From the sequence record NC_106597.1: a stretch of DNA of 64,000 nt. One strand, 5' to 3'. This document shows, one piece after another, positions 1 through 64,000 of this stretch (position 1 is its first letter; every line of letters begins with the position of its first letter). The notes under the pieces are model-generated. The model was not told the DNA's origin, made no database searches, and worked only from the letters and a program-made list of their open reading frames with translations. A program made the translations under genes and the position numbers. The stretch comes from Escherichia phage BB1.

Positions 1-1506
1 CACACGGCAACCCAAACATACAAGATGATTGAAGAGATTATGGGTGGTGACTTCCAAACATTCACCAAACTAATTTATCAATCAGTGGGTTCCAATCTAG
101 ACTTTCTAAAAGCAACAGATGCAACACGTAAGGCTTTTCTTGTTAACTTGTTCAATCAAGAACAGTACAAAGAAATGTCAGAAACTATTAAGGCTGACCG
201 TAAAGAAATAGCAAATACCTTAAATAATTTGCAGGGCCAAATGGCTGTAATTACGAAAATCCTTAATGGAAAGAATAACTTGGGAACCTTACAAGAACCA
301 GTCGAAGTGCCGGAGTTTGATGAAGAGCCATTAGCACAAGAACTTACTGAATCGAAAATTAAGGCGGCATTAGCCAAGTCTCAAGAGGCTAATATTACTA
401 AATTGCGTAATTTGGACAAAGCTGTACAAGTTGCCGAACAATCTTTCGAGCCTTTTAAAAATTTGCCTGCGCCCACTGACCAAAACGAAGAGATCTCAAG
501 TGTTACGCGTGACCTAACGATTGTGACCTCACGTGCGGGCGAAGTTAAGAAACGTTATCAGAAGTTCAAGCAAGAGGCTTCAAATACTGAATGCCCTACC
601 TGTGGTACTCATCTAGATACAACTGCTGCTCAAAAAGCAATGGATATGGCTAGAACAGAATATGATCCTCTGTTCAAAGAGAAGCAATCTCTTGAAGCTA
701 AGCTAGAACAGTTGAAGAAAGAACAACTTGAGTATGTTGCGTATACTAGAGCAAAGGATGCTTTGGATAAAGCAGTGGTAGCTAGAGACGAGTTCAAAAA
801 TTCAATGAGTGATGCTTCTTTTGAAGAACTCAATGTGCAAATCCTACAGGTGCAAATCCGACAATTAGAACAGGAAATCGCTGATGGGCGTTCTAAGGTT
901 GCAATTGCTAAAGAACATAATGCAAATGTTGAGTTAGCCAATGCAAAATATAAAGCGAAACTAGAGCAGATTGAGAAAGCTGAAGCAGAAATGTCCGAGA
1001 TTACTTCTAAACTGGATGGAGTATCCGAAGCTGTTGCTGATCTCGATATTCTGATTGCTGCATTAAAGAATCTAGTAGGGTATAAACTAGAGCATAGTGT
1101 GAAAGTATTTGAAGAGCTAATTAATAAATACCTTTCAATTATGACTGGTGGTAAATTCGCACTTGGATTTGAACTTGATGAAACAAAATTACAAGTAGTA
1201 ATCTTCAATGATGGAAACCGTACCAGTATGGAGAACTGCTCTACTGGTCAGCAAAGTCGAATTAATCTAGCAACCCTGTTAGCTATTCGGATGCTGTTAA
1301 CATCTATTAGTAAAGTTAATATTAATCTTCTATTCCTTGATGAAGTAATTAGCTTTATTGATACAAAAGGACTTGATACTCTCGTTGAACTATTAAATGA
1401 GGAAGAGAGTCTAAATTCTATCATTGTTTCTCATGGGCATACGCATCCACTAGCTCATAAGATTACTGTCAAAAAAGATGCAGAAGGATTTTCCTACTTA
1501 GAATAA
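1..1506 (+). CDS. SbcC/Rad50-like recombination nuclease ATPase subunit, C-terminal part (5' end lies outside the window)
   Basis: Frame is open from position 1; long coiled-coil segment, CxxC zinc-hook-like ECPTCG, ABC signature STGQQSRINLA, Walker B LLFLDEV, SHGH near C-terminus. Confidence 0.7.
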   Translation, partial: HTATQTYKMIEEIMGGDFQTFTKLIYQSVGSNLDFLKATDATRKAFLVNLFNQEQYKEMSETIKADRKEIANTLNNLQGQMAVITKILNGKNNLGTLQEPVEVPEFDEEPLAQELTESKIKAALAKSQEANITKLRNLDKAVQVAEQSFEPFKNLPAPTDQNEEISSVTRDLTIVTSRAGEVKKRYQKFKQEASNTECPTCGTHLDTTAAQKAMDMARTEYDPLFKEKQSLEAKLEQLKKEQLEYVAYTRAKDALDKAVVARDEFKNSMSDASFEELNVQILQVQIRQLEQEIADGRSKVAIAKEHNANVELANAKYKAKLEQIEKAEAEMSEITSKLDGVSEAVADLDILIAALKNLVGYKLEHSVKVFEELINKYLSIMTGGKFALGFELDETKLQVVIFNDGNRTSMENCSTGQQSRINLATLLAIRMLLTSISKVNINLLFLDEVISFIDTKGLDTLVELLNEEESLNSIIVSHGHTHPLAHKITVKKDAEGFSYLE

Positions 1507-1509
1507 AAC

Positions 1510-1992
1510 ATGGCTGTAGATAGTAGAGAGAAAGGTAAACGTGGCGAATATCAGGTAAGAGATATTTTACGTGAACGTACAGGTCTTGAGTGGGAACGTG
1601 TTCCTGGTTCTGGTGCTTTTGGCCAGAGCCACGGACTGAAAGGTGACATCTACCTTCCACCACAAAGCGGGCACATTAGTAAATACTGCTTCGAAGTTAA
1701 GTGGTATAAAGATGATAATATATCAAGTAATTTATTTAATGTTGGTGAATCCACTCTAGAGAAATGGTGGCAGCAGTGCTCACGTGAAGGTGAGCAGATG
1801 AACTCCAAGCCTGCATTAATATTCAAAAAAGACAGAGGACAGTGGTTAATAGCTTTGGATAGCTCAGACCCGATGGTTGACAACTTAATGAGTCGTACCC
1901 ATATGGTGTTAAATAAGAAAGACATGGAAATCGTAATTGGCTTATTTGAACCGTGGCTACATCATGCATCTGTTGAGGACTTAATTAAATAA
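1510..1992 (+). CDS. PD-(D/E)xK-type nuclease (Holliday-junction-resolvase-like), putative
   Basis: 160 aa; GDIY followed by FEVK with spacing typical of a D...ExK catalytic core; sits between the SbcC-like and flap endonuclease genes. Confidence 0.45.
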   Translation: MAVDSREKGKRGEYQVRDILRERTGLEWERVPGSGAFGQSHGLKGDIYLPPQSGHISKYCFEVKWYKDDNISSNLFNVGESTLEKWWQQCSREGEQMNSKPALIFKKDRGQWLIALDSSDPMVDNLMSRTHMVLNKKDMEIVIGLFEPWLHHASVEDLIK

Positions 1993-2867
1993 TGAGTAAA
2001 TCCTGGGGAAAATTTATTGAAGAAGAGGAAGCTGAAATGGCTTCCCGTCGTAACCTAATGATTGTCGATGGAACTAACTTAGGCTTTCGCTTCAAGCATA
2101 ACAATAGTAAAAAACCATTTGCCTCAAGTTATGTTTCCACTATTCAGTCTCTTGCAAAATCTTATTCTGCTAGAACTACAATAGTTTTAGGAGATAAAGG
2201 GAAGTCTGCATTCCGCTTAGAGCATCTTCCCGAGTATAAAGGGAATCGAGATGAGAAATACTCACAGCGTACGGAAGAGGAGAAAGCATTAGATGAGCAG
2301 TTCTTCGAGTATTTGAAAGATGCTTTCGAATTATGTGAAACTACATTCCCAACTTTCACTATTCGTGGTGTAGAAGCAGATGATATGGCAGCTTATATTG
2401 TTAAGTTGATCGGACATCTATATGATCACGTTTGGCTGATTTCTACTGACGGTGACTGGGATACTTTATTAACTGATAAAGTATCTCGCTTCTCTTTCAC
2501 AACACGTCGTGAATATCATCTTCGTGATATGTATGAGCATCATAATGTTGACGATGTAGAGCAGTTTATCTCTCTAAAAGCAATTATGGGTGATTTAGGG
2601 GATAATATCCGTGGTGTTGAAGGTATTGGGGCAAAACGCGGGTATAACATTATTCGTGAATTTGGTAACGTTCTGGATATTATTGATCAGCTTCCACTGC
2701 CTGGAAAACAGAAATATATACAGAATTTAAATGCTTCGGAAGAATTGCTTTATCGAAACCTAATTCTGGTTGATTTACCTACCTACTGTGTGGATGCTAT
2801 TGCTGCAGTGGGTCAAGACGTATTAGATAAGTTTACAAAAGATATTTTGGAGATTGCAGGACAATGA
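1992..2867 (+). CDS. flap endonuclease / 5'-3' exonuclease (T5 D15-like)
   Basis: 291 aa; N-terminal MIVDGTNLGFR 5'-nuclease motif, acidic clusters, helix-hairpin-helix GDNIRGVEGIGAKRG; same length as the T5 exonuclease. Confidence 0.85.
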   Translation: MSKSWGKFIEEEEAEMASRRNLMIVDGTNLGFRFKHNNSKKPFASSYVSTIQSLAKSYSARTTIVLGDKGKSAFRLEHLPEYKGNRDEKYSQRTEEEKALDEQFFEYLKDAFELCETTFPTFTIRGVEADDMAAYIVKLIGHLYDHVWLISTDGDWDTLLTDKVSRFSFTTRREYHLRDMYEHHNVDDVEQFISLKAIMGDLGDNIRGVEGIGAKRGYNIIREFGNVLDIIDQLPLPGKQKYIQNLNASEELLYRNLILVDLPTYCVDAIAAVGQDVLDKFTKDILEIAGQ

Positions 2868-3310
2868 TTAAAATTAAATTAACCCATCCAGATTGTATGC
2901 CTAAGATTGGCTCCGAAGATGCCGCAGGTATGGATCTGCGAGCGTTCTTTGGTACTAACCCTGCTGCAGATTTACGTGCTATTGCACCAGGCAAATCTCT
3001 TATGATTGACACCGGTGTCGCGGTAGAAATTCCGCGAGGTTGGTTCGGTTTGGTGGTCCCTCGTAGCTCCTTAGGTAAACGTCATCTGATGATTGCAAAC
3101 ACCGCAGGAGTGATTGACTCAGACTATCGTGGAACTATTAAGATGAACCTTTATAACTATGGTTCTGAAATTCAAACTCTGGAAAATTTTGAAAGACTTT
3201 GTCAGCTAGTAGTAGTACCGCACTACTCAACTCATAATTTTGAAATCGTTGACGAACTAGGGGAGACTGGTCGTGGGGAAGGCGGATTTGGAAGTTCAGG
3301 AAGCAAATAA
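2864..3310 (+). CDS. dut: dUTP pyrophosphatase
   Basis: 148 aa; dUTPase motifs AAGMDLRA, GLVVPRSSLG, GVIDSDYRG and a Gly-rich C-terminus; start overlaps the upstream stop (ATGA). Confidence 0.85.
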   Translation: MIKIKLTHPDCMPKIGSEDAAGMDLRAFFGTNPAADLRAIAPGKSLMIDTGVAVEIPRGWFGLVVPRSSLGKRHLMIANTAGVIDSDYRGTIKMNLYNYGSEIQTLENFERLCQLVVVPHYSTHNFEIVDELGETGRGEGGFGSSGSK

Positions 3311-3536
3311 TTTTACCGATCCTAATATGGTAGGTATTAATACTAATACGTCAACTTATCAGATTAAAACTACTGAACCAGAAACGGTTGTACTAAAAAC
3401 AGATAAAGAAGGTAATGTTATTTTCTGGGATCCTGAAGGTTTTGTAGAGCTTTGTACTAATACGGATAATGAGCAGTTAAAAATATTATTAACTATTTAT
3501 AATCTTGGTATTATAGAAGGTTGTAGAAGTGAATAA
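3273..3536 (+). CDS. hypothetical protein
   Basis: 87-aa ORF overlapping the dut 3' end; ends just before the bidirectional terminator. Confidence 0.3.
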   Translation: MGKADLEVQEANNFTDPNMVGINTNTSTYQIKTTEPETVVLKTDKEGNVIFWDPEGFVELCTNTDNEQLKILLTIYNLGIIEGCRSE

Positions 3537-3540
3537 TAGA

Positions 3541-3580
3541 AAACCCCAGTGGATTTTGTCCACTGGGGTTTCTTTTTAGC
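3541..3580. terminator. bidirectional rho-independent terminator between convergent genes
   Basis: Hairpin CCCCAGTGG-attttgt-CCACTGGGG followed by TTTCTTTTT on plus strand and by a T-rich run on the minus strand. Confidence 0.75.
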
Positions 3581-3582
3581 TA

Positions 3583-6500
3583 TTATCTATTCGCTAGTAG
3601 AGAGTTAACTACTATGGTTAGATCTGCAATTTGCTTTTTAAGATCAGATACTTCTGATTCTAGAGCTGTGATCCTGCTATCAGATTCTCTGCTTACCTGT
3701 ACTAACAACCCGGTAATGGCCCCATAATCTACCGAATAGAATCGTTCCTCTCCAACGAGAGGCTCACCGTTTAGGGTGGCACCTGCGAGATCTGTATATT
3801 TTGTAAATCCACTTACAGCCTCCGGTAGCGCTTCCATCACTTCCTGGGCTATAACTCCCGCGTACGGCATACCGTTTTCTTTAAGGGTATATGTATATCC
3901 TTTCATTTTACGGAGAGATTCTGTAGCATTGGGTATCTCTACTATGTTATCTTTTAGATCCCTATCAGAAGCTTGGTTAAATGCGATTGCTTGAGCAGCC
4001 CCATTTACTTGGAGAACACGAGATCCATCAGTATTTTGTTGCGCATAAAATAAGTATCCATCAGTTAATTTACACTCAATAACAGAAGGTCTTCCAGTAG
4101 TATTACCCCATAATTGAAGTATAGCATCTTTAGCTGCATTTGATGTATTTTCAATTCTAAACTGTCGATTATTTGAACGACGTACAACTATAGCAGTACT
4201 ATCTGCAAAAACTCCACCACCATAATTAGGGGTCCTTATTGAAGTATTACCATCCTCCCCTAAACTTAATGAACTGCCCATCATCTCATTAGCTATAACA
4301 ACAGATTTTCCAGCTCCGGTTTTACCAAAATACCACATTCTAGTATTATTAGCTGTTCTACCTGCTAAATAACCACTTTCAGAAGTATCATCAACACTAG
4401 ATTTTAGGGTTAATGCCTCTCCATTTTTATTTATAAAAAGAGGGACTTTAAAATCAGCATATTGATCCGTAATTATACGATTCCATGCACCTATAGTGCC
4501 AGATTCAATACTTCTCAGATAATATTTATTACCCCTACCGGCTAGTTGAGTAGCATAGTTACCACTAAAACCTATATGTACCCCACCATATACAACATTG
4601 TTTTCAGGACTATTAACTTGACCAGCAATACCATAAAACTTATTGATAGTGTTATGTTGTGTATTCCAGTCTACACCAGTAGAAGATAACATACCTGAAG
4701 GAGCTGAGAAGGTCCCATCCTTATTAAAATTAAAGAATTTATGACTAGCAGAACTAGTCATATCCCTAACAATAATCTGTCCAGCTTCTTCTGTTGCCCT
4801 AAACTCACTTTGTCCTAATATGGTATCAGCACTATTTACTAACTGAGATGTGTATGTATTTTTTGTTACAGCATCGCCTCTAGCAGAAAAACTATTAGCA
4901 CCAACAACACTACCATTAAAAGTAAAAGAAGGTGCAGTAGCAGAAAAGGCGTTACCAGAGTTAAGATTATTAGTTAAAGCAAAATTAGGAGATAATCCCT
5001 GACGGAAAGGATGATTAGAGTAAAAGCCAGAACCGCCACCAGTAAAGTTCAAGAGGTTGCTAACATTACCCTCAGCATTTCCATCACCCGCATCTGTTAC
5101 TCCAAATTTAAATTTAACCCCGTTAGTTCCTAATACATAGTCTTCCGTTGGAACATTTATAACAACCTTTGGGTCTGTCATAATGTTCACAGGAAATGCT
5201 TTATAGTGCACATAAACTGCTATGTGTTGAGCATAGTCCTTGTTACTTCCTTTTATGCATAGAATACCCAACTCATTGGGGTCATACGTTGTGAATACTC
5301 CATATGCTATACTAGGGCTATCGCTCCAGCCACCACAAGTTACGTAGCCAGAAAAAACATTATTATTCATCTCATGGCCGGCCGATCTACCAGGAGTACG
5401 AATAGATATAGGTACTGGCATAACCCCATTACCATTAACACCTCCAGTATAAAATATAACTGGATAGTATTTCCCATCAACAGCACCTGAAGGCGCATTA
5501 ATAGTTTGGTAAGTACCTATAAATCCTGTAGTAGGTATACCTAAATTTTGTTGAGTTACAGTAAGATTCCTAACAGCTATAGTATCCGTATTAATCTCAT
5601 TTGGTACGAATAGTTGACCATTATGTTTAAAATGGAATGTTTTATAAGATGGGCCAGTATCTTCTCCCATAATCTGCAGAGTTGCAGCAGCAGTACCATC
5701 AGAAAGTTTTTCAGGGTATAAGCGCATACGCGCTCTTTGAGTACCATTCACAGCTCTTAAGTAACTATTAATAATACCTCCAGCAGCTGCCGTACTATCA
5801 CTATATCCAGTTAATGATAGACCAGCAAATAATGGTGCATGCTGGGAACCTAGCTCAATAAGCTGTCTACAGTAGCTAGGATCGTAACTATTAAGGATAG
5901 ATCCCCAGGCAGACCATGTTGAGGTACCTGGGTTATAACTACGTTCGTATATCCTATTAGTACTAAAGGTAATGTATATCTGACAACATCCAGCAACCCC
6001 ATTAGCACTATTTTGTAGTACCATTAAGTTTCCCGCTTCTTGAATAGGATAATTACGGGCTATAGTTGCATTAGCAGATAGATTCTGGTAATAGAAACCT
6101 GCAGACTCACCCGTAAGATCATTCAAGTTCTGATCTGTTAAGGTAGAAAATCTACGATACATTACTTCCAGATTTCTACGTGCGTCAGAAGTATTAAGAG
6201 CACCAGTGCCGCCCTGAGCTATTGCGAGAGGTTGCCACCTACTAGTTGTAGGATTAAATGCTCCCCACTGACCACCAGCATCAACCTGTAAGTAACAGCC
6301 ATCCGACTGAATATCTGTTGAACAAACGATGGTTCTTGTATCACTGGAACGTTGGAAGCGGTTTAGCTGTAGATTAGTTCTCGCTTCAGCAGCTGATCTA
6401 CCTCCGGTACCACCCTGTCCTACTGCAAGAGGTATGTATGTCCTATTCTCTATATCATAAGCTCCCCAGAGTTTATTGGAAGTAATAATTATTTTTGCAC

Positions 6501-7485
6501 CTTCATTAGGGTTTAATAGTTGAGTTTCAGAATTTAGTTGGACGAGCTTATCAACCTCATTCTTACGTGCATGACGTGTCCACTGCGGGCCAGTAGATGT
6601 ACTCCAACGATAGGTGTATAATGAGCGAGACGCCCATCCTTGGAAAACACCAGTGTACGCTGGACTACCATCCACTTGACTAATAAACCCTGTAAGACTA
6701 CTCTCACCAGAGGCTATTGATGGGAAGCCTACTGCATTACTCATGATACGCATAAAGCCAATATACGCAGAAGGATTACCAGAAATATCAGGACAATCAC
6801 GAGGGGCATTACCTAAACCTATAGAGGCTTTCATGCCGGAAGCTACATTTTCAGCTTTAGTAGCTGAAGCAGCCGCATTAGTTTCCGAAGTTTTAGCATT
6901 AGTTTCTGATACTTTAGCAGCATTAGCACTGTTAGCAGCAGCAGTTTTACTACTATTAGCGTTAGTTTCAGAAGTTTTAGCGGCAGAAGCAGATGCAGCA
7001 GCATTAGTTTCTGAGGTTTTTGCTGCGGAAGCAGATGCAGCAGCAGCAGTTTTGCTACTATTAGCATTGGTCTCAGAAGTTTTAGCCGCTGTTTCACTAG
7101 CTTTTGCATTGGTTTCTGAAGTTTTTGCAGCCGTCTCACTAGCTTTTGCGTTAGTCTCAGAAGTCTTAGCAGCTTTAGCGCTATTAGCAGAAGTAGTAGC
7201 AGAAGAGGCAGACTGAGTTGCAGATTGCTGGGAAGATGCTGCGGAAATTTCTGCTTCATTCTCAGAGTCTTTAGCGTTTAGCTCTGACTGTTTAGCATTA
7301 ATCTCTGATTGTTTAGCTGCTGCAGCAGAAGCTTTAGAGGATTCTATAGCAGTAGTTAGTTCTCCTGCCGTAATAGAGCTAATGGAATTAGAAAGCACAA
7401 CTGTATACTTAGGATACTTACTTGCAGTTATGCTATTCTGGTCCATAATGACCATTTGCTGTAAAATTATTTTAGTTATAGCCAT
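3583..7485 (-). CDS. L-shaped tail fibre protein (pb1-like) with C-terminal intramolecular chaperone domain
   Basis: 1300 aa; N-terminal Ala/Ser/Thr-rich tandem repeats (AKTSETNAKASETAAK...); C-terminal S74-type autoproteolytic chaperone motif (DRDLKDNI..., GYTYTLKENG); position matches ltf in T5. Confidence 0.8.
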   Translation of the reverse strand: MAITKIILQQMVIMDQNSITASKYPKYTVVLSNSISSITAGELTTAIESSKASAAAAKQSEINAKQSELNAKDSENEAEISAASSQQSATQSASSATTSANSAKAAKTSETNAKASETAAKTSETNAKASETAAKTSETNANSSKTAAAASASAAKTSETNAAASASAAKTSETNANSSKTAAANSANAAKVSETNAKTSETNAAASATKAENVASGMKASIGLGNAPRDCPDISGNPSAYIGFMRIMSNAVGFPSIASGESSLTGFISQVDGSPAYTGVFQGWASRSLYTYRWSTSTGPQWTRHARKNEVDKLVQLNSETQLLNPNEGAKIIITSNKLWGAYDIENRTYIPLAVGQGGTGGRSAAEARTNLQLNRFQRSSDTRTIVCSTDIQSDGCYLQVDAGGQWGAFNPTTSRWQPLAIAQGGTGALNTSDARRNLEVMYRRFSTLTDQNLNDLTGESAGFYYQNLSANATIARNYPIQEAGNLMVLQNSANGVAGCCQIYITFSTNRIYERSYNPGTSTWSAWGSILNSYDPSYCRQLIELGSQHAPLFAGLSLTGYSDSTAAAGGIINSYLRAVNGTQRARMRLYPEKLSDGTAAATLQIMGEDTGPSYKTFHFKHNGQLFVPNEINTDTIAVRNLTVTQQNLGIPTTGFIGTYQTINAPSGAVDGKYYPVIFYTGGVNGNGVMPVPISIRTPGRSAGHEMNNNVFSGYVTCGGWSDSPSIAYGVFTTYDPNELGILCIKGSNKDYAQHIAVYVHYKAFPVNIMTDPKVVINVPTEDYVLGTNGVKFKFGVTDAGDGNAEGNVSNLLNFTGGGSGFYSNHPFRQGLSPNFALTNNLNSGNAFSATAPSFTFNGSVVGANSFSARGDAVTKNTYTSQLVNSADTILGQSEFRATEEAGQIIVRDMTSSASHKFFNFNKDGTFSAPSGMLSSTGVDWNTQHNTINKFYGIAGQVNSPENNVVYGGVHIGFSGNYATQLAGRGNKYYLRSIESGTIGAWNRIITDQYADFKVPLFINKNGEALTLKSSVDDTSESGYLAGRTANNTRMWYFGKTGAGKSVVIANEMMGSSLSLGEDGNTSIRTPNYGGGVFADSTAIVVRRSNNRQFRIENTSNAAKDAILQLWGNTTGRPSVIECKLTDGYLFYAQQNTDGSRVLQVNGAAQAIAFNQASDRDLKDNIVEIPNATESLRKMKGYTYTLKENGMPYAGVIAQEVMEALPEAVSGFTKYTDLAGATLNGEPLVGEERFYSVDYGAITGLLVQVSRESDSRITALESEVSDLKKQIADLTIVVNSLLANR
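6838..7330 (-). repeat. in-frame tandem nucleotide repeats encoding the Ala/Thr/Ser-rich repeat region of the tail fibre
   Basis: Reiterated units of about 21-24 nt (gcattagtttctga.gttttagc variants); both antisense ORFs in the track show periodic low-complexity translations. Confidence 0.7.
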
Positions 7486-7907
7486 TATTGAGTTACCCCA
7501 TCGCTAATATAAACTTTGCCTTCCATAATACGGAAAGAGCTAGCAGCGCTACCAACAGCTGTTCTAGTAATTATAACATCGTAGTATCCAGCTAACCTTT
7601 GTCTAGGATTATACCTATCTCTTTCTTTAGATGCTTTAGATGCAATAGTAGTTACAGCATTAACAGGTAAACTTATAGATGCTACACCTTGTTTAGCATC
7701 TATAATAGAAGTGGTAAAGGATGCTAAATTTTCAGCCCCATCCTCTAAACTACTCTTAATACTTCCTCTAAGAGAGAAGCCAGTAAGATCTACTGGCTTA
7801 GATGTAGCAGGATAAACACTATCATCTACATCCATAAATTGCATAAGTAAACCATAAGGTACGTTTTCGTCTACTACTAAATCAATAACTCTATTTTCTG
7901 TACTCAT
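7485..7907 (-). CDS. tail collar protein (p132-like)
   Basis: 140 aa, start overlaps the tail-fibre stop; length and position match T5 p132. Confidence 0.5.
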
Positions 7908-7912
7908 TATTT

Positions 7913-10051
7913 TTACCTTATATGGATATACCCGTTTTGCAGGTCTATCTTCATTTTGTAAGATCCCTCTGGATTAGAGGATAGTGCGGCTGCACGATCA
8001 TATATAATATTTACACCAATTTGTGATAAGAAAGCGTTATTAGCAACAATTTTACTAGCAGTTACCGTACCATTAACTATCATATCACCATGTAAAACCA
8101 TTGCAGGGCTAGCCCATGCTGAACCATTCCACTGCCTAGTGAATGCTGTTCCTGGTGCCCCACTTTTATACTCGGTTAATACATCATATTTAACAGGACC
8201 AGTACCAAAATTAGATGTAAAAAACGAATTAGCCTGAGAATCATTCCATGCCGTTAAGTTAGCAATAGCAAGAGAATACATTCCAGGACCACGTTGTCCG
8301 TCTGCTCCTGGCCGCCCATCAGCACCTGGTTTTCCATCGGCACCTGGTTTTCCATCAGCACCTGGTAGTCCATCAGCTCCCGGCTTACCATCTACCCCTT
8401 CTGTACCGCTCCATTGAACTACATCTGACCAACTAGTTCCGGATACTAATTGATTAGTAACAGGGTCCAGAGTACCCGTAGAACAGTAAATATTCTGAGT
8501 ATTAGATATTCTATTCGGCGGAGTTTTAGACCAACCAGAAGGTGGGTATGCAGGGCTTGTTGGTTTAGCAGGTAATGAAGTACCTAGAATATAAATAAAT
8601 ACTGTTTGCTTACCTTGTATACCTGTTTCTATATCAATATCGCCATTAGGTGTACCAATTACAACTCCACTAGAAATTCTTAATGTATCACCATCGAAAC
8701 GAATATATTGCGTAGCATTACCAATATCTACTTTTGGCTTCGCAGTAGCATTATCCATGCCCATCCAAATACCAGATTTTGTATCTCCCCAAGTTTTACC
8801 TTGAGTATAAATTGCTGGGTTGTCTTGACCAGTTAAGTTAGTCATTACAAAGTTCGCAGCATTAATGGTTTTAGTTATTACACTTCCATCAACGTTAATT
8901 ATCTTTTTAATAGGGTCAAAAGATATTGGTGCTTTTCCTTCTGCATCTAGAAGACCTATATTAATAGCACCTGTAGCAGCATCTATTAGGAAGGTTTGTT
9001 TCCAGGTAGATCCATCTTTGATCTTACCCTTAATGTACGCGTAATTTACTTCGATACCAGTTTCATTAACAAAACTATTATCTAATGGAGTACTCTCATT
9101 TAATATAAATGTCTGTACTGCGGAATCAGTAACATCTTGAGCATCTGGTCCCCAGGCAATAGATGACACTTTAAATTTATGCTCTACTTTCCATGGAAAT
9201 GATATAATTGTTGCTGACTGAGCAGCACCCACGTTGATTTTTTGTGCCTTAGTCCATCCAGTTCTAGCAAATTCTGCTGAATCTATATATGATAGAACGA
9301 ATTCACGAACGTTGGCGCCTGTCCCTCTATTCCAATCCCATTGCACACGTAAATCATAGCGTTCTTTACCATCCGCTATACGCGCAGCTTTAAACACAAT
9401 ATTAACAGGAGCTGTAGGAGGTACAAAGTTATATCTAACTTCAAAGACAGTAGGATACTCATAGTATCCAGATGAATCAATAGTTACTCCGTCTGGCAGG
9501 GATACTTGTCCAGAAATTCTTACCTTATAGGATCCGATTGGCACACCACCAAACATAATAGTTGGCATCAACGCACCAACATAATATTTAACCCACGGAT
9601 TATTAGCATTAGAATTATTTTTTAATTCTATAGTACAATAATCAGCTTCTCCTGTAGTATCTATATAAACTATTGGCGCTCCAACACCTACGTCTACAGG
9701 CTCTGATTCACATCTAACACCTGTAATTCTAGGTGCTGACTTCATTTTAAAAGTTTGTTTATCAGATAGATTAATACCTATCTGAGCATTAAGTAGTTCA
9801 GAGTCTATTATAGAATCATAAAATGCACCCTGAACTTCATAAGTTGTTGTAGGTTTTAAGTTATTAATAGTTACAGAAAAGGTATCAACTCCAGTAAAAT
9901 CTCTACGAGTAACGTTGCTACCTTCTTTAAGCCAAAAAGATCTACCTATAACGTCATAATCAGAATAGATAGAATGCTGGATATACGCCAACGTATATCC
10001 AGTTAAGACGCTATTTAGAACCATTTTAGCTGGTGCATTATTTGAAATCAT
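7913..10051 (-). CDS. baseplate / central fibre protein (pb4-like) with collagen-like repeat
   Basis: 712 aa; contains [36 protein letters not shown]; position between collar and baseplate hub genes. Confidence 0.6.
8285..8400 (-). repeat. collagen-like G-X-Y coding repeat inside the pb4-like gene
   Basis: Three near-identical copies of ggttttccatc(g/a)gcacctggt on the plus strand encoding the GKPGADG heptad. Confidence 0.7.
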
Positions 10052-12901
10052 TTAAATAGTAGCCCAACCAACAGATTGCTCACCATTTTCCCCTTCTGCT
10101 CTAATCCTGAATCGTAGTTTACGATTAATTCCTAAAGCACCAGAGTTTAATAGTGCAAAATCCGCCTTATTATATGTTAATAGATAGTCATAGGTATAGG
10201 CATCCTCTATCCTAATACTACGAAGCATTCTATCCTGAGAATCATGTATTTCTAGAGTATAATAAATTTCTGGAATTATTTCTTCCTCGGGTATCTTATC
10301 CCAAGCAAGTTTCACGTCTGGTCCAACAAATTCAGTCACGTCTCCAGAAGCTGTATTAGTTACTCTAAAGTTACTAACTACACTTAAGTTTCTAGCAGAG
10401 TTAAGATCCACGGAAAGGGTAACAGGAGAACTACGTCTACCATTAATATCAACAGCACGTAACTCAAAAATAGCTAAACCAGCAGGCTCACCTATAATCT
10501 CCTGAACCATCCTTTCATTAGGATTATTCTCTAATTGCTGAATTATGTAAGGATCTACATGACCTGAATGAGCTATAGAATAATATACTACGTTATTAGT
10601 AAGACTAGGTAGCCAAGATAGTTCCCCATTTTTACCTATAGCACCTATCATACCACCAGGAGTTGGTGTATACTTAAAGTCCCTAGGAGGAAGTACATTA
10701 TTACTAATATCTGGAATATCATTACCACTGTTATCCACTTGATCAGAGTTGATAAATACATCTTCACCATACTCTTGTAGTGTTAAGTTAATCTTACCAT
10801 CACGAGTATTTTCTACTTCATCTACTAGGAAGAACTTATCCTTCCACCCATAACGCTCATAAGTAAAAGCAATCGGATCATTTGGCTCTATACCAATAAA
10901 CTTATAAGGTACTGAGAAGCTAAGTGTACGTGAGTATCTAGATTTTTTAAGTTCCCTATCTGCATAACTACGAGCAGTGTAGTAGTTAGTAATATTTGCA
11001 AAAGATAGCTGAAGTTTTTTATCCAAACCCTTATCTTGTTCTTTAAACTTAGAGTTATAGAATGTAATAGAGTTTGTTTTCCAACTTAGCGCAGGATCTA
11101 CTAGGGATGCTTGTACTGAGTTAAACTTATTTCTACCAGTAGTATCAGATAAGTCTAAGTCCCCGTAAGTATCTAGAAAACCTATCTTCAAAGGAGTTGT
11201 AGAATGCTTCTCTACAGTTATTCTATACTCACCAGATAAGTTATTTATAGCTCCGCCAAAAGAATCCAGTACTCCTTGAACATTTTTAAATACTGATTCG
11301 GAGGTATCTAATATAGTGTTTAACTGAACTACTTGGCGATGTTCAGAAATAGAATCACTCCAACCAACATATCTCCAATAGGGTTGCCAGCTAATCTGAT
11401 AAGATTCATCAATTATATCTAGAATTTTTGCTTCTGATATAATCTTTTGTAGCGGGAACTGATCCAGAGTTATATTAGCCCCATAACGTTCAGAGGTTAG
11501 ATAGTCCATGAGCTGCCAGATACCGTTAAGGCTAGTTTTATCAGCTTTAACAGACCCATCAGAGCTATATACTTTGACTTTCTTACCTTGTACTTCAGCA
11601 CTAATTTCTGGAATTTCAGTTCTATTCTCATTAATAGTAAATCTAACTACAGCGTAGGCTGTGTCTAAGAGCTTATAACGAGAATCCCAGTATTCTGGGC
11701 CATTGCCATTTTGATTTTGTAAATAGAAACCCTTTCTTTTAGCGATATCCACTAATACTTGAGCTGCTGTCTGATCTGGTTTGCCATGAAAAGTCCATAT
11801 TCTTATGTCACCATTACCATCATTATACTTATACTCCTGACCATGAACAGAAGGTTGAGAAGTGCTTGTACCAGCAGCTAGTCTATGCATTGTATCACCT
11901 ACTAGTTTCTTACGACCGAAGCAGGTTCTAGTATTGGAATCTGCTTCATCGAAACAGATCATTGGGCTGTCCCCAATATAGAAATCTAGGAATCCATCAA
12001 TTTCTCCTTCCGAAAAAGCATAGACTACATACACTATATTAGGGTTATTTAGCTCAGTATCTGCAAAAATAGGGATACCAGGGATTTTCTGAACCCCATA
12101 TACAACAGGTATAAATTTAGCAGCTAAGTTAAAGTCTAAATCAACTTCTTTAGTTACAGTCTCATAATACTTTTTAAGACTGTAACTTCTTGATAGCCCA
12201 AAAAGTTTCTTCTTGGACTGAAGTTTATAACGCTCTTCTTTTACTTGATATTTAGCTAATATAGTGGTACTTTTATTAGAGTGGAAGAAGCCATAGTCTT
12301 CTTGGTACTCAGGACGTTTAGCACCATTAGAAGGTTGTAATTGTCCATTAACAACTTCAAGCCCTCGGTGGGAAGCATCATCGGTATAACGACCGTTCAC
12401 TCTATCAAAATCATAGAACTGATTAGAACAGTTCCATGTTATAACAGAGGTTCCTATACCGGAAGTACTAACGTTGTCCTTTATTCCGCCGCCAGTAATT
12501 TTACCACGAAAGAATAGTAAAGGTCCATTAGTATCAGGATCTACAGGAAGAATATTACCTTCTTCATCAATTATAGCTTGATGTATAGTGATAGTTCTAT
12601 CTAAGAAAGATACTCCATTTTGAACTAGTTTTAATACTTCATCTTCTGCTGTACCAGTTATGGTAAAAGATAGACTACCAATAGATAGTTCACGGTTTTG
12701 CTTATGGGAGCCGATACTTTTTACTTTACCAGATCTATATAAGATTCCATTATAGGTAACATCTCTAAAGTAGTCAGTTAAATAAACATAAGTAGCAGCA
12801 GAGCCTGATGAACTAGGAAGCTCTAAAGCTATAAGACAAGCTGTTTTTAGCTTGTCATGAGTATTAAGATATGTTTTAGCACTATCGAGTATCTGCTTCA
12901 T
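10052..12901 (-). CDS. baseplate hub protein (pb3-like)
   Basis: 949 aa, same length as T5 pb3; position between the distal tail protein and pb4-like genes. Confidence 0.6.
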   Translation of the reverse strand: MKQILDSAKTYLNTHDKLKTACLIALELPSSSGSAATYVYLTDYFRDVTYNGILYRSGKVKSIGSHKQNRELSIGSLSFTITGTAEDEVLKLVQNGVSFLDRTITIHQAIIDEEGNILPVDPDTNGPLLFFRGKITGGGIKDNVSTSGIGTSVITWNCSNQFYDFDRVNGRYTDDASHRGLEVVNGQLQPSNGAKRPEYQEDYGFFHSNKSTTILAKYQVKEERYKLQSKKKLFGLSRSYSLKKYYETVTKEVDLDFNLAAKFIPVVYGVQKIPGIPIFADTELNNPNIVYVVYAFSEGEIDGFLDFYIGDSPMICFDEADSNTRTCFGRKKLVGDTMHRLAAGTSTSQPSVHGQEYKYNDGNGDIRIWTFHGKPDQTAAQVLVDIAKRKGFYLQNQNGNGPEYWDSRYKLLDTAYAVVRFTINENRTEIPEISAEVQGKKVKVYSSDGSVKADKTSLNGIWQLMDYLTSERYGANITLDQFPLQKIISEAKILDIIDESYQISWQPYWRYVGWSDSISEHRQVVQLNTILDTSESVFKNVQGVLDSFGGAINNLSGEYRITVEKHSTTPLKIGFLDTYGDLDLSDTTGRNKFNSVQASLVDPALSWKTNSITFYNSKFKEQDKGLDKKLQLSFANITNYYTARSYADRELKKSRYSRTLSFSVPYKFIGIEPNDPIAFTYERYGWKDKFFLVDEVENTRDGKINLTLQEYGEDVFINSDQVDNSGNDIPDISNNVLPPRDFKYTPTPGGMIGAIGKNGELSWLPSLTNNVVYYSIAHSGHVDPYIIQQLENNPNERMVQEIIGEPAGLAIFELRAVDINGRRSSPVTLSVDLNSARNLSVVSNFRVTNTASGDVTEFVGPDVKLAWDKIPEEEIIPEIYYTLEIHDSQDRMLRSIRIEDAYTYDYLLTYNKADFALLNSGALGINRKLRFRIRAEGENGEQSVGWATI

Positions 12902-13512
12902 AGACTTTCCCTCAAGGAAAGTGAAATACCAGAGTAAGTACCATTGTTATTTAATGTAGAACCAAAAGAATCAGCATTCATTAGCTTAGTTCTAAATAAG
13001 ATACCATTAAAAACTGGTTTTTCACTACCCGTAGTAGTAATAAATAGGTCAGGGTATAAGGATAAGTTCCATACATTTCCTGAGCTAGTAAAATTTGTTA
13101 TTTTATAGACTTTTGGGTGATTGGATAATTTAAATAGATCTCCAGCTTTTGGTAGTCCTGTCAAAGTTCCATTAGTATTTAGTATAATCTGAGAACCTTT
13201 CTGGCCTGCTGGTATAGTAACACTTTTAGTATCACCACGTACTCTAAATGCTTCATACTGAGGTAGAAGTACTTCTAGATAATCTCCAGTTCTTTTATAT
13301 TCTAAAATTTTAGAATCTAGGAATGCATATTCATCTGGGAAAAGTTCCGGGTATGAGATATTAATTCCCCAGTATTGAGCAGATATTTTAACCTCTTTGA
13401 CTTTACCATTAGGTAATTCATCACGAATCATAGGGTCATTATCTACTACGTTGACGCTTTCAAAACCTAACCCTGGGTACTCTGGGTTCGTGTATGGATC
13501 TGGTAGTCTCAT
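12898..13512 (-). CDS. distal tail protein (Dit, pb9-like)
   Basis: 204 aa; directly downstream of the tape measure gene with an overlapping stop/start with the hub gene. Confidence 0.55.
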   Translation of the reverse strand: MRLPDPYTNPEYPGLGFESVNVVDNDPMIRDELPNGKVKEVKISAQYWGINISYPELFPDEYAFLDSKILEYKRTGDYLEVLLPQYEAFRVRGDTKSVTIPAGQKGSQIILNTNGTLTGLPKAGDLFKLSNHPKVYKITNFTSSGNVWNLSLYPDLFITTTGSEKPVFNGILFRTKLMNADSFGSTLNNNGTYSGISLSLRESL

Positions 13513-13579
13513 AGTTAATTTCTCCTCTTTAATAACAATATTATAATAGTATTGGAAAATTTTATCAAGAAATTTTTAT

Positions 13580-13617
13580 TTTTCCATAAAGAAAAGGAGG
13601 ACATAAAGTCCTCCTCC
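13580..13617 (-). terminator. rho-independent terminator downstream of the tape measure gene
   Basis: Hairpin GGAGGAC-ataaa-GTCCTCC followed on the minus strand by TTTTCTTTATGG. Confidence 0.55.
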
Positions 13618-13621
13618 AATA

Positions 13622-16600
13622 TTACATATTACCAAGAGATTTAAGGGTGGATCCATTCTCATTAAGAGCCAGTTCCACGGCATCTCTTAAAGCAGTGCTG
13701 TTATTCGATGCAAAATCTCTAAAGCTAGCAGCATCCATTGTGCTAATATTCAGAATGATTGGTCTTCCAGAGGTAGTCTTTGATCCATCAGAAAGCTGAT
13801 CATTAGGTGTGGCTTTCATAGGAACCATAGGAGTTACTACTTCGGTACCATGCTCACCCATTTGATAACTAACCCCAGGGTACATCATACCACCTTCAGC
13901 ACGAGGAACAAATGAGTTGGCATTACCAATACCTTTATCACCACGTAGGTAGGATAATTCTCCTGAGCTAGCTTGCATAGATACATCAACGTTCTTCTGT
14001 CGCTCACCTAGGGTTAGGTACTGAGTAGTATCTGCTCCAGAATCTGCAATAGAAGACATACCAGATGCAGAAGATGCTTGAGCAAGAGCTAAGGCACCTG
14101 CTAAACCTGCCGCCACCATCAAAGGAATAGAGAACGGGTATGGTACAGCTGTTGCTGCCTGCATTACTGCCACTGCTGTCTGGATAATAATTTGTTTCTT
14201 TGCTGCGTCTTGCTGGATTTTTAACTTTTCAGCTTCTAACTTTTTCAGTTTAGCTTTAGATGCTTCAGATTTACCATCTCGTTTCTGTTCTGCTGCAATA
14301 GCCTGATCAATTGCACTAACCTGTTGACTAGTACTATATTGAATCATAGAGGCCACAGTCTGCATACCAGAAGCAATCATAGACGTAGTATCTAGAGATC
14401 CCTGTGAGAATTGAATCATAGAGTTAGTTAAATTACCCATGCTTTGAGCTACAGCAGTTGCTTCGGAATTTAACTCAGATAGTTTAGAGATTGCCTGATC
14501 ATATGAAGACATCCTATTCTGCATATCAGCAAAATCTTTATCTGCTCCAGATAGACCAGTTGTAGGAGTATAAGTAGCTCCAACAGAAGAACCTACCTGT
14601 TGCTGCATCTGAGCATTACGTTGTGCTGTTAAAGCTGACATCTGGGCCCTTGTCTTGGCTATTTCGGCATTCCAGCGCATTTGCTCGTTAGCATTACCTT
14701 TGGTAAGTTCTTTCATCTGAGTATAAAAATCTAACTGCATTTCCATTTTTTGCATTTCCCCTGCCAGAGGGAACATGGAAGTTAGAGTATTTTCAAAGGC
14801 TTCTTGCCTTTTACTGGTCATTTCAGCTTGCTGATCCTGACGGAATTTCCATATTTCACGTTCAATTTGGGCTTGAGAACGTCTAGACTGTTCAGCCTCT
14901 TTCTGTTTATCAGCTTGTTTTGTATACCATTCGTACTTCTCTTTTTCAATGGTCAATTCAAGATTTAACTGTGCTAGACGATACTGAGTATCTGTCATAG
15001 TACGGTTATTTAAGAGAGCTATCTCACGATCTACACCAAGAATTTTATCTGTGTAATCCTTGACCTTCTTCTGAGCTTCCATACCATGATTGGTAAGTTT
15101 AAGTTTCTCCAGCTGAATTTTTTCAATTTCTTTCTCAACAGCTTTATTTCCCTGGTTTGTTTGAAGAACACGGCGTAAAGCAGTTTCTTGCTCTTCTAAC
15201 TGTTGCAACTCTAAACGTCTACCAGCTTCCTGAGCTTTTTCCTTATCCTTAGTTTGATTATACACATCAGCTATTTTCTGTTGAACTGCTAACTGATTTT
15301 TAGTTTCATTACCCGTTAGTTTAACGTACTCGGATAAGGCTTGGGAAGCAGTTTTCATCTCAGATAGGGTGTTAAACCCTAAGTTGAGACTTTTAACATA
15401 CTCATCCGCACTCTTACCAGTTCCTGCGGAGAGAGATTCTACATTTCTAATTACCTCTTCAAAAGTTGCACTAGTTTTAGCAGCGGTATCTGTACTACTA
15501 GCTATATTTTGAAAGTCATTAGCTAAATCACTAGCCGTTTTCTTAGTCTGATTATATGCTTTTTGTTGTTCTGTCAGGCTCTTTAGAGCAGCAGAATTAA
15601 AGTCGTATACAGCATCTGGGTCATACACATCTTTCTGTAGATTAATCTGTTTCTGGAACTCTGGATTAGCTTTTGCAGCAGCAGCTCCAGCAGCTTGATA
15701 AGCCGATTTCCAAGCATTGAGGTTCTCTGTAGAATCCTCTACTTCCTTACCAAGTCTAGTTACTTGTAGACCCATAGCCGCTGTTTCTTCTACAAACTTT
15801 TTATTAGCTTCGGAAGCGCCCGCGGCTGCAATACCAACAGGAATACCTTCACCAACTTGACGTATAGCTAGTTTTGTATAGAAATCTGCTTGTTCCATTC
15901 GTTTATCGAACTCAGATTTTAGCTTATTACGCTTATCAAGAGATTCCTTATACATATCTAGAGCTTTATTATAGCCTTCTTCAGAAGCGGCCAAACTTAA
16001 AGCAACAGCACCAACGTTGGTAGGATCTATCTGTCTATTAGTTTTTTCTTGAGCTCTAGCTGCTTCAGCAGATACAGAAGCCTGAGAAGTATAAAATACT
16101 GTGTTGATAGCATCAATTACTGGCCCTAAGTACTTAGCAGCAGCTTGTTGTATTGTTCTTAGTGCAGCATCTGCGTTAGCAGCAAATTGCTCCCACGGAG
16201 TAGCACGTAAAACTTCATCTAAGTAACCAAAACGTTTAGTAGATTCTGCTATAACAGCATTAGCATACGCTTGCTGTTTCTGGAAGGTAGTAAGGCTATT
16301 AATATTATATGTTATACCCGTGTTTGCAGCATTTAACTGTTTAACGTAATCAGCATAAGCATCGTTAAGACGAATAGTAACACCAAGTTCATCCAGAAGT
16401 TCGATTTCTTGTTTAGATACACCCTTAATTACACGGTTAAGTGCGTCAGTCATATCAACGCCAAGAACAGCAGCAGCACGACGAGCTACTAGACCAAACT
16501 TATTAAGTTGTTCAGCATCAAATCCATAAGCGGACGCTGAGGATGCTTGTCTCATAGCTTCTTCAAAAGAGATTGCATAGCCAGCTGCCTCTTGCAGTGA

Positions 16601-17305
16601 TCTAGCAAGGGACTGAACAGGAGTACCTGTCTGAGTACCTACTATAACACCAAATTTTTCTAGACGATTTAGCTGATCACCTAGTTTAAGTTGTTCGAAT
16701 GCAGATTGCAAAACGAAGATGTTGGAAGCAAGAGCTGCGTACATAATAGGTAAACTACCACCTATCTTAGCCATTGCTGCAAAATCACGAGTTGCACCGC
16801 GTGCTGAACCAGAAGTATTACCAATAGCTCTAGAAGCTCTACCAGCAGCACCAGCAGTATCATTAAAACCTCTAGCTGTACCGCCTAAAACTCTATTGGT
16901 ATCATACAATCTATCTTGAACTTTCTCTGTTGCAGCTGCAACATCATTACCCATTGCTTTAACAGATCTAGAAACTCCATCGAATCCAATTTCTAGTTTA
17001 TCTGTTACTTCAATAAGTTGGATAGCCAGGTAATCTAGCTTATCACCAATACCATCAATGGATTTAGTGATACCAGCCATACCCCTACTAGCTTGCATTT
17101 TAGTAAGACTTTTTGCTGCTCTATCTGCTGCCCTCTCAATGGAGTATAGAGTTCTGGGCATTTTACCTAACTGTTCATTTGTTAGTTCAGAAGCAGCAGC
17201 AGCGTTCTCTAATGCATCAGCTACGTTTTCAATAGACTTTGCAGTACGAGTTGCCCCCTTCTGTTTAACGTCTATTAGTAATTCTCGTATTAGCTTATCA
17301 GTCAT
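13622..17305 (-). CDS. tail tape measure protein (pb2-like)
   Basis: 1227 aa; long Ala/Gln-rich coiled-coil segments, hydrophobic stretch and Gly-rich C-terminal region; size and position as in T5. Confidence 0.85.
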   Translation of the reverse strand: MTDKLIRELLIDVKQKGATRTAKSIENVADALENAAAASELTNEQLGKMPRTLYSIERAADRAAKSLTKMQASRGMAGITKSIDGIGDKLDYLAIQLIEVTDKLEIGFDGVSRSVKAMGNDVAAATEKVQDRLYDTNRVLGGTARGFNDTAGAAGRASRAIGNTSGSARGATRDFAAMAKIGGSLPIMYAALASNIFVLQSAFEQLKLGDQLNRLEKFGVIVGTQTGTPVQSLARSLQEAAGYAISFEEAMRQASSASAYGFDAEQLNKFGLVARRAAAVLGVDMTDALNRVIKGVSKQEIELLDELGVTIRLNDAYADYVKQLNAANTGITYNINSLTTFQKQQAYANAVIAESTKRFGYLDEVLRATPWEQFAANADAALRTIQQAAAKYLGPVIDAINTVFYTSQASVSAEAARAQEKTNRQIDPTNVGAVALSLAASEEGYNKALDMYKESLDKRNKLKSEFDKRMEQADFYTKLAIRQVGEGIPVGIAAAGASEANKKFVEETAAMGLQVTRLGKEVEDSTENLNAWKSAYQAAGAAAAKANPEFQKQINLQKDVYDPDAVYDFNSAALKSLTEQQKAYNQTKKTASDLANDFQNIASSTDTAAKTSATFEEVIRNVESLSAGTGKSADEYVKSLNLGFNTLSEMKTASQALSEYVKLTGNETKNQLAVQQKIADVYNQTKDKEKAQEAGRRLELQQLEEQETALRRVLQTNQGNKAVEKEIEKIQLEKLKLTNHGMEAQKKVKDYTDKILGVDREIALLNNRTMTDTQYRLAQLNLELTIEKEKYEWYTKQADKQKEAEQSRRSQAQIEREIWKFRQDQQAEMTSKRQEAFENTLTSMFPLAGEMQKMEMQLDFYTQMKELTKGNANEQMRWNAEIAKTRAQMSALTAQRNAQMQQQVGSSVGATYTPTTGLSGADKDFADMQNRMSSYDQAISKLSELNSEATAVAQSMGNLTNSMIQFSQGSLDTTSMIASGMQTVASMIQYSTSQQVSAIDQAIAAEQKRDGKSEASKAKLKKLEAEKLKIQQDAAKKQIIIQTAVAVMQAATAVPYPFSIPLMVAAGLAGALALAQASSASGMSSIADSGADTTQYLTLGERQKNVDVSMQASSGELSYLRGDKGIGNANSFVPRAEGGMMYPGVSYQMGEHGTEVVTPMVPMKATPNDQLSDGSKTTSGRPIILNISTMDAASFRDFASNNSTALRDAVELALNENGSTLKSLGNM

Positions 17306-17311
17306 ATTTTA

Positions 17312-17353
17312 TTTTTCCCAATAAAAAAGGCTCTGGGCAAATCACCCAGAGCC
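17312..17353 (-). terminator. terminator-like hairpin plus T-run immediately upstream of the tape measure start
   Basis: GGCTCTGGGC-aaatca-CCCAGAGCC followed on the minus strand by TTTTTTATTGGGAAAAATAAAAT then ATG. Confidence 0.5.
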
Positions 17354-17388
17354 AAGCCTCATCGTGGAACGCCCATTGGAGGAAACTT

Positions 17389-17757
17389 TTACCGTGCACG
17401 AGATCTAGCATGTGGCTTAACGTTAGGAATCCTTCCGTTTTGCGGTTTATGCTTCTCGGCACGTTTACGTGCAGCATCTACAGCTTTAGCATCAAATATA
17501 TTGATAATGTGTAGAACAAATTCTTTTTCTATAGGATCAGTAATCCCATAAATATCAAATAAAACACCTAAAGCAGCTTTGTCTTTACCTATAAAAATAG
17601 GAAAGTCACCAGGTATGAAACAGTCAATTAGACTATTATAAATATTCATACTAATAGCTACAATAGGTGGAAAGTCTTCAAGTTCAACAGGCATAGCCTT
17701 AGGATCAGGCTCTATACCCATTGATTCACAAAGTATTAAATATTGTTGTTTAGTCAT
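17389..17757 (-). CDS. putative tail assembly chaperone
   Basis: 122 aa, acidic N-terminus; sits in the position between tail tube and tape measure genes where siphophage chaperones lie. Confidence 0.3.
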   Translation of the reverse strand: MTKQQYLILCESMGIEPDPKAMPVELEDFPPIVAISMNIYNSLIDCFIPGDFPIFIGKDKAALGVLFDIYGITDPIEKEFVLHIINIFDAKAVDAARKRAEKHKPQNGRIPNVKPHARSRAR

Positions 17758-17818
17758 TTTAGATGCTGAGCTTTTAATACACTTATCTGCAAAATCAGCA
17801 ACAGCATCTAGTAATTCT

Positions 17819-18223
17819 TTACGCTTTTGAGCTACGAAAAGTGTCTAAGTGGAACACTGTCTGGTTGATCCAAGAATCAAACGCGGCGGAGTTCTGCATA
17901 AGCATTACAGCATTATCACGACTAAATGGAACTTCAGTAGCAGGATCAGCATCTGTTTCAATCAGCATCAGTTTTTCAACGTCACCTACAGTCAAACCAG
18001 TCCAACCTTTAATCGCAGCATCAACGAAGGCTTCAATGAACTTATCATCATCCTGTACCTGAATCAAAGTACCGTTAACCCACTCGTCACGCTTAGCAGA
18101 AGTGATAACTCGCTTAGAAGTAGCACGAGACATATAATTAAGCTCTAGCTTAAAGTTAGGCATACCTGGGTATGAAAGGGTGACAGTACGAGTTTCTAGG
18201 GTAATATCTTTTAAGTTAATCAT
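17819..18223 (-). CDS. putative tail assembly protein
   Basis: 134 aa; start overlaps the upstream gene stop. Confidence 0.3.
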   Translation of the reverse strand: MINLKDITLETRTVTLSYPGMPNFKLELNYMSRATSKRVITSAKRDEWVNGTLIQVQDDDKFIEAFVDAAIKGWTGLTVGDVEKLMLIETDADPATEVPFSRDNAVMLMQNSAAFDSWINQTVFHLDTFRSSKA

Positions 18224-19119
18224 TATTTTCTTTCTCCAAAGAAGTTTATTTCTACAGGATCTGAATCAGCAGTTGGTATTACATCATACTCTACCTGATA
18301 CAAATCTGAGAAGTTTAGGCGTTTTGAAATACGTGCTAAAGGGAATGTTATAGAAACATATTTATTTTTAATAATTAGTGGAGTTCTTGTTTCCGGGTCT
18401 AGATTCAAGAACTTATCTCCTACCAATCTCTTAACGTAATAGAAAGCTAGCGTTGCGGAAGCATTCATCTCATTGACATAAGCTCGTTTATTAGTATAAA
18501 CTTTATTTATATCAAATATACTTCTATCTTCTCTCCAAGAACATTGTTGCTGGAAGGACATAGATGCTGAAATTAATGCGGGCAATGGCGCGCTATTAGT
18601 ATACACAGCTGGAGGACTATATGGAAGTACTTCACCTTGTGTAATTGTATATCCATCGCGGAAAGTAGATACTTCAGAGAATTTTCCAGACTCAATACCA
18701 ACATTTAGGATCGGTATACTCTTATCTAAAGAAAAATCAACTGTTGATACATAACAGTTTTCGAAATAAATACAGCTATTATTATGATTAATAATATACA
18801 TATTGAACATAATAGGTTCAATATTGGGAGTATTTCTTGGCAAAAATAAAGAATTTCCCTCACGCGTGAATCCCATCCAATCAAAGAAATTAGATTCAAT
18901 AAGCGTAGTACTGAAATTTATTGCCAATGAAATAGATGAAGGATCTTGAGCATTAATAATAGAGTCTGCATAGTTGGTACGATTATGAATAGTACGTCTA
19001 AGAGTTTTAAACTCTTGAAAAGACGTACTAGCATCATAGTTAGAGAGGGCATCGAAATGATACCCTCTACCATCATACTCAATAACTATTTTAGACTCTC
19101 GCATGAGAGAATAAAACAT
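18223..19119 (-). CDS. tail protein (p140-like)
   Basis: 298 aa, immediately downstream of the tail tube gene. Confidence 0.4.
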   Translation of the reverse strand: MFYSLMRESKIVIEYDGRGYHFDALSNYDASTSFQEFKTLRRTIHNRTNYADSIINAQDPSSISLAINFSTTLIESNFFDWMGFTREGNSLFLPRNTPNIEPIMFNMYIINHNNSCIYFENCYVSTVDFSLDKSIPILNVGIESGKFSEVSTFRDGYTITQGEVLPYSPPAVYTNSAPLPALISASMSFQQQCSWREDRSIFDINKVYTNKRAYVNEMNASATLAFYYVKRLVGDKFLNLDPETRTPLIIKNKYVSITFPLARISKRLNFSDLYQVEYDVIPTADSDPVEINFFGERK

Positions 19120-19123
19120 TTAA

Positions 19124-20518
19124 TTAACCACCTGCTGTTACAGTAATCTGTTTAGTGCCTTTAACTCCAGAACCATCTTTAGCAGTAGCTTCTACAGTTA
19201 CTGCACCAGTTTTACTAACATCTGCTTTTAGTAATCCTGTTGCACTGATAGTAGCTGCATCACCAGCAGTGATAGCCCAAGTAACTTCCTTATTTTCTGC
19301 GGAAGAAGGAGTAACTTCAACACTCATCTGAAGAGTGGCAGAAGTGTTTACTGTAGTAACATTACCCGCAGATTTAACAGTAATTGCAGTTACAGCATCA
19401 GTAGCACCATTACCATTAACAATCAAGTTATTAATAGTTGTTTTGGTATACTTACTAGAGAAGCCTAAGTAACCCTCATCACCTGCATCCAGCTCTGACG
19501 GAATAGCCTTAAACTCTACTGATGTACCAAGTACATCATCAGTCTCAATCGTAGGAATATTAACGTGCGCTTGTTTGGCTACCAGAATAGCTGCAGGACG
19601 TTCATCCTCATACTCGCCACCAAGTACTAGAGCTATTTCGAAGCGGTTAACTACCTTCAGAGTTTTGATAAGATCTTTATACAGTTCCATAGAACCAAGA
19701 GATTTATCATTCAGATAAGCAGTTAACGAACCAGTTAATTCAAAAGCACCAGTAAAGGAACCAATTGGAATAGTAACACGGGACATTACATTAGGTGTTA
19801 GATAAGTAATGTTGTTGTTAATAGTAAAAGTACCACCGGTAATTGGTATGTCGTAAGACTTATTGGTATCCATGTCCTTGATCTTAAGGATCGTTAATTT
19901 GTTCTTGATGTAAGAACCCTGGATAGTCATATAAGTTTCATCATCAATACCTATTTCATCTGGGTCAAATGGTTGCTCATCCAGAGGAATAAGCTGATTA
20001 CCATTACCAGACCAAGTTACACGGCCAATATCTTCAATATCAACGTTAACTTCTGCTTGATTAATCTGACAGGAATCGATATAACTCCATGCTTTATCAG
20101 TCAGAATATAAATGTGTAACATTGCTAACTCGTGATAAGAGTTATCTTTGAAGTTAACCATAAAGTTAGCTTCGTTATTGTGTGCCCCCGTATTACCTTC
20201 TAGGTTAATAGCTTTACCACTAGAAAGTGCATGCCATAACATATAGTCAGGAACAATTTGTTTGTTAGTAGTTTTGTCTTTATATGGCAGGATATAGGTA
20301 GAGAAACTCCACTCAGCTGCGTTTAAAGAGTCGTTAAAACGTTTAGAACCACGAGTTGGACGCGGACCAGCCTCATTAACAGTAATATCTGTTGAGTTAC
20401 TGTCCTGACCCCAAGAAATATCATCCTGAACTAGAATCTCTTGCGTGTTGGTCTTATTATGACCAGTCTTAACCGTAGACACGAAGATTCGAGTATTACG
20501 TAATAGTTGTAAAGACAT
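19124..20518 (-). CDS. major tail tube protein (pb6-like) with C-terminal Ig-like domain
   Basis: 464 aa as in T5 pb6; C-terminal Thr/Val-rich Ig-like (BIG2-type) segment. Confidence 0.75.
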   Translation of the reverse strand: MSLQLLRNTRIFVSTVKTGHNKTNTQEILVQDDISWGQDSNSTDITVNEAGPRPTRGSKRFNDSLNAAEWSFSTYILPYKDKTTNKQIVPDYMLWHALSSGKAINLEGNTGAHNNEANFMVNFKDNSYHELAMLHIYILTDKAWSYIDSCQINQAEVNVDIEDIGRVTWSGNGNQLIPLDEQPFDPDEIGIDDETYMTIQGSYIKNKLTILKIKDMDTNKSYDIPITGGTFTINNNITYLTPNVMSRVTIPIGSFTGAFELTGSLTAYLNDKSLGSMELYKDLIKTLKVVNRFEIALVLGGEYEDERPAAILVAKQAHVNIPTIETDDVLGTSVEFKAIPSELDAGDEGYLGFSSKYTKTTINNLIVNGNGATDAVTAITVKSAGNVTTVNTSATLQMSVEVTPSSAENKEVTWAITAGDAATISATGLLKADVSKTGAVTVEATAKDGSGVKGTKQITVTAGG

Positions 20519-20544
20519 TTAATTATTTTCTCCTAATCTGTAAC

Positions 20545-21030
20545 TTATCTGCGAAGTGACCTACGTGGAGGCTGATACCTCACTGTTACATTTATTTCTG
20601 CTAAACCATATGGGGCCAGTAGACCCTCATCTGTACTAACTGATGTAATGATCATATCAGTTGCCTCACATGGGAAGGTCGATCCATTAGGTTTACTAAC
20701 AGTATATTCTAAATTTCCACCTGTGTCAATAACGGTTTTTATATCCGCTACGAGTTTTTCAAGTTGCTCTTGAATGTCTGTTTTCTCTTTATCGTACACC
20801 AGGATTGGAAGTTCTAAAAACATCCACTGTTGGCCTGAAGGAAGATACTGCCCAGTTTCAGTTCCGATATGAACTGCTACATAAGGAAACTCTCGTATTT
20901 CCTCAAATTTATAGGTTTGACGAGAAACGTTTCCGTATAGATTATTAAAATATTCGTCAGGTTGAGAACCATCCATTTGTTTAGAGATTCGGTCAACCAT
21001 AGCTTGTGCAATACTTGTTCTGTGGTCCAT
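20545..21030 (-). CDS. tail terminator protein (p142-like)
   Basis: 161 aa; position between head-completion genes and the tail tube gene. Confidence 0.45.
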   Translation of the reverse strand: MDHRTSIAQAMVDRISKQMDGSQPDEYFNNLYGNVSRQTYKFEEIREFPYVAVHIGTETGQYLPSGQQWMFLELPILVYDKEKTDIQEQLEKLVADIKTVIDTGGNLEYTVSKPNGSTFPCEATDMIITSVSTDEGLLAPYGLAEINVTVRYQPPRRSLRR

Positions 21031-21033
21031 TTA

Positions 21034-21801
21034 TTAGGTTCCTTGATTAACCTTAATTTTATATCTGGAGTGAATCAGGTCTCTTGCAGCTTTTGCTATA
21101 GCCTCACCAATAAGTTTTTGTGGGTTTCTAGCGCCAGGATAAGGTCGTAGAGATAATCTTCTGTATGTAGATACTGCCGGATTGAACACAGAATATGGAC
21201 GAGTCATATAATTATATGTTACGTTCAATTCAGGGGAGCCTTTACTAGTTTCAGAATCACGAAGCATAACATCTTTAATTTTTAAAGAGTTTGCAAAGCG
21301 ACCGGTCCTAAATTTTAGTGGTGCTCCCGCTTTTTTCATATCCTTTATTAAGTATTCTTTAGCAACTATCTCCAGTATAACCTTCATATTGCTATTAGAC
21401 ACGAAACGTCCAGAAGCACCTGTTACTGCACCAGAATATCCATCTTCAACATCACTAGGATCACCAAAATTTACCTGCACTCTACCAGTAGAACGTTTTT
21501 TACCTACTGAGGATTTTTTACCAGCGGTTGCTTGTATTAAGTTCTCTAGAGCACCTAAATCTCCAGAAAGATCTAAACTAGAGGATACAGCTTTTAATAT
21601 AGAAGCTGTTCTAATATTAAGGAGATCTTGTGATACAGGTTTTGAAAACTTAAAAGATACTTGAGCAACAGTACCATCTCTGGTAGGATCTTTTAATCCT
21701 GTTTCAACAGAGTATACAACAGTATTCTTATTGTTTTCAGATCGACTTGCAGTATCTAGCTGCTCTTTAATAATTTGTCTAGCTAGATCAGAAAGAGACA
21801 T
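21034..21801 (-). CDS. head-tail joining / tail completion protein, putative
   Basis: 255 aa; position only. Confidence 0.35.
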   Translation of the reverse strand: MSLSDLARQIIKEQLDTASRSENNKNTVVYSVETGLKDPTRDGTVAQVSFKFSKPVSQDLLNIRTASILKAVSSSLDLSGDLGALENLIQATAGKKSSVGKKRSTGRVQVNFGDPSDVEDGYSGAVTGASGRFVSNSNMKVILEIVAKEYLIKDMKKAGAPLKFRTGRFANSLKIKDVMLRDSETSKGSPELNVTYNYMTRPYSVFNPAVSTYRRLSLRPYPGARNPQKLIGEAIAKAARDLIHSRYKIKVNQGT

Positions 21802-22313
21802 TATACTCTCCTATATACTTCAATAATAGTACGAATATGCTCTGGAATACCAGATTTAGTATTATTGAAGGTTACTGTTTCACCACCAATTGTTTTAGCT
21901 TGGCGATAATCTTGTTTGTGCCAATGATCTACTAGCATACATGCTGCAAGTTTGAGATCTTCAGGTATTGGATTGAATCCACCTTGTGTATATGCTACAT
22001 CCATATAACCTTCTGGAGGATTAAATTTGAGAAGGATAATACCATCAGAGTATAGCTTATACTGCTCTGGGTCAATCTCATTATCGTTAATCGTCACTTT
22101 AGTTACGGAGGTAGCAGATGGTGAGCTCAGAAAATATTTCCTACGTGTAGGTTTTGTATTGATTAACTGGTCTACCGCATCAGCATCATCCATGCCTAGA
22201 AGGCTCGTGATCAGCGCATTGGCAGCAGTAATCATCATTTCTACACCAGATTCTAATTCAGGTCGTTTTAAACCGCCATATAATCTATAATCTTCGGCTG
22301 TGATGATTTGCAT
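21801..22313 (-). CDS. head completion (head-tail connector gp6-like) protein
   Basis: 170 aa; N-terminal ITAEDYRLY resembles gp6-type connector proteins; directly downstream of the capsid gene terminator. Confidence 0.4.
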   Translation of the reverse strand: MQIITAEDYRLYGGLKRPELESGVEMMITAANALITSLLGMDDADAVDQLINTKPTRRKYFLSSPSATSVTKVTINDNEIDPEQYKLYSDGIILLKFNPPEGYMDVAYTQGGFNPIPEDLKLAACMLVDHWHKQDYRQAKTIGGETVTFNNTKSGIPEHIRTIIEVYRRV

Positions 22314-22314
22314 T

Positions 22315-22351
22315 TATTTTTCCCAATAAAAAAGGAGAGCCGAAGCTCTCC
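22315..22351 (-). terminator. rho-independent terminator downstream of the major capsid gene
   Basis: GGAGAGC-cgaa-GCTCTCC followed on the minus strand by TTTTTTTATTGGGAAAAATAA. Confidence 0.65.
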
Positions 22352-22372
22352 TTATCGGCTGAAAAGCCTGTA

Positions 22373-23749
22373 TTAAGATGCAGCGTAAGCACCAGATACA
22401 ACGCCATTATTAAAGTAACGTTGCAGGTTAACACGCTGAGTAACGTAGTACGCATCACGCTGTTTACCAGCTTGGCGCTCACGTTCAACAGTAACAGCAC
22501 GCTGACGTGGCATTACGAAGTTATCTTTGTAAACAATAACTGCGAACTCTGCGGAGGTAGCTTTAGCCGGGAAGTACTCAGAAACTACAACCGGCAGACC
22601 GTAAATACGACCAACCTGACCTTGCAGTTTAACAGCATCATTACCAACCTGGGCAACATCCTGCCATTCTTCATCTTCCAGCAGATCGTAATAAGCATCC
22701 ATAGATACGATCAGTACCAGTTTGCTCAGTTTCAGACCATGACGGCCCAATTTACGACGCAGTTTAGAGATAGTTTTAGCAGTTACCAGAACAGAACCAT
22801 CAGCTTTAGCTTCAGTAATAACTTTAGCACTGTCTTCACTAGCAAGAGTCAGCAGACCTTTCGGCTTACCAGAACCATCACCAGTCATGAAAGCTTCTTC
22901 GATAGAAACAGCATGTGCTTCAATCAGACGCTTACGAAGCAGTGGCAGCAAGGAGAAGATTGCATCTTCTTCAGTTTCATCAGTAATGAAGGATTTAGCA
23001 GCCAGTTTGTAAGTTTTGAAACTGATCTCTTTAAGAGCGCCTTTAACTTCATTACCAGTAGTAGCATCAGTACCGTAAGTAGCGGCATCTACCCAAGTAG
23101 CTTTACCAGCATCTGGTTCAACCAGCATAGTAAGAATTTTGCTGGACATTGGCAGTTCTTCAAACAGAGCACCAACTACTAGTTCTTTCTGCAGGTCACG
23201 AATAATACGCTGGGAGAAAATAGTTTCATAGCTTTCACTAGAAACTTCTACTGAAGAGGACTGGTTTACAGTTTTCAGGTGTCTCTGGCCATGTTCGGTA
23301 TCAAATACACCTTTTTCCATCACGTAGGACAGAAGAACCAGTTTCTCCACTTCGTCTTCAAAGTTTTCTTGAGTACCGTACAGTGCTTTAGCTACGCTAT
23401 CACCGACGAAGGAACGCCCTTCACGAGCTGCCAGCAGAGATTTGATTTCGTCCTGAAGACCAACAATAGTTTCCTGCTGTTTTTCTACAGTCTGTGCAAA
23501 CAGTTCTGCGCTCTTCTTGGATTTTTCATCCAGGGATTTAACCAGTTCCAGAGCTTCTTCTAGCTTCTGACGATCTTCGCCAACTGCTTTAGAAACCAGA
23601 TCATTCATACGAGCCAGTTCTTTTTCTTCCTGCTCTTTACGCATACGTTCAGCTTCCTGAGCTTTCTGAGCAGCGGTCAGACCTTCCAGAGATTTAGCCA
23701 GATCACCCAGACCAAGTTCTTCTTTCAGCTTATTAATATCAATAGTCAT
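22373..23749 (-). CDS. major capsid protein (pb8-like, HK97 fold, with N-terminal scaffolding domain)
   Basis: 458 aa as in T5 pb8; N-terminal coiled-coil delta-like region followed by the capsid domain. Confidence 0.85.
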   Translation of the reverse strand: MTIDINKLKEELGLGDLAKSLEGLTAAQKAQEAERMRKEQEEKELARMNDLVSKAVGEDRQKLEEALELVKSLDEKSKKSAELFAQTVEKQQETIVGLQDEIKSLLAAREGRSFVGDSVAKALYGTQENFEDEVEKLVLLSYVMEKGVFDTEHGQRHLKTVNQSSSVEVSSESYETIFSQRIIRDLQKELVVGALFEELPMSSKILTMLVEPDAGKATWVDAATYGTDATTGNEVKGALKEISFKTYKLAAKSFITDETEEDAIFSLLPLLRKRLIEAHAVSIEEAFMTGDGSGKPKGLLTLASEDSAKVITEAKADGSVLVTAKTISKLRRKLGRHGLKLSKLVLIVSMDAYYDLLEDEEWQDVAQVGNDAVKLQGQVGRIYGLPVVVSEYFPAKATSAEFAVIVYKDNFVMPRQRAVTVERERQAGKQRDAYYVTQRVNLQRYFNNGVVSGAYAAS

Positions 23750-23766
23750 TTTTAAATAATTCTCCG

Positions 23767-24399
23767 TTATTCTTTAACGTAGCCTAAAGCTATCGCAAGT
23801 TTTTCTAGTTCAGAAAGATTACGTTCTTGAGCTGGGACAGCTTTAGAACTTATTGCAGTAAAAGATTTACGCCATTCAGTATAATCATGACCATTCATGC
23901 TCTTAGCGAGATTGAATGTCGAGTCCTGATTACAAGGTACAGAAACTACCGAAACTTCGTATAGTTCTAAATCTTTAATAATAAATATATCAGTAGCTTC
24001 ATCCCACTCTGCATCTAGGCAGCGGAATCCGATACTAAAAGTTTTCAGTACACCGTTTTTAATTAGTGAAAAGATAGCCGGGTCAGAACTTTCATAGATC
24101 TCGCATTCGATTTCGAGACCCATTTCAGTAGGATTAAGATCAATACACTTGCCGATTGGACGACGATGGTCGTGTCCGAAAAGAATAATCGGGTTTTTCA
24201 TGTAGTTAGCAAGTGCATTAGATGTTTTCCATGCCGAAGCAGGGATTACATCACCAGCGCGATCTTTACTAATTGTATTAGCGAATCCACGTATTTTTAC
24301 AACACCCTCTTTGGATTCGCTATCAATAGATTTAATATAAGCATCTAAATGAACCGGTGCTGATTTTAACTTGTTATAGTCAATAGCAGCTTGTGTCAT
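23767..24399 (-). CDS. prohead maturation protease (pb11-like)
   Basis: 210 aa; FGHDH motif typical of HK97-type prohead proteases; between decoration and capsid genes. Confidence 0.7.
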   Translation of the reverse strand: MTQAAIDYNKLKSAPVHLDAYIKSIDSESKEGVVKIRGFANTISKDRAGDVIPASAWKTSNALANYMKNPIILFGHDHRRPIGKCIDLNPTEMGLEIECEIYESSDPAIFSLIKNGVLKTFSIGFRCLDAEWDEATDIFIIKDLELYEVSVVSVPCNQDSTFNLAKSMNGHDYTEWRKSFTAISSKAVPAQERNLSELEKLAIALGYVKE

Positions 24400-24402
24400 T
24401 TA

Positions 24403-24882
24403 TTAGCCTCCACTTGGGTTTACTGTCACAGTACATGTAGTAGAAGGTTTACTAACTTTCTTACTATCTGTTACAGTTACTTTATAAGCTCCAGAATCCC
24501 CAGTAGCTGCTGTAGGCTTAGTATAGGTAGCTCCTGAAGCCTCTGGAATAGGAGAACCATCTTTAGTCCATGCATAAGTATATGGACCAATACCACCGGT
24601 TGCAGTAACAGAAAGGGTTAACGCTGCTCCCTCTTCAACGGACATGCTAGCAGTTAAATCCTTAGAAAGAGTTAATGGTGGAGCAGGAGGAACTGCTTTA
24701 CCATAGGTCTCTACAAATTTCTTCCATACTTTACGGTTAGTATGCGCAGATGAAAGTCCTAGTTCTCTACGCAGAAAAGCGTAGCTAGGAACATATTTAT
24801 GCGCAGCAACCGTAGCAAAGAAGATATGAGATTCTGGCAGTTTTTCACCAAAAATGGTCTTTAGACCACTATAATCAATCAT
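24403..24882 (-). CDS. capsid decoration protein (pb10-like) with C-terminal Ig-like domain
   Basis: 159 aa; C-terminal Ig-like segment (TLSVTATGGIGPYTYAWTKDG...KVTVTDS). Confidence 0.6.
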   Translation of the reverse strand: MIDYSGLKTIFGEKLPESHIFFATVAAHKYVPSYAFLRRELGLSSAHTNRKVWKKFVETYGKAVPPAPPLTLSKDLTASMSVEEGAALTLSVTATGGIGPYTYAWTKDGSPIPEASGATYTKPTAATGDSGAYKVTVTDSKKVSKPSTTCTVTVNPSGG

Positions 24883-26096
24883 TCTTTATCTCCCTCGGTG
24901 GAACCTTGAGGTCTACCACCTTCTTGACCAGATACGCCTGTTGCAGAACCAGCAACGTTAGCAGGAATACGAATCTTATTCATCTGCTCATCATCTAAAG
25001 GTTCAAGGTTCAGCTCTAAACGAGCTTCGTTACCAGTTATAATACCATTATTAACCAATGAGGTTAAATGTTTAGCCTCAGATTCTTTATCTGGTGTTAA
25101 TGCAGCTACTTCCTTAGTATTAGGAGTAATCTTATAACCAAAAAAGAAAGTAAGAGAACTAGTCAGCTTGTTCAGCATAGGGATGATAGTCATATAGTAG
25201 AACAATTCGATGTTTGGTCGAATGTTCGCATTATTACCACCATCAAGCAGTACTTGCGGAACACCAAAGGCTAGACAGATAGATTTATTAAATCCTTCAA
25301 TGTCTTCCTTAAAGTCTAGATCTTTAAAAGAGGATATTTGGGAGTACGGTTTAGCTTTCATACCACCATCTAGAATCAGGACAGAGGACTGACCAGTACT
25401 AGGATTATAATCTAGTTGTAATTCTTCTTGTTTACGCTCACGCAATTTCTTGTTCAGGATTTCATCCGTCTCAAGAATAAGACCAATCACGGTTCCGTTA
25501 TCGAGGAATTTCTCTTTAAAGTTAAGCATCTTGGAACGCTTCTCAAGAGAATCAATAACAGTAGCAACACGAGATTGTCCAGAAATTTGAGAGTTTGTGC
25601 CACACACGTAACTGTTATCCTTTATAAAGATAATCTCATCTACGCGATAGTCTATCTGATTATTAAATATAAATTTTTTGATAAACTTATTGGCATCTGC
25701 CTCTACTTGCATTAGTGCAGCAGGGACATGATAAAGTGCTGTGCCATCCCAATAGATGTATGCACAACCTTCAAAAAGTAGGTCAGTGACTACAAGTCTA
25801 CGGAATGTGCTTATATCCATGAATGGATTAGGTCGTACATTTAAGAGAGTGTCTAGAGTCTTTGTCTTGATGCCATTGGCATACGTGACAATATTATATT
25901 TATCTCCGACAGTATAAGAACACTCCGCCGCACTATCTATAACCATATTAGCAGTTCTATTGAGAATCTCAATTTTACTGTAGGCTTGTCCAGTGGTAAA
26001 AGGCTTACGGTTAGTGCGATGACTAACTGGTTCCATGTCTCTTATAATACGTTGACCCGGATTTAGCTTTTCAGTAATCCAGCTTTTAAAACCCAT
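24879..26096 (-). CDS. portal protein (pb7-like)
   Basis: 405 aa; position between terminase and protease genes; overlapping stop/start with the decoration gene. Confidence 0.75.
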   Translation of the reverse strand: MGFKSWITEKLNPGQRIIRDMEPVSHRTNRKPFTTGQAYSKIEILNRTANMVIDSAAECSYTVGDKYNIVTYANGIKTKTLDTLLNVRPNPFMDISTFRRLVVTDLLFEGCAYIYWDGTALYHVPAALMQVEADANKFIKKFIFNNQIDYRVDEIIFIKDNSYVCGTNSQISGQSRVATVIDSLEKRSKMLNFKEKFLDNGTVIGLILETDEILNKKLRERKQEELQLDYNPSTGQSSVLILDGGMKAKPYSQISSFKDLDFKEDIEGFNKSICLAFGVPQVLLDGGNNANIRPNIELFYYMTIIPMLNKLTSSLTFFFGYKITPNTKEVAALTPDKESEAKHLTSLVNNGIITGNEARLELNLEPLDDEQMNKIRIPANVAGSATGVSGQEGGRPQGSTEGDKE

Positions 26097-26533
26097 TATA
26101 AGAACCTTGCGAATCCTGATTTTGTTTCAGTCTTGACTTGTGTCTTTTCTTGAGGATTCTGTAATTTGTCTTTCTGCTTTTGAACCCACACTTTTTGCTT
26201 ATTAGCAGAAAATAAAGGAGGTTCTTTTGTGTAAACCTTATGTAATAATTGGTGATGGTGTACACAAAGGGTAACAGTGTCTTCTACTAGCTCATGCCTA
26301 TATCGATCATAGAATGCCGTCCTATTTGAAAGGACTGTTTCTTCGTCAGTGAAATCCAATTGGAGTTCTTTAGCAAATTTTTTAACTAGTAGAGACACCG
26401 TATGGTAATGATGAAGCTCTAATTCTTCAGCACAACCGCAGATAGCACATTGAGAGTCTTTTTTATATTGACTTTTTATTCCGTCTCTCATAAGGGATAT
26501 AGCATCGCGTTTATATTTTATATTGCTTGCCAT
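26096..26533 (-). CDS. small Cys/His-rich protein, possible HNH-type nuclease
   Basis: ORF 26096..26620; likely start at 26533 (SD GAGGAG upstream); CAICGC...LHHYH...CVHHH cluster. Confidence 0.35.
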   Translation of the reverse strand: MASNIKYKRDAISLMRDGIKSQYKKDSQCAICGCAEELELHHYHTVSLLVKKFAKELQLDFTDEETVLSNRTAFYDRYRHELVEDTVTLCVHHHQLLHKVYTKEPPLFSANKQKVWVQKQKDKLQNPQEKTQVKTETKSGFARFL

Positions 26534-26647
26534 AGTGTTCTCCTCAACTGTATGAATATAGTATACATAATCGTATCGAATTTGTAAAGGGGATTTTAAA
26601 ATGCAGGAATGGGATACCAACTGAGTAGTATCCCATCCTATATTTAT

Positions 26648-27964
26648 TTATTTACCACGGGAAATAGAGTAAATTCCATAGCGCAGCGCATCACAAAGGT
26701 GAGAGTTAGCATCATGACGTGGTTTTTCACGTGATAATTTCTCTTCACCCTCTTGGAAATCCCACTTGTAGTTCTGCAATGCATGGATTAATGAGGAACA
26801 TGAAGCATCTACAATAATCTTACCCTGCTGGAATAGCGCTTGCAAGCATGCTAGACCGTCTAGGACAGATTTTTTAGCTGGAGCTGATGCAATTTCATGT
26901 TCATAAGCTAAGTCCTGACGGAACTGAGCTGCGGCAGAGTCAACAAAAACACGATCAACTTTATAACGATCTATACAGTGCTGAATATACGCAGCATGCT
27001 GAGCTGTAGTTTTCTCCGCCTGCTGGTACTCTTCTAATACATAGTAAGTATCTGTATCATAGTGATATTTAATAGTAAGAACTGCTGTAGGGTCACGATA
27101 ACCAACGTCAATGCCAAGCAACGTTTCGAATGCCTCATCATCTTTAAAGAAGTGACGCATACCTTTGAGGTCTTTAACATGATCGATAGCATTAAAGGTA
27201 TCAAAGATCTGACCTTCGAATACAGAGAAGTCAGCCTCGTATTCCTGGCGGAAGTAGTTTTTACTAACTGTACGGCGTGCTTCCTCAATATCATTCAAGT
27301 CAGCACGCGGGTTATCACGATATGTACCATGAATAGATACCCAGTTAGGCAACGTATCATCAAATCCGTAGGCGTAAAACTCTTTAAACCAGTTACCTCC
27401 ACGAGGGGTGGAAATAAATAGAGCCTTAGAATTAGGTTTATCTAGAGTAGGACGCAGCTGAACCCTGAAGGCATCACCTCCCACATCGGAAATTGCCGCC
27501 TCGTCAAAAATGATAAAATCATATGAACGTCCAACTGCGGAGTCAGCCTGAGCCGCAGAAGCTAGTTTAAATAGAGAACCATTAGCTAACTCAATCTCTT
27601 TATCTTTAGCGTTCTCACGTTCGGTTTGTAGGCCATACTTCTTAATGAGACCACGAATCTGAGACCATCCGATATTGGCCAGTGAGTAGTTAGGGGCAAC
27701 TACTAGCACCTTCACATTAGGTTCCAGCAATTTTAGGAACCCAAGAGTATATGCTATAAAGGATTTACCTACACGGCGTGACACACACGCCGTTACAAAA
27801 CGATGTCTAGGATCTTCTAGAGCATTGATAATTGCTATTTGAGGACCATTAGGTGTAATACCTTCTTGCGCTAGTATTCCCGAAACAGGCAGACGAAAGA
27901 AACGTTTGTCTATTCCGAAATCAATAACATCTACTGTGTTAACGTAGGGTCTTGATACTTCCAT
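26648..27964 (-). CDS. terminase large subunit
   Basis: 438 aa; Walker A-like RRVGKS, ATPase then C-terminal nuclease-type acidic residues. Confidence 0.85.
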   Translation of the reverse strand: MEVSRPYVNTVDVIDFGIDKRFFRLPVSGILAQEGITPNGPQIAIINALEDPRHRFVTACVSRRVGKSFIAYTLGFLKLLEPNVKVLVVAPNYSLANIGWSQIRGLIKKYGLQTERENAKDKEIELANGSLFKLASAAQADSAVGRSYDFIIFDEAAISDVGGDAFRVQLRPTLDKPNSKALFISTPRGGNWFKEFYAYGFDDTLPNWVSIHGTYRDNPRADLNDIEEARRTVSKNYFRQEYEADFSVFEGQIFDTFNAIDHVKDLKGMRHFFKDDEAFETLLGIDVGYRDPTAVLTIKYHYDTDTYYVLEEYQQAEKTTAQHAAYIQHCIDRYKVDRVFVDSAAAQFRQDLAYEHEIASAPAKKSVLDGLACLQALFQQGKIIVDASCSSLIHALQNYKWDFQEGEEKLSREKPRHDANSHLCDALRYGIYSISRGK

Positions 27965-28446
27965 TACTTCTTACCTCCAGTAGCTAGGGAAGTAATTAAG
28001 TCCATGTAGTTTTGATCCCCGGCTCCAGCAATAATATTATTCTGGATATTGGTCTGACTAGCAGGAGCTCGGACGGCAGCTTTAGCTTTTTCTAGCTCCA
28101 CCATCATTTTCATCTCTTCCATCTTCATTTTATGTGCCTTCCATAGAATATCCATAATATCCTGGTCAGAACCCATGCCAGTTTCTTCCAGTTCCTCCAG
28201 CTTACGTTTAATAACTTCATCTAGAACACCGAACAAACGATCTCTGTTACGGAAACCACTTTCCATAAAAATATCGTTTAAATAGTTCTTAACTTCACTA
28301 CGATTCATAATATCTCGGAAAGCAATTTCGGACATTCCAAGACTACGTGCGGCAGAAGGCACATCGCTACCACACTGTAAATAAGCTTCAATTACATCCA
28401 TCCCTTCAGGGGACATAAGATCTGGTACTAATACATCATTTGCCAT
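27964..28446 (-). CDS. terminase small subunit, putative
   Basis: 160 aa with predicted HTH ([16 protein letters not shown]); directly upstream of and overlapping the TerL start. Confidence 0.5.
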
Positions 28447-28456
28447 ATTTCCTCCT

Positions 28457-30229
28457 TTAGGTAAGGCGTTGAACTGTTACTCGTAGTCTCGGTAAGAAAA
28501 CTGCAGAACCTAAACTAACGTGTAGTATAACACCTAATTCTGCATTACCATTACCAAGATTTTTTATTGTATATATAAAACTGTTTCTACTAAAAGCTCC
28601 GCTATCTGGAGTATATTTATAAGCAGAAGTAGTATGGAAAGGCACTAATTTTCCAGGAGGAAGAACTAAAATTTGGTGAAATATAGCATCCCCTCCCGTA
28701 TAACTTTGTGATTTTCTTCCTTGCACCTGAAAAACACTACCATTCCACGTATTTACTGGTAACCCAGCAACATTAAGGTTACCCGATAATATTTCACTAG
28801 TTAGTATAACAGTAGAGTTATTATTTGGTAGGCCTAGTCCAACTGTTGCTAGTGATTTATAAACATTACCAGTGCCCGGATAGGTCGGAGTAATATCATT
28901 ACCAATATAGGCACTAGCCACATTACCGGATAATAGGCGTAAAGGTATTGATGAAGGTCCCCAGACAACACCATTCTCATTACCAATAGTATTATTATTA
29001 GAGTTTACATACCAGGTCTTACTAGCAGAGAACTTATAAATACTAAGTTGTGCTCTTGTACCACTATAGTTGACTGGTGCCCATATAGATCCTTTGTTAG
29101 AGCATACAAATTCACATCTTCCAGTAGTATCCCCAAACACCCCACCATGCGCAGCGTTTACTCCAATATACTCCATATCAGCACGAGAACTTAGATTCCC
29201 TAGAGCATTCTGATTAATAAACTTCCAACCAGTAGTAGATAACTTAACTCCCTTAATAGTAAAGTTGGACGGAGAAATTATTATGTCAGAACCTGTAAAG
29301 GGATTGCTAGAAACAGACATACTACCATTAGAATACCTTAGGTTCAGCACATACCATATAACTTTTGTAGGGGTTACTCCATAACCATCTTGAACTATTT
29401 TTGTATTAGCTGATTGACTTACTAACTTAGTAGTAGAACCTCTACAAACATATCTATACCCACCATCACTAAAGTGCTGTACTATATTGCTAGGGATTGT
29501 TTGTTTGTATCCAGCATACCCCCTAATATTAGAATTACATACATAAAACCAGTTGTGCCCACGTTTACCAGCCCCCATTGGAGCCATCCAGTTAGGATCC
29601 CAATAGTACGTATCACCTGAAGATATAGGAACAGAAGTACTTCCTATAGGATACCCTAGTTGTTTGAAAGTTTCAGCTACAGTAGCACCTACAGGTGCAC
29701 CACCACCTGGTCTTACAACACCATGATAAGTACTATGTAGTACAGTACCGCCAGTACCACTTCTAGCTATAGATTCTTCATGCCCTAGAGAACTATTATA
29801 GGAATAAGTACCTGAAGCTAGACTATTACCAAAAGCAAATCCAGCAGTTTGACTTAAGCTAGCAAATGATCTAAAAGGATCGGCCTGAGGATCGGCCTGA
29901 GTAGAAGAAAGAAACTGCCCAACTTGAGATTGAGTACCATTCAAAAAACCACGATGGGTACCATTAACTTCTATAGCTGTTAGTATAACTCTACCAGGAT
30001 CATTACTCTTTAAGTTAGCTATTGCAGAAGGCATCTGGCATACATAGAAACCATTCCCAGCACTACTTAATGCGCTCTCATAAGTGCTTTCTACTAATAC
30101 GAAGGGCATATCAGAATGAAAAATAGTATTAGTACTAGGGTTTTTATGAGCATTAATATCTCCACCACTAGCAGTATTTAGTGATAATACAGTTTTACCA
30201 TCACTATATTTTCCAGCGAAAAAACCCAT
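28457..30229 (-). CDS. receptor-binding tail protein (pb5/Oad-like)
   Basis: 590 aa Gly/Ser/Thr/Asn-rich protein divergent from the llp-like gene, as oad and llp are arranged in T5. Confidence 0.6.
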
Positions 30230-30254
30230 ATAATCTCCTATTATAAAAATGTAT

Positions 30255-30283
30255 TTGCTTTCATCCCTCTATTTTGCTATAAT
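30255..30283 (+). promoter_or_regulatory. strong sigma70 promoter of T5 PN25 type driving the lipoprotein gene
   Basis: TTGCTT - 17 bp - TATAAT followed by AGATTCATAAATT; AT-rich upstream region. Confidence 0.7.
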
Positions 30284-30314
30284 AGATTCATAAATTAGAA
30301 ATGGAGAGATAAAT

Positions 30315-30581
30315 ATGAAAAAGTTTGTGATTGCACTAGTTGCCGCAGTTATGTTATCTGGTTGTGCACCTGCTCCCAAACCATTTTGTACAGGATTTGT
30401 AAAATCTTTTGGTGGTGTGGGAGAAGAACATTACGGTCTCAAGGTTCAAAAAGTTCGTATTAAGGGAGATCGCTTTCCAGTAGTACAGCTCCGTACTAAG
30501 TTTGGATGGTGGGATCTCAGTCAGTTTGACCTTAAATATGGTGATTGTAAATTTAAACTAGAACAATCTAATTACCTGTAA
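30315..30581 (+). CDS. llp: lytic-conversion lipoprotein (Llp-like receptor-blocking lipoprotein)
   Basis: 88 aa; signal peptide with lipobox LSGC; divergent from the receptor-binding protein gene. Confidence 0.7.
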   Translation: MKKFVIALVAAVMLSGCAPAPKPFCTGFVKSFGGVGEEHYGLKVQKVRIKGDRFPVVQLRTKFGWWDLSQFDLKYGDCKFKLEQSNYL

Positions 30582-30628
30582 TTAGTATAAAACAAAAAGA
30601 CATCCAAGTAAACTAAATTTTTTATTTC

Positions 30629-30967
30629 TTGGATGGTGTACTGGCAGAAAACACTATGCAAGAAAATGAGAAGCCCTTCCAGGAACCCATGCCACTTGAG
30701 ATGAATCCTAGGGCAAAAGCAGTTCATGATGCAATTAATGAAATCATTCAGGATGTCATACAAGACACTATGGAAGATGTAATGGGAACATCATTTCTTC
30801 TAGAAGAATCTGGATTTGATGAAATGATGGATCTCGTAGGAACAGTTATAATGGTTCGTGCAATTGCTAGAATATTCCAAATACCACATTTACGGGAGCA
30901 TGAAAGACATGTCAAACGGCAACAAAAGAAAGAACAGGCGCGGAGAAGTGTACGAAGCGTGGATTAA
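30629..30967 (+). CDS. hypothetical acidic protein
   Basis: 112-aa ORF; 3' part overlaps next ORF in another frame, true extent uncertain. Confidence 0.3.
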   Translation: MDGVLAENTMQENEKPFQEPMPLEMNPRAKAVHDAINEIIQDVIQDTMEDVMGTSFLLEESGFDEMMDLVGTVIMVRAIARIFQIPHLREHERHVKRQQKKEQARRSVRSVD

Positions 30968-31043
30968 CATTTACGGATTTGGCTTTGTATTATTCCTAAT
31001 CTTCGTAGGTTTTTGGTTAGCAGCTATGGCGGGGTGGATCTAA
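30900..31043 (+). CDS. small membrane protein
   Basis: ORF 30858..31043 with likely internal start; C-terminal hydrophobic helix; stop overlaps next start (TAATGG). Confidence 0.3.
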   Translation: MKDMSNGNKRKNRRGEVYEAWINIYGFGFVLFLIFVGFWLAAMAGWI

Positions 31044-31150
31044 TGGAATGGGTAATTATTGCACTACTGGGGATTGTGATTATTGGGCAGTGTATTTTAG
31101 ATAATCACTTAGCTAGAATTGAAACCTTACTATCGGAGAAACGTAAATGA
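31043..31150 (+). CDS. small membrane protein (35 aa)
   Basis: MEWVIIALLGIVIIGQ...; below the ORF-track threshold; ATGA overlap with next gene. Confidence 0.3.
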   Translation: MEWVIIALLGIVIIGQCILDNHLARIETLLSEKRK

Positions 31151-31341
31151 TGGAAGTGGCAGTTACACTAATAGTAATATTAGTCTGGGTAATCCTCATT
31201 GCCTCTCGTATCGTGTATATTCGCCTAAAAACTCTAGAAGCCCAGGTAAAACAACAACAAGTTGCGCTAGAAAAGCTAGTACTACTGCAACGGTGTGATA
31301 GCACCCGTATTCTGCAAATTGAGAAGGAATTAGATGTTTAG
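31147..31341 (+). CDS. small membrane protein (64 aa)
   Basis: N-terminal TM helix followed by a coiled-coil-like segment. Confidence 0.4.
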   Translation: MMEVAVTLIVILVWVILIASRIVYIRLKTLEAQVKQQQVALEKLVLLQRCDSTRILQIEKELDV

Positions 31342-31579
31342 TATTGTAATTGCTTTTATTATCGGGATACTCGCTGGAGTTTTCGGGACGACTGCGGCAA
31401 TCAATAAGCATCGGGAATATATTGCGGGAGTGACGCGGGAGATTGCGGAAAGGGAGCGGAAGTTTGACGAGAAACGTGCGGAGTTTGAGCGGAAGTGGTC
31501 GGATGGATCTCGGGCGTCGCGGAAGAGATTCCGTGAGTTCAGACCAGAACACAGGTTTGATGACCCTTCTATGCGCTAA
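31334..31579 (+). CDS. small membrane protein (81 aa)
   Basis: N-terminal TM helix then Arg/Glu-rich tail; start overlaps upstream gene. Confidence 0.4.
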   Translation: MFSIVIAFIIGILAGVFGTTAAINKHREYIAGVTREIAERERKFDEKRAEFERKWSDGSRASRKRFREFRPEHRFDDPSMR

Positions 31580-31744
31580 TTTGGAAATCTCGAAATTTCA
31601 TAAGATTACACATGGAGGTGTGCCCAGTGGGTCGGGGGAGAATACTTAGTCTGCTAACCGCCACCCCCCGTTACTATTAGCAGGGTAATTGTTTCATCCT
31701 GCAACCATTTTAATCGCAGGATGAAATTATTTCAACTTTAATTA

Positions 31745-32479
31745 TTACGCAACTTTTAATTTCTCAATATATTGTTGCGGGCTGCAACTATATTCTGCGC
31801 GTTCTTCCTCGGTCATACCTTCCCAGCATAGTTTTAAACGGTCAGCTAGGAATTGATAATCATTATCATCGTCGAGCGATTCATCAATAAAGGTTTCACC
31901 TATTAATGTTACACCTATTGATAGAATATCATTAACGGCTTGCGCGTCCAGCGTTTTAAATCCGTATGATGCTGCCGCCGATAGCACACCTTTATGATCA
32001 TCAATCATTGTAAAATCAGCGTTCGGATATAACTGTTTAAATAATTCAAAATAATAAGATTTATATACTGCGTCTTTGCTGTGGTATATTTCGCTAACTT
32101 TATCAGCTTTAAAATATTTATGCAGTGTGTCGCGGGAAAATACGCGGATATTGCTATTTCCTCGACCTCGCAAGCCTTGTTTGCGCAAGAAATAATAGTC
32201 CGACTTACTCATCAATCGAGCGGTGCAAATAATGTTTAAAGTATTTGCATCATTCATGCACTGGCGCATATATTCAACCAATGGCAATAAAGTATCTTGC
32301 ATTATTAAATGATGTTTGCAGGCTTCATTTTTATATTTATTTAAATCTAAATTGCCCTCATTATCAAAGCAAGGCGCTACACGATGGAAAGAATTAACGA
32401 TAGTGCCGTCTAAATCCCAAATCATGACGCGGGAAATATGCGGGAAATTACGGAAAGAATTAATAATAGATTTATTCAT
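31745..32479 (-). CDS. dmp: HAD-family 5'-deoxyribonucleotidase (Dmp-like)
   Basis: 244 aa; HAD motif I WDLDGTIV near N-terminus; length matches T5 dmp. Confidence 0.6.
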   Translation of the reverse strand: MNKSIINSFRNFPHISRVMIWDLDGTIVNSFHRVAPCFDNEGNLDLNKYKNEACKHHLIMQDTLLPLVEYMRQCMNDANTLNIICTARLMSKSDYYFLRKQGLRGRGNSNIRVFSRDTLHKYFKADKVSEIYHSKDAVYKSYYFELFKQLYPNADFTMIDDHKGVLSAAASYGFKTLDAQAVNDILSIGVTLIGETFIDESLDDDNDYQFLADRLKLCWEGMTEEERAEYSCSPQQYIEKLKVA

Positions 32480-32558
32480 TTGTTACGTTCTCCATTAAAG
32501 GGATTTAGTTATTTCAGCATTACCCGCTATTTATAAGCGGGTAATAATAAATTAACTA

Positions 32559-32954
32559 TTAAAGACCATAAGCCAACGCATCGGCAATAAAACTAACATC
32601 CTCACCTGATACGCTGGAACGAATACCAGCACAAGTATATACTTTTGCACTGATCAATTGATCATCAAGGCAAGCGGGGCAAGGCGCGACAACTGCAAAG
32701 GCAAGGCCGGATTTTACGGCGTCGATGATAATCGTTTCTTGCTTCACCGTATCAACATAAACACCTTTTGCTTTAATATGACTGGTTAGTTTGCCCTGCG
32801 TATATGCGAATGTTGTAACCTGTAAAGCGTCATTGAAATCTAATAGATCATCAATAACATGCCCCGCCTCGACGTGGTAACGTTCGCCGTTAGAATAAAC
32901 CAGAACAATTGAGGATTGAGCGCGGTCAAATGGGATGCGATTAGATTTAGCCAT
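32559..32954 (-). CDS. hypothetical protein
   Basis: 131-aa ORF in the pre-early block. Confidence 0.4.
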   Translation of the reverse strand: MAKSNRIPFDRAQSSIVLVYSNGERYHVEAGHVIDDLLDFNDALQVTTFAYTQGKLTSHIKAKGVYVDTVKQETIIIDAVKSGLAFAVVAPCPACLDDQLISAKVYTCAGIRSSVSGEDVSFIADALAYGL

Positions 32955-32990
32955 GTTTATAACTCCAGTTATTTTAATAAGGAATTTAAT

Positions 32991-33281
32991 TTATTTGATA
33001 ATAATCTGCATTTGGTACGGCGTTAATTCACCGTTTACGGGTAAATTATTATCACTCAACCATTCATAAAAAGCGTCATCATCATCAAAAGGAACAACAT
33101 CATTATCACGATAATCGACCGTAATAATACCATCAGTATTAGTTTTAGCGGCTAGGATAGGCCCGAAGCTGTAAACTTTATCGGATTCCATTTCATCCGG
33201 TGAAATGAATGCTTTTTCGTCCAATGTTTTGGGTAGTGTAACTTTCATTTTTTGACTCCTGTAATAGCGGCTATATTTCAA
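32991..33281 (-). CDS. hypothetical protein
   Basis: 96-aa acidic ORF. Confidence 0.4.
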   Translation of the reverse strand: MKYSRYYRSQKMKVTLPKTLDEKAFISPDEMESDKVYSFGPILAAKTNTDGIITVDYRDNDVVPFDDDDAFYEWLSDNNLPVNGELTPYQMQIIIK

Positions 33282-33302
33282 GCCGCTAGGGGAATAATTT
33301 AA

Positions 33303-34967
33303 TTATGCGAAGAATTTACCATTCTTAAAGTCGATCAAAGTACGCTGACCGTTTGCATAGGTAATTAAATGCGTTTGCGTCCAGCTTGACGCGCCAACGT
33401 TGTAACCCATATCCAGACTACCAGCTACTCCAGCGGTATAAACGCCACCGTAAATGCTAGCGGTATGGGTGTGTCCCGTGTTTAGCTTGCCCAATTTCTT
33501 AAACTGTTTAGGATTGCCACGACTGCCGTTAATGCCGTTGTGACCGTGTACACCGCACTCAATGCCTGCAATCTTGAAAGATTGGTCAGTGGTTAGGAAA
33601 ATGGCGTTAAACTCACAACCTGCAACCTTGCGCAGCGCATAATCTAGCACGTTAAAAGTATCATCATGATCACTGATCGCCGCGTAAATTGCAGCATTCA
33701 GGCGGTGATATAGTTCGGCGTTGGCTGGATCGTCTTTGATGTTAGCATTACGATCATCTAACCAGCGGGATAGCGCCAAATCGTGATTAGATTCAACAAT
33801 GATTGTTTGAGAGAAATCACGTTCCATTGATTCCAGCACGCGCCCCGTATCGATAAGATCATCCAGAACTTTATCACGTCCAGCGGCATACTGTTTTGCT
33901 AGGAATACACCGGATGCACGGTTATGATGATTGCGCGATGTAAAATCATGCACGTCATGAATAAACTGATATTTAGGTTTAAGAATATCAAGCAAGCTAT
34001 TTTCGCCAGCCCATGACGCAACGGCACAATCATCATCTAATTTTTCGGCGTGAATATCGCCATATTGCAAGCCTAAAACATGCCCCGACGTTTCATAGCA
34101 TCCAGCAGGAGTAGCGCAAACATTCAGATCATAAAACACCCCGCTTTCATCCATCGTTTCAAGCTGGCGAACAAAAAATTCCCCGTCGTCGTCGAACTCA
34201 ACAATAAGCGCACCGAAGTTATGCAGCGCCTCGGCCTTTTGTCCTGCTTTCTGCTGAATGTAGTTTTTGAGCGTTGCCGTTCCGGTTGAATACATACGGC
34301 GCACTACTTCACCTTTTAAAGCTGGCACGCTTTCAGCGGTAATTTTAGCGTGACCAATTGCCAGCCCTTCAATATTTAAAGCCGTTGCAGTTTCTGCAAA
34401 TCCTGAAAGCGGATAGTCTGCGGTAGGCAAAACATTAATTTCAGCCATGAAAGCAAAACGGCGGTTATTTAAAAACACGTTTTTGCTGCAAATATATTTA
34501 TCAAATGCGGGATCGTATTTGATACCGTCTGCACCTTCTCCATTCTGGAAGCCGTTTTTATTATAAATATACTTAGAAACAAGCAAATCAGCACCGATAT
34601 ATTCAGCGAATTTTTCCAGACTTGCTAAAAAGTTTTTATGTGGGAAAGTATTATTCTGAATCGACGTAATAATAAAGCGTTTACCCTGTTTTACTTCCCA
34701 TTGCTCAACCGTACTAGAAACAATCCCCGCCGCTTCTGGGCGCTCATCGTTTTTAATGGCTTTTGCTACTTTTGCCGCTTTCGGTTTAGCTGGTTTATTT
34801 GCTTCCAGCCAGTCGCAGATAGCGGTTGAATGCTTCGTTGTATCGTAGACCGCTTTTGATATATCGTCGCAGACTTCCAGTTTAGTAGCGCGCAGACGTT
34901 TACCATAGAAATTAAAGTCAGCGGCCATTTTCAGGATAACGGTTTGTTTTTCTGCGGAAATAATCAT
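33303..34967 (-). CDS. A1: pre-early protein A1-like (calcineurin-type metallophosphoesterase)
   Basis: 554 aa; metallophosphoesterase motifs GDIHAE, GHNG, GHTH; size close to T5 A1. Confidence 0.6.
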   Translation of the reverse strand: MIISAEKQTVILKMAADFNFYGKRLRATKLEVCDDISKAVYDTTKHSTAICDWLEANKPAKPKAAKVAKAIKNDERPEAAGIVSSTVEQWEVKQGKRFIITSIQNNTFPHKNFLASLEKFAEYIGADLLVSKYIYNKNGFQNGEGADGIKYDPAFDKYICSKNVFLNNRRFAFMAEINVLPTADYPLSGFAETATALNIEGLAIGHAKITAESVPALKGEVVRRMYSTGTATLKNYIQQKAGQKAEALHNFGALIVEFDDDGEFFVRQLETMDESGVFYDLNVCATPAGCYETSGHVLGLQYGDIHAEKLDDDCAVASWAGENSLLDILKPKYQFIHDVHDFTSRNHHNRASGVFLAKQYAAGRDKVLDDLIDTGRVLESMERDFSQTIIVESNHDLALSRWLDDRNANIKDDPANAELYHRLNAAIYAAISDHDDTFNVLDYALRKVAGCEFNAIFLTTDQSFKIAGIECGVHGHNGINGSRGNPKQFKKLGKLNTGHTHTASIYGGVYTAGVAGSLDMGYNVGASSWTQTHLITYANGQRTLIDFKNGKFFA

Positions 34968-35057
34968 AGTAATAAAACTCCATTAAAGGGATTAGATTAA
35001 TAACGGCAATATTGCCAAATATAACGCCTCAAATAATAGGCGTTATAATTTGCAACA

Positions 35058-35255
35058 TTAATTTAAAGGCACTAGGCTAGAACTAACACCACAAGCAACG
35101 GCAGCGATAAAACAAAGCAAGCCCAAACGTTTTGCTAACTTAGATTTACGTTTAAAATAATATGAATCTAAATCATTTTGAAAATAAGCAAATAATAATG
35201 AGGCCGCCATAATAAACAAGCCTAGAATTAATGATTCAGTAGGAAAGAAAATCAT
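35058..35255 (-). CDS. small membrane protein
   Basis: 65 aa, two hydrophobic helices. Confidence 0.3.
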   Translation of the reverse strand: MIFFPTESLILGLFIMAASLLFAYFQNDLDSYYFKRKSKLAKRLGLLCFIAAVACGVSSSLVPLN

Positions 35256-35346
35256 TTTTTAAAACTCCTGATTTAAGGGAAGAAAATAACTATCGCTAAA
35301 CAGTTATATTATTGCCCCCTCACTAAAAGGGGGCAAGGTATAACTA

Positions 35347-35754
35347 TTATTCGCCTGCGGCTTGTTTTACTTCATCGGCAACGCCTAACAGTTGCGCTAC
35401 TGCGTCCAGCGTTTCAAGTTTTGCACTTTCCAGACTTGCCAGATCGTCGGCGTCTTTGATAATGCCGGAATCAATAGCATGTTTAGCGATAACGCGCACA
35501 TAGTGAGCTTTACGCACAGAGCTACCGCCACCAACTTTACGCGGCTTATCGCTTTTTTGATAGGCTTTTGCACTGGTCAATTTTGAGCGAACGGATACAG
35601 GGGAAGCCGCGCCAACTGCTTTTGCAATCTCTTTTAAACCGTCGCTATTTGCGAAATCTAAACCGTTTTCATTAATTAACTGCTGATACATGGAAACAGC
35701 TTTCTGAGTGTTTTCTTCATTCCATGCGAATTTTGCGGTTTTAACGTTAGTCAT
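35347..35754 (-). CDS. pre-early DNA-binding protein, possibly A2-like
   Basis: 135 aa, basic central region; position downstream of the repeat region and upstream of the A1-like gene. Confidence 0.35.
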   Translation of the reverse strand: MTNVKTAKFAWNEENTQKAVSMYQQLINENGLDFANSDGLKEIAKAVGAASPVSVRSKLTSAKAYQKSDKPRKVGGGSSVRKAHYVRVIAKHAIDSGIIKDADDLASLESAKLETLDAVAQLLGVADEVKQAAGE

Positions 35755-35852
35755 GATATAAACTCCTATTAGTTTAATTTAAGGGATTAGATTAACTTAA
35801 TGTTAATCGTTATATCCCCCTGAAATAAGGGGGATATAAAGTTAACACTAAA

Positions 35853-36104
35853 TTACAGAACAGCTTCCCATTTTTCGTTACGTTGAACAACCTTTACAAC
35901 GTCGCCGGATTTAACGCGAACGTTAAAAACAGGTTTGCCGTTGTTACTACGTTCATTTTCAACATATACCGCGTCGATTGTATCAAACGGCATAAGCGCC
36001 GCGCCTTTAATACGTTCGGCCTTTCCGGTTAATTCATCCGTTTTAGTAACGAAAGGAATAAAAACGGATTGACCAATTTTTGGCGCGGTAATAACGTTTT
36101 GCAT
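35853..36104 (-). CDS. hypothetical protein
   Basis: 83-aa ORF. Confidence 0.4.
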   Translation of the reverse strand: MQNVITAPKIGQSVFIPFVTKTDELTGKAERIKGAALMPFDTIDAVYVENERSNNGKPVFNVRVKSGDVVKVVQRNEKWEAVL

Positions 36105-36332
36105 AATATAAACTCCGAGTTATTTGGTGGATTGTTCCGCATTACCTGCTAGAAAGTAGCAGGTAATAAGTAACAATCCGCTCGCCAGTATAATCGATTT
36201 AAAGAACTCCACGTAGGCCGCTATATCCCAGTTAGGGGGCGGGATGCATTATGGTAAGCACCGACCGTCAAATTTTATCAAGTTATCGCTCTTATCGAAC
36301 TGGGTACATCTTAAAACCTATCGGCTAGGTTG

Positions 36333-36536
36333 TCAAGCGGTTTTTTGCAGTTTTTTATGATTTTCTTTCAAGTCAATCATAATATTTCGCCAGATCATTT
36401 CTAAACCTTGCTGGCGACCTTTCTTGTACTGCGTGAATCTATATTTTACTGATCTTTGTGCTACTGTCAACAAGTTTTTTGTTTTGCTATCTAGTGCCTT
36501 AATAGGCTTGCCAGTGATCAAAAGCGTTTGTTTCAT
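36333..36536 (-). CDS. hypothetical basic protein
   Basis: 67 aa, Lys-rich; first ORF downstream of the DnaA-box region. Confidence 0.25.
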   Translation of the reverse strand: MKQTLLITGKPIKALDSKTKNLLTVAQRSVKYRFTQYKKGRQQGLEMIWRNIMIDLKENHKKLQKTA

Positions 36537-36945
36537 ATCGTCGATTCCTTATAATGAATAAGTTTACCGCCGATAGGCTTTAAGATGTACCCAATTTTTA
36601 AAGAGCGTGGCGGTAAACTTCCCGCCGTGTAGTTCGTCATTGCCGCCCTACGAAATAAATAATAGGGGATTCCCGAAAATGGCGCAACCTTATTTTTGTA
36701 AAGAAACGTAAAGACACGATCCACCGGACGGCGTGCGGCGACGGCCTAAAATTAAAAGAAACGGGCGCGCGAATACCACAAAACATAGCAAATAGGCAAG
36801 TAATTTTTTCATTTATATTTACTTTGCCCTACTTGACAAAACCTAAAAAGCTCGTGACAGCGATAAACGGCTTATCCCTTTATGATGAGATGGCTAAAAA
36901 CTTCATCGCGTTCTAGGGCGTTTTAGGCGCATTCTAGCCTTGTTG

Positions 36946-37020
36946 ATAACTTATCCCCAGAAGCAAAAATGAAATTTTCCTAGTTATCCACTTGACTTTT
37001 ATTTTCCAGTGGATAACTAC
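36946..37020. repeat. DnaA-box-like sites with a 12-bp inverted repeat
   Basis: TTATCCCCA (36951-36959); TAGTTATCCACT (36981-36992) and its reverse complement AGTGGATAACTA (37008-37019) around a TTGACTTTTATTTTCC spacer. Confidence 0.6.
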
Positions 37021-37139
37021 TTATTTTATAAAATAAATTAATTGACTTTTATCTGTTAGTATGCATCGGAAAGATAGCAGACTAATAATTGCTAGGATGA
37101 TAATCATGCTGGTGGATTGTAACGGCTTAAATTATTAGC

Positions 37140-37262
37140 AGACTATTAATCACGGAAAATCTCATTAGCCAACTAACTATTTCATGATATATAATATACT
37201 TATAAATTAATGAGAAATAATAATTATAATAAATAATAACTACAGTAAATAATAACTATAAG
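37140..37262. repeat. AT-rich tract with reiterated AATAATAACTA-type units
   Basis: About 120 bp of low-complexity A+T sequence between the DnaA-box groups. Confidence 0.5.
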
Positions 37263-37311
37263 AAACTATCGGCCTAAGTGAGAACCACTATCATTTAAGT
37301 TATTCACAACG

Positions 37312-37408
37312 TTATCCACAGCACAAAATAATTTGACACGATAGGCGGCGATATAAGGACTTTTGCACAGACTTATCCACAGGTTATTCCACTGTATAAA
37401 TATACAAG
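37312..37408. promoter_or_regulatory. two consensus DnaA boxes plus palindrome (left arm of a large imperfect inverted repeat)
   Basis: TTATCCACA at 37312-37320 and 37373-37381, followed by CTGTATAAATATACA. Confidence 0.6.
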
Positions 37409-37674
37409 GTAAAAAGGTAGTGTTAACAACTGCAATCAATTTTGAGCGGCCTAAATCGCATTCTAACGAGCTAAACGCTGCGGAGTAATATTAAAGTAAA
37501 GCCTTAATGCGGCGGCCTGGTGGCTTCACCGTGTTTTGCTCTTTATTACACCGCTGCGCGGTTAGCATAAAATTAGACGCTAGGCAAGGAAAATAAAAAG
37601 GTAAAATAATATTTGCCTATGCTAGAAAATTACCTTTATCATTCACTCACCGATTAACGAGGGAGGCCGAACAA

Positions 37675-38670
37675 ATGAGGCTGTATAAACCAGATAACGC
37701 AACCGTCTTAAAAGGTGCATTGCGCAACCTGCTGGAGGGTAGCAAGTCAACCAGCATTAAACATTTTATTAACAAGGCTGAAACTATTCATCAAAACTTT
37801 TTTGATGATTATGACGGTTATGATATAGATAGTTTTCTACCACTATATAAGCAAGGGGCAACGCTTGTTTTATATAACCGTGATTGCCATATCTTTACAG
37901 GCAGGGGAGCGGGGCCGGATGCCGATTTTATTATTGCGCAGGGCAATAATATTGTTGCGTATCATAGCAATTCAGGCCGTCAATCATTTAATATAAATGG
38001 TTTTGAGCTTATTGGACTTGATCTGATAAATGGACTTTCTAGTATTGAGGGATTTTTAAATGTTATCTGGAAGTATTTACCCGCTGGATGGCATAAGCCG
38101 GATAATGACGGATCTCAATATACCGCTATAATGGCTTTTGATGGCGACGGTAATTTTTTGTTACCACGGGAGCTATACCCGTATATTTATGATGGGGATA
38201 TTGAAAGCGCTGGTTTTTCTTTCTGGAAAGATGAAGATCAGATTATTGACAGTATAGAAAACCATGCTGTAAATTCTAACACTCAAACTACTGAAAACAA
38301 AGGAAAAAATACCATGACTAAGATTGCTAACATCGTTGCCGCTAATAAATCCGCTGTTGTAAATGCTGCAAAACTGGAGGCGGGTAAAATTGCATTAACT
38401 CAAATCACGAAAGTAGCGGCTAAAAAAGCGCCGTTTATGATTAAAGGTTATATTGATACGCCGATTGGTCGTGTAGTGATCGCTAACCTGCTAAGTGTAG
38501 CGGTTGACCAGTACGCACCGAGTAACCAAAAGGCGAAAGCGGTAGCAGGTGCAGCTATGGAGGCGGCAATGTTGGAAATGGTGCAAAGTTTTAACATCGC
38601 TGAAATGATTGATGAAATGGTAAAAGGTATTGATATTTCTACTTTTACCACTAGCACCGAAAGCGAGTAA
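37675..38670 (+). CDS. hypothetical protein (331 aa)
   Basis: SD GAGGGAGG upstream; first gene of the plus-strand island. Confidence 0.5.
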   Translation: MRLYKPDNATVLKGALRNLLEGSKSTSIKHFINKAETIHQNFFDDYDGYDIDSFLPLYKQGATLVLYNRDCHIFTGRGAGPDADFIIAQGNNIVAYHSNSGRQSFNINGFELIGLDLINGLSSIEGFLNVIWKYLPAGWHKPDNDGSQYTAIMAFDGDGNFLLPRELYPYIYDGDIESAGFSFWKDEDQIIDSIENHAVNSNTQTTENKGKNTMTKIANIVAANKSAVVNAAKLEAGKIALTQITKVAAKKAPFMIKGYIDTPIGRVVIANLLSVAVDQYAPSNQKAKAVAGAAMEAAMLEMVQSFNIAEMIDEMVKGIDISTFTTSTESE

Positions 38671-38735
38671 TAATAACTAGCGGGGATTATTTCCCCGCTT
38701 TACTATTCCCTTGTTAACTAATAGGAGGCTAATAA

Positions 38736-39230
38736 ATGGCTGAGGAAAAATACGGCTTCTCGCTAGGGGAAGTGAGCACGGCTAAACACGATATGATCAT
38801 TTTAGTCGATTGTCATACAGGTTATTGCGGAGAAGGTTGGACGGAGGAACATTTTGTTCCTGCTGGTACGGATCTGGACGCTTTCGCTCATGAAATGGCT
38901 GTTGATAATGCTTCTCGTTTTGGTAGCGATGGCTATGAAGACGAAGAAACTGGCGAATGGTATGAAAATGAAAACGTATATGCAAGCCTTTATCATTATC
39001 AATTAAGTAAATCCGGCACATATGTAAACGGCGGCGATCCTATTAATTCCGTCATGAAATTAATTATTAAACATGGTGGCGTCGAGATAATTGATAACAA
39101 AGCGGTAATATATGCAAACCGATTAAAACAGCTTATTTATATTCCTGATAGTACCCGATGGGAGGAATATGCTGTTTTGCATGACGAATTAAAACGATGT
39201 TTCAATATTGAAGCCTTACAAGTAGTCTAA
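38736..39230 (+). CDS. hypothetical acidic protein (164 aa)
   Basis: SD TAGGAGG upstream. Confidence 0.5.
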   Translation: MAEEKYGFSLGEVSTAKHDMIILVDCHTGYCGEGWTEEHFVPAGTDLDAFAHEMAVDNASRFGSDGYEDEETGEWYENENVYASLYHYQLSKSGTYVNGGDPINSVMKLIIKHGGVEIIDNKAVIYANRLKQLIYIPDSTRWEEYAVLHDELKRCFNIEALQVV

Positions 39231-39335
39231 TGTAAAGTTTTGTAAAGGTCGCCTTTTATGGTGGCCTTTTTTGTTATAATGCCTTTACACCAAAACGGTG
39301 GATTGAAAATTTTCCCAAAAATTTGGAGGCTTAAA

Positions 39336-39566
39336 ATGGTTGCTTATTCTTCTGCTAGTCATCTGTTTACCGCGCAAGGCTGGGTATCTAATCGTGCTGT
39401 CATCTATGAAATGGTGCAGGAGTTCGGCATTGCTAAAACCTATAATACCATTCAGGAACTATATAACGCCGATAAAATCGATCAGCAAACGGCTGGCTTT
39501 TTGCTGGATACCCTGAAAGCTGAACATTGCACTAAAAAACAAGCCGCTAAAATTGTTTTAATGTAA
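39336..39566 (+). CDS. hypothetical protein (76 aa)
   Basis: ORF 39258..39566; likely start at 39336 preceded by TGGAGG. Confidence 0.4.
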   Translation: MVAYSSASHLFTAQGWVSNRAVIYEMVQEFGIAKTYNTIQELYNADKIDQQTAGFLLDTLKAEHCTKKQAAKIVLM

Positions 39567-39615
39567 TTAATAACGGGGCGATACTTTCGCCCCGATAACT
39601 AGGAGGCTATCACAA

Positions 39616-39765
39616 ATGGTTATTTTTCGATCTATTTTAGCGGGTATCTTGGGCGCTATTTTATCGTTATTTGCGATAGCTTTCGGCGTTCACGCTGTTA
39701 TTATTGGCGCTGGCATTGCCGTATTTTCTTATCTGTTAGGCTGCATGACTAGTAAAGGAGAATAA
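39616..39765 (+). CDS. small membrane protein (49 aa)
   Basis: Below ORF-track threshold; SD AGGAGG 7 nt upstream; one long hydrophobic helix. Confidence 0.35.
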   Translation: MVIFRSILAGILGAILSLFAIAFGVHAVIIGAGIAVFSYLLGCMTSKGE

Positions 39766-39767
39766 AA

Positions 39768-39980
39768 ATGATTCGTAACGTTTCCCTTGCACGTTCGAAA
39801 GGCTTTAAGCTGGTGGATGTAAACACGTTTGAGCGGGAAGATTGTAAAATCGAATATGTAGCACGTAACAAAAATGCCTTTCGTGTTACCGAGAAAAAAT
39901 TCGACAAGCGCGGCAACGTGATAGCTGAAACAGTTAAACATTTTGCCACCTTTTATGCTGCCTTTCGTGGGGTGTTATAA
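39768..39980 (+). CDS. hypothetical protein (70 aa)
   Basis: Starts 2 nt after the previous stop. Confidence 0.4.
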   Translation: MIRNVSLARSKGFKLVDVNTFEREDCKIEYVARNKNAFRVTEKKFDKRGNVIAETVKHFATFYAAFRGVL

Positions 39981-39981
39981 A

Positions 39982-40326
39982 ATGGTTATTTATGAAGGCA
40001 ATCGCTTTGTTGCTAATTGCCGTCCGGCATTATTAGCAAACTATTTAAATCAGCTTTCCCCAGCCTATAAGGGCGTTATTAATATTTATGAGGGCAAGGC
40101 GCATTATAAAATTAATGCGGTCGTTGCCCGTGAACTAGCGTTTCAATTTTTGACTTTTGCATCTTGTGACGTTCAGGTTATGGGGGAAGCATTAATTGCA
40201 GAAAATGAAGAGGATTTTATTAATATTTTCCGTAAGGTATGCACTGAGCGCTTGATAATGAAAGGCGCGTATATTCAATCAACTGCGGAAAGTATTGAAA
40301 CAGCATTTCGAAAGGTGGCGCAATGA
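39982..40326 (+). CDS. hypothetical protein (114 aa)
   Basis: ORF 39943..40326; likely ATG at 39982 adjacent to the previous stop. Confidence 0.4.
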   Translation: MVIYEGNRFVANCRPALLANYLNQLSPAYKGVINIYEGKAHYKINAVVARELAFQFLTFASCDVQVMGEALIAENEEDFINIFRKVCTERLIMKGAYIQSTAESIETAFRKVAQ

Positions 40327-40392
40327 AATTATATATTTTCGTTGGTAATAGTAAGGCCGCTATTGGCAAAAATATATTTACTAGTGGTTATT

Positions 40393-40587
40393 ATGAGCAA
40401 TAAAATTATTGTTACCAAAACCAGTACAATGGTTGATGTTTTTTACGTTCCCGATACGCCGGAAAACCGACAAGCGGTCGAGCGTGGCGAGTATGATAAA
40501 GTGATTTATGATCACGATGGTTATTATCAACATTTGGTGGATTCCTACGGGGAGGAGGAAAAAATCACGCACCGACTACCAGACTAA
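40393..40587 (+). CDS. hypothetical protein (64 aa)
   Basis: ORF 40342..40587; internal ATG at 40393 more plausible. Confidence 0.35.
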   Translation: MSNKIIVTKTSTMVDVFYVPDTPENRQAVERGEYDKVIYDHDGYYQHLVDSYGEEEKITHRLPD

Positions 40588-40844
40588 TAATCACAGGGCA
40601 CAACTACTAGGAAGTGCCCCCCAATTCTCAAATGAGAATGATTCTCATTTGACCGCGCCCGAGATGGTTAGCCTGCTAATGGTTAGGGTGTTACGTGTCG
40701 CCTTGTGTGATCGTTAGCGAGCTAACCAATTTTTAAGCCTCCTCCAATTTTGCCATTGTTTTAGTATCCCCGCCAAAATTAAACGCGTTAGAATGCGATC
40801 TAGGACGTTTTAACGCTATATTAGAACTATTCACTGCGCAGGAA

Positions 40845-40956
40845 TACTGTATAAATATACAGTAGGATAAGCTGTGGATAAGTCTGTTAATAACGCCTCA
40901 AAATGGCTAGGATTCTGTCAAGTCAAATCGTGCTGTTAATAAGTCTGTGGATAACT
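40845..40956. promoter_or_regulatory. two consensus DnaA boxes (reverse orientation) plus 16-bp palindrome (right arm of the inverted repeat)
   Basis: CTGTATAAATATACAG at 40847-40862; TGTGGATAA at 40873-40881 and 40946-40954. Confidence 0.6.
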
Positions 40957-40974
40957 TAAATAACAGTGTTTCTC

Positions 40975-41160
40975 ACTTCCATTCTTAAATGCAAATTATT
41001 ATCATTTGTATTTCACTATCTAACTAATAATCATTTCACTTTTTAAATGAGAATCGTTTCACTTCCTGAATAATTTTCATTTCACTTTTTAAATGCGAAT
41101 GATTCTCATTATCATTCCGCTTTTTAAATGCGAATTATTATCATTATCATTCGCATTCAG
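40975..41160. repeat. AT-rich tandem repeats
   Basis: Three copies of TTTCACTTTTTAAATG(A/C)GAAT-like units and ATTATCATT reiterations. Confidence 0.6.
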
Positions 41161-41182
41161 GCTAGCAGGGCAATTGCCCTGC
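41161..41182. repeat. perfect palindrome CAGGGCAATTGCCCTG
   Basis: 16-bp palindrome centred on AATT, immediately before the direct-repeat array. Confidence 0.5.
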
Positions 41183-41188
41183 GCTTTT

Positions 41189-41788
41189 GTGCAAATCCGA
41201 CATTGCTCCATGGGTGTTACGTGCGGGCGTGTATGTGCGAATCCGACAATTTTTGGTAGTGTGCAAATCCGACCCGAAAAATTTTTATAGTGTGCAAATC
41301 CGACAATGAATTTTCCTAAAAACTCCAGCAATCACGAACTGCGTTCGAATCCTGTGGGGTATGTGCAAATCCGACATGGTTTTTCTAGGATTAAGATGTG
41401 CGAATCCGACAAGATTTTTGTGACTTCGATTGGAGGGTGTGTGATTGTGTGAGTTTGGGGAGAAGTTGAAAGAGTGAGAGAAATTTGGGGGAACTGCGGG
41501 AGGGGTGCATGTTTGGTGCGGAGCACCTGATTTGCGGGGATTTTGTGGAAGAGTTGAGAAGATTTGGGTTAATTTGAGATAAGTGCAGATAAAGTAAAAT
41601 TTTATTAGCTAAATGGGGCAAAATAGCTTGACAAGTGAAAATTTCTGTGGCTCCAAAAACTCAGGCAATCATGGGCCTTCGGCCCGAAATAATGCTGCCG
41701 TTTTCAGGAGATTATATGTTCCTAAAAACTTAGGCAATTGTGCAAATCCGACCAGTTTTTAAACTCTTGTCAGTGTGCAAATCCGACA
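41189..41788. repeat. array of 8 direct copies of a 14-bp motif GTGC(A/G)AATCCGAC(A/C)
   Basis: Copies at 41189, 41235, 41261, 41292, 41363, 41398, 41740, 41775, all same orientation, irregular spacing; non-coding. Confidence 0.7.
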
Positions 41789-42286
41789 GTAATTTCTAGA
41801 AATGTGTTTTGGAAAAATGTCTTCTAGAAATAACCGCCCTCCCAATAACCGCCCTGTATTAACCGCCTATTGCTGGAGTTTCTAGGAATATGAAAACCGC
41901 CTAAGTTGACTAGAGTTTTCCTAGAAACTTAGGAGTCTAGAAGAAAGTGTTGTGCCATCCTAGCAGATGAGCGGCAACAGGTGTATCATCTTGAACACAA
42001 ATATTGCCTTTAAATATTATAAGGTAAATAAAAGTTAATATACCCCCATTTCATGAGAGTTAGTCCCTCTAGGCGCGTGCGATTTGATACATCCTCCTGA
42101 GTCTCGGGGAGGAAGAACAATTGACGAGAACCTGCGAACAGAACCGTCATCAAGTGTTTTCCTACGAGGAATGATGTAAATCTACGGCCTAGAGGTAAAA
42201 ACAAGTTGATGTTTTTAATCTATGAGATTATTATAACACATTATTCTCACGAATGTCAAGCAAATTTCGTTACTTTTAAATTTTCG

Positions 42287-43015
42287 TCATGAGTTTGGAG
42301 TTGGGTAAATTTTTATGCAACCTTGACTTAATAGATATTTTTCTGCCTCTACAGCTTTAATATTGAATATCTCTTTTGCTCCATCGAATTTATAATGATT
42401 AGCAAATTTATTCTCGAAAAATTTATGTGCTTGGTGTTCTATTTTGTAAGCAAGTTCTTTCGATCCTTTCTTGTACTGGTAGATACCAAATACTTCCATA
42501 TCTTCAAAACCCGGCACACGCAATTTATCATACTCTAGATTCTTAAACCTTTGATGTGGCTCTCTAGAAACCCCAATCTTTGTCTTTAATTTCTTCCTAG
42601 ACTGATCTTTATTAGAGAAGATATAGAGATATGTGGGAAATTGAACATCTTCTTCTACTTCCGGTTTCTCGATAGGTGTATTGAGGTTGCTTTCTCTAGC
42701 ACATTGTAAACAACCGTGCCCATCTAGGTGAGATCTAGCAGTTTGCATAAAGTATCCTTTATGCTTATAGCACCATATCTCTACTAACTGATTGGCTGTC
42801 TTATAATTAACTCTTTCATACCCATACTCTTCTTTCTGGACTTTTAAAGCTTTCCTAATAAAGATAAGGTTTAAGGCCTCTTGTTGGAAGTCAGGGTGAA
42901 GTTGCCTAATCTTCGTTATATTAGTAGAGCCATTTGACTTCAAAAAGTTTTTAAGAGGAAACCTCCTGGCTTCCTCGCGTAGCTTTTTATTAATTTCAGC
43001 ACGTAAATCATCCAT
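42287..43015 (-). CDS. T5orf172 / GIY-YIG-like domain protein, putative
   Basis: 242 aa; YLYIFSNK ... KIGVSRE pattern resembling a GIY-YIG-related core, preceded by a Cys/His cluster (HLDGHGCLQCA). Confidence 0.35.
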   Translation of the reverse strand: MDDLRAEINKKLREEARRFPLKNFLKSNGSTNITKIRQLHPDFQQEALNLIFIRKALKVQKEEYGYERVNYKTANQLVEIWCYKHKGYFMQTARSHLDGHGCLQCARESNLNTPIEKPEVEEDVQFPTYLYIFSNKDQSRKKLKTKIGVSREPHQRFKNLEYDKLRVPGFEDMEVFGIYQYKKGSKELAYKIEHQAHKFFENKFANHYKFDGAKEIFNIKAVEAEKYLLSQGCIKIYPTPNS

Positions 43016-43733
43016 CTTTATTAACCTTTAGAATAACTCCTTTTGACGCCATGAAAAGGAATGTTGCTAAGTAAGATGACTCGGAGTTTAGCGCAGAATA
43101 ATCTACACTTCCTCTAGGTCTAGTTTCTTGTTTAGTGTCAAGAATTGTTGCTATATCAAACTTAACAGACTTTGCAACTTTTCTAGCTTGTTCAGGATCA
43201 CGTAAAATTTCAAAGTGTGCAGCATCTAGAATAGGATTAGATGTTGTTGAGTCGTCAACTATACTTAGATGAACCTGCGCAAGTGTCGATACAATTCCTA
43301 GCTTTAATTCAGATAGAGAAGAATAAGGTGGTTCTACTTTCTTTGTAAGTCTAGGAAGATGATCGTATTTACATTGCTTAGGTGGAATCATCAAAATCTT
43401 AGGATAACATTCTAGGGCTGTCTTTGCACTTCCTTCTTTAAAATGTGGGAGTTCTTTATCAGCAAAGACATGGAATGAATCTGCTGAAAATCCTTTAATA
43501 GTCGGATCAACAGTTTGAATCAGACGACGTATACTAATATAAGAAGGAGCTAACGTAACTTCTTCTGCATCTTTATTATATTTAGGTTGTCCACTAGCAT
43601 TAATGTATGCAGGATAGAACTCTGCACAAAATGCCACTGCATGTGCCTCTAACTCATTAAGCTGAGAAACACATTTCCCATTACAAGCTCTAGCTAATTT
43701 AATAATCTCTGCTAAATTCTTTTTTATACTCAT
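43008..43733 (-). CDS. hypothetical protein (241 aa)
   Basis: Overlaps both neighbours; middle gene of a three-gene operon. Confidence 0.45.
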   Translation of the reverse strand: MSIKKNLAEIIKLARACNGKCVSQLNELEAHAVAFCAEFYPAYINASGQPKYNKDAEEVTLAPSYISIRRLIQTVDPTIKGFSADSFHVFADKELPHFKEGSAKTALECYPKILMIPPKQCKYDHLPRLTKKVEPPYSSLSELKLGIVSTLAQVHLSIVDDSTTSNPILDAAHFEILRDPEQARKVAKSVKFDIATILDTKQETRPRGSVDYSALNSESSYLATFLFMASKGVILKVNKDG

Positions 43734-44344
43734 TAATTACCTCTCTTATCTTCATTAATAGCAGCTCCCAACGCTTCAAGGATAGTATCACTTATACTCC
43801 CAGGTCTAAGATTATTAAAGTGAGTAACATAGAGGGGACTTTTAAAACCTTCAGCATCCGCAGGTGCTACGCTTCGCATATCAGATTCAAAAGCTTCTTG
43901 AGTATGTTTCAACTGTACAGAAGGGCCGTAATCTTCCCCAAACTTATATGACTTCGTACTACTTACCACACCCCCACAAGGAACATTGTGCATATCCGAC
44001 ATTAACCTTTTATCGGAGTTACTCAGCATTGAGATTGTCCCTGACTGCCACGGATCTCTAATAGTTACAGGAGTACTAGGACGGTTAACCTCAGCCTTCA
44101 CTAGTTTGTATCCTGCATCGATCAGTGCATTAATCAGGTTATCAGCCGGGATGCGAGCCGTGCCAAAAATCTTACGAGCATCTTCGAGCTTACCTTCAAG
44201 ATCTTTACATGCTCTAAGGTCAGTGTGTGCAAATGTTAGCTTCATAGATTTGAGTTGTATAGTAGCAGTTAAATCTTTAAAGCTATAATCCCATGTGTTC
44301 AGTTCATGGTCTGGTACTACTTGAATAGGTTGTTGTGTAAACAT
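43733..44344 (-). CDS. hypothetical protein (203 aa)
   Basis: First gene of the three-gene operon; start overlaps the stop of the upstream small gene. Confidence 0.45.
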   Translation of the reverse strand: MFTQQPIQVVPDHELNTWDYSFKDLTATIQLKSMKLTFAHTDLRACKDLEGKLEDARKIFGTARIPADNLINALIDAGYKLVKAEVNRPSTPVTIRDPWQSGTISMLSNSDKRLMSDMHNVPCGGVVSSTKSYKFGEDYGPSVQLKHTQEAFESDMRSVAPADAEGFKSPLYVTHFNNLRPGSISDTILEALGAAINEDKRGN

Positions 44345-44529
44345 TATTTATTCTCCAGTTTGTCTAACAGTTTATGTGCTGCTAGATTATATTGTTTAAG
44401 TTCACGATTAAGGATTTGGTTTTCGCACTTTAACTCTAGATTCTTGTTGTTAAGAATGTTGCAGATTAGTAGAAGTGCTAGTATTAGTAACAGAGAACCT
44501 ACGAGCATTAAAAGAAAAAGAGTTTCCAT
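44344..44529 (-). CDS. small membrane-anchored coiled-coil protein
   Basis: 61 aa; N-terminal TM helix then heptad-like Leu/Asn/Lys segment. Confidence 0.4.
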   Translation of the reverse strand: METLFLLMLVGSLLLILALLLICNILNNKNLELKCENQILNRELKQYNLAAHKLLDKLENK

Positions 44530-44762
44530 TATTTGAGCCCTAAGTGCTTTTTAAGCTGTTTAATAAAATCTTCAGGAGTATGGTTTCTATTGCCCTGAAC
44601 TACAAATAACTTCAGAGCTTCATGCTGTAGGTTAAGCCTAGCCTTTTCACCACGTAGTTTTCTGTTATCATCTATAGTCCTATTAAGATCACGAGTCTTT
44701 TTAATAGATATGCTGATTGCAAATAATAGTGCTATTGCAAGAATAATTAATACAATTTCCAC
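44529..44762 (-). CDS. small membrane-anchored coiled-coil protein
   Basis: 77 aa; same architecture as its neighbour. Confidence 0.4.
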   Translation of the reverse strand: MEIVLIILAIALLFAISISIKKTRDLNRTIDDNRKLRGEKARLNLQHEALKLFVVQGNRNHTPEDFIKQLKKHLGLK

Positions 44763-44779
44763 TATAGTCTCCTTTTATA

Positions 44780-44817
44780 TGTACTCAAAAGGCCAGAACA
44801 ACTAAGTCCTGGCCTCC
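44780..44817 (-). terminator. rho-independent terminator
   Basis: AGGCCA ... TGGCCT hairpin followed on the minus strand by TTTGAG. Confidence 0.45.
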
Positions 44818-44822
44818 TAAAA

Positions 44823-45194
44823 TTAATGAAGTTGTTTACCACTTCTTAACATAGTGGCCGTTTCCATAAGACCTAGCGTAGCATCACGCTTATTGATCTG
44901 TTTACCAAGTTCATCAGTACGTTTACCGATGTAAGCATTAATAGCCATATTCATAGCTGTAGCGAGATCTTCTTTGGTTATCTCTTCATCGTCTAAAGCT
45001 AATTTAGCCAAAGAATCAAATGTGCTAGAGAGTCCTATAAGATCTGAGGTTTCTCCAGCCAAAATAGGATTAATGTTATCTACTGTTACTTCTAGCATGG
45101 AGTTGACAATATCTTCACCGTCTATTAGACCAGTTTCAATATTACTCTCCCACTCCTTCATCTGCTCCAATAATGGATTTTTCTTTTCTGTCAT
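44823..45194 (-). CDS. hypothetical acidic protein
   Basis: ORF 44823..45260 (TTG at 45260); internal ATG at 45194 more likely. Confidence 0.35.
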   Translation of the reverse strand: MTEKKNPLLEQMKEWESNIETGLIDGEDIVNSMLEVTVDNINPILAGETSDLIGLSSTFDSLAKLALDDEEITKEDLATAMNMAINAYIGKRTDELGKQINKRDATLGLMETATMLRSGKQLH

Positions 45195-45603
45195 GGTAGA
45201 GGTTTCCTGTATCAGTTGGTAAGAAGGACGATTGAGCTTTAGGCGGATGTTGTTTAGCAATCCAGTTAAGAATCAGTACACGACTAGGAACAATATCAGT
45301 GTTGTACCAGAAATCATGAACCCATTGACGAGCATCCTCAAACTTACCAAATTTATACGCTTTCTTAAACAATTCAAACCCAAAACAATCTGGTGTGAAG
45401 TCTACTTCACGATATTGAACTACTTTAGAACCAGTTAGGTCTTGGATCGCTGCATTAATTTCTGTATGCGAGAATTTTGTTTCGTGAAACTTGTTAAAGA
45501 ATCGGTAGTTGAAGCGTCCGTTCGTTTCGACAAACAACTGGATGAAAAGATCGTTAAATTGGTTATCAAACCAGTAATTCTGTAGTTGTTGTAGTGCTGT
45601 CAT
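45142..45603 (-). CDS. hypothetical protein (153 aa)
   Basis: ATG start at 45603; Trp/Phe-rich. Confidence 0.45.
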   Translation of the reverse strand: MTALQQLQNYWFDNQFNDLFIQLFVETNGRFNYRFFNKFHETKFSHTEINAAIQDLTGSKVVQYREVDFTPDCFGFELFKKAYKFGKFEDARQWVHDFWYNTDIVPSRVLILNWIAKQHPPKAQSSFLPTDTGNLYHDRKEKSIIGADEGVGE

Positions 45604-45800
45604 TTACGAACTCCGTTGATTGCCACGATGATGCCTTCGTACATAAAAGGAAGTAACCCAGAAGTGTAGAAGATATTTTCCGTTATTCCTAGATGTCGAA
45701 AAAGTGTATTAAATAATGCTGTTAGAAATACAATCTGAGGCAGTAATACAAAATACTCAGTTACAATCTTTGGTGCCTGATAAACAAGACGTTTTATCAT
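45600..45800 (-). CDS. small membrane protein (66 aa)
   Basis: Two hydrophobic helices; SD AAGGAGA upstream. Confidence 0.4.
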   Translation of the reverse strand: MIKRLVYQAPKIVTEYFVLLPQIVFLTALFNTLFRHLGITENIFYTSGLLPFMYEGIIVAINGVRK

Positions 45801-45837
45801 TGTTTTTAAGTCTCCTTATTACTTTGGCCTACTCCAC

Positions 45838-45868
45838 AATAATAAAAACTGCAAGCACTAATAGTGCT
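45838..45868 (-). terminator. rho-independent terminator
   Basis: AGCACT-aat-AGTGCT hairpin followed on the minus strand by GCAGTTTTTATTATT. Confidence 0.45.
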
Positions 45869-45899
45869 ATTAGCCCCGCAGTAATTGGTACTAAATCAA

Positions 45900-46226
45900 T
45901 CATGGGAGACGCCATACGTAATTAGCTGTCTGTAGAGTCTTAGCGGTATCATCATGGTACATTACTACAGACTTTGGTGAATAGCTATCAGCTAGTTCTT
46001 TACGAATCATCTTACATTCTTCACCAGTATCGATATTTTTAACTATCACTTTCATATTAAGGGGTGTTAATACAGAAAGCGGTTTCCAGGAGTCCTCAAT
46101 TTCAATTCCTACCTTTTTCTCGATTAACATGAGAACTTCTAGCGTATCATCTGGAATGCTAATATTATTATTCACAAACTGTAGTATCTTATGTAAGGTA
46201 TTTAATTCATTAAAATTAAGCTTCAT
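45900..46226 (-). CDS. hypothetical protein (108 aa)
   Basis: ORF with overlapping neighbour. Confidence 0.4.
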   Translation of the reverse strand: MKLNFNELNTLHKILQFVNNNISIPDDTLEVLMLIEKKVGIEIEDSWKPLSVLTPLNMKVIVKNIDTGEECKMIRKELADSYSPKSVVMYHDDTAKTLQTANYVWRLP

Positions 46227-46461
46227 CTTTAAGAATATCCTCTACCATATCACAAGACTGTTGCAATTCATCAGCAATACGTTTAATATCGGTTTTTGTT
46301 ATTTTACCGATTAACATCACCAGTAACATAGAAAGTATAATAAGCGGGACTGGAATAACAAACAGTGCTACCTTAACTATATTCTTTGGTGCCCATGTAT
46401 GGTACTTAGTAACCAGTACACCAACCACAATCAAATAAAACGCTAGAATAAACATCATCAT
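46216..46461 (-). CDS. membrane protein (81 aa)
   Basis: Two TM helices. Confidence 0.4.
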   Translation of the reverse strand: MMMFILAFYLIVVGVLVTKYHTWAPKNIVKVALFVIPVPLIILSMLLVMLIGKITKTDIKRIADELQQSCDMVEDILKDEA

Positions 46462-46739
46462 TTTTTAATCTCCGTGATTATCTGTGTACGCATTACTTTA
46501 GCAGGTAATTTATTATTCCCAACTATTGCTTCTATATTATTTAATTTTTCCTTAAGAATATCCGAGCGTCTTTGTGCTAATTCAATGTCCTGCTCTTGCT
46601 CTAGCAAACGGTGGTGTAGTCCATCATTAGTAATAAGCATATTTTCCATGCTTTTTCGTGCATTCACAATCCCAATAACTCCACCAATCGCTACTAGTGT
46701 CATAAGCACTAGCAATCCAATGAGAATTTCTGTAATCAT
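46458..46739 (-). CDS. small membrane-anchored coiled-coil protein
   Basis: 93 aa; N-terminal TM helix then coiled coil; start overlaps the HNH-copy stop (ATGA). Confidence 0.4.
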   Translation of the reverse strand: MITEILIGLLVLMTLVAIGGVIGIVNARKSMENMLITNDGLHHRLLEQEQDIELAQRRSDILKEKLNNIEAIVGNNKLPAKVMRTQIITEIKK

Positions 46740-46865
46740 TTATTTAAGTCCTCTAAAGTAGGTAAGGGTTTTGTATGATCAAAAGTTTCTATAACAGCAT
46801 TAGGCCCATGTAGTTCTAAACGTAGTTCATTAGCTCTTTGAACTGCCAACTCTAAATCTAGATAC

Positions 46866-47273
46866 CTAAAGTAGCCTCCGTGTACTGTAATGCTTTCGGC
46901 GCTTCTGGCCTGGACTCTCCATTGTTGTCGATCTTTTTTTCCAGGTAACTCCTAAGTACCCCGAATTAGATTGAGCGATTTTGCTACGATTATTCTCTTG
47001 GGACGTACAATCTTTTAAATTACACCATCTATTATCTTTTCTTATATTATTTAAGTGGTGTACTAGATTTGGAATATACCCCTCCATGTACAAAAAGGCT
47101 AATCTATGGGCTGCATATCTTTTTCTATTTATCCCAATAAATATATAACCATCCTTATCAGGACTACCAGCAATACTACCTGCTTTACCTCGTCCTCTAC
47201 TGACTTTCCTTATAAACTCGCCCGTTTCCGGGCGGTATTCAAATAACTCTTTTAATCTTTCTTGTGTTAGCAT
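46866..47273 (-). CDS. HNH homing endonuclease, apparently frameshifted copy (N-terminal frame)
   Basis: 135 aa homologous to the intact 178-aa HNH at 53813..54349 up to SGYLGVTWKKR, then diverges; the homologous C-terminus continues in another frame down to 46736. Confidence 0.5.
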   Translation of the reverse strand: MLTQERLKELFEYRPETGEFIRKVSRGRGKAGSIAGSPDKDGYIFIGINRKRYAAHRLAFLYMEGYIPNLVHHLNNIRKDNRWCNLKDCTSQENNRSKIAQSNSGYLGVTWKKRSTTMESPGQKRRKHYSTRRLL

Positions 47274-47545
47274 TTTTTCTTTAATTGCTTGACTTCACGC
47301 TCAAAGCTAGCTGCTCGGCGTTCTGCCACTGCTTGATGCTCCTTAGCAAAGCGTGCCTCTTGTTTTGCTAAGTTAAAGGCCATAGCGTTCTTGTTAAGAG
47401 AATCATACATCTTCTTCATCGCCGGAATAGACATTTTCATCAGTTGCCCCTCAAATCCTTGCATGTCGAGGAGAATTGCTAATACATTGGCCATTTCAGT
47501 CTTGGTAAGGTTAGAGGCGTCGAAGTCTTTAGTCATGTTTTCCAT
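47267..47545 (-). CDS. hypothetical protein
   Basis: ORF 47267..47563; the upstream ATG lies inside the conserved promoter leader, so ATG at 47545 after GAGAGG is more likely. Confidence 0.4.
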   Translation of the reverse strand: MENMTKDFDASNLTKTEMANVLAILLDMQGFEGQLMKMSIPAMKKMYDSLNKNAMAFNLAKQEARFAKEHQAVAERRAASFEREVKQLKKKC

Positions 47546-47577
47546 TAGAATTTCCTCTCTCATTAATTTATGAACTT

Positions 47578-47606
47578 ATTATACAGAATTTTAAGGCTTA
47601 AAGCAA
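47578..47606 (-). promoter_or_regulatory. T5-type early sigma70 promoter
   Basis: Minus-strand TTGCTT - 17 bp - TATAAT then conserved leader ...ATAAATTAATGAGAGAGG. Confidence 0.65.
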
Positions 47607-47623
47607 CTGAATTTTTTAATTAC

Positions 47624-48055
47624 TTACCAATCGTTAACAACGCCGGAGAACTCAGAAGCAAAAACTTTTTCAAATTTCTCTGCAATTTCAGGATGATCTT
47701 TGCAGATCAGCTCAATACAGGCTTCTGGAGTCATTCCTTCATCTTCAGGATCCCCATAGTATTTATCCCAAAGATCATCAGGAATGATATGCTCCGCCAA
47801 ATCTTGGAAAGAGATTAACTGATAACGTTCTGCTTCCTCGGGGATAAGGATTTCACAAAGATCTTTATCTATATCACTACGGTAATCAGCAATTAGCAGG
47901 GCATTGCAAGCATGACACTCCCAAACCATCAAGCGTTCAGAAATAGGATTAGACTTATCCTGTACGTAAGACTGAAACAGGGTTCGGAAAGTTGCCTTAA
48001 CTTGTTCAAACTTATCTGCTGCTGCGAAAACTAGAGCTTTATCAACTTTGTTCAT
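47624..48055 (-). CDS. hypothetical acidic protein (143 aa)
   Basis: Acidic, Cys-containing ORF. Confidence 0.4.
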   Translation of the reverse strand: MNKVDKALVFAAADKFEQVKATFRTLFQSYVQDKSNPISERLMVWECHACNALLIADYRSDIDKDLCEILIPEEAERYQLISFQDLAEHIIPDDLWDKYYGDPEDEGMTPEACIELICKDHPEIAEKFEKVFASEFSGVVNDW

Positions 48056-48085
48056 TTTGTTTCCTTCTCATCAATTTATAAAGTA

Positions 48086-48114
48086 ATTATACAGAAACTT
48101 AAGCATTTTAGCAA
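48086..48114 (-). promoter_or_regulatory. T5-type early sigma70 promoter
   Basis: TTGCTA - 17 bp - TATAAT, leader ...ATAAATTGATGAGAAGG, 23 nt to ATG. Confidence 0.65.
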
Positions 48115-48214
48115 ATAAAACTTTTAATTAAAATGCCTAGTCCTGTACCAATAGCAATACAAATGATTATAAGTATTGCTACTACTTGTATGATTCGTTT
48201 AATAATACCCATGA

Positions 48215-48736
48215 TTAGACATTTAACATCCAACTAGTTTTATCATGAGAGGTATATTTACCACTCATTATGTCTTCCAGCCGTACTGGTGATTTTGCAT
48301 ACTCAACGCAAACGTTAATATAACGAGGGTCTCCCATTAACTCAAAGTGAGTATGCCCGTGTAAGTTCTTCTTGCCCCTTAACTCTTCTGGATGTACTGG
48401 AGCATGGGAAAGCCAAAAGTTTTTATACTTAACTAGGGATTGTACATTATCTACTACTCCTACTAAGTCTTTGAAAGATAATCCTTCTCGCTCTAAGTCG
48501 TGGTTCCCCAAAACTAATGTAGTTCTAACATTGCTAAAGAGTTTTTCGAACTTCTCCAAACCATTTCTAGATACAAATGCATCTCCTAAAATATAAAATA
48601 CTGTACGCTTATCTTTCATGGATGTAATAGTATCCATAATAAATTCATCATGCTCTTCCATAGTAGAGAAGATTGGTCTGAATTTAGTAATATTTGCATG
48701 TCCTAAGTGGAGATCACTCCAAAAGCAAACTTTCAT
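48215..48736 (-). CDS. metallophosphoesterase
   Basis: 173 aa; DLHLGH, GDAF, GNHD, GHTH calcineurin-like motifs. Confidence 0.6.
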   Translation of the reverse strand: MKVCFWSDLHLGHANITKFRPIFSTMEEHDEFIMDTITSMKDKRTVFYILGDAFVSRNGLEKFEKLFSNVRTTLVLGNHDLEREGLSFKDLVGVVDNVQSLVKYKNFWLSHAPVHPEELRGKKNLHGHTHFELMGDPRYINVCVEYAKSPVRLEDIMSGKYTSHDKTSWMLNV

Positions 48737-49611
48737 TAAAGAATCCTCTGTATGCCACAGCTATCTTCTCGAAGCGTGGTAAATGTTGTAATTTTGCCAG
48801 TTTCATCATTAACTTGCGCAACCGTCAACTGCCCGTTGAAAACACCGCCAGTATCTAGGTAAACACGATTCTGGTATAAAATAGGGTAAGGTACTCCAGT
48901 ATGCCCATGAAACACAAAGTCTACCCCACTAACTGGGGGTACTTCTACCATGTATTTCTCTTTAAACCCTGCATAACGCTGGAAATGTGAGTGTTCTTCA
49001 CCATTTTTAGCTAAGTGAAAACCTATTTCTTGGATTACATCTCGATCCCATAAGTATGGCTCAACATGGTATCCAGGATGGTCATGTGGGTCTTCCTTAG
49101 CTGTTTCTACTTGTGCAATAAGGCTATCCCATACTGGGGTTTCTACTTCGTTACCGCATTCTTTGTACGTAAAAGATACACCACCATGAACAACACCATA
49201 CTTTTTACCACGATGCAATACAGTCAGAAATACTGGCATTTTTTCAGCCATGTCTTCAGCAATATTTTTAATGGTATCTGCATCTAGTTCATTCATGGCC
49301 CACATACCACCGTTATACATCCAGTTAGCCCAATCTCCCACAATCATAAATTGGTCATGATTACCACGGACACTGATAAAGCGTGGATTATACAGGAATT
49401 TGGCTAAAACTTGTAGGTTCTGCGTGCCTCGATCAATTAAATCCCCTACGCATACAACGCAGTCTTTCTTGCCGTTATAGCCAGCTAATTGTAGTGCATC
49501 TTCTAGTAAATCGTTGCATCCATGAATATCCCCAACAAAGAATAAGTTAACATCATCAGGTACTACTAGTGTTTTATGCACATTAAATTCTTTTTTCATA
49601 ATTATTCCCAA
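48736..49611 (-). CDS. Ser/Thr protein phosphatase (lambda-PPase-like)
   Basis: 291 aa; GDIHG, GDLIDRG, GNHD motifs. Confidence 0.75.
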   Translation of the reverse strand: MGIIMKKEFNVHKTLVVPDDVNLFFVGDIHGCNDLLEDALQLAGYNGKKDCVVCVGDLIDRGTQNLQVLAKFLYNPRFISVRGNHDQFMIVGDWANWMYNGGMWAMNELDADTIKNIAEDMAEKMPVFLTVLHRGKKYGVVHGGVSFTYKECGNEVETPVWDSLIAQVETAKEDPHDHPGYHVEPYLWDRDVIQEIGFHLAKNGEEHSHFQRYAGFKEKYMVEVPPVSGVDFVFHGHTGVPYPILYQNRVYLDTGGVFNGQLTVAQVNDETGKITTFTTLREDSCGIQRIL

Positions 49612-49847
49612 ATAACATTTAAAATAGTTGTACCATAATTATTTGATAGTTTGAGAGTATAACCCTCTTTATTGAGGGCTTTTATAGCTTCATAACTAAT
49701 TTCGTCACGATTAAGCTGTACAAAAGAACCTCCAATCTCGACAGAAGATACTATCCTCCGCTTAACCCATCTATACGTTTTCTTTCGGCTCTTGAGAAGA
49801 GCAGCTCTATTAACTCTAGCTAAACGTTTTGCTTGCTCTGCTAACAT
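49602..49847 (-). CDS. hypothetical protein (81 aa)
   Basis: Basic ORF directly downstream of a promoter cassette. Confidence 0.4.
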   Translation of the reverse strand: MLAEQAKRLARVNRAALLKSRKKTYRWVKRRIVSSVEIGGSFVQLNRDEISYEAIKALNKEGYTLKLSNNYGTTILNVIWE

Positions 49848-49874
49848 TTAATCCTCCTATCAATCTATATAAAT

Positions 49875-49903
49875 ATTATACCAAAATTTTTAGCAAAAAG
49901 CAA
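49875..49903 (-). promoter_or_regulatory. T5-type early sigma70 promoter
   Basis: TTGCTT - 17 bp - TATAAT, leader ...GATTGATAGGAGG. Confidence 0.6.
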
Positions 49904-49944
49904 GTAAAATAAAAGCCTGATCCGCTAAGATCAGGCTTGGTTTA

Positions 49945-50235
49945 TTAATCCTCTGGATTATCATCCAGGAAATTTTTAATAGCTTCGTGCATAGTTTCTT
50001 TACGAAGCTGACGTCCAATCAAAATATGGTTAGCTTCTACTCGACCATTAGGTAAGCGATCCGCCAGAACTACTACAGGAACTTGGCGCACACCAAATTT
50101 CTGCATTAATTCTGTATTATCAGTCTCTTTATGGATTTCCAAATTATAGTCACTGACTACTTTATCAAATACTGGCTCAAACATTTTGCAAGGATTGCAA
50201 GTGGAACCTTTCAATAGATATACTAATTTACTCAT
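49945..50235 (-). CDS. thioredoxin/glutaredoxin-like protein
   Basis: 96 aa; CNPC redox motif early in a thioredoxin-fold-sized protein. Confidence 0.45.
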   Translation of the reverse strand: MSKLVYLLKGSTCNPCKMFEPVFDKVVSDYNLEIHKETDNTELMQKFGVRQVPVVVLADRLPNGRVEANHILIGRQLRKETMHEAIKNFLDDNPED

Positions 50236-50659
50236 AGTTATTAATGGCCTCTAAGAAGTTTTTCATAGTTTTTACAGTTGCGGTGCTCAGATCAAGATTT
50301 ACACCCAAACACTCGGTTAATGCTTCCTGATAAGGAGCCTTTAATCTGCCTTCTGGGACTTCTACCTTCTTATATTCTTTATTTTTGACCTTTTTAATCA
50401 TAGTCTCTAGTACAAGAAGTGGTAATTTAGCACCTTCAATATCAGTACCCAAAAGTTCAGTTAAAATTTTATTAAGATCAAGACGAGTTAACTTTTTGCC
50501 TTTAGACATAGGAGCACCTACCTTTGTATCAATAGATTTTTCCGCTTTCTTTTCGAGCTTTTTGTACTCAGGAGAGTCATGATCGCGGAGTGCAATGTTT
50601 AGCTCGTAATGTGGTATACGAAAATGTTCCGCCATTTGAGTATAGAAACGATCAGACAT
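50228..50659 (-). CDS. hypothetical protein (143 aa)
   Basis: ORF downstream of a promoter cassette. Confidence 0.4.
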   Translation of the reverse strand: MSDRFYTQMAEHFRIPHYELNIALRDHDSPEYKKLEKKAEKSIDTKVGAPMSKGKKLTRLDLNKILTELLGTDIEGAKLPLLVLETMIKKVKNKEYKKVEVPEGRLKAPYQEALTECLGVNLDLSTATVKTMKNFLEAINNYE

Positions 50660-50692
50660 AATATATACCTCTCTTAACTAATTTATGTATAT

Positions 50693-50721
50693 ATTATATA
50701 ATAACTGGGGCTAAAAGTCAA
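50693..50721 (-). promoter_or_regulatory. T5-type early sigma70 promoter
   Basis: TTGACT - 17 bp - TATAAT, leader ...ATAAATTAGTTAAGAGAGG. Confidence 0.6.
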
Positions 50722-50734
50722 CTACTTTTTTATC

Positions 50735-51151
50735 TTAATCTACTGCATGTATAAATCTTTTCCTAACTAGATACATAGTTATTGGGTAAATTGAGTACAT
50801 AAGTATCGGGGAGAAAAGGGTGAAATACGCTGTAACTCCCCCAGCTAACATCAAAGGTATTAATGCTAGAGTAAGGGCCATAAGAATCATGCCGAATGAA
50901 ACAGCCAAAGCTATGGATATAGGATTCTCTAGTTCCATCCATAACCAACAATATTTCGTATCTCTATGGCAATTGCATTTACAAACGCCGAATGAACCCA
51001 TAATTATATACTCTAGTCCGTGAATAACCTTTATTAATAAGCTATTTCGGGTAGTTAATGCAATGATAGTAAAGACTATCATTAAAACGAATACTACTAG
51101 ACTTATTTTCCAGATACCTAGCAGCATCATAGTGAATAGTTCTGCAAACAT
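50735..51151 (-). CDS. integral membrane protein (138 aa)
   Basis: Four predicted TM helices and a CxCxC motif; immediately downstream of the endolysin gene. Confidence 0.4.
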   Translation of the reverse strand: MFAELFTMMLLGIWKISLVVFVLMIVFTIIALTTRNSLLIKVIHGLEYIIMGSFGVCKCNCHRDTKYCWLWMELENPISIALAVSFGMILMALTLALIPLMLAGGVTAYFTLFSPILMYSIYPITMYLVRKRFIHAVD

Positions 51152-51228
51152 GGCTTTCTCCTATCTTCAAAAATTATTAAAGCCCCCTTTGCCTAAAAAG
51201 GCGGGAATATTCCCGCCTCAGTTATTAA

Positions 51229-51642
51229 TTAAACTAGTTCGACATGACCGCCATCATAGGTACCACGTTTTATTTCGTCGTGATAATCTCCTGAAGCATT
51301 CCAATCAGCACCAAAACGAAGTTTAATGCCTAGTTCTTTACCAGCTTGTTCAAAAGCCTTTTTAACTGCCCAAAATGCTTCTAAGTCATTCCAATCAATT
51401 TTGCCATTAATGTATGGAGCAAAATCAAGGGCATCCCCAGTAATATGCTTGCTTTTACTAGGATCTTTTAAAAATGAAGTACCATTAGCAATATTCTGGG
51501 CACTTTGTGCTACTGTACGAATACCCTGTACGATCGTGAAATCATATGGAGATAATTCTAAAGCTCTACGAGCTACTTTTTGTAGCTCTGGCTTAACGGT
51601 AGCTAATTGTTTTTCGCTATTTTTACCAAATTTAAAACTCAT
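51229..51642 (-). CDS. endolysin, L-alanyl-D-glutamate peptidase (M15 family, EndoT5-like)
   Basis: 137 aa; SKHITGDALD and GGHVE zinc-ligand motifs. Confidence 0.75.
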   Translation of the reverse strand: MSFKFGKNSEKQLATVKPELQKVARRALELSPYDFTIVQGIRTVAQSAQNIANGTSFLKDPSKSKHITGDALDFAPYINGKIDWNDLEAFWAVKKAFEQAGKELGIKLRFGADWNASGDYHDEIKRGTYDGGHVELV

Positions 51643-52295
51643 ATTGATCTACCTAAAGATCTCTGTTGTGGAGAACAGAGCTTTGTTAAATACTCGTTAA
51701 ATTTCTCAGAATCGGCCGCATCTACAGGATTATCTTTCCAAGCAATACCAATATATCCAGCATAGATATTGTTTAGATTGAAATACGGACAAGTGTATAT
51801 GTAATTAAAAGTAACGTTCTTAAACGCAGGTATATTTAACCCCATGTATTTATTTACTTTTACACTTAAATCCGATGCGTAGTTAAAGCCCTCTAAGTGA
51901 CGTCTATATAGCTCAGACGTTTTATTTACCGCTTTATCGGCCAAGTCAGCCCTATCTAATTGCGCATTGCTTTCCCATGCAATAATGTTAGAATAATCAT
52001 TAATGGCATCGGGTTTATACTTGACGACAAAAACAGCATCTGCACCCGTTTGAGAAAAGAGAACCATGCTCTTTTCTCTAGCTACATTAGGAAAGTTATC
52101 TATCCTTTGAGTTTGAACATCCTGTAGAACCGCAGACGTGGAGAAAGTCTTTAAGAACGACATCACCTCGCTAGTATTACTAACAAATAAGAAAATAATG
52201 ACAGCAACTAAGATAGTTAGCAGACGTTTAAGAAGCGATGCTGGATCTTTCGCTTCTTGGAGCAGTACTGTTAATAATTGTAAGAACTTTTCCAA
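51639..52295 (-). CDS. holin (T4 T-like, large periplasmic domain)
   Basis: 218 aa; single N-terminal TM helix then large soluble domain; TTG start after GGAGG; overlaps the endolysin start (ATGA). Confidence 0.55.
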   Translation of the reverse strand: MEKFLQLLTVLLQEAKDPASLLKRLLTILVAVIIFLFVSNTSEVMSFLKTFSTSAVLQDVQTQRIDNFPNVAREKSMVLFSQTGADAVFVVKYKPDAINDYSNIIAWESNAQLDRADLADKAVNKTSELYRRHLEGFNYASDLSVKVNKYMGLNIPAFKNVTFNYIYTCPYFNLNNIYAGYIGIAWKDNPVDAADSEKFNEYLTKLCSPQQRSLGRSI

Positions 52296-52319
52296 TTGTA
52301 ACCTCCTCTAACCATTACC

Positions 52320-52348
52320 ATTATACTAATTTTGGAGGAAAATTACAA
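52320..52348 (-). promoter_or_regulatory. candidate sigma70 promoter for the holin-endolysin operon
   Basis: TTGTAA - 17 bp - TATAAT on the minus strand, 25 nt upstream of the holin start. Confidence 0.4.
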
Positions 52349-52404
52349 TGTGTTTTTAAAGATCACTTCTGGAGCATAAAATTTTATCGTTGTCAAGAAG
52401 AATT

Positions 52405-52442
52405 TTAGATAAAAGAAAAGCCAGGGTCGTTAAACCCTGGCT
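52405..52442 (-). terminator. rho-independent terminator
   Basis: AGCCAGGG-tcgttaaa-CCCTGGCT hairpin followed on the minus strand by TTTCTTTTATC. Confidence 0.6.
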
Positions 52443-52451
52443 TAAAATTAC

Positions 52452-53051
52452 TTACTCTTCGTTATGCTCCTCGGATTGAGGTAACTGGGCTTTATTATAT
52501 TGCTCAGATCGATATTTTGCCAAGATTTCAATACGCTTATGGATTTCTTTGCTATCTAGATAGATATTTTTGTTGTCTTTTACCATCTCGTCGATTTCGT
52601 CTATTGAGAAGAACGGATAGTAGACATCTAGCATCATATCTTCTACGAACTTATTGTAAGATTCATAGGCTTTCTTGATTTCTTGACCCTTCTCACAGAA
52701 TCCGCCGGAGAACGTGTGTCCCATTAGCGTAGCATGTGGATGTACTACCCATCCATGGCAGGATAGGAAAATTGTGCAGTAAGCAGAAGCACTAGGACCA
52801 ACCAGATGTCCTATAACTGTTCCACGGCAATTAGCAATTAAGTTAGATAACTGTGCAGCAGTATCAACATAACCACCAGGGCCATTAATCATCAGATTAA
52901 TTTCGTCGTCCTCATTTGCTTGCATAAGTACCATTGATAAATCACGGTATTCATCTGGCGGACCTAATTCTTCATCAAAGAAAAAGGTATACTCATTAGA
53001 TTGGCGAATGGAGTGAAACAGGTTAGTCTTTTCTTCTTTTTTATTAGTCAT
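52452..53051 (-). CDS. ClpP-like serine peptidase, putative
   Basis: 199 aa; INGPGG followed by a candidate active-site Ser (GPSASAY) and His, as in S14 peptidases. Confidence 0.4.
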   Translation of the reverse strand: MTNKKEEKTNLFHSIRQSNEYTFFFDEELGPPDEYRDLSMVLMQANEDDEINLMINGPGGYVDTAAQLSNLIANCRGTVIGHLVGPSASAYCTIFLSCHGWVVHPHATLMGHTFSGGFCEKGQEIKKAYESYNKFVEDMMLDVYYPFFSIDEIDEMVKDNKNIYLDSKEIHKRIEILAKYRSEQYNKAQLPQSEEHNEE

Positions 53052-53063
53052 AGCGATCCTTGA

Positions 53064-53816
53064 TTATCCAACTAGTGGTTCTAGCTCTAAGTCACAGAAG
53101 TTATAAACTTCTAGTTTAAGGTTATTGATACCATCGAATTTATTAACTAATTCGTGAGTAATATATTTTGCAGGAATACCACTTTCAGATGGATGATCTG
53201 ATTTAATAGTAAACTTCTGCTCAGCGGGTACTACATTTACTATCAAAGAATCCATATCTAAATGGTTTGTTTCTCTGAGTAGCTCTCCTTCATTGGGGAA
53301 TCTAACATCTGTTATTACGGCGACGTCTGGGTCGTCTTTAGCGATGGATTGCTCCAGAATTATGAGCCAAATGCGTTCATGCACCAGCTGCCTTCCTAGC
53401 TCTGTCCCTACGAGCTGTAACATTTTTCTCGGAGAAATAAATAAACTATAAAGTCCGTCTTCTTTATTCTCTGAGATAAGTTGTTGAGGATTAAGGTATT
53501 TTTCCTCAAAAATAGGCCAAACGTACGAGAAGTCTTCAAACTTATCGATACCGTACTTAAACCACACATCTCTGGCTCGCTCCAATTGAGATTGTGTGAC
53601 CGTAAACCATTGGTCAACCTCTTTCCCCCTGCGCTCTCCTAGAAACTCTGGAGTTACACCGAGGATTACGGATGCAAGTTCATAAACGGGCTTAGCAAAA
53701 CTATAACGACGGGATAAACACGTTGGATACGTGTCATTACACCAATCGATAATTAATTTTGCAACGGTATCTTTTCCTGCACCTGCTTCGCCATGCAGAC
53801 CCACTAGTACACTCAT
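53064..53816 (-). CDS. deoxynucleoside monophosphate kinase
   Basis: 250 aa; P-loop GEAGAGKDT at the N-terminus. Confidence 0.6.
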   Translation of the reverse strand: MSVLVGLHGEAGAGKDTVAKLIIDWCNDTYPTCLSRRYSFAKPVYELASVILGVTPEFLGERRGKEVDQWFTVTQSQLERARDVWFKYGIDKFEDFSYVWPIFEEKYLNPQQLISENKEDGLYSLFISPRKMLQLVGTELGRQLVHERIWLIILEQSIAKDDPDVAVITDVRFPNEGELLRETNHLDMDSLIVNVVPAEQKFTIKSDHPSESGIPAKYITHELVNKFDGINNLKLEVYNFCDLELEPLVG

Positions 53817-54349
53817 TTATTAAGTTCCTCTAAAGTTGGTAAAGATTTTGTAGAATCAAAAGTTTCTATAACAGCATTTTCACCGTGCAATTGTAAACGA
53901 AGTTCATTGGCTCTTTTAACGGCGGATCCTAGATATAGGTAATCAAAGTGACCTCCGTATATATTATTACCCTTAGAATTAGCAACGTTTACTTCCCACT
54001 TCTGGTCACGTTTCTTCCAGCTAACTCCTAGATAACCAGATTTACTTCTGGCAGCTTTATTTCTCTGGTTTTCTTGGTTATTGGACTCTCTAAGATTTAG
54101 CCAACGATTGTCACCACCTACGCGGTTTATGTGATCCACCATCTCAGGAAAATAGCCCTCCATATAAAGGAATGCTAGCTGATGTGCTAGGTAAGGTTTT
54201 CCATCTACCTTTATTTGTATATACCCATCTTTCCTAAGTGTACCTGCAATATTACCCGCTTTTTGATTACCAACACTCACTAATCTAGTAAATAATCCAG
54301 TATCAGGGGTATATTCAAGTAATTCCTTTAACCTTTCTTGTGTCACCAC
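53813..54349 (-). CDS. HNH homing endonuclease (intact copy)
   Basis: 178 aa; AHQLAFLYMEGY...VDHINRVGGDNRWLNL...NQENQRNKA HNH core plus AP2-like YLGVSW; stop overlaps the kinase start. Confidence 0.7.
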   Translation of the reverse strand: MVTQERLKELLEYTPDTGLFTRLVSVGNQKAGNIAGTLRKDGYIQIKVDGKPYLAHQLAFLYMEGYFPEMVDHINRVGGDNRWLNLRESNNQENQRNKAARSKSGYLGVSWKKRDQKWEVNVANSKGNNIYGGHFDYLYLGSAVKRANELRLQLHGENAVIETFDSTKSLPTLEELNK

Positions 54350-54350
54350 A

Positions 54351-54704
54351 TTAATCTTTCCTATTGTTAATTGGTGGATAATATACTAAACAACGTTTTT
54401 CTTGCAAATCTTGACGATAGAAGCAAACCATACTTGTCAGTCGTGAAATATATGAATATTCTGCCTCACGGCATTTTGCCAACATATTCCAATCTTTGTA
54501 TGGTACAACAACTACTACGCCATCTTCTCCATTTGTAGCTAGTTTCTTTTCAAACTTAAAGTCAAAGCTACAAGGTTGAAGTCCTTTAGGCCAGTCTACA
54601 TGAGCTTGCTTTAACTCATGAGATGGCTCTGGTTTTATTTCTTCTGCACAGCCTGTGATTGTGATTGCGGCTGCGAGCAGTATTCCAAGTTTCCAGTTAA
54701 ACAT
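54351..54704 (-). CDS. lipoprotein, candidate o-spanin
   Basis: 117 aa; signal peptide with lipobox ITGC; Cys- and Pro-containing mature part; start overlaps the 3' end of the upstream TM/coiled-coil gene. Confidence 0.4.
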   Translation of the reverse strand: MFNWKLGILLAAAITITGCAEEIKPEPSHELKQAHVDWPKGLQPCSFDFKFEKKLATNGEDGVVVVVPYKDWNMLAKCREAEYSYISRLTSMVCFYRQDLQEKRCLVYYPPINNRKD

Positions 54705-55084
54705 GCTAATCTTTCCTCGAACTCTTTACTCTGCTTTTTAGCAATTAATGTTACCAATCCAGGCTTTGCAGCGATAATATCTTGGCGACTAAGAGCTTTG
54801 TCTAACTGCTTAATCTTTTTGTCTAGATCTGCTTGAGAAATATTATTCATTGTGAAATACTGGTTCATTCGAGTCTCACGAAGTTCGCTTTCAGCTTTCA
54901 CCTTATTGAGGGAAGTCTCTAGAGAAGAAATCTTTTTAGTAGCTACCGCAAGATCTCCTGCTAAAGTCTCCACTTTATCTACTAAGTGATAAGCACCGAA
55001 CCCGATGCCTATCGCTAGACCTGCTCCCAGGATATACCACTTACCGTGCCATATTCCTGAAAGAAGTTTTTGTATCAAATCCAT
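54635..55084 (-). CDS. membrane-anchored coiled-coil protein, candidate i-spanin
   Basis: 149 aa; N-terminal TM helix, long coiled coil, C-terminal Cys. Confidence 0.4.
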   Translation of the reverse strand: MDLIQKLLSGIWHGKWYILGAGLAIGIGFGAYHLVDKVETLAGDLAVATKKISSLETSLNKVKAESELRETRMNQYFTMNNISQADLDKKIKQLDKALSRQDIIAAKPGLVTLIAKKQSKEFEERLACLTGNLEYCSQPQSQSQAVQKK

Positions 55085-55739
55085 GCGCTGCTAACCTGTC
55101 TTTATCTGATACTTTAATCATATCAGGCTCACCAGTTCCTAGTACACCGAAGATATACTGTTCGAGAACTTGGTGTAAACGGTATAAGTTACTTTCAATT
55201 TCCTGCCACGGAATACCTGACTGATGGAAACGAATGTTAGTCTGAATTACGAAGTTACGAACATCATCGTTATCGTTCTTTTTAATACCTTTCACATATG
55301 CAATCGGTACACGTAGTTCGGATAAGATACGTTCTGCTTTAGGTTTTGCCTCAACAAGCAAATCACGCATTGTTTCACGAACATCTCCACGACTCTTATC
55401 CAGTAAGTAAGAGCGAGCATGCAATCCCATCTCTTCCATTTTATCGAACATAGTGTCGAGATTAAACGTTTTGAAGCTAAATGCTGGATGCCAACAGTAC
55501 AACTCGTGTAACCAGTAAACTTCACCTGCAACAAATAGTGGGTTTACAAAATATTCGAAATCACCACGGAAAGATAGCGAACCATCACGAAATACCTGGC
55601 GACTATGCACGATATTCTTTTCTGCATCATCAGTTACTTTAACCAGTAGCTCTTCAGTTTTACGCTCCCAAACACGATCGGGGTCAAACAAACTATTCTG
55701 CAAATCATATACATCGGCGAATTTAGAAATGATCCTCAT
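55041..55739 (-). CDS. hypothetical protein (232 aa)
   Basis: ORF directly downstream of a promoter cassette. Confidence 0.45.
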   Translation of the reverse strand: MRIISKFADVYDLQNSLFDPDRVWERKTEELLVKVTDDAEKNIVHSRQVFRDGSLSFRGDFEYFVNPLFVAGEVYWLHELYCWHPAFSFKTFNLDTMFDKMEEMGLHARSYLLDKSRGDVRETMRDLLVEAKPKAERILSELRVPIAYVKGIKKNDNDDVRNFVIQTNIRFHQSGIPWQEIESNLYRLHQVLEQYIFGVLGTGEPDMIKVSDKDRLAAHGFDTKTSFRNMAR

Positions 55740-55770
55740 ATTTAATCCTCTTGCCTCAATCTATAAACAT

Positions 55771-55799
55771 ATTATACAAAAGTTTGGGCATCTAAGCAA
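55771..55799 (-). promoter_or_regulatory. T5-type early sigma70 promoter
   Basis: TTGCTT - 17 bp - TATAAT, leader ...ATAGATTGAGGCAAGAGG. Confidence 0.6.
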
Positions 55800-55807
55800 C
55801 TAAAATT

Positions 55808-55849
55808 TTGTTATAAAAATAGCCCAGTCGCAAAAGTGCAGGCTGGGCT
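55808..55849 (-). terminator. rho-independent terminator
   Basis: AGCCCAG ... CTGGGCT hairpin followed on the minus strand by ATTTTTATAAC. Confidence 0.5.
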
Positions 55850-55893
55850 TTGTCATTATTTGCTTTTGCTAGTAAGTTGACTTAGTGTCAATC

Positions 55894-56274
55894 TTATGTG
55901 ATATTAGTTTCTCTAGCTTTGCGTAGTACCCCTGCATTTCTCCATAATTTGATGTCAGCAACTGTTTCTTTGTACGGAGCAATAGTAGAACCAATTGGGC
56001 CAGCAATTAATAACCCAAAGAATCCTACAATACGCATGTAGAATAAACATTCTTTGCCTGTCATTTTCTCTACTGCCTTTTTCTGCTTTTCATCCTTAAA
56101 TTCATGTTCCTGATCATCAATACGTAGATACTTAACAAACCATTCAGCAGAATATTCGTCCAAATGTCTAATAATAGCTATCGCATATCCAGCACCAATT
56201 AAAAACCAAGTTGTAACAAGAATTAGTAATATAGTCATATCATCTCCAGTTATGGCTAGCAGCCACCTCACCAC
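55894..56274 (-). CDS. membrane protein (126 aa)
   Basis: Three predicted TM helices. Confidence 0.4.
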   Translation of the reverse strand: MVRWLLAITGDDMTILLILVTTWFLIGAGYAIAIIRHLDEYSAEWFVKYLRIDDQEHEFKDEKQKKAVEKMTGKECLFYMRIVGFFGLLIAGPIGSTIAPYKETVADIKLWRNAGVLRKARETNIT

Positions 56275-56348
56275 TTACCGCACTAAGGGGCACGACTCCC
56301 TTATCCGTAACAGTTGCAGGTGACGCAACTCGGTCCTACGCGAGTTCT

Positions 56349-56633
56349 TTAAATATTCCGCATTTCAGCTTTAAACTTTTTCATATTACGAGTTTTTCTA
56401 TAAAAGAAAAGTACAGATGCTGGCCCTAAAAGAATATCCATAGTAAATATCATAGATCTAGCACACCTGAGTAATGTTTTATCATCAAGAGGTGGTAGGT
56501 CTAATGGTCGGGTTTTATGTATAACGTATAATATTACATCTTTATTCTTAGAAATATATAGATCATCAATCAAGCTGTAAATAGCAACCACAGACCCGAT
56601 GACGAACCAAAGAGCAAAGGGAGAGATAATCAT
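56349..56633 (-). CDS. membrane protein (94 aa)
   Basis: Two TM helices. Confidence 0.35.
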   Translation of the reverse strand: MIISPFALWFVIGSVVAIYSLIDDLYISKNKDVILYVIHKTRPLDLPPLDDKTLLRCARSMIFTMDILLGPASVLFFYRKTRNMKKFKAEMRNI

Positions 56634-56926
56634 TTCAGATCCTTTTCATTAATTAGAATATCAGTAAACAGTGGAGTAAATCCTAGACTCATAGTGGGTC
56701 CAAAGGTTTTCATAGCTATCCATAACTGCATAGTAATCATCCCATCTTTAATCTCTGGATCTTTATACTCCCCAATACGTTTCTTGGCAAAAGCAACTAT
56801 ATCTGGATTATTTTTATTTTCCTGAATATAGTCATGCCAAAACTGGGTATTCTCACTACGTAGGAATGTTAAAATATCCTTAGTTGCTGGAATCTGCACC
56901 GTGCTGTTGATGTTTAGCCTTTTCAC
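56630..56926 (-). CDS. hypothetical protein (98 aa)
   Basis: Overlaps neighbours. Confidence 0.35.
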   Translation of the reverse strand: MKRLNINSTVQIPATKDILTFLRSENTQFWHDYIQENKNNPDIVAFAKKRIGEYKDPEIKDGMITMQLWIAMKTFGPTMSLGFTPLFTDILINEKDLK

Positions 56927-57323
56927 GTTCTTCTCTCCGACGTTTACATTCTTTCATCATATGAGCTGCTACAACTTCGTGGTAGTAGTCATTAATGTTA
57001 TCTTCTGGCAAGAAATGCTTGATAGTCTCTAGCTGACAAATAACTCGATGAAGATGGTTATTTGGTAGACACAATTTTATACCTGAAACAAATCCAGAGA
57101 AGCCTGGAACACTGAACATGGGTTGGGCTTCTACTCTACCTTCAGAGTTGATATTAAGCTCAATTGAGATACCCATTTTCATGCTATAAAGCTGGCAATA
57201 TTCTCCATTACCAGACCTTGACCAAACAGTGAAGTCCTCATCAATTTGATCTTGGATTTCTGTAATTGCAAATTTAATTCTAGGGTCTAAATTATTCATC
57301 TTCACCTTCAAAGTCGCAATCAT
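56880..57323 (-). CDS. hypothetical protein (147 aa)
   Basis: ORF with Cys/His residues. Confidence 0.35.
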   Translation of the reverse strand: MIATLKVKMNNLDPRIKFAITEIQDQIDEDFTVWSRSGNGEYCQLYSMKMGISIELNINSEGRVEAQPMFSVPGFSGFVSGIKLCLPNNHLHRVICQLETIKHFLPEDNINDYYHEVVAAHMMKECKRRREEREKAKHQQHGADSSN

Positions 57324-57597
57324 AACGACAAGTAAAAGAACTAGAGCTATTAGTACGTTGAGTAGTTATTTCACCATGTTTACTAATAGTAACGGCTGGA
57401 GTAGAGAAGTTTTTATTAGTATATATTTCTACTTTACCATTACGTTCCTTAACATCACGAACTTTACCATATTCAGTAATAATGCCGTTCTGTTGGACTT
57501 TAACATTGCCATTTTTCATAGAAACTTTGGTAGACGCCAGAGAACCGAAACTAACTGCGGAGATCATCAGTGCAATAATAAACTTATTCATCTTCAT
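57292..57597 (-). CDS. secreted small protein
   Basis: ORF 57292..57657; likely start at 57597 giving an MKMNKFIIALMISAVSFGSLAS signal peptide. Confidence 0.35.
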   Translation of the reverse strand: MKMNKFIIALMISAVSFGSLASTKVSMKNGNVKVQQNGIITEYGKVRDVKERNGKVEIYTNKNFSTPAVTISKHGEITTQRTNSSSSFTCRYDCDFEGEDE

Positions 57598-57865
57598 CCT
57601 CCCCACTACAATCACGACATACATCATAATCGTTGAAAGAGCGTTCGTGAGCTTCACACCACCAAGAACAAGAATCGCAGAGGAACATTTCGGTTTTCTC
57701 CAGTGCTTGACCTAAAAGATCATCAGCTTCCTCAGCAGTAATCTTCAATCCGCACACATCTGCCACACGTTCTTTAATTAAACGACCTGCTTCATGGTAA
57801 GACATACAGGTTCCCGCAACATCATGTTCAAGAACATGAATGGCACAGTCTAGGCGATTTTTCAT
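57584..57865 (-). CDS. Cys-rich small protein (93 aa)
   Basis: Paired CxxC-like motifs; directly downstream of a promoter cassette. Confidence 0.4.
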   Translation of the reverse strand: MKNRLDCAIHVLEHDVAGTCMSYHEAGRLIKERVADVCGLKITAEEADDLLGQALEKTEMFLCDSCSWWCEAHERSFNDYDVCRDCSGEDEDE

Positions 57866-57895
57866 TTCAAACCTCTCTCATCAATTTATAAATAT

Positions 57896-57924
57896 ATTAT
57901 AGCAAGAAAAGAGAGGTTTAGCAA
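57896..57924 (-). promoter_or_regulatory. T5-type early sigma70 promoter
   Basis: TTGCTA - 17 bp - TATAAT, leader ATATTTATAAATTGATGAGAGAGGTTTGAA then ATG. Confidence 0.65.
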
Positions 57925-57941
57925 ATGAATTATTTCAGAAT

Positions 57942-58289
57942 TTAGTCATAGCACCACCATAACCCACGCTTACGCATGTCATGATCGCGATTATAATCGT
58001 AATTTTCTGGATCTTTCATCACGCGGTGGAGTTCTTGACGATTCCCTTGACGAACCATTTTATTAGAATGCCACTTAACATTCTTACTAATAGAATTCCA
58101 GTTATAACCATCCTTTTTCTCATTACGAATGGTTGCTTCCTTCATTTCCTGTTCTACATCATCCCAGGATTTAGTATAAATAACACGAATCCAGTAGCCA
58201 TTTTCTTTAAGGAAAGAATATTCTTGAGAGAATTGTTCTTTAGACTTCCACCACTGATCACCAGATTGTTTACGATAAGTACGGCTCAT
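57942..58289 (-). CDS. hypothetical protein (115 aa)
   Basis: Trp/Lys-rich ORF. Confidence 0.4.
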   Translation of the reverse strand: MSRTYRKQSGDQWWKSKEQFSQEYSFLKENGYWIRVIYTKSWDDVEQEMKEATIRNEKKDGYNWNSISKNVKWHSNKMVRQGNRQELHRVMKDPENYDYNRDHDMRKRGLWWCYD

Positions 58290-58360
58290 ATTACCTCCAT
58301 TAAGTCTTTTAAATTAACCTAATGTGGATGAATTTTATTATACATAAATTATTTACCTAT

Positions 58361-58400
58361 ATACAGAAAAACCCCAGACTACTTATTCAATAGCTGGGGT
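58361..58400 (-). terminator. rho-independent terminator
   Basis: CCCCAG ... CTGGGG hairpin followed on the minus strand by GTTTTTCTG. Confidence 0.5.
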
Positions 58401-58410
58401 TTGTTATTAA

Positions 58411-58725
58411 TCACAGATCGGGGCGTTCATCTTCGAAACAGCTTGAGCTGATTCCTTCTCCGAATCCTACAAAGCCATCAAATTCATCATTTGAGATGCC
58501 CATAATCATTGCTTCCATTTTTCTAATCTCCGAAATTTTCATGCCTGCTTTACTATTCTTATAGTATTTGCGAGGGTTCCCACACATCCAACAAGAACAG
58601 ATGCAAGGAGTAGTAGTGATAATACCTAACCGCTTAGGGCTTTCTTCATGTGGGAAGACTGTCCAATACTTCTTGCGGTTGTTCTTCACACGTTGCCGGT
58701 GATGGCGTCTTAATGCTCGATCCAC
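58411..58725 (-). CDS. Cys-rich small protein (104 aa)
   Basis: CICSCWMCG cluster. Confidence 0.35.
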   Translation of the reverse strand: MDRALRRHHRQRVKNNRKKYWTVFPHEESPKRLGIITTTPCICSCWMCGNPRKYYKNSKAGMKISEIRKMEAMIMGISNDEFDGFVGFGEGISSSCFEDERPDL

Positions 58726-58806
58726 ACATTTCTCCTAAAACTTGGGAGATAAACGGAGTTTGCTCGACTACCTTGCGTAGTTCGGAGAAATCGTATCCAA
58801 ACCCCA

Positions 58807-59175
58807 TTACATCGCCTGAGTAAATGTACGACTAATAACGTCGTTCTGTTGTTCACGAGTCAGTGCGTTAAATCGAACAGCGTAGCCAGAGACACGGATG
58901 GTCAACTGAGGGTATTTTTCAGGATGTTTCTGCGCATCCAAAAGCTGATCACGGCTTAACACATTGACATTTAGGTGCTGACCACCTTCGATTTGAGGGG
59001 CGACTTCCACTTTGACTTCACGGAAGGCTTCGGGATCGAATTGTGGTGTGATACCTTCTAGATCTTCAACTAGAACTTTCTGTTTAAGTTCACCGTTGTC
59101 GGAGTATAGCTGAATAATCTGATTTTCATGAACAAGGTTAATTACGCCAGATTTAAGATTTTGATATGCTTTCAT
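58807..59175 (-). CDS. autonomous glycyl radical cofactor (GrcA/YfiD-like)
   Basis: 122 aa; glycyl-radical signature [25 protein letters not shown] and GGQHLNVNV...[10 protein letters not shown]. Confidence 0.8.
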
Positions 59176-59217
59176 TAGATCTCCCCGATGTTAGAATTTG
59201 GCTCAGCTATTTATTCT

Positions 59218-59412
59218 TTATACTTTTCCATAGTATACGGAAACTGTCTTACCAGTTTGGTTCATGACATATGCTACTTCATCTTCTTTTAAAAAGATGG
59301 CTTGGTCTACTCCAACTATAGCCAATCTTTTATTTCTAGGATTAAAGCTTACACTTTTGCCTGTATGAATCTGTTCCCCATTCTTGGCTGACATTATTTT
59401 AATTGTTAACAT
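59218..59412 (-). CDS. hypothetical protein (64 aa)
   Basis: Small ORF before the first tRNA. Confidence 0.35.
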   Translation of the reverse strand: MLTIKIMSAKNGEQIHTGKSVSFNPRNKRLAIVGVDQAIFLKEDEVAYVMNQTGKTVSVYYGKV

Positions 59413-59449
59413 AGCTGCTCCTAAAGTTAGCTATCTCTAGCTCTTTTAA

Positions 59450-59525
59450 TGGTAGTTAGTAGTGGATTTGAACCACTGTAGTCGCTCCGTATGAAGGAGG
59501 TGCATAACCTCTCTGCCAACTAACT
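59450..59525 (-). tRNA. tRNA-Met (anticodon CAT; could be an Ile2 or initiator type)
   Basis: Hand-folded: 7-bp acceptor, T-arm AGTGG-TTCAAAT-CCACT, anticodon loop TTCATAC, encoded CCA. Confidence 0.55.
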
Positions 59526-59678
59526 AGTTAATTCTTTATAGGTTAGATCTAGAAGATCTTTCTTACTGATAAGTCCTTCTCTATATTGGTCAATAAACAT
59601 ATCTATTCTAGAGTTCTCTGAGACTTCTATATCAGAAAGTTCAGCAAATATTTTTGCAAGTTTATCAATATCTTCCAT
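59521..59678 (-). CDS. hypothetical small protein (52 aa)
   Basis: Sub-threshold ORF between two tRNAs. Confidence 0.25.
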
Positions 59679-59692
59679 ACATAACCTTAATT

Positions 59693-59769
59693 TGGTACTC
59701 CGGGAGGGATTTAAACCCCCGATCTCTCGGTTATCAGCCGAGTGCTTTAGATCGCTAAGCTACCGAAGC
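59693..59769 (-). tRNA. tRNA-Ile (anticodon GAT)
   Basis: Hand-folded: acceptor with G-U pairs, anticodon stem CTCGG/CCGAG, loop CTGATAA, T-arm GGGGG-TTTAAAT-CCCTC, encoded CCA. Confidence 0.55.
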
Positions 59770-59770
59770 A

Positions 59771-59998
59771 TTAACATTTTACAGCAGAGCGTTTGCCATT
59801 TCTAGGTGCACCTGGAAGTCGTGCACGTTCTGCCATTCTTCGCTTAATCTTTGAGATATTTTCTAGTGTTTGTTCTTCAGGCTTAATACTTGAAACACTA
59901 CACCACTGATTACCATCCCATGCGGTAATGATCATAACACCATTACTCATGATCTTTTCTGTAAAAGTAATCCTCATTATAGCAACTCGTCTAAGCAA
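59771..59998 (-). CDS. hypothetical protein
   Basis: 75-aa ORF. Confidence 0.3.
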   Translation of the reverse strand: MLRRVAIMRITFTEKIMSNGVMIITAWDGNQWCSVSSIKPEEQTLENISKIKRRMAERARLPGAPRNGKRSAVKC

Positions 59999-60270
59999 GA
60001 GGTATATTTAAGTTTACCATCTTTATCTACTTTGATTTCGACTTCCGCTCGTGGTACTTGACGAACTGCACCATGAATCATCTTATAGTTAATAGACTTA
60101 GACGGTTCATAATCTTTTGGAAAGACTTGCTTAACCGTTACTACCTTGTACCCCTCACGCGGTGTTAGTACAACTACTTGATCACCTTCTTTGATTTTCC
60201 AAGAGCCAGGAAATTCATAGGTATAGCGTTGACCACCAGTTTGGAACACAACAGAAAGATAACGTTTCAT
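59977..60270 (-). CDS. hypothetical protein (97 aa)
   Basis: Directly downstream of a promoter cassette. Confidence 0.4.
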   Translation of the reverse strand: MKRYLSVVFQTGGQRYTYEFPGSWKIKEGDQVVVLTPREGYKVVTVKQVFPKDYEPSKSINYKMIHGAVRQVPRAEVEIKVDKDGKLKYTSCLDELL

Positions 60271-60300
60271 TTGGTTTCCCTCTCATTAATTTATATAAAT

Positions 60301-60329
60301 ATTATAACAATAAATAAGAGAGAAAGCAA
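60301..60329 (-). promoter_or_regulatory. T5-type early sigma70 promoter
   Basis: TTGCTT - 17 bp - TATAAT, leader ...ATAAATTAATGAGAGGG. Confidence 0.65.
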
Positions 60330-60337
60330 ATGAATTT

Positions 60338-60505
60338 TTAATAAAGTTTAGTCACTTCATAAACTATACTACGAGATTCTTTATTACGTTCTATTAAATT
60401 AGCATATGCTTTTTCAGCTTCATTTTTAGTATTAAAGTCTATAACGTGGGAGGTATTCGCTCTATTTGAATAACTATACCAGATAACTACTAATAATTTA
60501 AACAT
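60338..60505 (-). CDS. hypothetical small protein
   Basis: ORF 60338..60532 starts at GTG inside the adjacent tRNA; ATG at 60505 more likely. Confidence 0.3.
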   Translation of the reverse strand: MFKLLVVIWYSYSNRANTSHVIDFNTKNEAEKAYANLIERNKESRSIVYEVTKLY

Positions 60506-60519
60506 AATAGTCCTTAAAT

Positions 60520-60606
60520 TGGTGCTGGGCACAGGATTCGAACCTGCAACGGGATTACTCCTCCTGATTACAAATCAGGTGCATTCAACCATTCTGCCAA
60601 CCCAGC
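60520..60606 (-). tRNA. tRNA, class II-like (long variable arm), anticodon reads TGT; identity uncertain
   Basis: Perfect 7-bp acceptor, T-arm GCAGG-TTCGAAT-CCTGT, encoded CCA, 3-bp D-stem, 16-nt variable region, anticodon stem CCTGA/TCAGG with loop TTTGTAA. Confidence 0.4.
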
Positions 60607-60614
60607 AGAACCCG

Positions 60615-60779
60615 TTATTTCAACGGGATTTCTTTTTCAATAACAGGAGACTTATCAGTCATAACTGTCATTGCCATTTGTTGTAGAAATTCAAAGGTGA
60701 AGGCTACACGCTCTTCACCAATCTCTACTTCTACACGTTTCTTTTGTTTGTCGATCTTGACTTTTAGGTTATCAGCCAT
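60615..60779 (-). CDS. hypothetical small protein (53 aa)
   Basis: Sub-threshold ORF; ATG overlaps the stop of the upstream 83-aa ORF. Confidence 0.25.
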   Translation of the reverse strand: MADNLKVKIDKQKKRVEVEIGEERVAFTFEFLQQMAMTVMTDKSPVIEKEIPLK

Positions 60780-61023
60780 TAGATAGTACAGTACTGGTAG
60801 TTGGCAATACTACAGATGAAGCAACAGTGTTTAAATGCTTTCTCCAGTCTAGGTTAAATTGTTTTCGAAACTCTTCATAAGGTTCTTCTGGATAAAAGCT
60901 AAAACCTCCTTTCTCATCATTCAGGATAACAGAGCCGTCAGTTTGTTCGTATGCTCGGTATGTTTCTCCAATAACAATAACTCGTTTATCGGTACTTTTA
61001 TTACGAAACTCAAAAACGTGCAT
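60772..61023 (-). CDS. hypothetical protein (83 aa)
   Basis: ATG start at 61023. Confidence 0.35.
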   Translation of the reverse strand: MHVFEFRNKSTDKRVIVIGETYRAYEQTDGSVILNDEKGGFSFYPEEPYEEFRKQFNLDWRKHLNTVASSVVLPTTSTVLSNG

Positions 61024-61039
61024 AATGTTTCCTTAAAGT

Positions 61040-61115
61040 TGGAGCGGCTAGAGGGAATCGAACCCTACTCAGCGAGGCTTGGAAGGCCTGCGACACAACC
61101 CGTGTGCTTAACCGC
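61040..61115 (-). tRNA. tRNA-Gly (anticodon TCC; Trp-CCA reading not excluded)
   Basis: Acceptor GCGGTTA/TAGCCGC, T-loop TTCGATT, anticodon loop CTTCCAA, encoded CCA. Confidence 0.45.
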
Positions 61116-61123
61116 TTATTATT

Positions 61124-61199
61124 TGGCTGGAGAAGGAGGAATCGAACCTACCATTAACGGAGTCAAAGGCCGTTGTGCTAACCGTTACACTACTCTCCA
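61124..61199 (-). tRNA. tRNA-Gln (anticodon TTG)
   Basis: Acceptor TGGAGAG/TTCTCCA, anticodon stem ACGGC/TCCGT, loop CTTTGAC, T-loop TTCGATT, encoded CCA. Confidence 0.5.
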
Positions 61200-61205
61200 A
61201 TTATT

Positions 61206-61281
61206 TGGCTGGAGTGCCTGGGATCGAACCAGGAACCTTCGGAGTCAGAGGCCGACGATCTGCCAATTGATCTACACTCCA
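61206..61281 (-). tRNA. tRNA-Gln (anticodon CTG)
   Basis: Acceptor TGGAGTG/CACTCCA, D-arm GATC-AATTGGCA-GATC, anticodon loop CTCTGAC, T-arm CCTGG-TTCGATC-CCAGG, encoded CCA. Confidence 0.5.
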
Positions 61282-61290
61282 AAAATGCTA

Positions 61291-61527
61291 TTAACTAGAC
61301 GCTGTTTCTACCGGCTGAGATACAGCAGGCTGTTCTAACGTATCTGGTACTGATACAGAGAAAAGAGCTTGTAATGCTGCAATATCACGCTCGTAAGTAT
61401 CAATACGAGTAGTAAGAGTATCTACCATCTGTTTATGGTAGGCTAAGTTATTCTGAGATTCATCTCGAAGAGTTTGCAGTTCTGCAAGACGTGTTAACAT
61501 AATTTCACTAATTAAAGCATTACTCAT
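61291..61527 (-). CDS. hypothetical coiled-coil protein (78 aa)
   Basis: ORF between tRNAs. Confidence 0.35.
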   Translation of the reverse strand: MSNALISEIMLTRLAELQTLRDESQNNLAYHKQMVDTLTTRIDTYERDIAALQALFSVSVPDTLEQPAVSQPVETASS

Positions 61528-61717
61528 TTGTTTCTCCTAAGTTTTCCGGTTCTTCTAAACGTTTGCCTTCATGATCTACTCGAATAACTCCGCATCCTTC
61601 GCAAATCACAACTGCACCATAACCTTCTTTGACCTCAGCTTCTGTAATCAAACCAGAAAGATCACCAGTATCTCTGCCCCACATATCAATGGAGCATTGT
61701 TTGCAGAAATCAGCCAT
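61520..61717 (-). CDS. zinc-ribbon-like small protein (65 aa)
   Basis: CKQC ... CEGCG Cys pairs. Confidence 0.35.
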   Translation of the reverse strand: MADFCKQCSIDMWGRDTGDLSGLITEAEVKEGYGAVVICEGCGVIRVDHEGKRLEEPENLGETNE

Positions 61718-61742
61718 ATTTTATTTCCTATTTAAGTTAATT

Positions 61743-61819
61743 TGGGGTGGCTAGTGGAATTCGAATCCACATAGGCCTGATTCACAATCAGGATCATTAA
61801 CCAGTTATGATATAGCCAC
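61743..61819 (-). tRNA. tRNA-His (anticodon GTG)
   Basis: Acceptor GTGGCTA/TAGCCAC, D-stem TCAT/ATGA, anticodon stem CCTGA/TCAGG with loop TTGTGAA, T-arm GTGGA-TTCGAAT-TCCAC, encoded CCA. Confidence 0.6.
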
Positions 61820-62187
61820 AATTGAAAACTCGCAGGGTTAGCGAAACCATCCTCAATTAGCATGTTCTAGAATACTAATCAAGTTATCTCCTATTGCACG
61901 CAGCTCAAGACGAGTACGAATTTTCAATTGTGGCGGCTCTCAGAAACTCTTCTCCTCTAGCCTTAGCAGCTTACTCCCGAACGCATGTCGGGTAAGTCTT
62001 ACTAAGAACATCAAGTAGCACCGTTACACTTTGAGCCATAGATATATCAAGAAGCAGAAGGACTTGAACCTTCATGAGATAGACCATTTATCTCAGCCGC
62101 TTTATGAGGTATGTTGCAGGGAGTGGATGTTCCCTATAAACCTTTTAGGCAGCCCCGTCTACCGATTCCGGCATACTTCAAGAATTT

Positions 62188-62361
62188 TTATAAACCAGCA
62201 GAAGCCTCATTCAAAGCATCAACAATAGCTTCACGTTGGGTCATTCCATACCCGGTGGAATCTAGGTGGGGCAAATAAGCCATCCATCCCTTATCTGTTT
62301 CATGAAGACATGCTTTAAATTTTTTACCATCCTTCATTGTTACAGTAACTGTTTTGCTCAT
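62188..62361 (-). CDS. hypothetical small protein (57 aa)
   Basis: Sub-threshold ORF with SD AAGGAAA; MSKTVTVTMKDGKKF... Confidence 0.3.
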   Translation of the reverse strand: MSKTVTVTMKDGKKFKACLHETDKGWMAYLPHLDSTGYGMTQREAIVDALNEASAGL

Positions 62362-62381
62362 AAGATTTCCTTATAGTTAAT

Positions 62382-62471
62382 TGGCAGAAGATAATGGAGT
62401 CGAACCATCACCGTATCACTACAGCGGGCTGGTTTTCAAGACCAGTTACGTACCACTACGTCCTATCTTCT
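62382..62471 (-). tRNA. tRNA-Ser (anticodon TGA)
   Basis: 90 nt with long variable arm; anticodon arm CTGGT-CTTGAAA-ACCAG; T-arm GATGG-TTCGACT-CCATT; perfect 7-bp acceptor; encoded CCA. Confidence 0.65.
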
Positions 62472-62477
62472 ATTATT

Positions 62478-62568
62478 TGGCGGAAGAGGAGAGATTTGAA
62501 CTCTCAAGCCGTTTTACCAGTCAGCCACTTTCCAAGCGGTTTTCGTCGCCAATTCGATTTGCTCTTCC
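62478..62568 (-). tRNA. tRNA-Ser (anticodon GGA)
   Basis: 91 nt with long variable arm; anticodon loop TTGGAAA; T-arm GAGAG-TTCAAAT-CTCTC; perfect acceptor GGAAGAG/CTCTTCC; encoded CCA. Confidence 0.6.
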
Positions 62569-62680
62569 AATAATAAGATGATGCCTCTATCACACCAGGC
62601 AGTTACGCCCCGCTGGGATTCGAACCCATTAAAACAGCTCAACCGAGATAGTAGGTTTAATTTACTCTGACCATCAAATT

Positions 62681-62757
62681 TGGTGCGTGACAAGGGATTC
62701 GAACCCTCAAAACCCGACTTCTAAGGACGGTATGTATGCCAATTCCATCAATCACGC
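62681..62757 (-). tRNA. tRNA with anticodon reading TAG (Leu-type anticodon in a short-variable-arm scaffold); identity uncertain
   Basis: Acceptor GCGTGAT/GTCACGC, T-arm GAGGG-TTCGAAT-CCCTT, encoded CCA, anticodon stem CCGTC/GTCGG (one mismatch) with loop CTTAGAA. Confidence 0.4.
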
Positions 62758-62762
62758 ATATT

Positions 62763-62841
62763 TGGTGGAGAATAACGGAATCGAACCGTTCTGATGTCCT
62801 CGGTGCAAGCGAGGTGTCCACTCCATGCAGACCCATTCCCC
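62763..62841 (-). tRNA. tRNA-Ala (anticodon TGC)
   Basis: Acceptor GGGGAAT/ATTCTCC with the G3-U70 pair diagnostic of tRNA-Ala; anticodon stem CCTCG/CGAGG, loop CTTGCAC; T-arm AACGG-TTCGATT-CCGTT; encoded CCA. Confidence 0.6.
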
Positions 62842-63079
62842 AAATTCTTTAGTTTACTAAGGCTATTAGCTCGGCGTAACTACAGCACCTTCGCTTCGAG
62901 CGGAAGGAACCGCGTCATCTCGCAAACCCGATACACTATTCAGTTGCCGCTGAATCTAGTGGACTAATCTAGAACTTCTCCCGAATCGTAGGGATCGTGC
63001 TTTTTGGCAGCCAGTCCTAGGTCGAGCTAATACCTTAGTGAACTATGATGAGGATTTCTCCTCATCAATTTATATAAAT

Positions 63080-63108
63080 ATTATAACAAGAAATTAAGCA
63101 TCAAGCAA
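63080..63108 (-). promoter_or_regulatory. T5-type early sigma70 promoter with no downstream ORF (drives a non-coding leader and the tRNA cluster)
   Basis: TTGCTT - 17 bp - TATAAT; leader ATTTATATAAATTGATGAGGAGAAATCCTCATC forms a hairpin over the SD-like GAGGAG; no ATG follows. Confidence 0.6.
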
Positions 63109-63126
63109 CTGCATTTTTCTTGAAAT

Positions 63127-63205
63127 TGGTAGATCGCCTGGGACTCGAACCCAGAACCTTCCGATTAAAAGTCGGATGCTACTAAACCTATTGAGCTAGC
63201 GATCT
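63127..63205 (-). tRNA. tRNA-Lys (anticodon TTT)
   Basis: Perfect acceptor AGATCGC/GCGATCT, anticodon stem TCCGA/TCGGA with loop CTTTTAA, T-arm CTGGG-TTCGAGT-CCCAG, encoded CCA. Confidence 0.55.
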
Positions 63206-63206
63206 A

Positions 63207-63374
63207 TTAGTAACCATTATATACTTCTTTAATAGAGTGAACTTTCAAGTAAGGGTGATTAATCCCAAACTTCGCCATTACTTCTTTCTCATCTTTTCCA
63301 TAATGAGCAAGTAAGGATTTTGAGGTATTCTTACCTAAACGTTTGTCACTTACTACTAATCGAAATACTTTCAT
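63207..63374 (-). CDS. hypothetical small protein (55 aa)
   Basis: Sub-threshold ORF with SD AGAGGA 6 nt upstream, between two tRNAs. Confidence 0.3.
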   Translation of the reverse strand: MKVFRLVVSDKRLGKNTSKSLLAHYGKDEKEVMAKFGINHPYLKVHSIKEVYNGY

Positions 63375-63394
63375 TTCGAAATCCTCTATTAAAA

Positions 63395-63472
63395 TGGAAG
63401 CGGGTGCAGGAATCGAACCTACCTCTTTCTAGCTTATGAGACTAGCGATCTCTACCAGAGATCTAACCCGCA
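63395..63472 (-). tRNA. tRNA-Met (anticodon CAT), second copy
   Basis: Anticodon loop CTCATAA, T-arm GTAGG-TTCGATT-CCTGC, encoded CCA; 1:72 position unpaired. Confidence 0.5.
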
Positions 63473-63478
63473 ATTGTT

Positions 63479-63554
63479 TGGTCAGTGCGGCAGGACTCGA
63501 ACCTGCGACCCGAAGCATCCAAGGCTCCCACGCTACCAACTGCGCTACGCACTG
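63479..63554 (-). tRNA. tRNA-Pro (anticodon TGG)
   Basis: Perfect acceptor CAGTGCG/CGCACTG, D-arm GCGC-AGTTGGTA-GCGT, anticodon loop CTTGGAT, T-arm GCAGG-TTCGAGT-CCTGC, encoded CCA. Confidence 0.6.
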
Positions 63555-63563
63555 TTAATTCTT

Positions 63564-63761
63564 TTATTGTGGAGGAATATTAATAATTCGTCCGTCTACA
63601 CAATAAACGGTACTAGGAATTGTACTATATATGTAGAAATTCTTTATATTACTCTCTCCGCCACAGAAATTTTTAGCAAATTCATACTCTTTATTAATGG
63701 TTGAGTCAAGTTTAAAACAACCAGTAAGTAGGAATACAGACAGCAGTAAAACTTTTTTCAT
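63564..63761 (-). CDS. small lipoprotein (65 aa)
   Basis: Signal peptide with lipobox LTGC; directly downstream of a promoter cassette. Confidence 0.4.
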   Translation of the reverse strand: MKKVLLLSVFLLTGCFKLDSTINKEYEFAKNFCGGESNIKNFYIYSTIPSTVYCVDGRIINIPPQ

Positions 63762-63793
63762 TTTGCTTTCCTTCTCAACACTTTATAAGGTAT

Positions 63794-63822
63794 ATTATAC
63801 CGAGAATTAAGCGAAATAGCAA
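63794..63822 (-). promoter_or_regulatory. T5-type early sigma70 promoter
   Basis: TTGCTA - 17 bp - TATAAT, leader ...AAGTGTTGAGAAGGAAAGCAAA then ATG. Confidence 0.6.
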
Positions 63823-63971
63823 ATGAATTTTTAATAAATTTACTTATTGTGTAGGCCACCTGGAGGCTACCAACCCCACGGCTGACAAAGAAGTTTGCGA
63901 GACTTCTCTTAACTGCCAGAATAGACCCGCCGATCTATCGGAACCTACTCAATAAGTAAACTTTATAGTAT

Positions 63972-64000
63972 CATTCTAGACAGGACTCGAACCTGCTATC
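63972..64000 (-). tRNA. partial tRNA (3' half only; 5' part beyond window end)
   Basis: T-arm ACAGGACTCGAACCTGC nearly identical to that of the tRNA-Pro gene, followed by a 7-nt acceptor strand; no encoded CCA. Confidence 0.3.

Follow-up and report, generated by a model that had tools for sequence, protein, structure and literature searches.

The window, which is the whole 64,000-nt stretch of DNA analysed here, derives from a T5-like phage and is 100% identical to Salmonella phage PS3-1 at the locus described below. Its tRNA cluster is carried on the minus strand and holds, on that strand, all 14 copies of the T-loop motif GGTTCRANNCC found in the window (0.28 expected by chance). Three tandem RNA genes lie inside this early tRNA gene cluster, and the order in the transcript is a small ORF (T5.063 homologue), RNA1, RNAI, RNAIII, and tRNA-His. 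Between the ORF and tRNA-His, the three genes are arranged head to tail and separated by 0-13 nt. The genes are listed below; boundaries of the three RNAs are those of GenBank annotation and not of primary data on mature ends.

62038..62182, minus strand: RNA1 gene, orthologue of T5 rna1, with T5-style boundaries and a cloverleaf core at 62050-62180 (assigned by identity to T5, synteny, and CM score)
61931..62037, minus strand: RNAI gene, orthologue of T5 rnaI, 107 nt (T5/BF23 annotation and mapping; three sequence variants with a common architecture)
61821..61926, minus strand: RNAIII gene, orthologue of T5 rnaIII, 106 nt, abutting tRNA-His (T5/BF23 annotation and mapping)
61743..61819, minus strand: tRNA-His(GUG), co-oriented downstream neighbour, given for context

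The original prediction of tRNA-like fragments covered, in the direction of transcription, the last two-thirds of RNA1 and the first three-quarters of RNAI. A Pfam search with three flanking small ORFs, one of which is called HicB-like in one record, gave no match.

These RNAs are already known, and the locus is not new. RNA1, RNAI, and RNAIII of the window are genes that have stood for about 20 years in the reference records of T5 (NC_005859, AY692264) and BF23 (NC_042564), where rna1 (144 nt, "tRNA-like stable RNA with unknown functions"), rnaI (107 nt), and rnaIII (106 nt) are annotated at the syntenic place. Comparison with the tRNA clusters of related phages, which had been proposed as a check, finds its homologues in these annotated genes. 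The window aligns base for base with all three, and the genes agree in position, length, and fold at 85-91% nucleotide identity. RNA1 is 85.5% identical to T5 rna1 over 138 nt, and a CM built from the family (R1) scores RNA1 of the window at 163 bits and that of BF23 at 158.7 bits. As in T5, RNA1 is downstream of the T5.063-like ORF and upstream of rnaI, rnaIII, and tRNA-His. Directly after it, 61931-62037 aligns full-length with T5 rnaI, beginning with GGCUC and ending with GAGCC-G-CCA. Nothing essential differs between the window and its T5/BF23 orthologues; what varies between lineages is stem sequence, with compensation, and the A-rich internal loops that RNA1 carries. That T5 RNA1 accumulates as a stable RNA is taken solely from the GenBank annotation note, and no primary paper on the stable RNAs of T5 came up in the literature searched.

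The RNA1 element is present in approximately 490 phage records from at least four genus- or subfamily-level groups. In most of these records the locus is blank or overlaid with a hypothetical-protein CDS (CDS features overlap it in PS3-1, SP3, and others), and one record, JLBYU40, calls a 134-nt tRNA-Leu(taa) at RNA1. Rfam has no family for RNA1, RNAI, or RNAIII. Approximately 490 T5-like genomes with these RNA genes, mostly blank or mislabelled, could gain annotation from the present assignments. Pectobacterium phage My1, which belongs to a different subfamily, has an RNA1 homologue (82.8 bits) in which the apical stem is fully compensated; it has no RNAI or RNAIII, and its RNA1 immediately precedes an ORF. 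A search for RNA1 in Vibrio phage pVp-1, from another subfamily, yielded nothing but ordinary class-II tRNAs. A metagenome scan with a loop-only pattern gave 120 loci, two of which (L095 and L150) were confirmed as T5-like by the RNA1 model, the rest being chance matches or ordinary tRNAs; additional IMG/VR pattern scans gave no phages beyond those already found.

By MFE, RNA1 folds into a cloverleaf whose anticodon arm is extended. Its parts, in transcript order, are the following.

62174..62180, minus strand: acceptor 5' strand UGAAGUA; 1-72 is U.U and the other six positions pair (pairs 2-7 with 125-130 of alignment A3)
62155..62171, minus strand: D arm CCG-GAAUCGGUAGA-CGG of tRNA-Leu type, preceded by U8 G9; invariant in 23/23 sequences
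62149..62153, minus strand: anticodon-stem 5' strand GCUGC, partner of 62096-62100; 3/5 pairs changed on both sides
62101..62148, minus strand: 48-nt expansion replacing the 7-nt anticodon loop; helices 4 and 5 covary
62117..62136, minus strand: apical hairpin UAGGGA-ACAUCCAC-UCCCUG within the expansion; the stem varies with compensation
62123..62130, minus strand: apical loop ACAUCCAC, 8 nt, near-invariant; its CAUCC core is kept even in My1
62096..62100, minus strand: anticodon-stem 3' strand GCGGC, partner of 62149-62153
62076..62094, minus strand: long variable arm GAGAUA-AAUGGUC-UAUCUC, a class II feature; pairing in 100% of cells, two-sided change in one pair, loop near-invariant
62057..62073, minus strand: T arm GAAGG-UUCAAGU-CCUUC
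62050..62056, minus strand: acceptor 3' strand UGCUUCU, with no CCA encoded
62038..62049, minus strand: UUGAUAUAUCUAU trailer, reaching RNAI

Going outward from the anticodon stem, the expansion has an A-rich internal loop, a 4-bp helix (62140-62143 with 62107-62110), another A-rich internal loop, and finally the apical hairpin. RNA1 has the acceptor, D, and T arms of a canonical tRNA, with covarying stems, and retains the complete tRNA tertiary core (U8, A14, A15/U48, G18G19, and the UUCAA T loop). The four sequence motifs behind the original prediction (T arm, TGCTTCT, the D-arm-like GTGTAACGGTGC, and a CCCGA-CATGCGT-TCGGG hairpin) are all real and are located on the minus strand. The "textbook" T arm had been placed at 62060-62076, 3 nt from its actual position, and is followed as described by a 7-nt acceptor-like strand. 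It is literally correct that there is no 5' acceptor strand within 100 nt; the partner, (U)GAAGUA, is 118-124 nt upstream of the 3' strand, outside the coordinates first considered. With this strand included, both MFE folding and covariation give a full cloverleaf, contrary to the suggestion that a canonical fold is absent.

Covariation analysis of RNA1 included 23 distinct sequences and 36 base pairs. In this set, 95.5% of cells pair, compared with 40-50% when partners are slid, and compensatory changes on both sides are found in 13/36 pairs. The observed covariation score was reached by 0/500 shuffles, and RNAalifold returned the same helices. Both sides have changed in four pairs of the acceptor stem, and the apical stem takes the forms AGGGA/UCCCU, CUAGGA/UCCUAG, and GCAGA/UCUGC, with UUGAGA/UCUCAA in My1. 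The apical and variable loops are invariant among lineages that are 75-100% identical, and no ORF is conserved between lineages. These substitution patterns show that the parts under selection are the tRNA-Leu body, the apical loop with its CAUCC core, and the variable loop; the "anticodon" is not among them.

Standard tRNA prediction does not detect this gene. Default ARAGORN, one of the checks proposed for this region, called no tRNA and no tmRNA in 61820-62187, and Rfam returned nothing in the same interval, RF00005 included, at the gathering threshold or at E<=10. RNA1 departs from canonical tRNA in having a loop of 48 nt, not 7 nt, with no conserved anticodon. The intron option (ARAGORN -i) calls a tRNA at RNA1 in every lineage, treating 40-41 nt as an "intron," and the best matches of the RNA1 CM outside RNA1 are tRNA-Leu genes (39-60 bits). 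A non-canonical or interrupted tRNA missed by hand-folding had been among the original options, and this fits the T-arm half of the region, a tRNA-Leu-type cloverleaf with a 48-nt arm that ARAGORN finds only with the intron option. The absence of a conserved anticodon and of an encoded CCA, the U.U at 1-72, and the variable discriminator base (U, C, or A) suggest that RNA1 does not decode. Taken jointly, the reading that RNA1 is the T5 rna1 orthologue, that it folds as a class-II cloverleaf derived from tRNA-Leu, and that it is a non-decoding tRNA mimic is probably correct (probability approximately 0.75).

Bacterial class-II tRNA-Leu shares with RNA1 the acceptor stem, U8 G9, a D stem of 3 bp that closes the loop GAAUYGGUAGA, a 5-bp anticodon stem, a long variable arm, U48, and the T loop UUCAAGU. 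RNA1 differs from it in having a 48-nt arm in place of the 7-nt anticodon loop, no conserved anticodon, no encoded CCA, U.U at 1-72, a non-A discriminator in most lineages, and a variable arm whose 6-bp stem carries an invariant loop of 7 nt; RNA1 also goes unrecognised by the Rfam tRNA model. YrlA and the tRNA-like domain of tmRNA also combine a tRNA-like D/T elbow with a long helical module other than an anticodon arm. The termini of YrlA are in its long helix, and its acceptor is capped, whereas the termini of RNA1 are in the acceptor stem. ARAGORN and Rfam, as above, gave no tmRNA or YrlA match in the region.

Other phage RNAs are comparable to RNA1. T4 rnaC (species 1) and rnaD (species 2) are stable RNAs at the end of the phage tRNA cluster, and their roles are unknown (PMC3014915, PMC9697503). 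Like RNA1, both are encoded in a phage tRNA cluster, and the rnaC fold has a canonical T arm, a long variable-like arm, and an extended arm of approximately 60 nt, but it does not have the tRNA-Leu D arm. Homology of rnaC and rnaD to RNA1 was considered and rejected, as no sequence homology was detectable; the RNA1 CM scored rnaC at 14.2 bits over the T-arm half only, and the likeness is architectural only. T5/BF23 RNA2 and an RNA family of uncultivated phages (L040, L020, and L011) similarly have a tRNA-like acceptor/D/T frame with an anticodon arm expanded to approximately 60-65 nt, and are encoded in phage tRNA clusters. Their inserts are unrelated in sequence to that of RNA1 and have no CAUCC loop, and there is no homology beyond the tRNA body.

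RNAI and RNAIII have folds of their own. RNAI is closed by the stem GGCUC/GAGCC, followed by G-CCA. It contains a D-like hairpin (GUA-ACGG-UGC, 62018-62027, minus strand), a long central arm (61962-62006) that ends in CCCGA-CAUGCGU-UCGGG (61976-61992), and a small hairpin, GAA-GAGU-UUC (61943-61952). The three sequence variants of RNAI are out of register and do not give a clean column-wise covariation count; RNAalifold, separate folds, and inspection indicate compensatory changes in its closing stem. The D-arm-like GTGTAACGGTGC lies within RNAI at 62018-62029 (minus strand), and its resemblance to the D arms of neighbouring tRNA-Gln genes is confirmed: over its first 10 nt it matches the D arm of tRNA-Gln(UUG), at 61181-61190, without a difference. 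RNAIII is multibranched (MFE z-score -4.1), with a closing stem of 14-16 bp formed by 61917-61930 and 61819-61832. In saus132 and DU_PP_V this stem persists through compensatory changes around a different interior, and the annotated ends of RNAIII are inside the long duplex, leaving a 2-nt 3' overhang. Pairing of the RNA1 apical loop (CAUCC) with GGAUG in RNAIII was considered and rejected, as the RNAIII site varies (GGAAG, GAAUG) and the loop is constant. Complementarity of the loop to 23S rRNA or CsrA-type GGAUGU motifs was set aside, since a match of 5-7 nt is too short to carry meaning.

Recent work shows that T5 tRNAs neutralise defence systems that cleave tRNA. By analogy, RNA1, a probable non-decoding mimic encoded in the same cluster, is a reasonable candidate for an anti-defence role. 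RNA1 would be co-transcribed with the flanking tRNAs and excised by host tRNA-maturation enzymes, with RNase P cleavage at the RNAI 5' end setting the RNA1 3' end. The L-shaped tRNA body may then engage a factor that recognises tRNA shape, with the invariant apical and variable loops giving specificity, and RNA1 could serve as an adaptor or decoy, its target being an enzyme that binds tRNA or a defence nuclease directed at tRNA. This processing route and decoy role are proposed tentatively, at well below even odds; for the decoy, we draw on shape, conservation, and analogy to the anti-defence role of T5 tRNAs. Such a function would be accessory and dispensable on laboratory hosts. T5 mutant T5-123, with a deletion of 29191-32442, is viable (PMC10802454), and the extent of the deletion implies that all three RNAs are missing from it. 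Processing may differ in the Klebsiella phages (Sugarlandvirus), where the 3' acceptor strand of RNA1 runs into the beginning of an RNAI-like sequence and G.G occupies one position of the acceptor stem. The covariation-supported structure of RNA1 turns the old question of the T5 and T4 small stable RNAs into defined loop-mutant experiments.

RNA1, RNAI, and RNAIII could also be structured "punctuation," with folds that direct processing by RNase P, RNase III, and exonucleases and stabilise flanking mRNA and tRNAs, and with no trans-acting function. Their close packing between the ORF and tRNA-His is consistent with this, as are the GCCA end of RNAI, which resembles an RNase P substrate, the duplex ends and overhang of RNAIII, and the great divergence of RNAI and RNAIII interiors between lineages that keep the closing stems. 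However, processing signals would not need the sequence-invariant apical and variable loops that RNA1 has across subfamilies, My1 has RNA1 without the other two RNAs, and the products accumulate as stable RNAs according to T5 annotation. This makes punctuation unlikely, although the invariant loops of RNA1 could themselves serve processing or stability instead of a trans-acting role.

In tRNAs with introns, whether group I (cyanobacterial and plastid tRNA-Leu(UAA)) or bulge-helix-bulge (archaeal and eukaryal), an insert in the anticodon loop extends the arm as a helix, as in RNA1. RNA1 might by this likeness be an intron-containing tRNA gene from which the insert of approximately 41 nt is excised and the exons ligated, giving, for example, tRNA-Leu(UAA) in T5. 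The ARAGORN intron calls in every lineage and the tRNA-Leu(taa) of JLBYU40 favour this; the 3' side of the loop in the T5 type is CUUAAAA, and once 40 nt are removed the T5 lineage is left with a perfect Leu(UAA) anticodon loop. Among homologues, however, excision leaves different anticodon loops: ARAGORN -i infers Phe(aaa) in the window, saus132, and the Klebsiella phages, Leu(taa) in T5, and Val(aac) in DU_PP_V, with the "intron" position shifting from 33 to 39, whereas the loop of the insert is invariant. No intron class is recognisable. The insert is far below group I intron size, and Rfam finds no group I core or other intron. Inspection of the covarying structure shows no bulge-helix-bulge, as the 4-bp helix is flanked by two-strand internal loops and not 3-nt bulges. 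A tRNA splicing endonuclease is not known from bacteria or T5-like phages. The unspliced 144-nt species is the stable RNA of the T5 annotation. The missing CCA and the U.U at 1-72 also argue against a functional tRNA product, and E. coli LeuRS needs an A73 discriminator, where RNA1 has U, C, or A. An intron-containing tRNA is therefore quite improbable.

Decay of tRNA genes, or neutral spacer, was another original option and would explain why standard tRNA finders miss the locus and why RNAI holds a fragment like the tRNA-Gln D arm. It is very improbable given compensatory substitutions in every helix, loops that are invariant across phage subfamilies, and retention of the element throughout the genomes and groups counted above. 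The proposal of a permuted or split tRNA, with the 3' half (T arm) preceding the 5' half (D arm) in the transcript and the halves joined after processing, arose from the order of the T arm and, approximately 30 nt later in the transcript, the 12-mer common to tRNA-Gln. These "halves in the wrong order" come from neighbouring genes, RNA1 and RNAI, which the T5 annotation lists as separate stable RNAs: the acceptor strand of the T arm pairs with covariation upstream (62174-62180), the D-like motif is inside an RNA with its own closing stem and GCCA end, and My1 has RNA1 without RNAI. On this comparative evidence, the covarying closing stems already refute a permuted tRNA. Small protein-coding genes, annotated as hypothetical proteins in many GenBank records and represented by a 38-aa ORF in the window and T5, have a negligible likelihood, since no ORF of at least 25 aa is common to the lineages (none in saus132, DU_PP_V, or the Klebsiella phage) and substitutions are base-pair compensatory.

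The non-decoding tRNA mimic may belong to a broader, unclassified class of phage "tRNA-scaffold" RNAs, with T5 RNA1 and RNA2, T4 rnaC, and L040, L020, and L011 as candidates. In such RNAs a tRNA body, processed and stabilised by the tRNA machinery of the host, would display a structured, lineage-specific arm in place of the anticodon loop. They would act as decoys for, or inhibitors of, host factors that recognise tRNA, such as defence anticodon nucleases, alongside the known anti-defence role of T5 tRNAs; this grouping is speculative and, on balance, unlikely. Within RNA1, the variable loop (UGG) and the apical loop (CCA/CCU) might form a kissing interaction of 3 bp in T5-like phages and 5 bp in My1, with the arm folding back on the tRNA body.

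The window phage is T5-like (Demerecviridae). The 12 tRNAs that ARAGORN called in the window span 59.4-63.6 kb, every one on the minus strand. The window has 14 copies of the T-loop motif GGTTCRANNCC compared to 0.28 expected, all of them within the tRNA cluster. Default ARAGORN made no call in 61820-62187, and neither did Rfam at the gathering threshold or at E<=10. The 371 nt from the ORF at 62188-62361 (minus strand) to tRNA-His at 61743-61819 (minus strand) share 100% identity with Salmonella phage PS3-1 and match 498 phage records, mainly Salmonella, Escherichia, and Klebsiella T5-likes. Three misc_RNA genes lie between ORF T5.063 and tRNA-His in NC_005859 (T5 reference), AY692264 (T5 st0), and NC_042564 (BF23 tRNA region). 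Annotated T5/BF23 sequences were extracted and mapped to the window, which placed the genes as follows:

62038-62182, minus strand: RNA1 (rna1; 144 nt in T5/BF23 records, labeled “tRNA-like stable RNA with unknown functions”)
61931-62037, minus strand: RNAI (rnaI; 107 nt in T5/BF23 records, labeled “stable RNA with unknown functions”)
between RNAI and RNAIII: CAAT spacer
61821-61926, minus strand: RNAIII (rnaIII; 106 nt in T5/BF23 records), with tRNA-His next

The object is already known; it is the orthologue of T5 RNA1, RNAI, and RNAIII, with homology and synteny in agreement, and all three are annotated as stable RNAs in T5. T5 record AY587007 leaves this locus blank, the JLBYU40 record calls a 134-nt tRNA-Leu(taa) at RNA1, and many T5-like GenBank records (e.g., PS3-1 and SP3) draw one to three hypothetical-protein CDSs over the three genes. 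No ORF of at least 25 aa at the locus is common to all lineages compared. A 57-aa ORF upstream of RNA1 is labeled HicB family in one record; it had no match in Pfam.

The original prediction described tRNA-like pieces at 61960-62140, and these are present on the minus strand: the T arm GAAGG-UUCAAGU-CCUUC (62057-62073, a shift of 3 nt), the 7-nt acceptor-like strand UGCUUCU (62050-62056), the D-arm-like GUGUAACGGUGC (62018-62029), and the hairpin CCCGA-CAUGCGU-UCGGG (61976-61992). The likeness to tRNA-Gln was also correct; the 10-mer GTGTAACGGT has just two copies, one here and the other in the tRNA-Gln(UUG) D arm. However, the 5' acceptor partner reported as missing had been overlooked at 62174-62180, which is 118-124 nt upstream of the 3' strand and beyond the span considered. 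With this strand, 62050-62180 forms a cloverleaf (MFE -40.6 kcal/mol, z = -2.1), contrary to the claim that no canonical fold exists. Because the T5/BF23 gene positions fall as listed, the span comprises the 3' two-thirds of RNA1 plus the 5' three-quarters of RNAI, and the apparently reversed halves (T arm, then D arm) are the end of one gene and the start of the next. The suggestion of a non-canonical, interrupted tRNA-like RNA holds for RNA1.

The RNA1 alignment contained 23 distinct sequences from Tequintavirus, Epseptimavirus, Sugarlandvirus (Klebsiella), and Pectobacterium phage DU_PP_V. Its structure has a 7-position acceptor stem (U.U at 1-72), a D stem of 3 bp, an anticodon stem of 5 bp, a middle helix of 4 bp, an apical helix of 6 bp, a variable arm of 6 bp, and a T stem of 5 bp; a structured insert replaces the anticodon loop. 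Across the 23 sequences, standard pairs fill 95.5% of cells on this structure versus 40-50% after shifting the 3' partners by 1-3 columns, both-sided changes occur in 13 of the 36 pairs, and the observed covariation score was reached by none of 500 shuffles. Compensation in the apical stem includes UAGGGA/UCCCUG, UAAGGA/UCCUUG, CUAGGA/UCCUAG, and GCAGA/UCUGC. RNAalifold independently recovered the helices, except that the invariant D region was folded otherwise. The entire tRNA tertiary core (U8 G9, D arm CCGGAAUYGGUAKACGGG, U48, and the T loop) is invariant in 23/23 sequences. The variable-arm loop AAAUGGUC is likewise constant in all 23, and the 8-nt apical loop ACAUCCAC is constant bar two single-base exceptions. 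As a lead, UGG in the variable loop may pair with CCA in the apical loop (3 bp in T5-likes; 5 bp in My1, UGGGA/UCCUA).

A covariance model built on this alignment (R1) scored T5-like RNA1 copies at 137-163 bits. Its best non-self matches were ordinary tRNA-Leu genes (39-60 bits; Leu confirmed by ARAGORN or annotation), and tRNA-Ser genes scored below these. An unannotated RNA1 homologue was found in Pectobacterium phage My1 (Mccorquodalevirinae; 82.8 bits), with apical stem UUGAGA/UCUCAA and loop CAUCCUA; RNAI and RNAIII are absent from that locus. In Vibrio phage pVp-1, the R1 search returned normal class-II tRNAs only. Klebsiella phages retain only the RNA1 core and a diverged RNAI-like start overlapping the RNA1 3' acceptor strand. 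In four phage loci with weak R1 matches, an unusually long insert separates the tRNA-Leu D-arm motif from the T arm after it (L026 4512-4673, minus strand; L009 5546-5669; L024 3724-3888; L017 4015-4156); in L026, a normal-looking anticodon arm precedes a variable region of ~80 nt.

RNAI has three sequence variants: the window/T5 type, a 100-nt type in some Epseptimavirus, and DU_PP_V. Folds and inspection indicate that all three keep a closing stem of 5 bp with G-CCA after it; the stem is compensated in DU_PP_V (GGCUC/GAGCC to GGGCC/GGCUC). The hairpins GUA-ACGG-UGC and GAA-GAGU-UUC are also kept in 3/3, as is a long central arm whose loop varies (CAUGCGU, GCGAGAAU, GCAACAAU). The topology is cloverleaf-like, and the 5' part looks tRNA-Gln-derived. 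RNAIII has a closing stem of 14-16 bp; saus132 and DU_PP_V retain this stem through compensatory changes but have a replaced interior. Because the annotated T5 ends fall within this duplex, giving a 2-nt 3' overhang, they would fit processing by RNase III or RNase P.

The three RNAs are accessory on laboratory hosts, because the T5 mutant T5-123 (deletion 29191-32442) lacks them and is viable (PMC10802454). A tRNA-cleaving defense system is counteracted by a T5 tRNA (PMC10802454). RNA1 has a defined fold and conservation pattern and no conserved anticodon. The three RNAs and flanking tRNAs may form one co-transcript, from which host tRNA-processing enzymes would release them; the L-shaped tRNA body of RNA1 and its two invariant loops might then bind a tRNA-recognizing factor, as decoy or adaptor. 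The main rival, a purely cis “punctuation” role, suits RNAI and RNAIII more than RNA1 and is considered unlikely.

That RNA1 is a decoding tRNA with an intron is more doubtful still. ARAGORN does call RNA1 when introns are allowed, but anticodon and intron position are inconsistent between lineages: Phe(aaa) with an intron at position 37 in the window, Leu(taa) at 33 in T5, Phe(aaa) at 35/36 in saus132 and Klebsiella phages, and Val(aac) at 39 in DU_PP_V. Nucleotides flanking the insert thus drift while its loop stays invariant, the reverse of what is expected for a spliced intron in a decoder. The insert (41 nt) matched no Rfam intron family, and both strands have internal loops beside the middle 4-bp helix, where a bulge-helix-bulge motif would have 3-nt bulges. 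RNA1 lacks the encoded CCA of neighboring tRNAs, has U.U at 1-72, and carries a lineage-dependent discriminator (U, C, or A), whereas A73 is the chief identity element for E. coli LeuRS. The stable RNA annotated in T5 is the full-length 144-nt species. For these reasons RNA1 is treated as a non-decoding tRNA-Leu mimic. It does not belong with canonical, intron-containing, or permuted tRNAs, tmRNA/YrlA, or T4 rnaC. A permuted tRNA is rejected, since the T arm and D-like motif belong to two adjacent RNA genes; a pseudogene is rejected as well, in view of the covarying stems and invariant loops.

For the analogous RNAs of T4, RNAC and RNAD, no role has yet been assigned (PMC3014915, PMC9697503). 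T4 rnaC resembles RNA1 in architecture, as do T5/BF23 RNA2 (tRNA-like frame, ~65-nt extended anticodon arm) and a small uncultivated-phage family on three contigs (L040 13879-14057; L020 2482-2643, minus strand; L011 1669-1827). Together, these likenesses suggest that a “tRNA scaffold plus custom arm” design recurs among phage tRNA clusters. Rfam has no family for this design, and we know of no family description. The uncultivated-phage RNAs form a second tRNA-Leu-like scaffold family that shares the RNA1 D arm, with a longer variable arm and a covarying anticodon-arm insertion of ~60 nt unrelated to the RNA1 insert; 3/3 lie in tRNA clusters and 0/3 match Rfam. Contig L040 also bears a GOLLD RNA (11234-11702; Rfam RF02032, 168.5 bits) in which a tRNA is embedded. 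Five further “stable RNAs with unknown functions” are annotated in T5/BF23 (BF23 NC_042564: RNA2, 5701-5825; RNA3, 6619-6692; RNAIV, 5371-5473; RNA2H, 4056-4227; RNAX, 13651-14434), and the fold of RNAIV is strongly stable (z = -3.3).

Other features of the tRNA cluster were observed, all on the minus strand. A tRNA-Gly(UCC)-like gene at 61043-61116 (anticodon loop CUUCCAA, good T arm, CCA end, odd D arm) was missed by default ARAGORN and fell under the Rfam tRNA threshold, with only a 30.9-bit tRNA-Sec match; the syntenic position in T5 and BF23 is annotated as tRNA-Gly1. tRNA-His has U instead of G at position -1 (61819-61820), opposite C73, and the T5 annotation counts this extra 5' base (78 nt). 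Bacterial-type tRNA-His usually has G-1, so U is unusual. The class-II tRNA-Ser(GGA)-like gene at 62478-62568, without an ARAGORN call, corresponds to T5 tRNAS2(GGA). AY587007 marks that gene as a pseudogene, and according to NC_005859 its conversion to an amber suppressor is not possible. Between tRNA-Ser2 and tRNA-Leu(UAG), a 112-nt gap (62569-62680) contains an orphan T arm (GGTTCGAATCC, 62616-62626) around which no cloverleaf is obvious; T5 has the HNH homing endonuclease gene hegC inserted at the matching position, and the gap could be a tRNA remnant or homing-site scar. tRNA-Leu(UAG) itself (62681-62757) is 77 nt, as in BF23; in T5 its annotated length is 85 nt, with overlap of the hegC CDS, so this Leu tRNA is polymorphic in length next to a homing endonuclease. 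Past the last ARAGORN tRNA, the T-loop motif GGTTCGAGTCC at 63983-63993 is probably part of a further tRNA cut by the window edge.

Follow-up and report, generated by a model that had tools for sequence, protein, structure and literature searches.

What is transcribed from a phage promoter that has no ORF behind it? The question is raised by an interval of Escherichia phage BB1 (sequence record NC_106597.1). We have analyzed a stretch of 64,000 nt of this genome, called the window below, and all coordinates refer to it. A previous interpretation, which we call the sequence-only reading, proposed that a promoter at 63080 drives a structured non-coding leader located ahead of the tRNA cluster. 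A 10-bp long-range helix would enclose further hairpins, and the whole would be either a discrete stable small RNA or a scaffold for tRNA processing, comparable to the stable RNAs found among the tRNAs of phage T4.

Identity and location of the RNA

Judging from sequence similarity, the interval encodes a homologue of T5 RNA2H, with a structured RNA of roughly 170-200 nt: it is an already known RNA gene and not a new discovery. Positions 1-172 of the T5 feature align with 63032-62861 of the window, with 98.3% identity (E = 4e-83). The T5 entry (AY543070) has a misc_RNA at the matching place, rna2H, with the product RNA2H, 172 nt long and described as "stable RNA with unknown functions". RNA2H is annotated in the same way in phage DT571/2 (NC_047749). 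According to the alignment with the T5 feature, the equivalent RNA in the window spans 62861-63032 on the minus strand, with U63032 as its 5' end and C62861 as its 3' end. The annotation of rna2H at the homologous position of T5 supports the proposal that the interval gives a discrete, stable small RNA from a transcript shared with tRNAs. Literature searches on RNA2H, on T5 stable RNAs and on papers of the Ksenzenko group did not find any description of RNA2H. What is new here is a fold supported by covariation, its pseudoknot or pseudoknots, a wider distribution in the Demerecviridae and a model for processing.

The source phage is T5-like (Tequintavirus). Its tRNA cluster contains 12 tRNA genes detected by ARAGORN at 59.4-63.6 kb, all of them on the minus strand. 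The upstream neighbour of RNA2H is tRNA-Lys (63127-63205, minus strand). On the other side we find tRNA-Ala(UGC) (62763-62841, minus strand, also an ARAGORN call), which is part of the same transcript, begins 8 nt past the end of the closing stem P1 described below and is syntenic with the T5 tRNA-Ala. The RNA is upstream of tRNA-Ala, as proposed, but it is found inside the cluster and not ahead of it, since tRNA-Lys comes before it.

The gene order agrees with that of T5: tRNA-Lys(/Val) and promoter P13b upstream of RNA2H, tRNA-Ala and then tRNA-Leu immediately downstream. Locus, RNA, promoter P13b and the tRNA-Ala and tRNA-Leu that follow agree in both phages, and nothing of substance differs. 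In T5 one more tRNA gene, tRNA-Val, stands between the promoter and tRNA-Lys, and tRNA-Ala is divergent: an alignment of both sequences shows hardly any difference in the promoter, the leader hairpin or the RNA, whereas the adjacent tRNA-Ala genes are quite different. A segment of 285 nt around the interval agrees at 100% with Salmonella phage PS3-1, and at 98-99% with many T5-like phages, T5 variants among them; for the element as a whole, the identity with T5-like phages is 98-100%. A blastn search with the structured part matched 425 phage records, every one of them T5-like, and the RNA is present as a single copy per genome.

Promoter and leader hairpin

The promoter without a downstream ORF is indeed present on the minus strand. 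It is a T5-type early promoter (63080-63108), with a -35 box TTGCTT (63103-63108), a 17-nt spacer and a -10 box TATAAT (63080-63085). It forms the core of a block (about 63054-63128) which matches the T5 "promoter P13b" one to one and is nearly identical to it. A generic sigma-70 scan missed it, because TTGCTT agrees with TTGACA at only three of six positions. Transcription presumably starts near 63073, if we assume the layout of the T5 PN25 promoter. The window contains at least seven further copies of this T5 early-promoter cassette. A similarity search gave four places per record, which could be taken for paralogues of the RNA. We have rejected this possibility: the extra places are copies of the promoter cassette, and the RNA is single-copy.

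The transcript begins with a hairpin which sequesters a GAGGAG box, as the sequence-only reading had noticed. This leader hairpin, UGAUGAGGA-GAAA-UCCUCAUCA (63046-63067, minus strand), has a 9-bp stem and a GAAA loop, and its 5' arm contains the GAGGAG Shine-Dalgarno-like box of the cassette. The box is the ribosome-binding box of the cassette, here paired and with no ORF behind it. Only the 5' half of the hairpin is common to other promoter copies in the window. Both promoter and hairpin are missing in the relatives chee130_1, phiR2-01, L023 and L046. Since they are absent together, and since P1 marks the exact limits of the conserved unit, the leader hairpin is part of the promoter cassette and not of the conserved RNA.

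The closing stem

The RNA is closed by a long stem, P1, in which 63023-63045 pairs with 62850-62873. It consists of 22 bp, a bulged G (62863) and a C·A mismatch (63040/62855), and it encloses 149 nt. Its 5' arm (63023-63045, minus strand) comprises P1a (63041-63045), the mismatched C63040, P1b (63033-63039) and P1c (63023-63032). Its 3' arm (62850-62873, minus strand) comprises P1c (62864-62873), the bulged G62863, P1b (62856-62862), the mismatched A62855 and P1a (62850-62854). The long-range helix of 10 bp that had been proposed does exist, but its second arm (given as 63019-63029) was placed 4 nt off: the exact 10-bp pairing is between 62864-62873 and 63023-63032, and the true helix is longer, with 22 bp.

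Taken by itself, an exact 10-bp long-range repeat is not beyond chance: the window contains 23 of these inverted repeats, as compared with about 15 in shuffled sequences. The complete transcript is a different matter. Its 229 nt fold at -85.3 kcal/mol (z = -5.7), and none of 200 shuffled sequences is equally stable. The further hairpins that had been proposed inside the long-range helix are found: Pb, Pc, Pd and Pe are all enclosed by P1.

In 34 distinct T5-like copies, 99% of the P1 cells are paired, with an almost invariant sequence. Covariation of P1 comes from two remote lineages (five sequences), Providencia and Proteus phages, whose detection is described below. When these homologues are included, the sought compensatory changes in the closing stem do appear: nine of the 22 pairs are changed on both sides and 99.1% of the cells are paired in an alignment of 20 sequences. 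The inner 10 bp are UAUAUGUAUA/UAUACAUAUA, UAUGUGUAUA/UAUACACAUA and UAUGUGUGC/GCACACAUA in the remote homologues, as compared with UAUUAGCUCG/CGAGCUAAUA in T5-like phages; the middle segment is AUUAAAG/CUUUAAU instead of ACUAAGG/CCUUAGU. All these combinations pair. The bulged G and the G-C and U-A pairs which flank it are kept in all three phage lineages.

Covariation and remote homologues

A structural alignment was built with the 34 distinct T5-like copies, and a covariance model (R1) was derived from the same 34 sequences. In this alignment 98% of the cells are paired and 14 pairs change on both sides; when the partners are slid by 1-3 columns, the value drops to 28-43%. A search with R1 found a full-length match in Providencia phage PSTCR5 (Priunavirus), with 55 bits and E = 6e-18. 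Four more matches, with 35-44 bits, were found in the Proteus phages Stubb, RP7, "phage 1" and PM135 (Novosibvirus).

The alignment of 20 sequences from the three lineages (A5) was fitted to the covariance model, although the P1 arms align unambiguously in any case. In it, 32 of the 51 pairs change on both sides, and 96% of the cells are paired, versus 30-44% with slid partners. None of 500 shuffled alignments reaches the observed value on any of five measures. All internal helices have changed on both sides and still pair in the remote homologues; helices segmented by hand, including PK1, also pair in all cases. Judging from these alignments, the architecture is kept by compensatory changes in Tequintavirus/Epseptimavirus, Priunavirus and Novosibvirus phages. 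The structure is specific to the minus-strand transcript, because many Pe pairs are G·U, which become C·A mismatches on the opposite strand. In fact, reverse strands score far lower with R1.

Structure of the core

The 5' strand of the RNA, P1 and the central core are almost invariant in the 34 T5-like copies. Two peripheral hairpins, Pb and Pe, are variable. Each of them is found in several very different versions, which have been swapped independently among phages, and each version forms a hairpin. Pb (UCCC/GGGA, 62979-62994, minus strand) is replaced in Epseptimavirus-type copies by UUGCA/UGCAA stems with inserted hairpins of 24-27 nt, which have three different sequences, all pairing. In the remote homologues the Pb stems are CUGC/GCAG, ACUC/GAGU and UCUA/UAGA. 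Pe (62874-62923, minus strand) is a long hairpin with GCG/CGC at its base. Between haplotypes, both partners have changed in seven of its 11 inner pairs. Pair 155-203 is seen as C-G, U-A or A-U, and pair 165-195 changes stepwise from C-G to U·G and U-A.

Hairpin Pc (UCUAG/CUAGA, 62955-62973, minus strand) has a 9-nt loop, AUUAGUCCA, which supplies one strand of pseudoknot PK1. Pairs 107-119 and 108-118 change from AU/GC to GC/AU in three copies. Four substitutions (AG to GA and CU to UC), found in UTK0009, SE20 and SB13, are exactly compensatory for UCUAG/CUAGA. The remote homologues have GUGAGA/UCUCAC, GGGA/UCCC and GGG/CCC at this place. An alternative fold was given by the RNAalifold consensus, which pairs CUAGGACU with AGUUCUAG and CACUA with UAGUG. 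We have rejected it in favour of Pc and PK1: the substitutions in UTK0009, SE20 and SB13 are compensatory only in Pc and put two mismatches in the alternative, which is also unable to form in the Providencia and Proteus homologues.

Hairpin Pd (UUCAG/CUGAA, 62939-62954, minus strand) has a CGGCAA loop with a conserved GGC. All five of its pairs are changed on both sides in the remote homologues, and the loop retains (U)UGGC(G/A). It is followed by an unpaired joiner, UAGUGUAUCGGGUUU (62924-62938, minus strand), which is nearly invariant in the 34 T5-like copies and partly retained (UA...GGGU/GGUU) in the Providencia and Proteus phages.

Two pseudoknots are predicted. In PK1, the upstream strand GGACU (63013-63017, minus strand) pairs with AGUCC (62961-62965) in the Pc loop, and it is 100% paired in the 34 sequences. 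GGACU/AGUCC becomes GAACC/GGUUU in PSTCR5 and PM135 and GAACU/GGUUC in Stubb: at two positions both partners have changed, and some of the intermediates are G·U pairs. The comparison of these sequences supports PK1. In PK2, UGCC (63006-63009, minus strand), part of a conserved linker rich in GCCAA, pairs with GGCA (62945-62948) in the Pd loop. Every lineage has four to six contiguous pairs (UGCC/GGCA, UGCCAA/UUGGCG, CGCCAA/UUGGCG, CGCCA/UGGCG), with one U-A to C-G change, and mismatches are found in three T5-like copies (L036, L037 and the metagenomic L039). We consider PK2 a probable pseudoknot.

Coding potential and distribution

The sense strand does not contain any ORF starting with ATG. 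The longest ORFs starting with TTG or GTG have 19, 18 and 13 codons; the previous statement that no ORF exceeds 12 codons was right in substance, although slightly too strong. When different copies are compared, stop-free runs are between 21 and 63 codons long, and the frame is not preserved by the indels, which measure 1, 2, 24, 26 and 27 nt. We should also note that hypothetical CDSs are annotated across the RNA2H locus in the GenBank records of PS3-1, Stokescottia and Stubb. Since ORF length and frame vary among copies, the hypothetical proteins annotated over this locus in several GenBank records are spurious.

RNA2H is an autonomous, portable module, whose flanking genes and promoter differ among phages. 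In chee130_1, phiR2-01 and others, which lack promoter and leader hairpin, the RNA directly follows a CDS. Downstream we find tRNA-Ala in most phages, an unrelated small ORF in Eps7, NR01, PSTCR5 and the Proteus phages, and in some cases tRNA-Leu after an ORF. The flanking ORFs of different phages do not show any homology when compared with each other, and no conserved protein neighbour hints at a partner. The description of the interval as a leader or as a scaffold for tRNA processing is the weaker half of the sequence-only reading: in relatives, the RNA is tied neither to tRNAs nor to a promoter of its own.

Searches outside this group of phages were negative. Rfam 15, with its families of riboswitches, ribozymes, 6S, Y RNA/YrlA, tmRNA, RNase P and sRNAs, gave no match at the gathering threshold. 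With E up to 10 there was none in the body of the RNA, and only chance-level snoRNA and sRNA matches were found at the promoter and leader end (63026-63121). A search for possible mimicry of the host, made with both strands in 5,426 complete E. coli genomes, did not detect any similarity. A strict pattern based on P1 found nothing in 185,579 GTDB species genomes. R1 did not match the 40 kb which hold the tRNA cluster in the Vibrio T5-like phage KIT04. Scans of IMG/VR and JGI metagenomes gave almost solely near-identical T5-like copies.

The outer arms of P1 (GUUCACU...CUUAGUAAAC) resemble a CRISPR type I-F repeat, which would suggest an RNA anti-CRISPR. We consider this a coincidence, because the likeness is missing in the Providencia and Proteus homologues (GUUGAUU...) and the hairpin of the repeat is absent. 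Salmonella is not known to have type I-F systems, a further reason against it.

A model for processing

The primary transcript would carry the leader hairpin, RNA2H and the downstream tRNA-Ala and tRNA-Leu. The annotated ends of the RNA, U63032 and C62861, as read from the annotation coordinates, fall one on each strand of P1 and are shifted by 2 bp and the conserved bulged G. All three lineages retain the nucleotides which surround these two ends (A-R-G|UAU and AUAGC-Y|UU). By analogy with the stems which flank rRNAs, both strands of P1 may be cut with a 2-bp stagger, in the manner of RNase III. Substrates of RNase III are expected to contain around two turns of double helix (at least 20 bp), and P1 has 22 bp with one bulge and one mismatch. 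The cuts would release an RNA of 172 nt. Its two ends would stay clamped together by 10 bp, which would explain the stability of RNA2H. A short 5' leader would be left on the pre-tRNA-Ala, for removal by RNase P.

Other origins of the ends should be considered. They may have been placed in the annotation by analogy with tRNA-like RNAs, and the same ends could in principle result from an RNase P-like 5' cut followed by 3' trimming. Exonucleases alone could not make the 3' end, because the trailer of 19 nt between this end and tRNA-Ala forms base pairs with the leader.

A similar arrangement is well known in bacteria, where RNase III cuts the stems which flank the rRNAs in their precursor. There, as in RNA2H, the flanking sequences pair in a helix of two or more turns; in RNA2H the annotated ends are staggered by 2 bp. 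The rRNA stems enclose an rRNA, whereas P1 encloses about 150 nt, and cleavage by RNase III is here putative. RNase III has also been reported to take part in the maturation of the T4 tRNA cluster, according to a work listed in the references of PMC4810235 (McClain 1979).

Possible functions

We think it likely that RNA2H is an autonomous, compact and stable RNA, which is cut out of the early transcript within P1 and probably acts in trans on a protein partner. A specific partner is proposed because of the invariant unpaired nucleotides, the conserved loop motifs and the compact pseudoknotted core. The last step of this model is the weakest one: the mature RNA would most likely act in trans as a decoy or scaffold which binds a protein, in host takeover or in counter-defence. 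The neighbouring T5 tRNAs neutralise host defences such as PARIS (PMC11464382), and tRNAs of the T5 region are reported to neutralise retron Eco7, in a work cited in PMC10644984. Because these neighbours counter host defences, RNA2H is a reasonable candidate for an accessory role of the same kind.

Any function would be accessory, because phages without this region still grow in the laboratory. The viable T5 deletions 29191-32442 and 30661-38625 cover the RNA2H locus (PMC11464382), and the region is a deletion hot-spot (PMC12483538). A more ambitious proposal, which we put forward only tentatively, is that this double-pseudoknotted RNA has a specific job in at least three Demerecviridae lineages and is not an inert by-product of the tRNA cluster. 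It might act against a host nuclease or defence system, as a decoy or as an inhibitor, or resemble an aptamer or a ribozyme. If so, RNA2H would found an undescribed class of phage-encoded functional RNAs.

Among the alternatives, the one which survives best is a role in cis, which we nevertheless regard as unlikely. P1 would be a processing site or insulator, whose cleavage by RNase III separates the message before it from the tRNAs or ORF that follow, the core being a functionless by-product. This explanation is favoured by the position of a long, perfectly conserved double-stranded stem between transcription units. Depending on the phage, the element is found between two CDSs, between a CDS and a tRNA or between the promoter and a tRNA, and the T4 precedent for RNase III mentioned above (McClain 1979, in the references of PMC4810235) points in the same direction. 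But a processing stem does not need a core of 149 nt, even less one whose invariant unpaired segments, two pseudoknots and loop motifs are kept across three lineages, with an identity below blastn detection. In addition, the T5 record calls the excised RNA stable.

RNA2H could also be a tRNA-like RNA, as T5 RNA1, RNA2 and RNA3, an explanation which is quite improbable. P1c would resemble an acceptor stem, RNase P would make the 5' end and a CCA-adding enzyme would convert GCC into GCCA. Its location in a tRNA cluster suggests such an origin, and so does the terminal helix with its 3-nt 3' overhang GCC, if we consider that T5 RNAI ends in GCCA and RNA3 in ACCA; the 5' UAGCUC resembles the start of a tRNA D-stem. 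Nevertheless, there is no ARAGORN call in 62842-63126, nor any match to the Rfam tRNA clan, even with E up to 10. A T-arm (of the GGUUCGAAUCC type) is absent from RNA2H, unlike T5 RNA1 and RNA2 and T4 rnaC. The overhang is GCU and not GCC in the Providencia and Proteus homologues, and its pairing with the leader in the precursor would not favour RNase P.

Even less probable is a regulatory leader, riboswitch or self-cleaving ribozyme which controls the downstream tRNAs. In the window the RNA is close to its promoter, upstream of tRNA-Ala and tRNA-Leu, and a compact pseudoknotted fold with conserved unpaired bases is typical of aptamers and ribozymes. On the other hand, the gene to be controlled is not constant (tRNA-Ala, unrelated small ORFs, or tRNA-Leu after an ORF), no alternative terminator or antiterminator is found after the element, and no riboswitch or ribozyme family of Rfam matches it with E up to 10.

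The idea that there is no RNA at all has practically no probability: a small protein gene on one strand or the other, or an inverted repeat acting at the DNA level (ends of a mobile element, a homing or recombination site), might be suggested by the perfect 22-bp inverted repeats, as counted in this explanation, which flank a segment with two swapped peripheral parts, by the recombination and deletion hot-spot (PMC12483538) and by the CDSs annotated in PS3-1, Stokescottia and Stubb, but every helix is compensated, with G·U intermediates which pair on the minus strand only, there is one copy per genome, the element is absent from E. coli and from the 185,579 GTDB species genomes, and neither ORF length nor frame is conserved, with the indels and the stop-free runs of 21 to 63 codons given above.

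Comparison with other stable RNAs of phages

The comparison with T4 is valid as far as genomic context is concerned. Species 1 (rnaC) and species 2 (rnaD) of T4 are, like RNA2H, small stable RNAs found in a phage tRNA cluster and co-transcribed with tRNAs. The likeness does not extend to homology: a search of the T4 tRNA region with R1, without any filters, gave nothing but short matches that did not exceed 12 bits, none of them covering rnaC or rnaD. T4 rnaC has a canonical T-arm, whereas RNA2H does not. The T4 RNAs abut the tRNAs end to end, while RNA2H is enclosed by a long stem formed by leader and trailer.

T5 and its relatives carry several annotated stable RNAs in the tRNA region, without any Rfam family. 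For one of them, our analysis adds a structure backed by covariation, its status as a module in T5-like phages of Providencia and Proteus, and a model for processing of the RNase III type. The other T5 stable RNAs (RNAI, RNAIII, RNAIV, RNA1, RNA2 and RNA3) come from the same region, have the same "unknown functions" label and also have terminal helices with short 3' overhangs. None of these six shows sequence similarity to RNA2H. RNA2H is not tRNA-like, in contrast to RNA3, annotated as a putative tRNA-like RNA, and to RNA1 and RNA2, both of which have T-arms. Five of the six are also found in the window, one of them only partly. No other T5 stable RNA is as long as RNA2H, and none of the others has a promoter of its own immediately before it.

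Hairpin versions and annotation of RNA2H

In the alignment of 34 T5-like copies, Pb and Pe, the two variable hairpins at the periphery of RNA2H, each occur in discrete alternative versions, and the phages differ in which version of one goes with which of the other, the two being combined independently. Phage oselot, for instance, has the window-type Pb with an alternative Pe, while phage UTK0009 presents an alternative Pb with a Pe close to that of the window. This distribution implies recombination within an RNA gene of about 200 nt.

In several phage GenBank records, genes for hypothetical proteins overlie RNA2H, most of them antisense to it and extending into tRNA-Ala. Examples are found in OP594723 (UYL23141.1), OR896820 (WWD10900.1) and MH830339 (CPT_Stubb_084), among others, corresponding to window positions 62794-62967 on the plus strand. 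Their reading frame is not kept among relatives, which marks these genes as artefacts of annotation.

Other stable RNAs and tRNA genes

Besides RNA2H, the window carries five other T5 stable RNAs with unknown functions, all on the minus strand: RNAIII (61821-61926, 100% identity to T5), RNAI (61931-62037, 89%), the tRNA-like RNA1 (62038-62182, 85%), RNAIV (63848-63948, 98%) and the 3' end of RNA2 (63971-64000). None of these five copies is called by ARAGORN or Rfam. RNAIII and RNAIV each have a closing stem that shows up among the inverted repeats of the window, as I12 and I8, respectively.

The set of tRNA genes given by ARAGORN for the window is also incomplete. It lacks a tRNA-Gly(UCC) gene (61040-61115, minus strand), identical (100%) to the T5 gene, and a tRNA-Ser(GGA)-like gene (62482-62568, minus strand), for which Rfam gives only a weak tRNA-Sec match. 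In the 110 nt gap at 62571-62680 (minus strand) no tRNA is called, despite the T-arm-like GGGTTCGAATCCC inside it.

The tRNA clusters of other T5-like phages are interrupted by long stretches without annotation. In Vibrio phage KIT04, a 520 nt gap (15027-15547), between tRNA-Lys and tRNA-Glu/Ala, has the same relative position as RNA2H. Providencia phage PSTCR5 has gaps at 9260-9552, 11135-11517 and 15046-15508. A search of the gaps in both clusters with the RNA2H covariance model gave no match; they may be sites of unrelated stable RNAs.

Repeats and neighboring genes

The T5 early-promoter cassette consists of -35 and -10 boxes followed by a conserved downstream box, which ends in a GAGGAG-like ribosome-binding site. 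It is repeated many times across the window, and all listed copies are on the minus strand: 47544-47616, 48061-48106, 49854-49903, 55756-55812, 57877-57909, 60282-60339 and 63768-63832. Large deletions in this "del-1" tRNA region have been attributed to repeats such as these cassettes (PMC12483538).

Just downstream of the tRNA cluster, a gene at 58807-59175 (minus strand) codes for a GrcA-like protein of 122 amino acids, a glycyl-radical "spare part" for pyruvate formate-lyase. Homologues are found by tblastn in 1,583 phage records, T4-like phages among them.
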